Shown here one piece after another: positions 1 to 29,005 of a stretch of 29,005 nucleotides of DNA. The position numbers were made by a program, and so were the translations under genes. The notes under the pieces were generated by a model that saw only the letters and a program-made list of their open reading frames with translations, did no database searches and had not been told where the DNA came from. Where the stretch lies: the IMG/VR virus record IMGVR_UViG_3300027863_000649, positions 1-29,005 of that record; one strand, 5' to 3'. The stretch is from a virus. Lineage: Duplodnaviria > Caudoviricetes. Each line of letters begins with the position of its first letter. Position 1 is the stretch's first letter.

Positions 1-10
1 TATATATAAT

Positions 11-110
11 ATACCGACACGAGCTCTAGAAGCTGGGTAAGTTCTTGAGTAGCATATGTATTAACATACCGACACGAGCTCTAGAAGCTGGGTAAGTTCC
101 TGAGTAGCAT
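11..110. repeat. Two 45-bp direct repeats (period 55 bp, 1 mismatch); candidate origin or terminal repeat
   Basis: ATACCGACACGAGCTCTAGAAGCTGGGTAAGTTCYTGAGTAGCAT at 11-55 and 66-110, flanked by AT-rich linkers. Confidence 0.9.
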
Positions 111-141
111 TATAACATGGGTATATGGTCCACATGTTTAC

Positions 142-182
142 ATTAGTATACCCTTGCGAAAGTGCACAGAATGTGTTATAAT
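142..182 (+). promoter_or_regulatory. Sigma70-type promoter P1 with extended -10 and upstream ATTAGT-N3-CCCTTG motif
   Basis: TTGCGA (154-159), 17-bp spacer, TG-n-TATAAT (177-182); lies upstream of the replication operon. Confidence 0.8.
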
Positions 183-216
183 TAGTATATACAATGTTAG
201 AGAGACCTTGTGTTTT

Positions 217-1194
217 ATGACTGTGAAGCCCGATGCGAGATTGTGGGCTGCCGGTCCTGGTACTGGTAAGACTACTGCGTGCAGGCAACACTGCCAAGAG
301 CTCGTAAATGCTGGAAAGCGTGTTCTGGCATTGAGCTTTACTAGAGCTGCGGCGCGCAACCTTACTATGTCGGGGGTGGAGGCACGTACTGTAGATGCGT
401 TCTACTACCACCGACTTAAAGAGTTTGGGATGCTGAATAAGTTCTTCGAATGGGGCGACTTGGGGTTGTTGAAGAGGTTGTTTGTGTGTGCTTTGGAACT
501 ACCTGAATTTAGGTCTGCCGTGTCACGTTACGATGTGGTAGTGCTGGACGAAGCGCAGGATTGTGACGAGGTTATGTTCGATACGCTCTTGACGGTGTCG
601 GGTGGAAGGCTTCATGTTTTTGGCGATATTGATCAGTCGATTTATGAGTGGCGTGGCAGTGACCCAGGTCTGTTGTTGCGGTTTGCGGAGGGTGCGGAGG
701 TTACTAAGTTGTGTGTTACGTACAGGCTGACTCGTCAGGTTTTGGAGGCGAGTCAGCGGCTCATCTCTCATAATTCGGGTCGCATTCACGTGCCTCTTCG
801 GTCACTGAAGGAGGGTCCTGAGGTAGTCTTCGAGCGTACTCGTTTTGGGCGTGAAGCCGCCTTGAAACTAGCGGAATCGTATGGTTTCAAGGACGTTGCA
901 GTCCTTACACGTAATGTAGAGGGACGAAGTTGGATTGAGCGTTTTTGGGCCGCTGGGTTCGATAGGGTTCCCCGTTCGCATGTGAGTTATGCGGGTACGA
1001 TACATGGTACGAAGGGTCTAGAGTGGGAGCACGTAATTGTGGTAGACGCAGACTGGCAGGAGTTTAGGTGGGAGCGAACTGAGCGTGCGCGTCGTCTATT
1101 TTACGTCGCGATGACCCGTACTTGCTCTACGTTACACATATTTGCTATGGATCCAGTGCCATTTGTTAAGGAGGCTCTGGGAAGGGAAGTATGA
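217..1194 (+). CDS. Minimal UvrD/Rep/PcrA-like superfamily 1A helicase
   Basis: Motifs I AGPGTGKT, Ia LSFTRAAA, II LDEAQD, III GDIDQSIYEWRG, IV TYR, V TIHGTKGLEW and VI RRLFYVAMTR. Start moved to ATG 217 because the TTG at 154 is the -35 box of P1. Confidence 0.9.
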   Translation: MTVKPDARLWAAGPGTGKTTACRQHCQELVNAGKRVLALSFTRAAARNLTMSGVEARTVDAFYYHRLKEFGMLNKFFEWGDLGLLKRLFVCALELPEFRSAVSRYDVVVLDEAQDCDEVMFDTLLTVSGGRLHVFGDIDQSIYEWRGSDPGLLLRFAEGAEVTKLCVTYRLTRQVLEASQRLISHNSGRIHVPLRSLKEGPEVVFERTRFGREAALKLAESYGFKDVAVLTRNVEGRSWIERFWAAGFDRVPRSHVSYAGTIHGTKGLEWEHVIVVDADWQEFRWERTERARRLFYVAMTRTCSTLHIFAMDPVPFVKEALGREV

Positions 1195-1505
1195 GCGACG
1201 AGAGAGACTATTTTGGTGTACTTCTTGACGCCCTTCTAGAGGTTGCTCCGCCACATGCGTCGTTGCAGGTGCTTGGGCTGTTTGAGGATGACGCTGACTT
1301 GCCATACTTTATAGACGCCATGGACTACATGGTCACGGCGGTTGAGTTGGAGGAGAATGTGGACCGTGATACTGCGGCCGACTTGGTGTGGAGGAGGTTG
1401 ACGAGGAGGTTCAAGGGGAATGTGGTTTTGGCGTATCGTGAGGTCGCCAGAGCTTACAAGGTGCAATACACTTTACTTGATTACTACAGGGTTTCGCCAG
1501 AATGA
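1191..1505 (+). CDS. Hypothetical protein (104 aa, helical)
   Basis: ATGA overlaps with both flanking genes; no recognisable motif. Confidence 0.7.
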   Translation: MSDERDYFGVLLDALLEVAPPHASLQVLGLFEDDADLPYFIDAMDYMVTAVELEENVDRDTAADLVWRRLTRRFKGNVVLAYREVARAYKVQYTLLDYYRVSPE

Positions 1506-3178
1506 GGTTCGATTGGTATGTCTCACCGAAGCGCATACCAGAGGATTTTCCGACCGTGTTCAAGAGCGCATATGCGGGTAGGTCATCTGTGCGTGCGGGG
1601 GACATTAGCTTCTTGGATCTTGTGGTTTCGGATGACGGCATGGTTGAGGGAGGTCTTACGTACAAGGATCTCAGAGGGGATGTGTTCGTACGCTCCAGAC
1701 ACATAGGTGACATATGGTGTCTGTTCAGGGGCTTACCTTTGGAGAATCTAGTAGAGCTGGCTCAGAAGGGCGAGACTGTTTTGTCTGATGGCTCGCTACT
1801 GAGATACATGGGTAAGTGCGGGACGTTTCTGCTGTACGAGGGTGCGAGACGTAAGCTGACTCTTGCGCTGTACGATGCGCGGAGCTACGACGTCGACGGT
1901 GCTGAGGAGGAGGAGTTTAAGGAGTTTTTGGACAATTTTGACTGTCGTCTTACACCGCCTAGTATTGCTAAAGACATTATGTGGCGTGAGTTGCACGTAT
2001 CGCGGTATTTTGAGAGGTTTGGACTCTTTCCGACTTCGGCGCAGGTGCTCGCGTTTTTGCACGGTCATGCGTGCGGTTTCGATACTCGTATGATCGGTTT
2101 CGTCCCATCAGCTGTGAAAGTGGACCGGAAGCTTGCATATCTCAGCGCTCTCGCAGAGCTTCCATATATTGAGGGTGAGTGGGTGGAAGGGCACGAATAT
2201 ACTCCCGACGACTTGTATGGTCTCTATTGTGTAGACGTGAGGATACCCGACGACTTGGTTGCGTCTCCGTTATTCGTGCCCGTACCTGTAGAGATGCGTA
2301 CTGGTTTCGTGTTGTTTCCTTTTGTTGGTGAGATTAGTGGTGCATGGGTGTTTGAGCCCGTAATGAAGTTACTTGTGGAGATGAAGTCTAACCAGCTCTG
2401 TGACAGGTTGCGTGTGAGACAGTCGTATGCGCTTCGTAGTGGTAATGGTCCGCGTTCCTCTCCATTTAGGAACCTGGTGAGTATCGTCGGAGACCTGAGA
2501 GCTCATGCAGGCATGGGTGATTTCGCTAAACTTATTGGCACCTCCATGTGGGGTAAGTTGTTGGAGTGTTATGTGGAGCGTGGTAGCGACGGAAGTGCTG
2601 TAAATGTCGCAGGTCCTTTCTTCTGTCCTTTCTTGGCGTACACTGCTACAGATCTCATAAAGGCAGACGTCTTTAGGTTCTGGTGGAGGAGTGGTTTTAA
2701 GCTCTACTGTTCGCACGTGGACAGTGTATGGGGGCCGGAAGGAGACTGGGTAAAGTACGCAGGTGAGAGTTACCACGTAGAGCGTGTTCCTAGCACATTT
2801 TTCTTGAATGATGTGAGGTGCGTGCGGAGTGACAAGGAGGCGAGCTTGTATGAGCGGATCTGTACCAGCACGACCAATCGGTTGCTTCTGACGATTGTAG
2901 GAAGAGGAACGTATGGCGAGCTGAGGAATGTTGTGGAGAGCAACGTAGATGACCGAAAGCTTTTTGGGTTGTGCAAGGTAGCTACACTGCTTCGCATCTC
3001 GTCGAAAAGAAGGTTTGGCTATCCTCTGAGTAGGTTGCGTATGTGCGATCTCAAAAGTACGCAGTTGTTTGGGAGATTGTGGGATGGGAGTTGTATGAGC
3101 TCATTTGAGGCAAGGATATCACCCGACTTCGGTTTTCGGGGGTTTCGAGACCGTAGCGGGAGGATTTATGGCGCTTAA
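1502..3178 (+). CDS. Highly divergent family B DNA polymerase-like protein (protein-primed/primer-independent-like lineage)
   Basis: Degenerate motifs in the correct order: A 'KVDRKLAYLSAL' (cf. DxxSxYP), B 'AKLIGTSMWGKL' (cf. KxxxNSxYGK), 'PFLAYTAT' (cf. PxxAxxIT) and C 'YCSHVDSV' (cf. YxDTDS). No clear exonuclease motifs. Confidence 0.65.
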   Translation: MRFDWYVSPKRIPEDFPTVFKSAYAGRSSVRAGDISFLDLVVSDDGMVEGGLTYKDLRGDVFVRSRHIGDIWCLFRGLPLENLVELAQKGETVLSDGSLLRYMGKCGTFLLYEGARRKLTLALYDARSYDVDGAEEEEFKEFLDNFDCRLTPPSIAKDIMWRELHVSRYFERFGLFPTSAQVLAFLHGHACGFDTRMIGFVPSAVKVDRKLAYLSALAELPYIEGEWVEGHEYTPDDLYGLYCVDVRIPDDLVASPLFVPVPVEMRTGFVLFPFVGEISGAWVFEPVMKLLVEMKSNQLCDRLRVRQSYALRSGNGPRSSPFRNLVSIVGDLRAHAGMGDFAKLIGTSMWGKLLECYVERGSDGSAVNVAGPFFCPFLAYTATDLIKADVFRFWWRSGFKLYCSHVDSVWGPEGDWVKYAGESYHVERVPSTFFLNDVRCVRSDKEASLYERICTSTTNRLLLTIVGRGTYGELRNVVESNVDDRKLFGLCKVATLLRISSKRRFGYPLSRLRMCDLKSTQLFGRLWDGSCMSSFEARISPDFGFRGFRDRSGRIYGA

Positions 3179-3791
3179 GGTGTCTGAGGAGTTCAGCATA
3201 AAGATCGATCTTGCGCACTTGGGTCTTCCTTTAGATGTAAAGGAGCTTGCAGAGAAGGCCCTCGTCGAGCTTGTCGACACACCTGTCAAGATTCACAGTG
3301 ACGAAGAGGTGTCGAAGTTTATCAGTGAAGTTGTGTGTGCGTCACCCGAGTTGGTCAGACGCAATCACGTGTACGTAAGTGCGGAAGGAATGCAGTGGTT
3401 CATACGAAACTATCCCGACATACGAGTTCACTGGGTACTGGACAGGTTTTACGCGTACTACATGGGTAAGGGCCTGAAGAGGTTGGATAGCGCTGTCTCG
3501 GAGTTGGGTATGAGGGTGCACGTGTTTATGCACTTGGAGGCTGGAAAGCGTTACACACCCAGGTGTGCGAGGCGTGCGTTGCCCTATTGTGTGTATGTTC
3601 GCAGGTTCTACAGTGATCGGGCGAAACTGTGGAAGGCGAGTGCCTTACGTGACTGGTTTGACGATAACTTTTCGGCACTTACCAAGTTTTTCGAGAACAA
3701 GTTGAATACGGCGATTCTCGACCTTCGCTGCGACGATTGGGGTATGGTGAAGGTTGCAGATCTCTACGATCTCTGGAGGACGCTTGTGTAG
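3168..3791 (+). CDS. Hypothetical protein (207 aa)
   Basis: GGGAGG SD at 3158-3163 before ATG 3168; overlaps the end of the PolB-like gene. Confidence 0.7.
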   Translation: MALKVSEEFSIKIDLAHLGLPLDVKELAEKALVELVDTPVKIHSDEEVSKFISEVVCASPELVRRNHVYVSAEGMQWFIRNYPDIRVHWVLDRFYAYYMGKGLKRLDSAVSELGMRVHVFMHLEAGKRYTPRCARRALPYCVYVRRFYSDRAKLWKASALRDWFDDNFSALTKFFENKLNTAILDLRCDDWGMVKVADLYDLWRTLV

Positions 3792-3792
3792 T

Positions 3793-4050
3793 ATGGTTGA
3801 GGATCTGCTCCACAAGGTTGGTAGACCCGAAAGGCTTCGTGCAATTATGAGGATGCTTAAGGACGGCAAGAAGCCTTCTACTTTCGGGCTTCGGGCATTA
3901 TTTGGTGTGAGCGAGATGACTGTTCTGAACGACGTTAAGTACCTGAAGATGCTTGGGAAGCTGTCACCTAGTTTTCAACTGTGGCGTCAGAAGGACGCTA
4001 GTTCGATAGAGGAGCTCAAGAACTATGTCGATAGTGAAGTCTGGGATTAG
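3793..4050 (+). CDS. DeoR/HTH_11-like winged helix-turn-helix protein
   Basis: 'ERLRAIMRMLK...LRALFGVSEMTVLNDVKYL' fits the DeoR-type HTH pattern (R..I..L...LA..FgVS..TirrDl..L). Starts 1 nt after the upstream stop. Confidence 0.7.
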   Translation: MVEDLLHKVGRPERLRAIMRMLKDGKKPSTFGLRALFGVSEMTVLNDVKYLKMLGKLSPSFQLWRQKDASSIEELKNYVDSEVWD

Positions 4051-4711
4051 TTTCATAATCTACGGTGAGAGTGGCGTAGGTAAGACGCCATTCGTTGCGG
4101 AGTTGGCAACACATCCAGAGAGTTCGCCATGCTTGTTTATAGACGTGGATGGTGGACTGCTTGAGACGCGCGGCGACACTGATGTGGTGAGGGTTAACGA
4201 CTGGTCGACCTTCGTGCGTACAGTCAAGTCGCTACAGAAGTACAAGAGCGTCGTGATCGACTCGGGGACGGAGCTTGAGTACGTGTTGAGAGGTACTTTC
4301 ACGGACAACGTTCCTGAGCTTCAGGATTACTACAAGGTGCAGGAGCGCATGAAGAGGATGTACAGATTCCTTACGCGCTCGGGTCTGCTTGTGGTTGTAA
4401 CGGCGGGTGTACGTGCGGTAAACGACGAGTTGAGCGGCGCTACGAAACTCTATCCAATGTTTCAGCCTACGCTCGTTAAGGATCTCATACGTATGACGGA
4501 TGTAGTTGCTTACGTCCAGCGTACTAAAGAGGGTACGCGAAAGATGCATGTAAAGTCTGGTTTGCACATCATCGCACGTGACAGGAGTGGCGTCTTGGAG
4601 GAGTTGGATATTTCTGGGCCTAAACTGTCATGGCGGCCCATATTCGATGCTTTGACTGCAAGGGGGATACGGCCCTCTGACAATATAAGTCGTGAAGGAG
4701 GAGAAAAATGA
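4025..4711 (+). CDS. Phage AAA_24 / Sak4-like RecA-fold ATPase (single-strand annealing)
   Basis: Walker A YGESGVGKT, 'LFIDVDGG', Walker B 'SVVIDS', 'DVVAY' and C-terminal 'ARDRSG'; adjacent to a DUF669-like SSB gene. Confidence 0.8.
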   Translation: MSIVKSGISFIIYGESGVGKTPFVAELATHPESSPCLFIDVDGGLLETRGDTDVVRVNDWSTFVRTVKSLQKYKSVVIDSGTELEYVLRGTFTDNVPELQDYYKVQERMKRMYRFLTRSGLLVVVTAGVRAVNDELSGATKLYPMFQPTLVKDLIRMTDVVAYVQRTKEGTRKMHVKSGLHIIARDRSGVLEELDISGPKLSWRPIFDALTARGIRPSDNISREGGEK

Positions 4712-5115
4712 TTTCAGTAGATTTCAGTGGCGTTGAAGACCAACTAACAGCGTTACCAGTTGGAAGGTATCTAGTGAGAGTAGCGGCATGCGACTATGTT
4801 CCTGAGTCACAGAGAAGCGGTCAACCGATGTTAGCATGGACGTTCGAGGTCGTCGCTGGGCCGTACAAGGGTCGCAAGGCGTTCTTGAACACCTCACTGC
4901 AGAAGCAGTCGCTGTGGACCCTAAAGCGTGTCTTGCGCGCGCTGGGTTACGGAAGTGAGGAGCTTGCGGGCAAGGTTGACTTCGATCCGGAGTCTGCGAT
5001 CGGGCGCGAGTGTACCATCGTCGTTAGTCACGAGCGTTACGAGGACGTGGTGCGACAGCGCATTCGTCAGGTCCTGCCTGCAGACGCTTCGGAGGTCGAG
5101 AGCGAAGAGCTCTAA
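4708..5115 (+). CDS. DUF669-like phage single-stranded DNA-binding protein
   Basis: 'LPVGRYLVRV...SGQPMLAWTFEVVAGPYKGRK...IGRECTIVVSHERYE' with acidic C-terminal tail; strong SD. Confidence 0.8.
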   Translation: MISVDFSGVEDQLTALPVGRYLVRVAACDYVPESQRSGQPMLAWTFEVVAGPYKGRKAFLNTSLQKQSLWTLKRVLRALGYGSEELAGKVDFDPESAIGRECTIVVSHERYEDVVRQRIRQVLPADASEVESEEL

Positions 5116-5161
5116 CGTCTAGGCGCCTTTCCCCCTTGCAGTATTTTGGAGGAGAGGAGAA

Positions 5162-5800
5162 ATGATCGCGACAGTACTATTAAGTGGTGGTCTAGATTCG
5201 GGCACCTTACTGTTTAGGTTGTTGCGTGAGGGATATACGTGCATTCCGATTACGGTGAACTATGGTCAGAAACATGCAATCAGGGAGATCGAGTCTGCGT
5301 GTAAGTTACTAGAGTTTTTGGGTGACAGGATTGAGATGCGTTCGTGGAGACTTGTGTACGTTTCGGGACTGCGTATTGGCTCTGCGCTTACGTCTCCTGA
5401 CATTTCTGTTCCCGAAGGTGAGTATGTCGGTACGCCTAGTACGTTTGTGCCGGGAAGGAACGCGTTCTTGTTGTCGCTTGCGGCGGGTGTTGCAATGTCT
5501 GAGGGCGGTTCTGTGGCGGCGATAGGCGTACATGGGCGTGACTACCCTTATCCTGATTGCTCTCCTACTTTCATACGTGCTATGGACGAGGCGGTACAGC
5601 ACGCGACGTCCGGACATGTACGCGTTTACGCGCCGTACTTGGAGTACAGCAAGGCCGAAATAGTTCGCGAGGCACTTTACTTGGGCGTTCCTCTGGACGT
5701 GACTTGGAGCTGTTACGTTGGCGGAGATAAGCCGTGCGGTAAATGTCCGACGTGCATCGAGCGCAAACGTGCTCTTATGGAGGCGGGTGTGCCATGTTAA
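5162..5800 (+). CDS. queC: 7-cyano-7-deazaguanine synthase QueC
   Basis: PP-loop SGGLDS, YGQKH..E, TFVPGRN, YPDC and Zn site 'TWSCY...PCGKCPTC'. Confidence 0.95.
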   Translation: MIATVLLSGGLDSGTLLFRLLREGYTCIPITVNYGQKHAIREIESACKLLEFLGDRIEMRSWRLVYVSGLRIGSALTSPDISVPEGEYVGTPSTFVPGRNAFLLSLAAGVAMSEGGSVAAIGVHGRDYPYPDCSPTFIRAMDEAVQHATSGHVRVYAPYLEYSKAEIVREALYLGVPLDVTWSCYVGGDKPCGKCPTCIERKRALMEAGVPC

Positions 5801-6825
5801 AGGGTTTGTTGAAGAAGCCTGTCGAGGAAGGCGTAACTGTTCCGTACTGGCGTGCTAGTGAGGCGGGTAGGTGTGAGACGTACTTGGTACGTTCTCGTTT
5901 AGGCCATGGAGCATATGTGCCTACGAGGATTCAGTACATGCTTGAGGACGGAAGGTACCACGAGCGTACAGTTTTGGCGGCTCTCAGACAGGTTGGGTGT
6001 GCACTCCGTTTCGTCTCGGATGACGACGGGCAGATAGAGGTGAAGTGCAGTGACAGTCCCAGAATAATTGGGCATCCAGACGGACTCGTGCGTATAGAGT
6101 CTACAGACGACTTCGACAGGATAGGGGCTAACTTCAGTTCGGGTGGCTGGTTGTTGTTGGAGATCACAGGCGTTAGTCCGTTCGTGTTTCAGCGCTTGCG
6201 TATGAGCGGATTAGCTGATGTGATCCCTACTAAATACGCACAGATTCAGTGCTACCTGCATTCCGAGCTTCGTAATGAGGGGGTAAATTCTTGCGTGTTC
6301 GTCGCTAAAGACAAGGCGAGTTGGAACGTGTACGAAGAAGGTGTGGGTGTCGATGACGTGTGTTTCGAGTCGGTTCGGCAGAAGCTGTACAGGTGTGAGG
6401 AGTTCTTGGGTGAGGGGATCGTTCCCGAGTATCGGTGTAGCGGGAGTGAGGCGACGTTGTGCAAGTACAGAAAGCTGTGCTTCGACGAAGTTACGTTTCC
6501 GTCTCGCACTTCGGAGACGCTTGATGTGGAATCGCTCTCAGACGAGCTGAGGGGCGAGCTCAGTAATGCGCTGAGGATGTGGAAACGCTACAAGAACATA
6601 CGAGATGAGTCTGACGAGGTCGTGGAGGAGTGTAGGGAGTACGTCTTTAACCTGCTCAGAGTTAATGGTGCGATGTCCTTGAAGTATGAGGGGGTCGTAG
6701 CGGCGATCAGGCACAGGAACAACGTGTCGATAGACCGTGAGATCCTAAAGCTCTATCCCGAGGTTTATGAGAAGGTCGTCAGGCTTTCGGAATCTGAGTA
6801 CGTAACGCTTAAGGAGGTGTTATGA
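5794..6825 (+). CDS. Cas4-like / PD-(D/E)XK exonuclease with Fe-S cysteines and C-terminal helical extension
   Basis: 'ASEAGRC', 'GRYHE', 'GHPDG', 'LLEIT', 'AQIQCY' and 'C-x7-CKYRKLC'. Start moved to ATG 5794 (GGAGG upstream). Confidence 0.75.
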   Translation: MLKGLLKKPVEEGVTVPYWRASEAGRCETYLVRSRLGHGAYVPTRIQYMLEDGRYHERTVLAALRQVGCALRFVSDDDGQIEVKCSDSPRIIGHPDGLVRIESTDDFDRIGANFSSGGWLLLEITGVSPFVFQRLRMSGLADVIPTKYAQIQCYLHSELRNEGVNSCVFVAKDKASWNVYEEGVGVDDVCFESVRQKLYRCEEFLGEGIVPEYRCSGSEATLCKYRKLCFDEVTFPSRTSETLDVESLSDELRGELSNALRMWKRYKNIRDESDEVVEECREYVFNLLRVNGAMSLKYEGVVAAIRHRNNVSIDREILKLYPEVYEKVVRLSESEYVTLKEVL

Positions 6826-7160
6826 TTATTGGCGTAGTTCGGACGTTCGATGCCGCACACAGACTTTTAGGCTATTCGGGGAAGTGTAACAGGTTACACG
6901 GACATACGTACAAGCTGATCGTGGAGATTGCGGGAGAGGTTGGTAGGGACGGAATGGTTATGGATTTCGCTACTCTCAAGGGGAGTGTAGACAAGGTCGT
7001 TAGTGATCTTGATCACTCTTACTTGAATGACGTGTTGTCTAGTGAGCCAACGTGTGAAGAGACTGTTGCGTACATCGTACGGAAACTCAGTAATCTTCCA
7101 CTGCATCGTGTCGTTTTGTACGAGACGCCTACTGCGTATGCGTTATGGGAGAGAACGTAG
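6822..7160 (+). CDS. queD: 6-carboxy-5,6,7,8-tetrahydropterin synthase QueD
   Basis: 'FDAAHRL', 'CNRLHGHTY', 'GMVMDF', 'LDHSYLN', 'PTCE' and 'LYET'. Confidence 0.95.
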   Translation: MIIGVVRTFDAAHRLLGYSGKCNRLHGHTYKLIVEIAGEVGRDGMVMDFATLKGSVDKVVSDLDHSYLNDVLSSEPTCEETVAYIVRKLSNLPLHRVVLYETPTAYALWERT

Positions 7161-7483
7161 TGCGTACAGGTAGTACGGTACGGATGCTTACAGGCTGTGG
7201 GCATCTGTACGTTACTGTAAACGTAGACGACTCAGGTAGGCCTATAGAGGTATTTGCGTACTTGGGTAAGGCGGGGTCGTGTATGCGGTGCATGCTCGAG
7301 GGCCTCACTAGAGTTGTCACACTTTCCCTTAAGCATGGTGTTCCTGTAGGTGAGGTGGTGAACCAACTTGTCGAACTGCGATGTCCACGTCCTCTGAACT
7401 TTCCTCGTGAGTTGCGTGCGACGAGTTGTGTGGATGCGGTCGCTAGAGCATTACGTGGAGGAGAGAGTAATGGGACTACTTAA
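7145..7483 (+). CDS. Stand-alone TSCPD-domain protein (like the C-terminal domain of class II ribonucleotide reductase NrdJ)
   Basis: 'TGCGHLYVTVN...PIEVF..LGKAGSC...LRC...TSCVDAVARAL'. Confidence 0.85.
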   Translation: MGENVVRTGSTVRMLTGCGHLYVTVNVDDSGRPIEVFAYLGKAGSCMRCMLEGLTRVVTLSLKHGVPVGEVVNQLVELRCPRPLNFPRELRATSCVDAVARALRGGESNGTT

Positions 7484-7769
7484 GAGGCTTGTCTACTATC
7501 CCTACTACTTCCTTTATCCATGGTGCATAGTGAGTGTGGAAGAGAGGGGGAAGTTGCCTTGGTGGAAAGTGCCTGGCTGGATGTTGTTTCATTTGGGTGT
7601 GCCTCGAAAAGGCATTACTGCGAAGGAGCTTGGTATGTACGTGCACCTACATATTGCTCCCGAGAGGCATAAGTGTGTGTGTGGCAGGTACTACTGGACA
7701 CTTAGGAAGTCGACGAAGTTTTGCGGCAGTTTTGACTGCTTCATGAAGATGCGAGAGGAGCGGAGATGA
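7470..7769 (+). CDS. Hypothetical protein with C-terminal Cys4 zinc-finger-like motif
   Basis: GGAGG SD before ATG 7470; 'CVCG...KFCGSFDC'. Confidence 0.65.
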   Translation: MGLLKRLVYYPYYFLYPWCIVSVEERGKLPWWKVPGWMLFHLGVPRKGITAKELGMYVHLHIAPERHKCVCGRYYWTLRKSTKFCGSFDCFMKMREERR

Positions 7770-8314
7770 TCGATCAGTCTAGGGTAGAGGGAATCATTCG
7801 TGAGCTTTTGATTGCGTTGGGTCAGGACCTTGAACGTGACGACTTGAAGGAGACACCTTCTCGAGTCGCCAGAATGTACATAGAACAGTGTACTGAACTA
7901 CCTTGTGAGCTTAAGGTGTTTCACGACCGTTACGACGAGCTGGTTATTGTGCGTGACATCCCGGTTACTAGTTTCTGCGCACATCACCTACTTCCATGGT
8001 TTGGGTACGCTAGCGTCGGCTACTTGCCATCGAAGAACGTTGTAGGCATAAGTAAGCTGGCACGCCTTGTACATACGTGTTGCAGGGGCTTTACGATTCA
8101 AGAGGAGGTGACTAGGAAGATTGCTGACACGCTGTACGGAGAGCTAGCGCCCAAAGGCTGTGCGGTCGTGATAAAGGCCTTTCATACGTGCATGAACTTG
8201 CGCGGTGCGAAGTGTGTAGATGCCAGCACTGTGACATCGTCTGTGCGCGGCGCCTTACGTGACGTGTCGTCGCTTCGGTATGAATTTTTGTCGCTTATAG
8301 GAGGAGAACGATGA
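7766..8314 (+). CDS. folE: GTP cyclohydrolase I FolE
   Basis: 'ETPSRVARMY', 'SFCAHHLLP', 'GISKLAR', 'IQEE' and 'HTCMNLRG'. Confidence 0.95.
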   Translation: MIDQSRVEGIIRELLIALGQDLERDDLKETPSRVARMYIEQCTELPCELKVFHDRYDELVIVRDIPVTSFCAHHLLPWFGYASVGYLPSKNVVGISKLARLVHTCCRGFTIQEEVTRKIADTLYGELAPKGCAVVIKAFHTCMNLRGAKCVDASTVTSSVRGALRDVSSLRYEFLSLIGGER

Positions 8315-9066
8315 AGGTTTCCTTGACACAGCCCATTCAGCTTTTGCGACATCCTCTTTTTGAGAGTGATTACTATCTGGTCTTGGCGCACATGGTCTTG
8401 AGAGATGCTGATTATAGTGCGTACTATTTTGAGAGGGAAGCTTTCAAAATTCTTGATAACTCAGCTGTCGAGTCGGGTGCTGAGTCTGTGAAATGGGCGA
8501 ACTTGGTATGTGCCGTCTCTATGGTGCGTCCTAACGTAGTGGTGTTGCCTGACGTTATGTTTGACGCAGAAGAGACCATGCGACGAACATTAGAGGTTCT
8601 GGACTCGCCTATGTTGAAGGTCCTCAAGAGACTCTTCAACGTGGAGCTTTTGGCGGTGGTTCAGGGTAGTACACCTGATATTTGGTTGCACTGTTTCGAG
8701 GTGTTTAACAGCGACGAGCGTATCGATTACTTGGGCGTTCCGATGCTTACTACGGAGCTGTTCGGAAGGCGGAGCAAGGCACTTAAGGCGATAGAGAAAA
8801 GTGTCCGAAAGCCGTGTCATCTTTTTGGTACGTGGTACTCAACACCTCTACGCGATGTGGTTGAGGAAGCGAAGTATGATTTCGTTATGGGTGTAGATTC
8901 ATCCAAACCTATACGTTTGGCACTTGAAGGAAGGCGTATTGACGACGACGGTGCTGTCGTAGACAAGCATGACAAGGAGTATTTCTACAGGAAATACGAC
9001 GTAGACGAGGACCTGTTGCGTTACAATTGTGAGACGTTCAGGAGGTGGTGTGGTGCTCAAAAGTGA
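8311..9066 (+). CDS. dpdA: TGT/DpdA-like TIM-barrel protein, putative DNA deazaguanine transglycosylase
   Basis: TGT-like motifs in order: 'ILDNS', 'VLPD', 'AVVQG', 'YLGVP', 'HLFG' and 'GVDSS'. Coupled to folE within the queC/queD/folE cluster. Confidence 0.65.
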   Translation: MKVSLTQPIQLLRHPLFESDYYLVLAHMVLRDADYSAYYFEREAFKILDNSAVESGAESVKWANLVCAVSMVRPNVVVLPDVMFDAEETMRRTLEVLDSPMLKVLKRLFNVELLAVVQGSTPDIWLHCFEVFNSDERIDYLGVPMLTTELFGRRSKALKAIEKSVRKPCHLFGTWYSTPLRDVVEEAKYDFVMGVDSSKPIRLALEGRRIDDDGAVVDKHDKEYFYRKYDVDEDLLRYNCETFRRWCGAQK

Positions 9067-11380
9067 GAGGTGCGTAGGGTGCCCTGCGTACAGTGCACCC
9101 GGACCAGTGCCTTCTGAACTCAACGGCGTCGTCGGTTTTGACGTGAAGGGTAGTACCGACGTAGTGTTCGTGGGCGAGGCACCTGGTAACTGGGAAGTGG
9201 CTTATGGGCGTCCTTTCGCTAACCCTACTGGTGCGGGTGGTCTGCTTCGTCAGTGTCTGGAGCAGATTGGCATACGTCGTTTTGGACTTTTGAATGTATG
9301 GAAGTGTGTATGTAAGGACGTTTTCGGTGTTCACAGTGTTTGCGCTGATGCGTTGAAGGATGAGCTCGCACGTATCAGCTGTAAGGTCGTCGTGACTCTA
9401 GGAAGTGTAGCGCTACGTGAGGTGGCTGGATTTCCAGACGTTAACGTGATGCAGGTACGCGGGAGACTGTTTAGCGTTAACGGGATGAAGGTTCTGTCAC
9501 TTCTTCACCCTGCTTTCTTGCTGAGGAGTCCTGGCTATTGGCGTGAGTGGGAGTTGGGCTTGTTGAAGTTGAAGAGGGTGTTGGAGGGCAGGAGTGACTA
9601 CATACCTACTGAGATGCGTGAGGTTACGCACTGCACGACACAAGAGTCGGCGATCAGGGCTCTAGACGTACTTGAACGTTTCTCGACGTATGCGTGTGAC
9701 GTAGAGACTGCCTCGTTTAACGCACCCTGGCAGAACGGCGAGCTGTTAACTGTGTCGATTGCGTACGCGAAGGACAAGGCTTTTGCCTTCGATGTTGGTG
9801 TGTTGAAGGGGGAGGTCTTCGAGCGCATGAAGCGTCTCTTCGAAGACACTAGTCGTACGTGGATATGGTACAACGGTATCTTCGACATACAGTTCTTTCA
9901 TGCGTTGGGCATAAACGCGCGTATTGACAGGGATGCGATGTTGGAGGCACACTTGCTGGACGAGCGTGACGCGGTGCACTCACTAAAGAGGGATTGTGCT
10001 GTGTTACTGGACCAGCGTGACTGGGAGGCCGATTTAGGAGAGCTGGACATACCCAACGACACGTCCGAGCGTGCACAGCAAATGTGGCGAGAGATTCCTC
10101 GTGAGAAGTTACTGGAGTACAATGGCCAAGACGCCATGCACACGTTTCACCTGAGCGAGCTGGTGCGTGAGCTGCTTGAGCCTTGCTGTGTGCGTTACGC
10201 CGACACTCTTCTGGCGCCGACGTACAATATGCTAGCTGACGCACGTCGAGTAGGGTTGTGTGTGGATCTGGAACGTGTTAAGCAGTTGATGGGTCGTATT
10301 CGGCCTGTTCTAGACGAGATAACAGCGCGACTCGTGGAGTACAGTGGTGACAAGTACTTTAACCCTAACAGTCACGTGCAACGTAAGGCCCTTTTGCGTA
10401 AGTGCGGTCTGAACGTGGAGGACACTAGACGAGAGACGCTGGCCAAGTACGTGGAGTCGAGTGAGGTCGTGCGTGCTCTTATGGAGTACGCCGAGGCTCA
10501 CAAGATCTTCTCTACGTACGTTGAAGGTATTGTAGACGATATTGCAAGTGACGGAAGGGTGCATCCAGACTGGAAGTTGCCTGCAGTGACCGGAAGGTTG
10601 AGGTGTAGCAATCCCAACCTTCTAGGTATACCAAGGAAGGCTGAGGTGCAGGAGCATAAGTGGAAGCGGTACGTTAAGGAGCAGTTCGTGTCTGCGCCGG
10701 GGCATCTGTTTGTGCATATAGACAGGAAGCAGTCAGAAGTGCGTTGTGCATGCTTCCTTGCTGGTGACGAGAAGCTTTCAGGGATTCTCAAGTCTGGAAG
10801 GGACCTGCATTCGGAAGTTGCGAGACTGATGTATGGCGAAGGGTTCACGAAGGAGCAACGTGTAGCCGCCAAGATGATAGTTTTCGGTCTCATCTACAAT
10901 CGCGGCGCGGGGTCGCTGTCTCAACAGATGGGTGTTACTGTTGAAGAGGCTAAAGACATGATGGACAAGTTCTTTAGTCAGATGCCTCGTTTGATGGTGT
11001 GGAGACGAGAGGTCATACGAGAGTCGAAGTCAAAAGGGTACCTGCAGTCTTACTTTGGACGCATACGTCATTTCGGACTGATTACGCGTGACAACTGTGT
11101 AACCGTAGAGAACGAGTCTGTCAACTTTCCAATTTCCGCGTTGAGCAACGAGCTCAACTTACTCTGTTGTGTCGAGACTCACAAGCGCTTCGGTAAGTAC
11201 GGTGTGCAGGTGCTTGTACCTATACATGATGCGGCACTCATACAACTGCCTGTACAAGGTCACGAAAGCCTTGTTAGTGAGATAAGTGGATTTTGGGAGA
11301 GTTATGTACCTGAGCTGTTGGGTACTGATTTACCTTTCGGGGTAGATGTTACCGTAGGCGAAAGGTGGAGCGAGCTTTAA
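9053..11380 (+). CDS. polA: Family A DNA polymerase with N-terminal family-4 uracil-DNA glycosylase-like domain and 3'-5' exonuclease
   Basis: UDG: CxxC, 'VFVGEAPG', 'GRPF', 'LHPA'. Exonuclease: 'DVET', 'NGIFD', 'YNGQD'. Polymerase: 'TGRL', motif A 'DRKQSEVR', B 'RVAAKMIVFGLIY', C 'IHDA'. AGGAGG at 9040-9045 favours GTG 9053 (9050 possible). Confidence 0.93.
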   Translation: MLKSERCVGCPAYSAPGPVPSELNGVVGFDVKGSTDVVFVGEAPGNWEVAYGRPFANPTGAGGLLRQCLEQIGIRRFGLLNVWKCVCKDVFGVHSVCADALKDELARISCKVVVTLGSVALREVAGFPDVNVMQVRGRLFSVNGMKVLSLLHPAFLLRSPGYWREWELGLLKLKRVLEGRSDYIPTEMREVTHCTTQESAIRALDVLERFSTYACDVETASFNAPWQNGELLTVSIAYAKDKAFAFDVGVLKGEVFERMKRLFEDTSRTWIWYNGIFDIQFFHALGINARIDRDAMLEAHLLDERDAVHSLKRDCAVLLDQRDWEADLGELDIPNDTSERAQQMWREIPREKLLEYNGQDAMHTFHLSELVRELLEPCCVRYADTLLAPTYNMLADARRVGLCVDLERVKQLMGRIRPVLDEITARLVEYSGDKYFNPNSHVQRKALLRKCGLNVEDTRRETLAKYVESSEVVRALMEYAEAHKIFSTYVEGIVDDIASDGRVHPDWKLPAVTGRLRCSNPNLLGIPRKAEVQEHKWKRYVKEQFVSAPGHLFVHIDRKQSEVRCACFLAGDEKLSGILKSGRDLHSEVARLMYGEGFTKEQRVAAKMIVFGLIYNRGAGSLSQQMGVTVEEAKDMMDKFFSQMPRLMVWRREVIRESKSKGYLQSYFGRIRHFGLITRDNCVTVENESVNFPISALSNELNLLCCVETHKRFGKYGVQVLVPIHDAALIQLPVQGHESLVSEISGFWESYVPELLGTDLPFGVDVTVGERWSEL

Positions 11381-11399
11381 CATCCCCAAAACACTTCAT

Positions 11400-11440
11400 A
11401 TTAGTAGGCCCTTGTTTGAAGTTAATAATGGTGGTATAAT
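11400..11440 (+). promoter_or_regulatory. Sigma70-type promoter P2 (structural operon) with ATTAGT-N3-CCCTTG motif
   Basis: TTGTTT (11412-11417), 17-bp spacer, TG-n-TATAAT (11435-11440), then GAAAGGAGGT SD. Confidence 0.8.
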
Positions 11441-11472
11441 TAGGTAAAGTAAAATGAAAGGAGGTTTGCACA

Positions 11473-11715
11473 ATGGCACCGAAGAAGTGGGCTGAGCTTA
11501 CTCCCGAAGAGAAGCGGAAGAGACTCGACTATGCACGCAGACGCCGGCAGTTACTGACCGCAAAACTTCGCGAGCTCGGAATCGTCGGAGCGCCTCGGAC
11601 CAAGATGTCTGAGGAAGAGAGGAAGCAGAAGCGTTACGAGTACGCCAAGTCCTACAACAAGCGCATCCGCGAGCAGGCCAAGCTGTATCGCCAGCTTATG
11701 GAAAAAGGTATGTAG
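11473..11715 (+). CDS. Small highly basic helical protein, putative virion DNA-binding protein
   Basis: K/R-rich, with an internal duplication (LTPEEKRKRLDYARR / MSEEERKQKRYEYAKS). First gene after P2 with a very strong SD. Confidence 0.65.
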   Translation: MAPKKWAELTPEEKRKRLDYARRRRQLLTAKLRELGIVGAPRTKMSEEERKQKRYEYAKSYNKRIREQAKLYRQLMEKGM

Positions 11716-11750
11716 TGCTGGGTGTTGACTTCTGAAGGAGGAAGGAGAGC

Positions 11751-11957
11751 ATGACGACAATTGTTATCAACGCCCTGATTGCAGGGCTGTTGGGCGCGAT
11801 CGCGATCGTAGTGACCCACCAGATCGTTTCGGGTGAGGACACTACGGGATGGTCGTCCGCGACCTCATCGATGTTTGCGTTGATTCCGACTGTGGTGGGG
11901 ATCGTGGTCATTGTGGGCATGTTTGTGCTGCTCACTAAGATCAGAGGCGGCGACTAG
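11751..11957 (+). CDS. Putative major capsid protein, two-hydrophobic-helix (spindle-shaped virus-like) type
   Basis: 68 aa: hydrophobic helix, polar S/T/G loop (SGEDTTGWSSATSS), 'ALIP' plus second hydrophobic helix, basic C-terminal KIR. Strong SD; followed by a stable hairpin. Confidence 0.65.
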   Translation: MTTIVINALIAGLLGAIAIVVTHQIVSGEDTTGWSSATSSMFALIPTVVGIVVIVGMFVLLTKIRGGD

Positions 11958-11967
11958 GCTCACGGAA

Positions 11968-11996
11968 GAGGGCGCTCGTTATACGCGAGCGCCCTC
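11968..11996 (+). terminator. GC-rich 11-bp hairpin after the capsid candidate (attenuator or mRNA 3' stabiliser)
   Basis: GAGGGCGCTCG-TTATACG-CGAGCGCCCTC perfect stem; no following U-tract. Confidence 0.65.
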
Positions 11997-12008
11997 CCCT
12001 AAATCCCG

Positions 12009-15000
12009 ATGACTGACATTGTTTATGAAGGACACACTATAACTAGTCTTCAGGAAGCTAAAGCGGCCGGACCCACAGCTTACGAGATGTATAAGGCCGC
12101 TAACGCTCCTGCGGTAACCCCCTCTGCGCCTCCTACGACTCCCCCTTCTACGACTCCCCCTTCTACGACTCCCTCTCCTACGACTCCTGCAGAGCTTATA
12201 CAAGCAGCTCGAGAGGCTGAGGCAAAAGGCCAGACAGAGGAGGCTCGAGAGCTACGTTCTCAGCTAGAAGAGGTAATGACAGCTGAGAAGGAGAAGACGT
12301 TTGGTAGGCTTCTAACTCAGAGTGCTCTTCAGGAGACCGGTGCGAAGCTTGCGGTAAGCCCCGAAACGGGTGAGGCAGCTATCTTGGAGCCTCATGTAAA
12401 GGTTCCAGAGGGCTGGGAGGTTAAGCGGGCTACTGAGGCCGAGCTACAGAAGTACGGCATGTATACAACCGCGCCTACGGGCGTGACCTACTACACGGAG
12501 TATAGGCCTTACCAGGTAGTTGACGAGTCTGGTAAGGTACTCTACACCGTAACCGAGTCTGCACAGAGATCTGGCTTGGCACCTAAGTATGAAGAGGCTC
12601 GTAAGAGCATGCAGGAAGGTCTAGTGCCTAAAGTAGAGGGCACTAGCGTGAAGTTCGTTCCCAGAGAGGAACCTAAGACACCAGTAAGCGAACCTCCTAA
12701 ACAGGTGAGCTCTAGTATGTTTAGTCTTGACCCTGAGAAGGTCAAGACGTACTTGAGCGATGAGCTTGAGCGCTATCGTCGTAGTGACGGAAGCTACGAC
12801 GTTCGTAAGTATATCGAAGACGTCGAGTCCGGTAAAGGACCTAAACACCTCACTATTTCCGCTATTACTGCTGTCGTTCCTTACGATCAGGTAATGACAG
12901 TCTGGAATGACATGCATACGGCCGATCCCGCCTCAGGGTTGTACTATCGAAAGGCCGATCTCTTCCAGAATTGGGGAGAGCGTCTACCGGACGGCTCCTA
13001 TACAGGCAAGATCCTTTGGGACAAGTTCCATAGGGATCTAGGAGCGTCTATGGCTTGGGAGCAGGTGCTTAAGTCTGGTAGTGTTGACCTGGAGGAGATC
13101 AAGAAGGTTGGAGGTTTTACAGGCGTAGAGGCCGCTCAGGATGTACTTGAGCAGTTCAAGAGTCTTCCCGAAAAAGATCAGAGGTACATACAACAATACG
13201 GCCTTCATGCCTATATAGACAAGCTCGAGCTCGACGAACGCCAGCGTAAGGACGCCGAAGCAGTCATCAGAATGTTTGACAAGGAGGGCGATCCTGTTAA
13301 GTTTGCGGTGCTGGCTACTCAGGCTAAAGGCGTAAAGGCTACTGAGAAGGGTGTTTTTGAGGTCCTTGTAGCGGCTGGCTATTCGGCCAAGGACGCCGCA
13401 CAGATCGTGAAGATAGCTCGCGATACGCCTCGTTACATGATTAAGCCTGAAGGCTTCGCAGAGGGTGTTGCCAAGTCGGCCGCAGAACTGATGCAGAAGA
13501 CTACCGAGGCCATAGACAAGGTAGCTGGTAAGCTAGCTGAAGGCGCTATAGCGCCTGTAGCTTTTACTCCTGGGGCTAAAACTTCAGAGAAGGTAGTGAA
13601 GGGTCTCATTAAGGGTGGTATAGACTTCTTCACTGTACCTGTAACCGCAGTCGAGACCCTTACAGTCGCTGGAGCACAAGCGTTTGCTAAAGACTATCTT
13701 GGTGCTCTTGAGACCTTCGGATCTCTCGCACCAGTTACGTACATACACAAGGCTGGCAAGGGAGAGTTTATTGGCTTCGGACCAGCGGCCTTGAAGGCGA
13801 TCGAGCAAGACCCTTACGTAGCGGTGCCCGAAAACATCGTACTGTTCGCACCTATCGTTGCTAAAGGTGTCACGAGCGCTATCAGTACCGTAAAGGGTAC
13901 GAAAGCCATCCTGAGTCCTCACGAAATCCATCCCAAGACAGTAACGATAGAGATGTCGGTACCCTCGGCGGTGATACCCGACGGAATGGTGGAGCTCGCT
14001 GCTCGGCAGAAGGTTGAGTCTGCTATCTTGAAGACGCTAACTGGTGGGACCGACTTCGAGGCTACAGCCGCTAAAGCCTTGCGTTCGGTCAGTGACGCGA
14101 TCGAGCAGGCCCATAAGTTCGGTCACGACGTAGTGATAAAGGACGCTGAAGGCAAGGTCGCTTTCAGGCTAACTCCCGCAAACAGGTTTGAGCCCACACT
14201 TCTGTACAAGGTCGTGCCAGACGCTACGTTCGTGCAGGATGCTGTCGAGGCTGGCATGCCTGTAGAGGTAAAAGGTAGAAGCGGTATTGCTTTCTGGTCA
14301 CTTCACGCCCCACTCAGTTTCGTGTCGATATTTGAGTCTCCTACGGATCCTGCCGTTCTAGCGACTAGAGTTACGTGGAAGGACATCAAGCCTCTTCCAC
14401 GTGACGTCATAAACCAGCCAACCTTGAGTGCCATGTACCGCAAGATGATGGAGATGGTACAAGAGGGTAAGCTCGAGAAGGGCTTCTATCCAGTGTTCAA
14501 GCGTTGGCAGGACAAGATTGAGCTGGAACTGGTGTCTACGGAAAACTTTCCGCTTCAGCCTGTAAGGCCTACGTGGTACACACAACCTTTCCGTAGAGGC
14601 GTCGCCACGGATATCGACCTAAACAGCATGTTGAAGCAACTCAAGGACGACAAGCACATCGTCTTCGACCTGGACTACACTCTCGTAGATGGTAATGGAC
14701 GCCCTTACCGCGGAGCCAAACAGCTTATAGAGGAGCTACGGAAACAGGGTAAGGAAGTAAGTCTGTGGACGCATTCCGAGAGAGCTCGCGCTGAGGGGCT
14801 CCTACGCAACATGGGTCTGGATCCCTCAGTGTTTAAGAACTTCATAACTCGAGAAGACTACGAGCCTACTGGACTTCACCCGTACGCTTACAAGGACATC
14901 AGCAAGATTGGTGGCGACAGGCTCGTAGACGATAGCAAGGTACAGAAGAGTCTTCAAGGCGGGAAGCAGTTGTACCCTAAGTTGATGAAAGTAGAGACGC

Positions 15001-16889
15001 CGTCTGGGATAGCCGCTATGCGCACTTACCTTCCCCACAAGTTCATCGGTCCTGACGGCAAGGTACTCAAGGAAGGTACAGCTATCCCGCTCTACTTCCT
15101 GCTTACCGACAGTGCCTTGAAGGAGGGTCGCACCCTTCCTACGTCGCGAAGCCTAATGCTTGCATCTGCCTTCACACTTATTCATGGACTTCGAGAGTTG
15201 GCGTCTTGGCGTCCGGGTCATGCAACGTTTGGGTACTACGGTGGTAAGTTGCTCCCATTCTACTCGACGTTGAGAGCTCTAGAGTTTGAAGCTGCTGACA
15301 CCATTAGTGCTCCTACTAGGCATTCTGCACTCATCACGAACGAGAGAGGTGAGGTGCTACTTGTAAGGCAGAAAGGCACTGATAGGTACGATCTACCGGG
15401 CGGTAGCGAGCTGTGGAAGCAAGGGTTCTTTAAACGTCGTGAGAACCAGGTTGAGGCTCTCCGTCGCGAGATCTCGGAGGAGACAGGTCTAGAATCCAAG
15501 AGAATGGACTACCTAGGTAGGCTTCGGAGTGCGTTTGACGTCGAGCCTCGCACCTTCGACATCTATCGTGTCGACACAGAAGGTGCGCCTAGAGTCAGGT
15601 CGAGCAGTAAAATACTCGAGTACGTGTGGTGGGACGGTAAGTCTCCTTATGTCAGGGATCCTGTAACAGGAGAGCCCATAAGAGTTGCCAAGTTTGTGAT
15701 AGACGCTATGAATGCGTTCGGTAGCCGGAAGCCTTCAGTACATTTGACTACCGTAAACACCAGTAGCTTGCCTGACACTGGAGTAGGGGCTATCGTAAGG
15801 AATGCGATTGAACGCTACAAGGAAGCTCTTGGAGAAGAGTTCGAGACGTTTGCGAGGGATGTCGAGCGGAGAGCTAGTGACATGTCTCGCAGAACTGGCA
15901 AGGACATGGACGAGTGTGTTCGCAAGGTCCTAGATGAGGAGCTACGCAAGTCTGACATATCTAGGGAAGCTCTTGAGTCCTTGACAGATGAAGAAAGAGA
16001 GGCTCTGGACGAATTTCGTGCGTTTAACGTCAACTACATTCTTCCCAAGCTGACTAGCAGATACGCAGTAGTTGGGCTGGACGAGCTGGACCTGAGAGAG
16101 GTGCCTAGTTCGCAGGTGTCTCCCAAGGAAGTCAGTGTAGAGAGGGTTGAGCCTCTAGACACCCAGATATCCAGCATCGCTAGGCGGATCGACGAGGAGC
16201 TCCCTGACCTCAGTCCGGTGTACGAGGACGTGAGAATACCTGACGTAGAGGTGAGTGACTTCGCTGAGGAACGTGTACCTGAAGGGGAACGTGTACCACC
16301 ACCCGAAGAGGGCGTACCACCTAAAGGGGAACGTGTACCACCACCCGAAGAGGGCGTACCACCTGAAGAGAGCGTACCACCCAAACTTACTGTACCTCCA
16401 GAAGAACAGATACCACCAGCTGAGCGTACGCCTCCACCGCCCCTTACACCACCGTCGCCGGAAGAACGCATCCCTCCGCCTGCAGGAGGTGTAGTCGAGG
16501 AGGAGAAGGTTAAAGGAGAGGAACCTGCACCCGTAGCGTGGAGGCAAGGCTTCGGGTGGTGGGTTATCAAGCCTCCATACCAAACCAACGAAGACATTTA
16601 CTTCGTATATGGTGACGATTCTAGCAAGTTGCCAGCGGGCGTTAAGTTGGTTCGGGGTGGGCCAGGCTCCGCCTACAGAGCTATTCAGGCGTTGGGCTAC
16701 GTGCCCGCTTCCGAGATAAAGCTTGACTTGGGCTTTCAGGACGTTATCATCAGAAGGCCTTCTACGCCAGGCCGTCCGGGAGCAATTACCTACATTCCCG
16801 ACAGACACGGGCGTACTCGCCATAGTATCAGCGTAACGAGAGGTATAAAGCAGTTGAGGGAGAGTGCTTATGAAAAGGAGAGCAAGTAA
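12009..16889 (+). CDS. Giant (1626 aa) multidomain protein with HAD phosphatase and Nudix hydrolase domains and Pro-rich linkers
   Basis: HAD: 'IVFDLDYTL', 'LWTHS', K, 'LVDDS' (~14655-14950). Nudix box-like 'LPGG...ENQVEALRREISEETGL' (~15321-15710). No signal peptide; located in the structural block. Confidence 0.85.
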   Translation: MTDIVYEGHTITSLQEAKAAGPTAYEMYKAANAPAVTPSAPPTTPPSTTPPSTTPSPTTPAELIQAAREAEAKGQTEEARELRSQLEEVMTAEKEKTFGRLLTQSALQETGAKLAVSPETGEAAILEPHVKVPEGWEVKRATEAELQKYGMYTTAPTGVTYYTEYRPYQVVDESGKVLYTVTESAQRSGLAPKYEEARKSMQEGLVPKVEGTSVKFVPREEPKTPVSEPPKQVSSSMFSLDPEKVKTYLSDELERYRRSDGSYDVRKYIEDVESGKGPKHLTISAITAVVPYDQVMTVWNDMHTADPASGLYYRKADLFQNWGERLPDGSYTGKILWDKFHRDLGASMAWEQVLKSGSVDLEEIKKVGGFTGVEAAQDVLEQFKSLPEKDQRYIQQYGLHAYIDKLELDERQRKDAEAVIRMFDKEGDPVKFAVLATQAKGVKATEKGVFEVLVAAGYSAKDAAQIVKIARDTPRYMIKPEGFAEGVAKSAAELMQKTTEAIDKVAGKLAEGAIAPVAFTPGAKTSEKVVKGLIKGGIDFFTVPVTAVETLTVAGAQAFAKDYLGALETFGSLAPVTYIHKAGKGEFIGFGPAALKAIEQDPYVAVPENIVLFAPIVAKGVTSAISTVKGTKAILSPHEIHPKTVTIEMSVPSAVIPDGMVELAARQKVESAILKTLTGGTDFEATAAKALRSVSDAIEQAHKFGHDVVIKDAEGKVAFRLTPANRFEPTLLYKVVPDATFVQDAVEAGMPVEVKGRSGIAFWSLHAPLSFVSIFESPTDPAVLATRVTWKDIKPLPRDVINQPTLSAMYRKMMEMVQEGKLEKGFYPVFKRWQDKIELELVSTENFPLQPVRPTWYTQPFRRGVATDIDLNSMLKQLKDDKHIVFDLDYTLVDGNGRPYRGAKQLIEELRKQGKEVSLWTHSERARAEGLLRNMGLDPSVFKNFITREDYEPTGLHPYAYKDISKIGGDRLVDDSKVQKSLQGGKQLYPKLMKVETPSGIAAMRTYLPHKFIGPDGKVLKEGTAIPLYFLLTDSALKEGRTLPTSRSLMLASAFTLIHGLRELASWRPGHATFGYYGGKLLPFYSTLRALEFEAADTISAPTRHSALITNERGEVLLVRQKGTDRYDLPGGSELWKQGFFKRRENQVEALRREISEETGLESKRMDYLGRLRSAFDVEPRTFDIYRVDTEGAPRVRSSSKILEYVWWDGKSPYVRDPVTGEPIRVAKFVIDAMNAFGSRKPSVHLTTVNTSSLPDTGVGAIVRNAIERYKEALGEEFETFARDVERRASDMSRRTGKDMDECVRKVLDEELRKSDISREALESLTDEEREALDEFRAFNVNYILPKLTSRYAVVGLDELDLREVPSSQVSPKEVSVERVEPLDTQISSIARRIDEELPDLSPVYEDVRIPDVEVSDFAEERVPEGERVPPPEEGVPPKGERVPPPEEGVPPEESVPPKLTVPPEEQIPPAERTPPPPLTPPSPEERIPPPAGGVVEEEKVKGEEPAPVAWRQGFGWWVIKPPYQTNEDIYFVYGDDSSKLPAGVKLVRGGPGSAYRAIQALGYVPASEIKLDLGFQDVIIRRPSTPGRPGAITYIPDRHGRTRHSISVTRGIKQLRESAYEKESK
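12133..12188 (+). repeat. 15-bp coding tandem repeat, ~4 copies (TTPPS)
   Basis: CTACGACTCCCCCTT units encoding PTTPPSTTPPSTTPSPTTP. Confidence 0.9.
16269..16400 (+). repeat. 42-bp coding tandem repeat plus degenerate copies (GERVPPPEEGVPP)
   Basis: AAGGGGAACGTGTACCACCACCCGAAGAGGGCGTACCACCT occurs twice (16282-16322 and 16324-16364). Confidence 0.9.
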
Positions 16890-17253
16890 ACCTGTCCAAC
16901 AGTTCTTCACTGCTGGAGACTTCAAGTACGAGCCGACGTATTCGGTACCTGGCAGAATGTACTTCTACGTATGGGGCTACACGAAATCTGGTCGAGAAGT
17001 ACTGAGAGGTCCGATCACGTCTCGCGAGGTAGCGATCCAGAAACTGGCTGAACTCTCCGACGGTGACATATTCGAGCTACCTACTCGAAATCTTGCGGCG
17101 GCTACACGCACTATAAAGGAGAAACTTTCCGACAGAGGCATAGGCGTAGATGAAGTACTCAAGCCTATGCTTCACGAGAAGGGGTACGCCAGAGAGGTAG
17201 AAAAGGAACTGCAGAGCCAGCGTGCTCAGATTGGGCGGAAATGGTTAGGATAG
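16870..17253 (+). CDS. Hypothetical protein (127 aa)
   Basis: GAGGGAG SD before ATG 16870; overlaps both neighbours. Confidence 0.7.
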   Translation: MKRRASKPVQQFFTAGDFKYEPTYSVPGRMYFYVWGYTKSGREVLRGPITSREVAIQKLAELSDGDIFELPTRNLAAATRTIKEKLSDRGIGVDEVLKPMLHEKGYAREVEKELQSQRAQIGRKWLG

Positions 17254-18188
17254 CTCTGTCTCTAGTACTAGTTCTAGTCGCGCTAGCCTTCGCTGGTAGT
17301 GCGTTTGCTATCGGCACGCCGGATTCGATGGTGATAGGCGCAGTAGACTGGTACTGTAACTGTGCTACGGAAGGTGATGCGTTAATAGTCATACAGTACT
17401 ACGTACATTACGCAACCCTTCCAGCTGAGCACATGAGTGATGCGTTCATATTCAGGTTGCGTGACAACGTAGGTACTCTGGCGGCAACTACGTCCTACGA
17501 CTTCTACAACTATGGGTACGGCAGAGGAATTGTCTCGATGTACTTGAGTGGTACGTACACCTACGAAGGTGACTATAAGGTAGTCTTGTCTGGAAACCCC
17601 GCACTGTCATGGACCTCCGGAGTGCCACAAGTGGAGTCTACTAACATAACGTGGCACGATGAGTGTGACTCTCTAGGCAATAAGGTGTTGAGTATTGCTG
17701 ACAACCTTTCGAAGTATTGGACTGATGTAGTTCTGGTCTCTAGTGGGCCTGCGGGATACACACTAACTAGTACGGGTGCGCATTACTTTACGATGTCCAT
17801 ACCACACCTTCAGGATATGGCACCAGGTATCTTCTCTGGATACAGCATTCCGCCCGAATTCGAGAGCGATGAGTTTGACGACGAGTACTTCTGGTCTACG
17901 TCACTGGAGGGGACTGAGATAGAGGATAACTTCCAGAAGCTCGCAGACGCTCTACATCTTCCTGTAAGTGTTACCAAGGTGCTTTTGTGGATGGTCCCAA
18001 CACTGATGATAGGATCCTTTATTACGTTGGCAATAAGGGATCCGTCACCCATACCACTACTGATACTGCCCATGCTTCCTGCAGGCTACCTTGCAGGAAT
18101 GCTTCCCATACACTTTACAGTAGTGGTAGGACTGCTCGCAACGATCGCGGCGGCATACATCATATACTACAGGACAGCATCAGGATGA
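17241..18188 (+). CDS. Exported membrane-anchored protein (signal peptide, beta-rich ectodomain, C-terminal ~3 TM anchor)
   Basis: MVRIALSLVLVLVALAFAGSAFA signal peptide; hydrophobic C-terminal ~70 aa. Confidence 0.8.
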   Translation: MVRIALSLVLVLVALAFAGSAFAIGTPDSMVIGAVDWYCNCATEGDALIVIQYYVHYATLPAEHMSDAFIFRLRDNVGTLAATTSYDFYNYGYGRGIVSMYLSGTYTYEGDYKVVLSGNPALSWTSGVPQVESTNITWHDECDSLGNKVLSIADNLSKYWTDVVLVSSGPAGYTLTSTGAHYFTMSIPHLQDMAPGIFSGYSIPPEFESDEFDDEYFWSTSLEGTEIEDNFQKLADALHLPVSVTKVLLWMVPTLMIGSFITLAIRDPSPIPLLILPMLPAGYLAGMLPIHFTVVVGLLATIAAAYIIYYRTASG

Positions 18189-21100
18189 AACGCGCACTAG
18201 CCTTGTTACTCGTAGTCATACTTCTGCTCATACCTAGTAGCGTATGGGCAGATGCCAGTAGCCTTATAGACTCGGAACTCATACCTTCGGGTACTACCGT
18301 AGGTAGCAACGACACCGCACTATTTGAGCTGTCTGAAGAGCTGCGTACTTACGGAATACTATATCCCGACTCAACAGCAGCTGAGCTTGCTACCTACAGC
18401 ATCTCGTCAACTGGAACGATCACCCTGGTAGACAACGCTAGTATAGGAGTTAACCCTTACCAGATTGGCAATAGAGTAGAGCACGTTGTAGAAGACATAT
18501 ATGCATATGTCTATAGCACTTCCGTAGGTGGCTACTACAGAATTACTGCACGGACTCAGCACATTAACGACGGTGGTGCGATAGGCTCAGTAATCCAGAC
18601 CTTACAGCTATCCGTCGAATCCGCCTACGACTACAAGTATCCGAGCATCATAAAGGTACCCGATACGGAGTACTACCTAGTAGTTAGCGAGAGATATGCC
18701 TCAGGCAGTAGAAGAATTACGGTACACGTACTGCGTATAGACTCTACCACGCCGGGTAACTACGGTGCCATAACCGAAATATCACGTACTAACGTATACA
18801 CTCCTAGTGCTAACATATCGAACATAGGCATAAGTCACTATGATACTACGACAGCCTACTCCTACTTCCTGATCAGTTATCTAATGTCTAACTCTCTGTA
18901 CGTATGTGGACTTACATTCAACAGAACGACTCATGCGGTGGCAGCCCCTTGGAACTCGTCGCTAGGGAGCGTAACTTCGGCCTCCCTCTATGACAACATA
19001 CCGACAGTACTTCACGATTACGGTTACGACTATGGACTGTGCTTGTCGTCTATCAGCGACAGCTCCAATAAGGTAATCAAGCATATTACCTATCAGGTAT
19101 CAGGGACATTCTCGTACTGTACGGTGATAGACACTCTTACTCTGACAACAACGCCGACGTTTAAGACTACTACAACACCTATCCATCTGAACTCAACCAA
19201 GTGGGGCTTTACCATTGGTTACACTGCTACAGGTATAGCCTTAGTGTACGGTGCAACCTTTACCATTCTTTCGAACGGAACTATGCCATTGGCTCAGTTT
19301 AGTGGGTTCACGTCTCATAGCGTAAACGTACCTTCGCCTACCTCGATGGCAGCTACTGCTCAGCAACAATACAAGTTTGCAGGATCGTGCTCAGTAGTCT
19401 TAGCGGACTCGGGTAACATATGTACGCTATCCTACAATGTCGAGCCAGACGTGTCTATAGATAGCATCACGAACGTCACGGAGACAGGTTTTAGGGTTAG
19501 TGGCACTGTTGTAGATGTCGGATCGTTTGCGGTAACTGAAATAGGTGCATGCTGGAACACCATAGGCTACCCAACGAAGTCCGATAGTTATACCGGAGTG
19601 GCTACGTTTATAGACGCGCCAGATACGCCCTACAACTTCAGTATAGACGTTAGTGGAGTGGATACGGGAACCTTGCATTACGTGCGTACCTACGCCACTA
19701 ACGCTATCGGGAGTGGCTACAGTACTACAGACTTGCCAGTGCAGTACGTAGGGCCACCAAGTAATCTGACGGTTAATCCCGTCAGTAGTAATGCGTGTAA
19801 CCTGAGTTGGACAAAAGGCATCGGCGCAGAGATGACGATGATCAGAGGAGCTTTCGGAAGCTATCCTAGCGGTACTGCTTCCGGGACAGAAGTGTACTAC
19901 GGTTCAGGCACTACGACGTATTTCTCGGGTCCGAACTTCGCCATTGGCACGTACTACTTTAGGGCATGGAGCCGTTCAGTCTTGGGTCTCTGGTCAGAAG
20001 GGTATGCTCAGACTACTACTGGATACGAATCCTTGAAATGTTACATTCCAGTTTACGCAACGAACTCGAGCACTAACAGTTATGACGCTCTTCCTGTTAG
20101 CGTAAGCCTGAACAACGAGGCGCTAGCCGACGGCGGATACATCAGTGAGGAAGGGCTCGACGTCAAGGCGTTTTACGGAACTAACAGGCCCGTTATGGTA
20201 GCAGACGACAGAACGATGTTCGTCCTAGACTTCGGTCCTGGAGAGCAAGCGTACGTAGAGCTACAGCTTATGGAGACGCCTTCGGACTCCTTCTACTTAA
20301 TACCGGGTCACAACGGGTACGTGACTACTTCCGATAGTGCAACTCTAGAGCCCGGAAGTAACGACTTCGAGCTCACAATTGTAGGATGGGTAGACCCTAC
20401 GTCATCAGGCACACTGGCCAGGAAGAGTGGAGCTCTTGAGCTTTACGTGTCGGGGACGCATACCATTGCCGCTAACGTGTATACAGGTGCTACGTGTCAT
20501 GTAGAAGGGACTATAGATGAGGATTACCACACAGTAACGCTATCTCGTAGTGGTGGGACATTGTCGCTGGTCGTTGACACCGTAACTGTAGGTAGCACCA
20601 GTATTTCAGGTTCGGTGGTGGACAATACAAACAATTGGACCTTCATGTCTGGGAACTCTCTGGTCTACGCCGAAAGCATTAGCTGGAAGGTAGGTGGGTC
20701 TACGGTTCTGAGGTACAAGCCCGAACGGATGGTGCGGGATAGTACCGTAGAAGACTTGGTTGGTAGTAATGACGGCACGATTACTTGGGGAAGCAACGTT
20801 GCCGAGGTCAGTGTTGATCCACTAGTGTGTCCTTACGAGGCTACCTACGCTCCGACGATCAGAAGAGGTACCACCTACGTAACTGAGATCCCGAATATAG
20901 ACACTCAGATGGAGAGTGGTGGTGGCGAGCTTCCGCTTCTCGAGCCTGTAGTCAGACTAGTACAAGACTACACCAACTTACCTGCTGGTCTGATAAGGAT
21001 GCTGGGTGCGCTGATGTTCTGTATGATCGTAGGCGTAGGCATATACATGTATATGCAATCGCTAGTGTTCGTAGCTGTGTCGACATGCACGCTCATGATC

Positions 21101-21199
21101 GCGTTCTGGCTTATGGATATACTTCCCTACTGGATTGTATACCCATATTGCGTGATCGCGCTCGCGATGTTAATACTGAGGAGAGCTCCTTCACTGTGA
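18185..21199 (+). CDS. Large adhesin/spike-like protein (1004 aa): signal peptide, S/T/Y-rich beta domains including FN3-like and LamG-like regions, C-terminal ~3 TM anchor
   Basis: True start ATG 18185 (ATGA overlap), MKRALALLLVVILLLIPSSVWA. FN3-like 'HYVRTYATNAIGSGYS' and 'PPSNLTV...LSWTKG...TYYFRAWS'; LamG-like 'YHTVTLSRSGGTLSLVVD'. Confidence 0.8.
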   Translation: MKRALALLLVVILLLIPSSVWADASSLIDSELIPSGTTVGSNDTALFELSEELRTYGILYPDSTAAELATYSISSTGTITLVDNASIGVNPYQIGNRVEHVVEDIYAYVYSTSVGGYYRITARTQHINDGGAIGSVIQTLQLSVESAYDYKYPSIIKVPDTEYYLVVSERYASGSRRITVHVLRIDSTTPGNYGAITEISRTNVYTPSANISNIGISHYDTTTAYSYFLISYLMSNSLYVCGLTFNRTTHAVAAPWNSSLGSVTSASLYDNIPTVLHDYGYDYGLCLSSISDSSNKVIKHITYQVSGTFSYCTVIDTLTLTTTPTFKTTTTPIHLNSTKWGFTIGYTATGIALVYGATFTILSNGTMPLAQFSGFTSHSVNVPSPTSMAATAQQQYKFAGSCSVVLADSGNICTLSYNVEPDVSIDSITNVTETGFRVSGTVVDVGSFAVTEIGACWNTIGYPTKSDSYTGVATFIDAPDTPYNFSIDVSGVDTGTLHYVRTYATNAIGSGYSTTDLPVQYVGPPSNLTVNPVSSNACNLSWTKGIGAEMTMIRGAFGSYPSGTASGTEVYYGSGTTTYFSGPNFAIGTYYFRAWSRSVLGLWSEGYAQTTTGYESLKCYIPVYATNSSTNSYDALPVSVSLNNEALADGGYISEEGLDVKAFYGTNRPVMVADDRTMFVLDFGPGEQAYVELQLMETPSDSFYLIPGHNGYVTTSDSATLEPGSNDFELTIVGWVDPTSSGTLARKSGALELYVSGTHTIAANVYTGATCHVEGTIDEDYHTVTLSRSGGTLSLVVDTVTVGSTSISGSVVDNTNNWTFMSGNSLVYAESISWKVGGSTVLRYKPERMVRDSTVEDLVGSNDGTITWGSNVAEVSVDPLVCPYEATYAPTIRRGTTYVTEIPNIDTQMESGGGELPLLEPVVRLVQDYTNLPAGLIRMLGALMFCMIVGVGIYMYMQSLVFVAVSTCTLMIAFWLMDILPYWIVYPYCVIALAMLILRRAPSL

Positions 21200-21759
21200 C
21201 TGGTGCTAAACTGTTTGCGTTCTTCGCGACCTGCTTCGCTCTTGGACAGCTATTCAGCGGAATAGCACAAGGACAGTGGGCGTATGCTACGACTACCCTG
21301 GCCATTGATACCTCAGCTACGAGCACTACAATAACGGTAGTGAGTACAGAGAACTTCCTCTCAGGCCCAGACGAGATAACGATCGGAGACGAATCCATAC
21401 GTTACAACAGCAAGGACGACACTCACTTCTACGGGGTTACTAGAGGGATTGACGACACTACAGCAACGGCACATGTCGCTGGAGAAGTCGTAATGAATCG
21501 TAACAGCAACATCATAAACAACATTCTGGGGTACAACGTAGCGGCGACTTCGGCTTCGTATGGTAGCTTGAGTGCGATAGTAGGTCTGCTCTGGAACTCT
21601 GTAAAGGCGATTCCACGAATGATTGCTTGGAACTACTCATATCTAGATGGTCATTTAGCGATGCTTAAGTACCTGATACTGTGGCCGATTTCGGCGGGCT
21701 TCATATTCAGTTTAGGAATCGTAGCCATGGTACTAGCTAGGGGTATATTCAACGTATGA
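21196..21759 (+). CDS. Membrane protein with small beta domain, probably structural
   Basis: GTG start overlapping the upstream TGA. N-terminal hydrophobic segment, 'TTLA...TTITVVST...VTRG..DTTATAHVAG' module and C-terminal TM. Confidence 0.7.
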   Translation: MTGAKLFAFFATCFALGQLFSGIAQGQWAYATTTLAIDTSATSTTITVVSTENFLSGPDEITIGDESIRYNSKDDTHFYGVTRGIDDTTATAHVAGEVVMNRNSNIINNILGYNVAATSASYGSLSAIVGLLWNSVKAIPRMIAWNYSYLDGHLAMLKYLILWPISAGFIFSLGIVAMVLARGIFNV

Positions 21760-21823
21760 GCTGTCGTAGGCTCTTGCTCTGGTAATCTGCGCATACATCG
21801 CGCTAATACTTTTGGGAGGTAAC

Positions 21824-22444
21824 ATGGACATTGCTATCGTAATTTTGAAGGCTCTCGGGATATCGTTTGGAGCATGCATTGCGACACTGTTCCTAGCAGT
21901 AGTAGGCACCATGATATGGGTAAAGAGGGCCATCAAAGGCAAGACCTACTGTCTTATACTAGATCCTAACAGGCAAATGCACGGCAAGCTCTGTAAACAG
22001 AACCCTAACGGCACCGTTACGCTAAAGGTGGGCAGAGGCAAGCAGAGCGAGGAGATGAACTATCTCACGCCTCAAGAGAAGCAGTTCTACACCATGTGGC
22101 CACCTGGCTTTCCGGAGTTTGTGCAAGAGCCTGTGTCGACACTTCTGTACACGGCAAACTGTGCGGACGCAATAGATCCGTTCAACCCTACAACGAGTAT
22201 AACACCTGCAGTGCTACGTAGGATCTCTGACGACTCGGTAATAAAGCACGCATTTAGGGAAGCCCGTGACCATTTGACAGGCAAGACTACCAAACTCAAC
22301 TCTACTTACATCATTTTAGGTGCCGCAGTCGTGATTATAGTACTGCTGATTATCGGCTTCATGGTGTTCCAGCTCAGAGCAGATATGGGTGACGTTAAGG
22401 ACACGCTCCAGCAAGTACTGGAGCGTACAGACTTCGTAAAGTAG
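21824..22444 (+). CDS. Two-TM membrane protein with C-terminal coiled coil
   Basis: GGGAGGT SD before ATG 21824; N- and C-terminal hydrophobic helices. Confidence 0.75.
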   Translation: MDIAIVILKALGISFGACIATLFLAVVGTMIWVKRAIKGKTYCLILDPNRQMHGKLCKQNPNGTVTLKVGRGKQSEEMNYLTPQEKQFYTMWPPGFPEFVQEPVSTLLYTANCADAIDPFNPTTSITPAVLRRISDDSVIKHAFREARDHLTGKTTKLNSTYIILGAAVVIIVLLIIGFMVFQLRADMGDVKDTLQQVLERTDFVK

Positions 22445-22453
22445 AGGTGTCTT

Positions 22454-22783
22454 ATGGGAGAACTGACAAAAGAGGAACTGATACGAGTACTCAAACAGTC
22501 AGATTACGAGGCTACTCGTCCTGCCGCTGTACGCGAGCTATTCAACATGCAAGACGACTTGACGCTCAAAACAGAGACGCCGCCACGCATGGTAATGCCA
22601 CTAGTTCTCATGCGTCTGGTAGCAGAGGCGTCCAAGCCTAACAGAGAGAAGCACCTCTTGGAGGTGTTTATTGAGGAGTTTGACAGGAGAATGGTTTCGT
22701 ACAACCGCAAGGGTAGGCTCGAACTGCTCGGTGCTCTTCAGTCTCTAATGGAGACTGAGGGAACGCAAGTCAATCTGGATTAG
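22454..22783 (+). CDS. Hypothetical helical protein upstream of the ATPase
   Basis: GAGGTG SD; 109 aa; C-terminal 'VSYNRKGRLELLGALQ'. Confidence 0.75.
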   Translation: MGELTKEELIRVLKQSDYEATRPAAVRELFNMQDDLTLKTETPPRMVMPLVLMRLVAEASKPNREKHLLEVFIEEFDRRMVSYNRKGRLELLGALQSLMETEGTQVNLD

Positions 22784-22793
22784 GAGGTGCACT

Positions 22794-23549
22794 ATGACAC
22801 TTCCACGTCTCGAGGACTTGAATGTCGAGGATCTCGAGTTTCTGGCTTCCGTAGTAGCGGCGCGTAAGGAAGCCGAGAATGACGACGCTATCGCACAGCT
22901 TATTGAGAAATGCATCATCATCGAAGGTAAGAAGGGAAGAGGTAAGACGCTGAGTGCTGTAGCGTTGTGCTATCAGATGCGCGAGCGATTCGGCAGACAC
23001 ATAATTGCTGTCGGCTCTAAAATGGGTCTGAAGAAGGAAACCTTCGGAGAGTTTCAGGAGCTGACTATACAGCAATTCAGGGACGCTCTGGTAGCGATCT
23101 CGGAAGTGTCCTCTATTGCGGGAGGCGAAGCCAATCCTGAGGTAGTCCAGAAGTTGTTACTAGAGCGTGGCGTCGATGTACTGTACGCCACTATTGTGTT
23201 TGACGAGTCATATCAGTTGTTTGACTGCCGTACACCCTCCGACAAGCTGGTGAGGGCATTCGGGTACTTCGGAGCACAACAGAGGCACTACCACTGCACC
23301 ACTATACTGCTAACACCTGACATAAACATGTTGGACAGACGCATCAGGAGACAGGTAGACTGGATCGGAAACTGTTTCCATAACGCCGCAACGAGTAACG
23401 TTACTCTGAGGCTCTCGTCAGGTCTAGACACTCTTACAATCAGGTTCAACGGAGCAGACGACTCACTGCATCCGGCATACTACGACATGTACAACACTCA
23501 TGCGCTTGTAGGCTACCGTACGACGCACTTGGATGTGAAACACTACTAA
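22794..23549 (+). CDS. Zot / filamentous-phage pI-like morphogenesis ATPase
   Basis: Walker A 'IIIEGKKGRGKT', Walker B 'IVFDES' and Zot-like signature 'QQRHYHCTTILLTPDINMLDRRIRRQVD' (cf. xRH.g.di.l.tQ....lD..iR). Confidence 0.8.
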   Translation: MTLPRLEDLNVEDLEFLASVVAARKEAENDDAIAQLIEKCIIIEGKKGRGKTLSAVALCYQMRERFGRHIIAVGSKMGLKKETFGEFQELTIQQFRDALVAISEVSSIAGGEANPEVVQKLLLERGVDVLYATIVFDESYQLFDCRTPSDKLVRAFGYFGAQQRHYHCTTILLTPDINMLDRRIRRQVDWIGNCFHNAATSNVTLRLSSGLDTLTIRFNGADDSLHPAYYDMYNTHALVGYRTTHLDVKHY

Positions 23550-23616
23550 AGGAGGTGAGACCGGGGTCAAAATACGTAAGACATCGCAACCCAAAATTCA
23601 GAAAGGAGGAGAGAAA

Positions 23617-23814
23617 ATGTACGTACTGGGAGTTCTGAATCCGGAGAACCAATCGTTGGAGCCTGCATACACCGCTCTAGAAGACGTCTTCGGCGACGAG
23701 TCGTTCACAAGTAGTGACGCTATCGAGGCTATCTCGGGTGTACTGCAAATCTCACCTGGTGAAGCCAGCCGAACGTTCCAGCGACTGGTGTCGGTAGGCG
23801 CCGTACACGAGTAA
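23617..23814 (+). CDS. Small acidic winged-helix-like protein
   Basis: GAAAGGAGG SD; 'FTSSDAIEAISGVLQISPGEASRTFQRLVSVGAV' wHTH pattern. Confidence 0.6.
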   Translation: MYVLGVLNPENQSLEPAYTALEDVFGDESFTSSDAIEAISGVLQISPGEASRTFQRLVSVGAVHE

Positions 23815-23825
23815 GTAGGAGATCT

Positions 23826-24182
23826 ATGGCACAGCCAAGACTTGTTAGGAGTGAGGGTTCCCTAACCGAGATTGCTCGGTCGATGGGGTATCCTTGGGTT
23901 ACGCAGGTGCCATTAGAAGAGATCCCAACGTTCCTGCGTCTCCTAATAGACAAGTATGGCTACGACAGCGTACTGCAACTACTTCGATGGCACGTCCAGA
24001 TACGTAGCAGTGCGCCGCCAAACGATCGTACTACGAGATGGTTCAGACACGCACTCTGGCTGTGTAGAGGGCTAGAATATGACGATGCTGGTACTTACAC
24101 CCCTCGGAAGACAGGTAGCAGAGAACGTAAGCTCTCCAGAGGGCCCGTCTTTCGACGTACTGGCAGTACTGTACGAAAATAA
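23826..24182 (+). CDS. Hypothetical protein
   Basis: AGGAG SD before ATG 23826; the 3' 104 nt overlap the next gene. Confidence 0.65.
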   Translation: MAQPRLVRSEGSLTEIARSMGYPWVTQVPLEEIPTFLRLLIDKYGYDSVLQLLRWHVQIRSSAPPNDRTTRWFRHALWLCRGLEYDDAGTYTPRKTGSRERKLSRGPVFRRTGSTVRK

Positions 24183-24294
24183 CGGACCTGTCGATTTCGA
24201 GGAGATACTTGCCGCCACAAACATGGACTCCGTAAGGGGTTCGATGGTAGTACGTAGCCTCATGAACAAGGGGCTCGTACGCGAGGTAACTTAA
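24079..24294 (+). CDS. Small MarR/TrmB-like winged-helix protein
   Basis: 'FDVLAVLYENNGPVDFEEILAATNMDSVRGSMVVRSLMNKGLVREV'. Confidence 0.65.
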   Translation: MTMLVLTPLGRQVAENVSSPEGPSFDVLAVLYENNGPVDFEEILAATNMDSVRGSMVVRSLMNKGLVREVT

Positions 24295-24309
24295 TAAAGG
24301 AGGAGATAG

Positions 24310-25317
24310 GTGAAAGACATTCGTAATCAAGCACTTGTAGTAGCAGTGCTGCTGACACTGTTGGCGATTTCACTCACGCCTGTGTTCGCAGATGTAGTGA
24401 CTCTAAAGCCGGGAACTAAAGTACCTACACTACAGCAAGTTACTACAGCAGGCAACACGACAAGCAACCCGATCGTGATCGACACGACAACATCGGACAT
24501 TGGACTTACTATTGCACACCAGGCCAGTAAGTACTTCGCCGCTGAACACACTCTAATGTTCGACAACGACGCGTACTCGTTTGGCCTGTACGACGACGTC
24601 GGCGACCAGTACGGAATCCAGTTCATGTATGTGCCAGTGGTATCACTGTTCGGTGGTGCCTTCGTAACTGATGCTCTCACGATGCTGAGTTTCAGAGAGA
24701 GCGCTACTGATAACGACGGAGATGGTAACGTCGATCCTCTCGGCGCGTTCATGAACTTCGTCGACAAGAACGGCGATACCGTAATGAACGTTACGATACA
24801 GAGTACGTTCCAGGAGCACAGATTCGCATTGGGTAGCGACCAGAGCAACCCGCAACTTCTACCGTGGCTTAACTTTAACGACACAGGCGACTACAACGAA
24901 GAGCTTGGCACTGCAAACGTTCAGTACAGTTTCAAGTACGACCCCAACGTTCACATGCTGAGAGGGTTTGGTGCATCTCCGCCTGGCGGTCAAGGATACA
25001 ACTATCCTCTTCCGGGTTTGATCTTGGGAGGGTTTAACGCCTCGGACCCCGACAATCGCGTACCTACTTCGGTGTCACAGCATGGACTGGGGTCTAACGA
25101 CGTGATTATCGCGGTAAGCGAAGACGGTACAGAAGGTGGTGACTTCGAGGTTCAGGGTAACTCGTTCTTCAAGGCTACGACTCTGGACGAGGTCGACGAA
25201 CCCGCTACTCCATCCGAGAACTCGTTGGTACTGTTCGCTCGCGACGACGGTAGCGGCAACACTCAGCTGTGCGTCAAGTTCAGTAACGGCACGGTCACTG
25301 TACTGGCAACTGAGTAG
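24310..25317 (+). CDS. Secreted fibre-like protein (signal peptide plus tail-fibre-type motifs)
   Basis: AAGGAGG SD and GTG start; signal peptide ending PVFA; 'TLQQVTTAGNTTSN' and C-terminal 'PATPSENSLVLFARDDGSGNTQLCVKFSNG'. Confidence 0.7.
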   Translation: MKDIRNQALVVAVLLTLLAISLTPVFADVVTLKPGTKVPTLQQVTTAGNTTSNPIVIDTTTSDIGLTIAHQASKYFAAEHTLMFDNDAYSFGLYDDVGDQYGIQFMYVPVVSLFGGAFVTDALTMLSFRESATDNDGDGNVDPLGAFMNFVDKNGDTVMNVTIQSTFQEHRFALGSDQSNPQLLPWLNFNDTGDYNEELGTANVQYSFKYDPNVHMLRGFGASPPGGQGYNYPLPGLILGGFNASDPDNRVPTSVSQHGLGSNDVIIAVSEDGTEGGDFEVQGNSFFKATTLDEVDEPATPSENSLVLFARDDGSGNTQLCVKFSNGTVTVLATE

Positions 25318-25381
25318 CAGTCAGAGCCTGGACACTACAGGTCCCTGCACTGCCTATACGTAGAACTTAGGAGGTTGGGAG

Positions 25382-25927
25382 ATGACATACGCTAGAGTGA
25401 TAAGGGAGTCAGACTTTGTAGAAGCGCTTCATCGCGCAATGTATGCGGGCAAGCGTATTCCAGAACTCGAAGGAGTCATCAAGAAGAGTCCGTGGACTGC
25501 GTATAGGTACGCGCGGGACATCTTGAAGAGCAGGTGGCCCGAAGCTGAAGACGTCATAAAGCAGGACCCAGATACTGCGTACTTGTACGCGCTAAACGTT
25601 CTGAAGGGTAGATGGCCTGAGGCCGAGGACATCATAAAGAACGATCCTCTAGCCGCGTACGAGTACGCAGCAGATGTTCTGAAACGTCCTTGGCCTGAGG
25701 CCGAAGACACTATGAAACGGGACTTGCGTATAGCAAGCATGTACGCAACGTACGTCCTAAAAAGGAGATGGCCGGAGGTCGAAGAGGAGATACTGAAAGA
25801 TCCTGGTGCCTCGTACTCGTACGTAAAGTACCTCCTTCCGAAACGCATCCTACAGCCTACAGCCTCGCGAAAGAGGCACGTACGCAAGACCCTCTCAGAA
25901 ATCAAGACGCTGAAGCAGGGAGGCTAA
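25382..25927 (+). CDS. Helical repeat protein with ~5 copies of a 26-aa repeat
   Basis: Repeat consensus DP..AY.YA..VLK.RWPEAED.IK; basic C-terminal tail; AGGAGGT SD. Confidence 0.85.
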   Translation: MTYARVIRESDFVEALHRAMYAGKRIPELEGVIKKSPWTAYRYARDILKSRWPEAEDVIKQDPDTAYLYALNVLKGRWPEAEDIIKNDPLAAYEYAADVLKRPWPEAEDTMKRDLRIASMYATYVLKRRWPEVEEEILKDPGASYSYVKYLLPKRILQPTASRKRHVRKTLSEIKTLKQGG

Positions 25928-26665
25928 ATGGGTAAAGTGCTTCTCTGTTCGCCACTTCTGCTACTGTTTCTTTCTTCGGTCGCGCTAGCAGACTCGCCGA
26001 ACACACAGAGTACTGCGCACCTTGAAGTCTGGGGTACGGAATACGTCAGAGGTGAGGAAGCAACGCTCTACGCACAGCTACTCGACGAGTCTGGTGCACC
26101 CATAAACAGTGGCACAGTGACGTATAAAGTCTTCGACAGCTCAGGCAACCTATACCACTCAGGCACTCTTGCATATGTTCCTGGTACCAACGGGATATAT
26201 GCGGACACGTTCGAGTGTAACCAGAGTGGAAACTTCGTTTGCGACGTCGTCTCTGTACCCTCAGCTTACGCTACAGGAGAGGTACACGTAAGTAATGCAC
26301 AGGAGATTCTGATTATGGGATTGGTACTAGCACTGATAGCTCTCTCAATAACCTTCGTCGGTCTCCTATATAGGCTCTCATACCTGCTCATCGTAGCAGG
26401 AGTGTGTTGGGTGCTTGAGGCCATATACCTGTATCATAACGTCGAGAGCACTAACCCCTACATGCCAACGGCCTGGATGATGGTGGGACTGTCGATGGCA
26501 TTCCTGACACTCTTCCAGGCAGTACGCTTCTACACTGAAATGCGCAAGCAGCCCATGCTCTCGCCAGAAGACGAACAGGAAGCCTACATAGGTGAGATCC
26601 GCAAACGTGTCAGCACTAAAAGAGTGCCACCATCGCTTCTACTGCGTCGATGGTGGAGACGCTAA
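25928..26665 (+). CDS. Exported membrane protein (signal peptide, Ig-like domain, 3 TM, cytoplasmic tail)
   Basis: Signal peptide ending VALA; beta-rich 'ATLYAQLLDESGAPINSGTVTYKVFD...GIYADTF'; three hydrophobic helices. Confidence 0.75.
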   Translation: MGKVLLCSPLLLLFLSSVALADSPNTQSTAHLEVWGTEYVRGEEATLYAQLLDESGAPINSGTVTYKVFDSSGNLYHSGTLAYVPGTNGIYADTFECNQSGNFVCDVVSVPSAYATGEVHVSNAQEILIMGLVLALIALSITFVGLLYRLSYLLIVAGVCWVLEAIYLYHNVESTNPYMPTAWMMVGLSMAFLTLFQAVRFYTEMRKQPMLSPEDEQEAYIGEIRKRVSTKRVPPSLLLRRWWRR

Positions 26666-26702
26666 CTGCATACGTCGCGTTCGACCGTCTCAAAGGGTTC
26701 AT

Positions 26703-26743
26703 ATTAGTCTGCCCTTGAAAAGCAATCCATATTGTGTTATAAT
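26703..26743 (+). promoter_or_regulatory. Near-consensus sigma70-type promoter P3 with ATTAGT-N3-CCCTTG motif
   Basis: TTGAAA (26715-26720), 17-bp spacer, TG-n-TATAAT (26738-26743). Confidence 0.85.
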
Positions 26744-26786
26744 AAAATTAAGAACATGAAGAATGCAGTATGAAAGGAGGAACACA

Positions 26787-26819
26787 ATGACTATCTGGGA
26801 TATCAAGGACAGATCGTAG
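26787..26819 (+). CDS. 10-aa micro-ORF MTIWDIKDRS (leader peptide or gene remnant)
   Basis: Strong SD GAAAGGAGG (26772-26780) with 6-nt spacing to ATG, directly after P3. Confidence 0.4.
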   Translation: MTIWDIKDRS

Positions 26820-26823
26820 ACGT

Positions 26824-26856
26824 AGAGGGGAGCTCTTCGTGAGAGGGCTCCTCTCT
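26824..26856 (+). terminator. GC-rich hairpin (terminator/attenuator-like)
   Basis: AGAGGGGAGCTCTTC-GTGA-GAGGGCTCCTCTCT, with G-U pairs and a weak U tract. Confidence 0.55.
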
Positions 26857-26886
26857 GTTCTCAGCGAATCGTAGAAAGGAGGAGAG

Positions 26887-27336
26887 ATGAGATACGAATT
26901 TGCATCGCAGAGCTATAGGAATCCATCATTTGTCCTGGAATGGATGGGGCCAGAGGAGCCCCGGTTTCCGTCTGATCTACCCTGTACTCGGGTAGATGCA
27001 GCAATCTCTACCGTTGGGGGACAGACAGTCGTCCGCCTGACCCCCAACCCTGCGGGGAGGTACTGGCCGATCGTATACCTCCCCAACGGGGGTGGGCTGA
27101 GCATCTACGCTCACCCGAAGAACGTTCCCATCGAGGAGCGCTCGGGTGAGCGCAACAAGATGGCAGGAATCCATAATTTTTACTGCATTCCCTACGGGGG
27201 TCATGAGCACGGATTGTGGCTCATCCCGGTAGGGATTCAGACCCTGATGGTCTGTCACCCATACCGGGGAAAGCCCACTCTGTGGTGGTGGAAGGACGGG
27301 ATAAAAGAGCCCGTCGAGGAGTTCAAGCCACTGTAG
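26887..27336 (+). CDS. Hypothetical protein (149 aa), putative early gene
   Basis: GAAAGGAGG SD; no recognisable motif. Confidence 0.75.
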   Translation: MRYEFASQSYRNPSFVLEWMGPEEPRFPSDLPCTRVDAAISTVGGQTVVRLTPNPAGRYWPIVYLPNGGGLSIYAHPKNVPIEERSGERNKMAGIHNFYCIPYGGHEHGLWLIPVGIQTLMVCHPYRGKPTLWWWKDGIKEPVEEFKPL

Positions 27337-27365
27337 TAGACTGCAGAATCGGTACATGTAGAAGG

Positions 27366-27388
27366 TTGTGTTATAATAAAATTAAGAA
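27366..27388 (+). promoter_or_regulatory. Extended -10 promoter P4; 23-bp exact copy of the P3 -10 region
   Basis: TTGTGTTATAATAAAATTAAGAA at 26732-26754 and 27366-27388; no good -35 box here. Confidence 0.75.
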
Positions 27389-27405
27389 ATGGAAAGGAGG
27401 AAAAG

Positions 27406-27906
27406 ATGAACACAATCATGCAATTCGAAGAGGCTCGGCGTCTGCTGGGTCACGAGGTGGTCCTCTCACCCGAGGAGGTGCGGGGAGTGTGGAGTATCCC
27501 AGAGTACATTTGGTGGTTGCTAGATCGATACCCTGCCCCAGAAGAGTGGGGTAGCGAGCACTGTCCTCCTGTGCTTCCGATGGTACGTATTGTACCAGGA
27601 AGGGGAGTATCAGCGACCGAGTCCGTGCACGAAGAGTGCATGGACGGGGTCGCCCTAAGCGACCTCCTCTGGGCACGGGAAGTTAGTTTGATTCACGTGT
27701 CCCGTGGTGGACACGTAAAGCTCAGCTGCACCGAAGAGGAATTTCGGTGCGAGCTGGCTATAGAACCAGAGAAGCTGAGCTCGCTGAGCGACCACCAGTT
27801 GGCGGCGGTCGCTCGTCTTATACAGGCAGGGCTGGTTACAGAGTACACGGGTGCGAAGAGGGAGGAGATCCTGGCCGCAGCCGAGAAGCAGGGGAGCTCC
27901 GTATGA
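27406..27906 (+). CDS. Hypothetical protein (166 aa), putative early gene
   Basis: Has its own promoter, GAAAGGAGG SD and terminator. Confidence 0.75.
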   Translation: MNTIMQFEEARRLLGHEVVLSPEEVRGVWSIPEYIWWLLDRYPAPEEWGSEHCPPVLPMVRIVPGRGVSATESVHEECMDGVALSDLLWAREVSLIHVSRGGHVKLSCTEEEFRCELAIEPEKLSSLSDHQLAAVARLIQAGLVTEYTGAKREEILAAAEKQGSSV

Positions 27907-27921
27907 GGAGCTCCCCTTTTT
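27890..27921 (+). terminator. Rho-independent terminator
   Basis: AGGGGAGCTCC-GTATGA-GGAGCTCCCCT followed by a T-run. Confidence 0.85.
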
Positions 27922-27970
27922 GTATCCGTACTGATGACATCTCCACTGAATACTAGCGTGGAGGAACACA

Positions 27971-28825
27971 ATGGAGCTTGAACCCATGAAGGCAGTCTCG
28001 GGTGACGTCACTACGCTAGAACGCCTCTCGGACGACCCACGATGGGTAGCTGGCGAGAAGTTCGACGGCTATCGTGAGCTGTTCTACATTGGCTGCAATG
28101 GCAGTGGCAACGACTTACGATCGTCTCTTGGTACTTCACACATTTCCGGCGTCCCTCAGTTCCAGATTCCTGTGCCAGAGCTTAAAGGAACAATCTTCGA
28201 CTGTGAGGGAATGGCGCCTACTCGTAGACTAGAGGATAACGCAACCTGCTTCAAGTCGTGTCCAAGCACCTCTATCCAATGGCAGCAGGAGCATGGGTGG
28301 GCGTCTCTAGTCATTTTTGATCTTCTCGTGTATAAGGGAGAGGTAGTAGTCTCGTTACCCTTCCGGGAGCGTCGGAAACTTCTACGTGAGGCTTTCGACG
28401 TTCTGCTGCGTCGAATAGAGCACTGTCGTCTAGAAACTCTTATAAGTGGTGGAAAGCTTTCGTACTGGAGACATGTGGTGGAATGTGGCGGTGAGGGAGT
28501 GATCTTGAAGGACCTTGACGCACCTTATGCGCCCGGAAAGCGGAGCGGTGCGTGGGTAAAGGTAAAGCGTATGCTTCGTCTTCAGTATGAGATCATGGGT
28601 TTCATGCCTGGCACTGGCAAGTATGAGGGCCTTATAGGTTCCGTGCTCTACGGTAGAGACGGAGCGGTATTGGGGTCAGCCAGTGGGATGGCTGACGAGG
28701 TACGGATAGCCATGACAAGGCACCCCGAGTGGTATGTAGGTAAGATGGCCTGGTTCGAGTGTCAATCACTTACAGACAGAGGCGTCATGAGACATCCACG
28801 TTACAAGGAGTTGGCAAATGATTAG
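27971..28825 (+). CDS. ATP-dependent DNA ligase (minimal adenylation plus OB-fold domains)
   Basis: Motif I 'EKFDGYR', III 'IFDCE', IIIa 'IFDLL', IV 'EGVILK', V 'WVKVK' and C-terminal 'GVMRHPRY'. Confidence 0.92.
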   Translation: MELEPMKAVSGDVTTLERLSDDPRWVAGEKFDGYRELFYIGCNGSGNDLRSSLGTSHISGVPQFQIPVPELKGTIFDCEGMAPTRRLEDNATCFKSCPSTSIQWQQEHGWASLVIFDLLVYKGEVVVSLPFRERRKLLREAFDVLLRRIEHCRLETLISGGKLSYWRHVVECGGEGVILKDLDAPYAPGKRSGAWVKVKRMLRLQYEIMGFMPGTGKYEGLIGSVLYGRDGAVLGSASGMADEVRIAMTRHPEWYVGKMAWFECQSLTDRGVMRHPRYKELAND

Positions 28826-29005
28826 GAAGCACCTTAACTGGACATGGATAGCGGGGACATCTACTTGGTACATCTCTGCCTTCTTCGGCAGTATGGTTGT
28901 TGCTTGTGCAGCCTACCTCTTCTGGAATGCACTCAACATCTGGATCCTCAGAGAGAAGGGTCACAGTTGGGCATGGTTCGTCATCCCCATCTCGGCTCTC
29001 TTATT
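28818..29005 (+). CDS. Small Trp-rich membrane protein, truncated by the window end
   Basis: AAGGAG SD at 28805-28810 and ATG 28818; open to the end: MIRKHLNWTWIAGTSTWYISAFFGSMVVACAAYLFWNALNIWILREKGHSWAWFVIPISALL. Confidence 0.65.
   Translation, partial: MIRKHLNWTWIAGTSTWYISAFFGSMVVACAAYLFWNALNIWILREKGHSWAWFVIPISALL

Follow-up and report, generated by a model that had tools for sequence, protein, structure and literature searches.

The open reading frame (ORF) at positions 1502-3178 encodes a trimmed family B DNA polymerase (PolB) of the phi29 type, the protein-primed class, an assignment confirmed by profile comparison and by a structural model. On balance we favour the reading that this enzyme initiates replication by protein priming and then passes the work to the PolA encoded downstream, its binding and activity being predicted. 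The stretch of DNA analysed (the window) is the whole 29,005-nt record, which is classed as linear and has a CheckV completeness of 23%. Because the window is a fragment, the absence of a gene from it alone proves little. The features discussed are collected in Table 1.

Table 1. Positions of the features discussed, in window coordinates
Feature	Position	Strand	Remarks
49-nt repeat, two copies with 55 nt between them	7..110		At contig start
Sigma70-type promoter-like site, TTGCGA-17-TATAAT, TG before -10	154..182	+	Heads the operon
UvrD-like SF1 helicase	217..1194	+	First gene of the operon; Pfam UvrD E 1.7e-18
104-aa ORF ending YYRVSPE	1191..1505	+	Overlaps PolB start; candidate miniature terminal protein
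Trimmed phi29-type PolB, 558 aa	1502..3178	+	Motifs, fold, profile comparison
207-aa ORF after PolB	3168..3791	+	Resembles the ~205-aa partner of relatives by location and length alone
Sak4-like annealing ATPase and DUF669 SSB	4025..5115	+	Downstream of PolB module, conserved
QueC, QueD, FolE and 251-aa ORF	5162-9066	+	251-aa ORF kept just before PolA in relatives
Stand-alone TSCPD domain	7145-7483	+	In relatives, TSCPD is part of a complete ribonucleotide reductase of ~690 aa
UDG-3'-5' exonuclease-PolA fusion	9029..11380	+	Domain matches; polymerase motifs intact
68-aa hydrophobic hairpin, likely major capsid protein	11751..11957	+	Pfam His1_capsid E 0.0075, under cut-off
1626-aa protein after capsid gene: HAD, NUDIX, proline-rich repeats	12009-16889	+	
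Zot-like ATPase	22794-23549	+	
Repeat protein, units of ~24 residues	25382-25927	+	
ATP-dependent DNA ligase	27971..28825	+	

Identification and anatomy of PolB

As a single protein, the window PolB had no match in Pfam, PHROGs, PDB sequences or a phage tblastn search, and word-based homologue searches, with the protein alone or with an alignment, returned only itself. The PF03175 cut-off was not reached: there was no match for the window PolB and 6 of the 25 rows of the family alignment matched weakly (best E 0.0019). A PDB sequence search with the family profiles gave chance matches only. An exhaustive phmmer search recovered 13 relatives with 25-31% identity, among them P0011, a clear PF03175 protein, and in the ESM Atlas the window PolB is placed among PF03175-like clusters (TM 0.66-0.69). 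When the family alignment was compared, profile against profile (hhalign type), with six protein-primed PolBs (those of phi29, His1, His2, Toil and Badulia, and P0011), the match had P 99.3% and E 1.3e-20; the family profile matched Badulia with E 3.7e-20 and His1 with E 3.4e-16.

The structural model, built from the 25-row alignment (pLDDT 77.7, pTM 0.83), has phi29 polymerase as its best structural match (Z 20.6, 431 residues, rmsd 5.0; Foldseek E 2.3e-11), whereas other PolBs reach Z 10.5 or lower. It has the PolB palm and fingers fold, with the Asp residues of motifs A and C present. The first-pass annotation had read the ORF as a second, degenerate family B polymerase beside PolA, and the phi29-like fold, together with the intact motifs of the PolA, bears this out.

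Motifs A (KVD208RKLAY213L), B (K343LIGTSMW350GK) and C (S404HVD407S) are also where that annotation had put them. K343, W350, G351, P376 and D407 are invariant in 25/25 alignment rows, and each of the 23 rows spanning motif A has D208 and, five places later, an aromatic residue (Y213), so that the two essential Asp residues, D208 and D407, are retained across the family rows covering each motif, as had been proposed. We take the aromatic residue to correspond to the ribonucleotide steric gate of phi29 polymerase, and its conservation suggests that the product of PolB is likely to be DNA. The alterations described earlier, in the first Asp of motif C, the Asn and Tyr of motif B and the exonuclease motifs, are all seen in the alignment. 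Throughout the family, motif C lacks its first Asp and has the pattern ExxD; in the window PolB the Glu of this pattern is lost as well (S404 instead). No KxY motif, placed by eye, was seen after motif C in the window PolB. The N-domain is exonuclease-like with motifs I and III missing: in the family alignment Exo I lacks a conserved DxE and Exo III of phi29 faces a gap, while an Exo II-like Asp is present in most relatives and ambiguous in the window PolB. The residues for synthesis are thus intact and the proofreading motifs missing, and the enzyme is predicted to be catalytically active.

The spacing between motifs A and B is 135 residues in comparison with 134 in phi29 (130-137 in His1, Toil, Badulia and P0011), suggesting that TPR1 is of full size. 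It lies at about residues 217-322, where the alignment is continuous and the model confident. TPR1 is described as the part that binds the terminal protein (PMC5695915, PMC4889955). The TPR2 hairpin is present and short (residues 356-370); G351 to P376 spans 25 residues versus 37 in phi29, which makes TPR2 about 12 residues shorter. TPR2 confers processivity, and the window PolB would be expected to have low processivity.

The annotation had also pointed to the primer-independent PolBs of pipolins (piPolBs), and this likeness stands for the missing first Asp of motif C and is not supported for the rest. A piPolB-like enzyme would be a DNA primase that works de novo and supplies PolA with primers, no terminal protein being involved. 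According to PMC5695915 the second motif C Asp suffices in piPolB. TPR1 and TPR2 also occur in piPolB, no other primase was found and genes for an SSB, a helicase and a ligase are nearby. However, neither SxTTDG nor KH-x8-KTRG was found (pattern search of the window, L013 and G003 proteins; alignment), a conserved exonuclease is lacking, the family profile matches true protein-primed enzymes, and the inverted-repeat ends and the small conserved Ser-Pro protein described below are left unexplained. We consider such a primase improbable.

The same annotation had offered, as a second option, a decaying ancestral replicase displaced by an acquired PolA. The values of dN/dS, computed from relatives with the window copy outside the pairs, are low in all 6 pairs (0.044-0.234), one pair being nearly identical and several near saturation. 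The window PolB keeps 26 of the 38 family-conserved columns (those shared by at least 90% of 20 full-length relatives), compared with 76 of 382 variable columns, and its ORF is intact. Decay is therefore not borne out. A catalytically dead relic, retained at best as a scaffold for binding DNA or protein, would fit the long branch of the window sequence, the 12 changed columns and the three altered motifs, but the Asp pair, the Lys and the steric gate are kept family-wide and selection is evident in the relatives; we regard it as very unlikely.

The family is diverse, with pairwise identity down to about 20%. In a quick tree with long branches and no piPolB sequence in it, 18 rows of the family group in a single clade (SH-aLRT 98); the window PolB has diverged most (end branch 2.12) and is sister to P0002-P0008. 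The tree does not join the family specifically to His1 and, given its quick construction and long branches, no donor or order of events is drawn from it. Viral scans with the window PolB, the window PolA and an alignment returned no loci, so this nearest clade is without genomic context here, and a scan of genome contigs with a further alignment had no matches, so no host or provirus was found.

Gene layout and co-occurrence with PolA

The record is present in two hot-spring metagenome runs, with no RNA run listed among those containing it. A run contig overruns its right end by at least 547 nt, and the polymerase ORF is covered by contigs of the two runs combined with no listed difference; in the other assembly of this PolB (P0001) the first 17 residues differ. 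A joining of the right end of the window to its left end was considered and rejected: the read layouts, each spanning part of the window only, contain no joint. The repeats at the contig start have about double depth, with loose letters before 59 and behind 101 in the run contigs, and possibly lie near a genome end or origin. Adjoining them, contig depth falls to ~3-4 at 218-591 in comparison with 7-12 elsewhere, a drop which may mark a nearby genome end.

The annotated genes of the window are on the + strand, in the order UvrD-like helicase, 104-aa ORF, PolB, 207-aa ORF, HTH, Sak4, SSB, QueC/QueD/FolE, Cas4-like nuclease, UDG-PolA, hydrophobic hairpin, membrane proteins, Zot-like ATPase and ligase. 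The promoter motif that heads the operon is found again near 11395, 26697 (26697-26754) and 27366; a generic promoter scan gave no enrichment (6 found, 9.0 expected). QueC, QueD and FolE with the 251-aa ORF are likely to form a 7-deazaguanine DNA modification set, in which the 251-aa ORF, which matches no named family, would at a guess be the transglycosylase. At the place of the 1626-aa protein, G001 and G003 have equally large, dissimilar proteins, and run contigs carry a second copy of the 24-residue repeat protein ~430 nt past the right end of the window.

Scans found 2 viral loci and 9 metagenome loci with PolB, and two more viral records were reached via the ATPase and PolA. A PolB-like gene, PolA and the capsid hairpin occur together in all four long records (G001, G002, G003 and G005; G004, at 4.8 kb, is too short to be counted), and in each the hairpin gene comes right after PolA. 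The other 77 of 80 PolA loci have neither a PolB-like gene nor a capsid hairpin in their flanks, and PolB is absent from 4/4 other PolA records searched whole. The module in the relatives consists of an ~85-aa ORF, an ~100-aa ORF, PolB, an ~205-aa ORF, Sak4 and SSB. The UvrD-like helicase gene, which in the window lies directly upstream of the 104-aa ORF, has a homologue adjoining PolB in L012 and L013 only, inserted in the module, and in L009 a fragment homologous to the window ligase lies just upstream of the module. The ~85-aa ORF (L013:1532-1783) is basic, conserved and precedes the ~100-aa ORF in 7 relative loci; no counterpart was detected in the window.

The ~205-aa partner is conserved in the relatives (dN/dS 0.11-0.16) and is an alternative candidate for a terminal protein. 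The 207-aa ORF of the window showed no clear similarity to it (HMM E 0.81; BLAST E 0.05 and 1.2), and its product is possibly an accessory protein. A PHROGs search with 8 candidate partner proteins gave weak matches to unknown families only.

The window PolA carries an N-terminal uracil-DNA glycosylase (UDG) before its exonuclease and polymerase domains and lacks a 5'-3' nuclease; the same fusion is present in G003. Between G003 and G005, PolA is better conserved than PolB (83% versus 62% identity; dN/dS 0.105 versus 0.234). This fusion is likely to be the elongating replicase. The reverse arrangement, in which PolB has remained the main protein-primed replicase while UDG-PolA serves in repair or copes with the modified bases of the 7-deazaguanine pathway, would fit the intact synthesis residues of PolB and the selection on them, as well as the position of PolA among nucleotide-modification genes. 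Yet PolB would then have to copy an ~80-kb genome with no proofreading motifs, no KxY and a short TPR2, and the better conservation of PolA also argues against it. We think there is little chance that it is correct.

The 68-aa hairpin probably represents a major capsid protein of the spindle-virus type and would mark the virus group, although the match is weak: Pfam matches the His1 capsid in two of five members, under the cut-off, and hhalign gives P 14%. The hairpin is single in the window and G001 and tandemly duplicated in G002, G003 and G005 (L025:7039-7488, L008:3369-3870 and L029:12662-13120). The window has sigma70-type promoter motifs and AGGAGG ribosome sites, and G003 encodes two Sigma70_r4 proteins. 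Taken together, the weak capsid match, the Zot-like ATPase and the sigma70 signals suggest a spindle-type virus of a bacterium. If true, this would go against the description of the spindle shape, as of 2014, as unique to archaeal viruses (PMC4284463).

Terminal-protein candidate and genome ends

The ~100-aa ORF upstream of PolB ends in Ser-Pro in 8/8 relatives, even where it sits about 1.4 kb from PolB. Among 277 distinct called ORFs an SP or SPx ending was found in seven, all of them this upstream gene, and in an unrelated background it occurs in 5 of 557 frames. The end of the window ORF, YYRVSPE, is in register with the YYLASP of L009, L012 and L013. This C-terminal motif is the sole part common to the two (z -0.4): no whole-length similarity between the window ORF and that of the relatives was detected by HMM, hhalign or BLAST, and the relatives' ORF has a basic N-half and an acidic C-half, like the phi29 terminal protein, while the charge pattern of the window ORF is the opposite. 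The earlier suggestion to test the product of this ORF as a terminal protein is well backed by the shared Ser-Pro end; the other two comparisons speak against it. We regard the upstream ORF as a candidate for a terminal protein of miniature size; in the window, its priming residue is predicted to be Ser102.

A similar gene is present in His1. ORF11 (L111:1879-2196; 105 aa) lies directly upstream of the His1 polymerase and ends in YGSP. Against the upstream-ORF family it scored above all 557 background frames, with a weak likeness (z 2.0; 9/300 shuffles; HMM E 0.23). His2 ORF15, Toil gp08, Badulia gp8 and the upstream ORF of MetSV have no Ser-Pro ending. The parts of the literature searched name no terminal protein for His1, and the Ser-Pro signature offers ORF11 as a candidate.

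The window's own genome ends lie beyond the record, and linear ends are expected for its virus from the pattern in G003, the one record with a terminal-repeat signature. In G003 (78,758 nt) the final 116 nt exactly match the reverse complement of 1623-1738 and the genes at the right end face inward. This is as expected if an assembler had collapsed an inverted terminal repeat of ~1.7 kb; an internal repeat or a misassembly could also give it. Points against are the CheckV completeness of 55% for G003, the distance of 12.7 kb between PolB and the left end of that record, and the IMG/VR classification of G001 as a provirus.

No six-frame match to DnaG_N, Prim-Pol, DNA_primase_S or DnaB_C was found in 5/5 records, with positive controls, in agreement with the earlier statement that the window shows no DnaG, AEP primase or DnaB-like helicase; the window nonetheless encodes the UvrD-like SF1 helicase. 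Pfam searches of 77 of the 106 called ORFs of G003 identified PolA and an SNF2-type helicase, the only helicase of that record, and no primase. A diverged primase could escape these searches.

These results bear on a further explanation, in which PolA or host enzymes with the host primase copy most of the genome from an internal origin and PolB with the terminal protein serves only to fill single-stranded gaps at the ends, as Tap and Tpg do in Streptomyces. The anatomy of PolB would be the same as in an initiator, the window has a ligase, the genome of ~80 kb exceeds the <50 kb given for protein-primed viruses and replicons (PMC4889955), and Tap is reported to make a 13-nt protein-linked primer (PMC4513846). 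Against this, no viral primase or DnaB-type helicase was found, although among polymerase-encoding viruses a primase is present in 98% and a helicase in 100% according to PMC4889955, and there is no ligase among the examined ORFs of G003. We consider end patching unlikely; both it and the initiator reading make PolB a specialist in protein priming.

In the preferred reading, PolB would act at the ends of a genome that is likely linear: it would bind the small upstream protein via TPR1 and link the first nucleotides to the serine near the C-terminal end of that protein. After extension by a few bases, the short primer would be passed to PolA, which would continue by strand displacement, assisted by the helicase, SSB and Sak4, with the UvrD-like helicase unwinding the DNA. 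The first-pass annotation had suggested such a hand-over, and we infer it from the full-size TPR1, the short TPR2, the lost proofreading motifs, the strict co-occurrence with PolA, the inverted-repeat ends of the longest relative and the absence of a detected primase. As the terminal Ser-Pro is conserved, there is one residue to mutate and the claim is directly testable. More tentatively, these may be linear viruses with large genomes (~80 kb), infecting bacteria and yet probably spindle-shaped, that split protein-primed replication between PolB, as a 'protein primase' acting on a terminal protein of ~100 residues with a C-terminal priming serine, and PolA, which copies; the size limit of ~50 kb would thereby be lifted, and the Ser-Pro signature would point to ORF11 as the His1 terminal protein.

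Comparison with known systems

Among the closest parallels is phi29 polymerase with its terminal protein (PDB 2PYJ, 1XHX, 2EX3; PF03175), which shares the fold, the Asp pair, the motif B Lys, the steric-gate aromatic, the full-size TPR1 and the small gene directly upstream. The window PolB differs in having no Exo I or Exo III, SHVDS in place of YxDTDS (ExxD in the family), Thr and Trp for the Asn and Tyr of motif B and a shorter TPR2. Additionally, the phi29 terminal protein has 266 aa in comparison with ~100 aa for the candidate primer protein, and here a second polymerase is present and the genome is about four times larger. His1 (Halspiviridae, Salterprovirus) shares the PolB profile match and the Ser-Pro ending of ORF11, and probably also a linear genome with terminal repeats and a small hydrophobic capsid hairpin, but it is archaeal, has 14.5 kb and encodes one 717-aa polymerase annotated with a 3'-5' exonuclease.

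To our knowledge, Tap of Streptomyces is not known as a PolB. In the description of Tap-Tpg in PMC4513846, the short protein-linked primer comes from a dedicated enzyme and is extended by a different polymerase, polymerase I being named. In Streptomyces the host replisome copies the bulk of the DNA, starting at an internal origin. The piPolB of pipolins has the TPR1/TPR2 fold and the loss of the first motif C Asp in common with the window PolB; as described in PMC5695915 it has an active exonuclease, SxTTDG and KH-x8-KTRG, none of which was found in the window PolB, and the window is from a virus with PolA. The divPolA1/divPolA2 tailed phages also have two polymerases, an exonuclease-dead, trimmed second enzyme beside a regular one (PMC11348598). 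In those phages, which are Caudoviricetes, the extra enzyme is a PolA, whereas here it is a PolB of the protein-primed type, and the virus has a candidate capsid protein of the spindle type. The large spindle-shaped viruses of ANME-1 are described as using an RNA-primed PolB, and Wyrdviruses as carrying pPolB (PMC9894754).

In the mainly open-access literature searched, we came across no virus described as pairing a protein-primed PolB with PolA; the division of labour proposed here, if true, would be one for which no viral account was found. Protein-primed replicons are described as needing no helicase (PMC4889955). A trimmed protein-primed PolB together with PolA and no primase would, if the reading is correct, add a third kind of arrangement and indicate how protein priming can be scaled up.

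Follow-up and report, generated by a model that had tools for sequence, protein, structure and literature searches.

The lemon-shaped particle of spindle viruses is built by its major protein out of seven sliding helical strands, and VP1 of fuselloviruses is synthesised as a precursor carrying extra residues at its N terminus. In His1 the major capsid protein is presumably ORF21, which the His1 record annotates as a hypothetical protein with two transmembrane segments. Spindle-shaped virions are described as archaea-specific (10.1101/2021.07.29.453957), and the large spindle viruses of ANME-1 have archaeal hosts and carry PolB, their enzymatic arm including QueCDEF, NrdD and ThyX (PMC9894754). 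We found one published bacterial case, IME1 of Dehalococcoides/Dehalogenimonas; this is a dsDNA element of 20-28 kb without tailed-phage hallmarks, with tyrosine recombinase integration, a primase-helicase, a pI-like ATPase and 14 core HOGs, whose small hydrophobic proteins HOG00/01 are structurally SSV1 VP1-like, for which budding or extrusion is proposed, and whose particle, which is unlinked, has been suggested to be a filament (10.64898/2026.09.15.751708).

Here we analyse a two-gene unit in 29,005 nucleotides of viral DNA (the window), a linear IMG/VR virus record; it is a fragment, and its parent contig, carried by two hot-spring DNA runs, measures 39,171 bp or more. The unit's ORFs, signals, conservation and remote homology are established, and on balance we favour reading it as the source of a His1-related hairpin capsid protein and a basic DNA-condensing protein of a non-tailed dsDNA virus, probably of a bacterium. 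Its parts and the neighbouring genes that bear on it are as follows.

9053-11380, plus strand: fusion of UDG and family A DNA polymerase (UDG-PolA) directly upstream of the unit, in conserved synteny
11395-11440, plus strand: sigma70-type extended -10 promoter, assigned from its sequence, repeat families D7/D9 and conservation in relatives
11458-11465, plus strand: Shine-Dalgarno (SD) sequence AAGGAGGT of the basic gene, with AGGAGG at 11459 and 8 nt to the ATG
11473-11715, plus strand: 80-aa basic two-helix protein, candidate DNA-condensing core protein
11735-11747, plus strand: double SD (AAGGAGG / AAGGAG) of the capsid gene, with AGGAGG at 11736 and 9 nt to the ATG
11751-11957, plus strand: 68-aa hydrophobic helical hairpin, remote His1_capsid (PF25665) homologue and likely major capsid protein
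11968-11996, plus strand: 12-bp GC-rich stem-loop without a U-tract, assigned from its fold, at a position conserved in relatives
17241-22444, plus strand: block of secreted or membrane-anchored proteins, one of 1004 aa with a LamG domain; candidates for an adhesin and for minor virion proteins
22794-23549, plus strand: Zot/pI-like ATPase without a transmembrane segment, candidate extrusion or packaging motor

The unit sits exactly on the border between a left arm encoding UvrD, Sak4, DUF669, QueC, QueD, FolE, Cas4 and UDG-PolA and a right arm encoding a 1626-aa HAD/Nudix protein, several membrane-anchored proteins, the ATPase and a ligase. The ATPase matches Pfam Zot (E 4e-12) and PHROG 197/1675 and, weakly, SSV1 B251 (P 6e-4); hydropathy shows no transmembrane segment. 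No capsid, portal or terminase family was recognised among the 34 window ORFs or the 28 ORFs of G001, a relative described below; because the window covers 29 kb of a contig that runs to 39 kb or more, genes for a head and tail could be encoded beyond its ends. An ORF of 187 aa (21196-21759) gives partial matches of 60-80 residues to PHROG tail/baseplate families, and no integrase or recombinase family appears among the 34 ORFs of this incomplete sequence. The genes at 5162-9066 (QueC, QueD, FolE and a conserved 251-aa ORF, phrog_20335) likely form a pathway that modifies DNA with 7-deazaguanine; three relatives (L004, L026, L036) also have a QueE-like radical SAM gene, of which none was seen in the window. 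A 558-aa ORF without a family match (1502-3178) shows degenerate family B polymerase motifs by eye, and close to the left end of G001 lies a gene whose product weakly matches DNA_pol_B_2 (E 0.008), PolA being encoded elsewhere in that record; BLASTP between the two proteins was not significant (best E 0.5). Separately, 25576-25635 recurs 430 nt past the window's right end in contigs from both runs, as a second paralogue of the repeat-protein gene 25382-25927.

IME1 is the closest published case, sharing with this virus a dsDNA genome, a bacterial host (probable here), no tailed-phage hallmarks, a pI-like ATPase, small hydrophobic proteins of SSV1 VP1-like structure and a proposed exit by budding or extrusion (10.64898/2026.09.15.751708). 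The window virus is not an IME1: its group is larger and has UDG-PolA, Sak4, Cas4, ligase and 7-deazaguanine genes, a separation drawn from published descriptions. It also lies outside Fuselloviridae and Halspiviridae. With His1 ORF21 its 68-aa protein shares a hydrophobic two-helix hairpin of ~70 aa, a T-x-x-W loop, an L/I-P kink and the lack of a leader; it differs in scoring under the family cut-off and in belonging to a genome of at least 39 kb (60-76 kb in relatives, against 14.5 kb for His1) with PolA, Que genes, bacterial-type promoters and an upstream basic gene. Fuselloviridae resemble it in the hairpin fold (SSV19, 7xdi_A, is the top match), in a capsid gene co-transcribed with a small basic gene and, weakly, in a B251-like soluble ATPase, whereas the sequence link to SSV1 VP1/VP3 is weak, the 68-aa ORF has no N-terminal pro-region, and the basic gene is unrelated to VP2 and stands upstream rather than downstream (the fusellovirus order is VP1-VP3-VP2). 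The Asgard wyrdviruses share a His1-like capsid, one or two capsid paralogues and a pI-like ATPase without a transmembrane segment, and the Itzamnaviridae/Tepeuviridae of ANME-1 share large genomes, the division into enzymatic and structural arms, QueCDEF, NrdD and ThyX; compared by description, those viruses have archaeal hosts and pPolB, RCRE or PolB, in contrast to PolA and sigma70 signals here. As a module, the hairpin capsid, soluble pI-like ATPase and adhesin work like His1/SSV1-type morphogenesis.

The preliminary description of this DNA had placed two ORFs, both SDs, a promoter-like site and a stem-loop in the unit, and all lie where it put them. The promoter comprises an upstream TTCATATTAGT element, a -35 box TTGTTT (11412-11417), 17 nt and TG-G-TATAAT (11432-11440). 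Taken singly, the site at 11412-11440 does not exceed shuffled sequence (p 0.115), and a stock scanner run over 11300-12200 called neither promoter nor terminator, since the -35 box has three of six matches and the stem-loop lacks a U-tract. The promoter is credible because its motif, TT(C/T)A(C/T)ATTAGT-N3/4-CCCTTG...TGnTATAAT, is repeated, with three copies in the window (137-182, 11395-11440 and 26698-26743). An element like TTCATATTAGT lies upstream in all three, possibly an operator or UP element, and 49-nt direct repeats of 96% identity (7-55 and 62-110) just precede the first, possibly an origin or terminal repeat region. The stem-loop folds at -27.6 kcal/mol (z -3.9), a value equalled by none of 200 shuffles; it is followed by CCCTAAAT, which holds no U-tract, so it is not a canonical intrinsic terminator and is a candidate 3' stabiliser or leaky terminator. 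Contigs from both hot-spring runs list no difference in 11473-11996, though the runs may be the window's own source. High expression, which had been proposed for the unit, would be suggested by its ATG starts and strong SDs, and codon bias gives no sign of it (NNC:NNT 17:8 vs 1110:646, p 0.68).

The 68-aa protein has the size and fold of a spindle capsid protein, which run to ~70-80 aa with two hydrophobic helices in a hairpin: it is hydrophobic (GRAVY 1.29, pI 5.5) with two hydrophobic segments, and its AlphaFold model (pLDDT 91) shows a helix (2-28), a loop, a helix (36-43), an L-I-P break and a helix (45-66). Two details ascribed to it earlier do not hold, as the supposed S-T-G loop reads EDTTGWSS and the supposed basic tail is just K63 and R65 ahead of a terminal Asp. 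His1_capsid is the sole Pfam family at E<=0.1 (E 0.0075), with 16.7 bits in one scan and 19.7 in another against a gathering cut-off of 27. The protein has 28 homologues at 53-83% identity, and 25 of the 29 sequences in the resulting set match His1_capsid. A profile of these 29 rows, searched against 1.84 billion sequences, recovered 47 cluster representatives, including P0064 (E 5.7e-5), a full His1_capsid member (54 bits) and the one of 49 aligned homologues to pass the cut-off. HHalign of the 49-row alignment against His1 ORF21 gave a probability of 67 (P 5e-5), with the T-x-x-W loop motif and the L-P aligned, against 4.3 for SSV1 VP1 and 2.5 for VP3; the VP1/VP3-type capsid first suggested thus survives as a capsid, with the His1 family as its nearer relative. 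With P0064 removed from the profile, ORF21 still ranked top of 146 His1 reading-frame stretches (12.8 bits) and outscored every one of 14,319 decoys taken from 80 cellular loci, the best of which reached 8.7 bits, while SSV1 VP1 came fifth among SSV1 frames in the same scan.

Structure comparisons add to this picture. The profile's top PDB match is SSV19 VP1 (7xdi_A, E 0.11), and Foldseek of the model also placed 7xdi_A first (prob 0.97, TM 0.74, rmsd 2.5, E 0.48; next <=0.30), with no match at E<=0.001 in structure searches including BFVD. The hairpin fold alone is generic, because VIA-align ties 7xdi (Z 7.1, rmsd 2.2, 66 aligned) with ATP-synthase c subunit (Z 8.1) and PsbZ (Z 7.5); a wide VIA search returned generic hairpins, with 7xdi absent among the best 50. 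ESM Atlas neighbours are virus clusters, some with His1_capsid (11%, 27%) or VP1_VP3 (29%), all under the naming bar. tblastn of capsid and ATPase found no match in phage and plasmid collections, and none of five virus records with a PolA-like protein carried the capsid gene. Each line of homology is weak, and the link to a known spindle capsid, though detectable through P0064 and the rank of ORF21, is weak in absolute terms; all lines point one way. From these profile comparisons the protein is very probably a homologue of the His1-type capsid family, and it is likely the major capsid protein. Four capsid homologues (P0048, P0054, P0056 and P0075) have long loop insertions rich in Cys or N-x-S/T and look minor-capsid-like.

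Relatives of the unit were drawn from 32 metagenomic loci, of which one is the window virus (L001, 1 base difference in 20,204), several are near-duplicates and five lack upstream DNA, so that 26 non-self loci are informative. The basic gene stands upstream of the hairpin gene in 20 of these 26 and is missing or inverted in six (inverted in L022, not matched in L009, L013, L014, L020 and L023), and in L024 an ORF is inserted between the two genes. In G001, a virus record of 45.8 kb that was reached via the basic gene, that gene is immediately followed by a more distantly related capsid gene. PolA lies upstream of the unit in 11 non-self loci, and of 22 loci examined for one, 21 have a strong hairpin behind the capsid gene; these hairpins are unrelated in sequence and often come with a short U-run. 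Two capsid genes stand in tandem at four of the 32 loci, as also in fuselloviruses and wyrdviruses; the copies are near-identical in spite of diverged DNA (L019:152-566, L022:2676-3129, L023:580-1027, L024:4591-5089). Contigs of the family reach 60-76 kb. Several further observations concern the surroundings. Many relatives (L002, L004-L008, L012, L018, L021, L024, L029) have a conserved ORF of 64-72 aa behind the hairpin; the window has none there. A giant protein (1600-1940 aa, without a transmembrane segment) also follows the hairpin in many (e.g., L003, L004, L006, L029); these proteins are mostly unrelated in sequence, the window copy (12009-16889) has HAD and Nudix domains, and they are candidates for an internal, ejected protein. 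In L022, glycosyltransferase-like and UDP-GlcNAc 2-epimerase-like genes (by eye; 3-2443) lie beside the inverted basic gene and the capsid pair, possibly for capsid glycosylation. LAGLIDADG-like ORFs (motif by eye) are inserted at or near the unit in L024 (3953-4609) and upstream of the basic gene in L005 and L010. Leaders upstream of the basic gene form small hairpins in many relatives, with no single shared structure.

Start codons set the window apart from its relatives. Both of its genes begin with ATG, whereas among 19 related loci with an intact 5' end the basic gene begins with ATA at 16 and with ATC, GTG and TTG at one each, never with ATG, behind an SD whose 8-nt spacing is identical in all; at six of the 19, a GTG directly after the start position makes an alternative start possible. 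The capsid gene at 29 loci begins with TTG (16), ATG (7), ATT (3), ATC (1) or GTG (1), with one misplaced coordinate, and its SD-to-start spacing in relatives is long (9-13 nt). Other conserved genes use ATG (14), GTG (4) and TTG (3) in 21 of 35 gene-locus pairs, the other 14 having no SD-anchored candidate and the script favouring canonical codons; since the loci are related, all these counts represent few independent events. Starts of ATA, ATC or ATT behind perfect SDs are limited to the two presumed major virion genes (basic gene: L003, L004, L005, L010, L011, L024-L028 and L036; capsid gene: L003-L005 and L024). In Staphylococcus aureus, one study reports that such starts behind extended SDs yield ~10-30% of AUG output (PMC13009471). 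The high-expression two-gene layout claimed earlier therefore describes the window, with its ATG starts and strong SDs, and does not extend, where initiation is concerned, to the family as a whole, given the ATA/ATC and TTG/ATT starts of relatives; initiation in the family seems to be damped behind a strong promoter, with the hot-spring member showing the undamped form. As a consequence of the near-cognate starts, gene callers miss or shorten the basic gene in most relatives, and a protein search with the basic protein returned the window's own protein alone. Neither non-AUG capsid starts in phages nor a PolA-bearing family of this kind was found described in the literature searched, most subscription papers being outside its coverage.

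The role of the 80-aa protein is where an alternative has the most weight. The protein has 25 K/R and 11 D/E (pI 10.5), and its model (pTM 0.46) consists of two long helices, both basic, with a G-x-x-G-A-P-R linker between them, each helix opening by eye with a similar [LM][TS]xEExxxRxxY motif. It has no informative family or PDB match, and HHalign against SSV1 VP2 found no homology (probability 0.04); of the VP2-like nucleoid protein proposed in the preliminary description, the basic ORF is real, the VP2 kinship falls away, and the nucleoid role would stand by analogy. DNA binding is suggested by charge and shape, and packaging by gene position and by the protein-rich cores of spindle viruses, whose abundant core proteins are packaged according to a published study (PMC10589707); on this analogy the protein may be packaged as a core protein, a reading on which the evidence is evenly poised. 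It could instead be an intracellular regulator or nucleic-acid chaperone, acting in early-gene shut-off or binding its own leader, that is not packaged. The lack of VP2 homology, the inverted gene of L022, a faint resemblance (E 0.32) to the DNA-binding domain of CytR and the weak ATA/ATC start in 17 of 19 relatives, which would suit a dose-limited protein, are in keeping with this; the co-transcribed position before the capsid gene, held as far as distant relatives, the two tandem basic helices with no recognisable HTH, and the packaging of core proteins by other spindle viruses speak against it, and we regard a regulator as the less favoured but still serious possibility.

The same proteins might also form a long filament, by extrusion with the pI-like ATPase or as an open tube of hairpin proteins, as proposed for IME1. 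A pI/Zot ATPase is indeed encoded, IME1 viral fractions are filament-rich (10.64898/2026.09.15.751708), and lemon capsids turn into tubes (PMC10589707). Yet the 68-aa protein has two hydrophobic helices from residue 2 and no signal peptide, none of the 49 aligned rows matches a pVIII family in Pfam or PHROG, the ATPase lacks the membrane anchor of pI, and family contigs of 60-76 kb compare with 4-11 kb for filamentous phages, as given in the IME1 report (10.64898/2026.09.15.751708). We consider a filament rather unlikely; for a lemon-shaped particle rather than a filament, the considerations weigh about equally for and against.

As to the host, an exact TATAAT lies upstream of the basic gene at 11 of 16 loci, against 1.2 in shuffles (maximum 4), mostly preceded by TTGAC/TTGCC at 17-18 nt; the summed sigma70 score over the 16 is 155, against 124 in shuffles (maximum 135), a test that overstates independence because the loci are related. 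Units of promoter and SD number three in the window, none in SSV1 and none in His1. Among its best 25 matches in a phage collection, PolA found bacterial phages or one unassigned caudovirus (23-27% identity), and it resembles the UDG-PolA fusions of bacterial phages. An archaeal host, for instance a euryarchaeon with SD-led genes as in ANME-1 Itzamnaviridae, would make this an ordinary new archaeal spindle family, and it would agree with the archaeal hosts of all cultured spindle viruses (10.1101/2021.07.29.453957), the hot-spring source, a comparable division of the genome into an enzymatic arm and a structural arm, Que genes included, and an MCM-like helicase in G001. The conserved -35/-10 promoters with 17-18-nt spacing, an archaeal TATA pattern at none of the 16 promoter loci, the blank SSV1 and His1 controls, and a family A polymerase where large ANME-1 spindle viruses have PolB make it improbable. 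Judged from its sigma70 signals and UDG-PolA, the virus has with high probability a bacterial host.

A link to particular host genomes was also sought. No capsid relative was confirmed in GTDB contigs. Among 401 Dehalococcoidia-class genomes none had the ATPase or spacers matching 20 kb of window DNA, a 45-row ATPase profile found nothing in 361 genomes of the same phylum, and Zot, capsid and ATPase queries found nothing in dehalogenase-rich genomes (0/3 and 0/5); these blank searches show little, because no IME1 positive control was obtained. Three of the 401 genomes matched the capsid profile (E ~1e-5) inside frames of 212-492 aa, which we took as chance. Scanning genomes with PolA returned uracil-DNA glycosylase domains only, the genomes searched held no CRISPR spacer or provirus link, and protein cluster look-ups led to marine sediment and Tara metagenomes only. 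Chloroflexota as the host phylum would be a guess drawn from IME1.

Least probable is that the 68-aa protein, rather than forming the shell, acts as a holin or pilin or is some other small protein of the membrane: the hairpin fold is generic and one of 49 rows each matches a PHROG holin (E 0.045) and a PHROG pilin (E 0.012), but His1_capsid is the dominant family, the prepilin G/xxxxEY motif occurs in none of the 49, capsid identity is 70-83% among most close relatives against 50-60% for PolA, the gene has its own promoter, hairpin and tandem duplications, and no endolysin was recognised among 34 scanned ORFs, so that holin, pilin and inovirus pVIII, raised at the outset as possible better matches, all fit worse.

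Under the capsid and core-protein reading, host sigma70 RNA polymerase would start at the extended -10 promoter and make a short mRNA carrying both genes, and the stem-loop would stabilise its 3' end or halt most transcripts; we propose that the 68-aa and 80-aa proteins would thereby be made in excess of the minor virion proteins encoded further downstream. The hairpin, which has no leader, would enter the membrane, the basic helices of the 80-aa protein would coat the DNA and condense the genome inside the particle, and the soluble Zot/pI-like ATPase may move this nucleoprotein to the membrane, where hairpins would polymerise round it as sliding helical strands into a spindle or tube, with non-lytic release. 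The unit offers two small testable proteins, one for self-assembly and one for DNA compaction.

More tentatively, the unit may mark a widespread family of bacterial dsDNA viruses, large (60-76 kb) and lemon-shaped, that combines an archaeal His1-type protein shell and pI-like motor with a tailed-phage-style replication arm (UDG-PolA and the 7-deazaguanine pathway) and a novel two-helix nucleoid protein, and in which most members would hold back their two main virion genes with ATA/ATT/ATC/TTG starts behind perfect SDs; particle output would then follow the initiation stringency of the host (IF3). The main interest lies in the probable bacterial host and these throttled starts. If true, this would be a second, larger, self-replicating bacterial lineage, with a capsid closer to His1, and it would bear on which bacterial envelopes permit budding and on whether this virion design predates the split between bacteria and archaea or has crossed between the domains.
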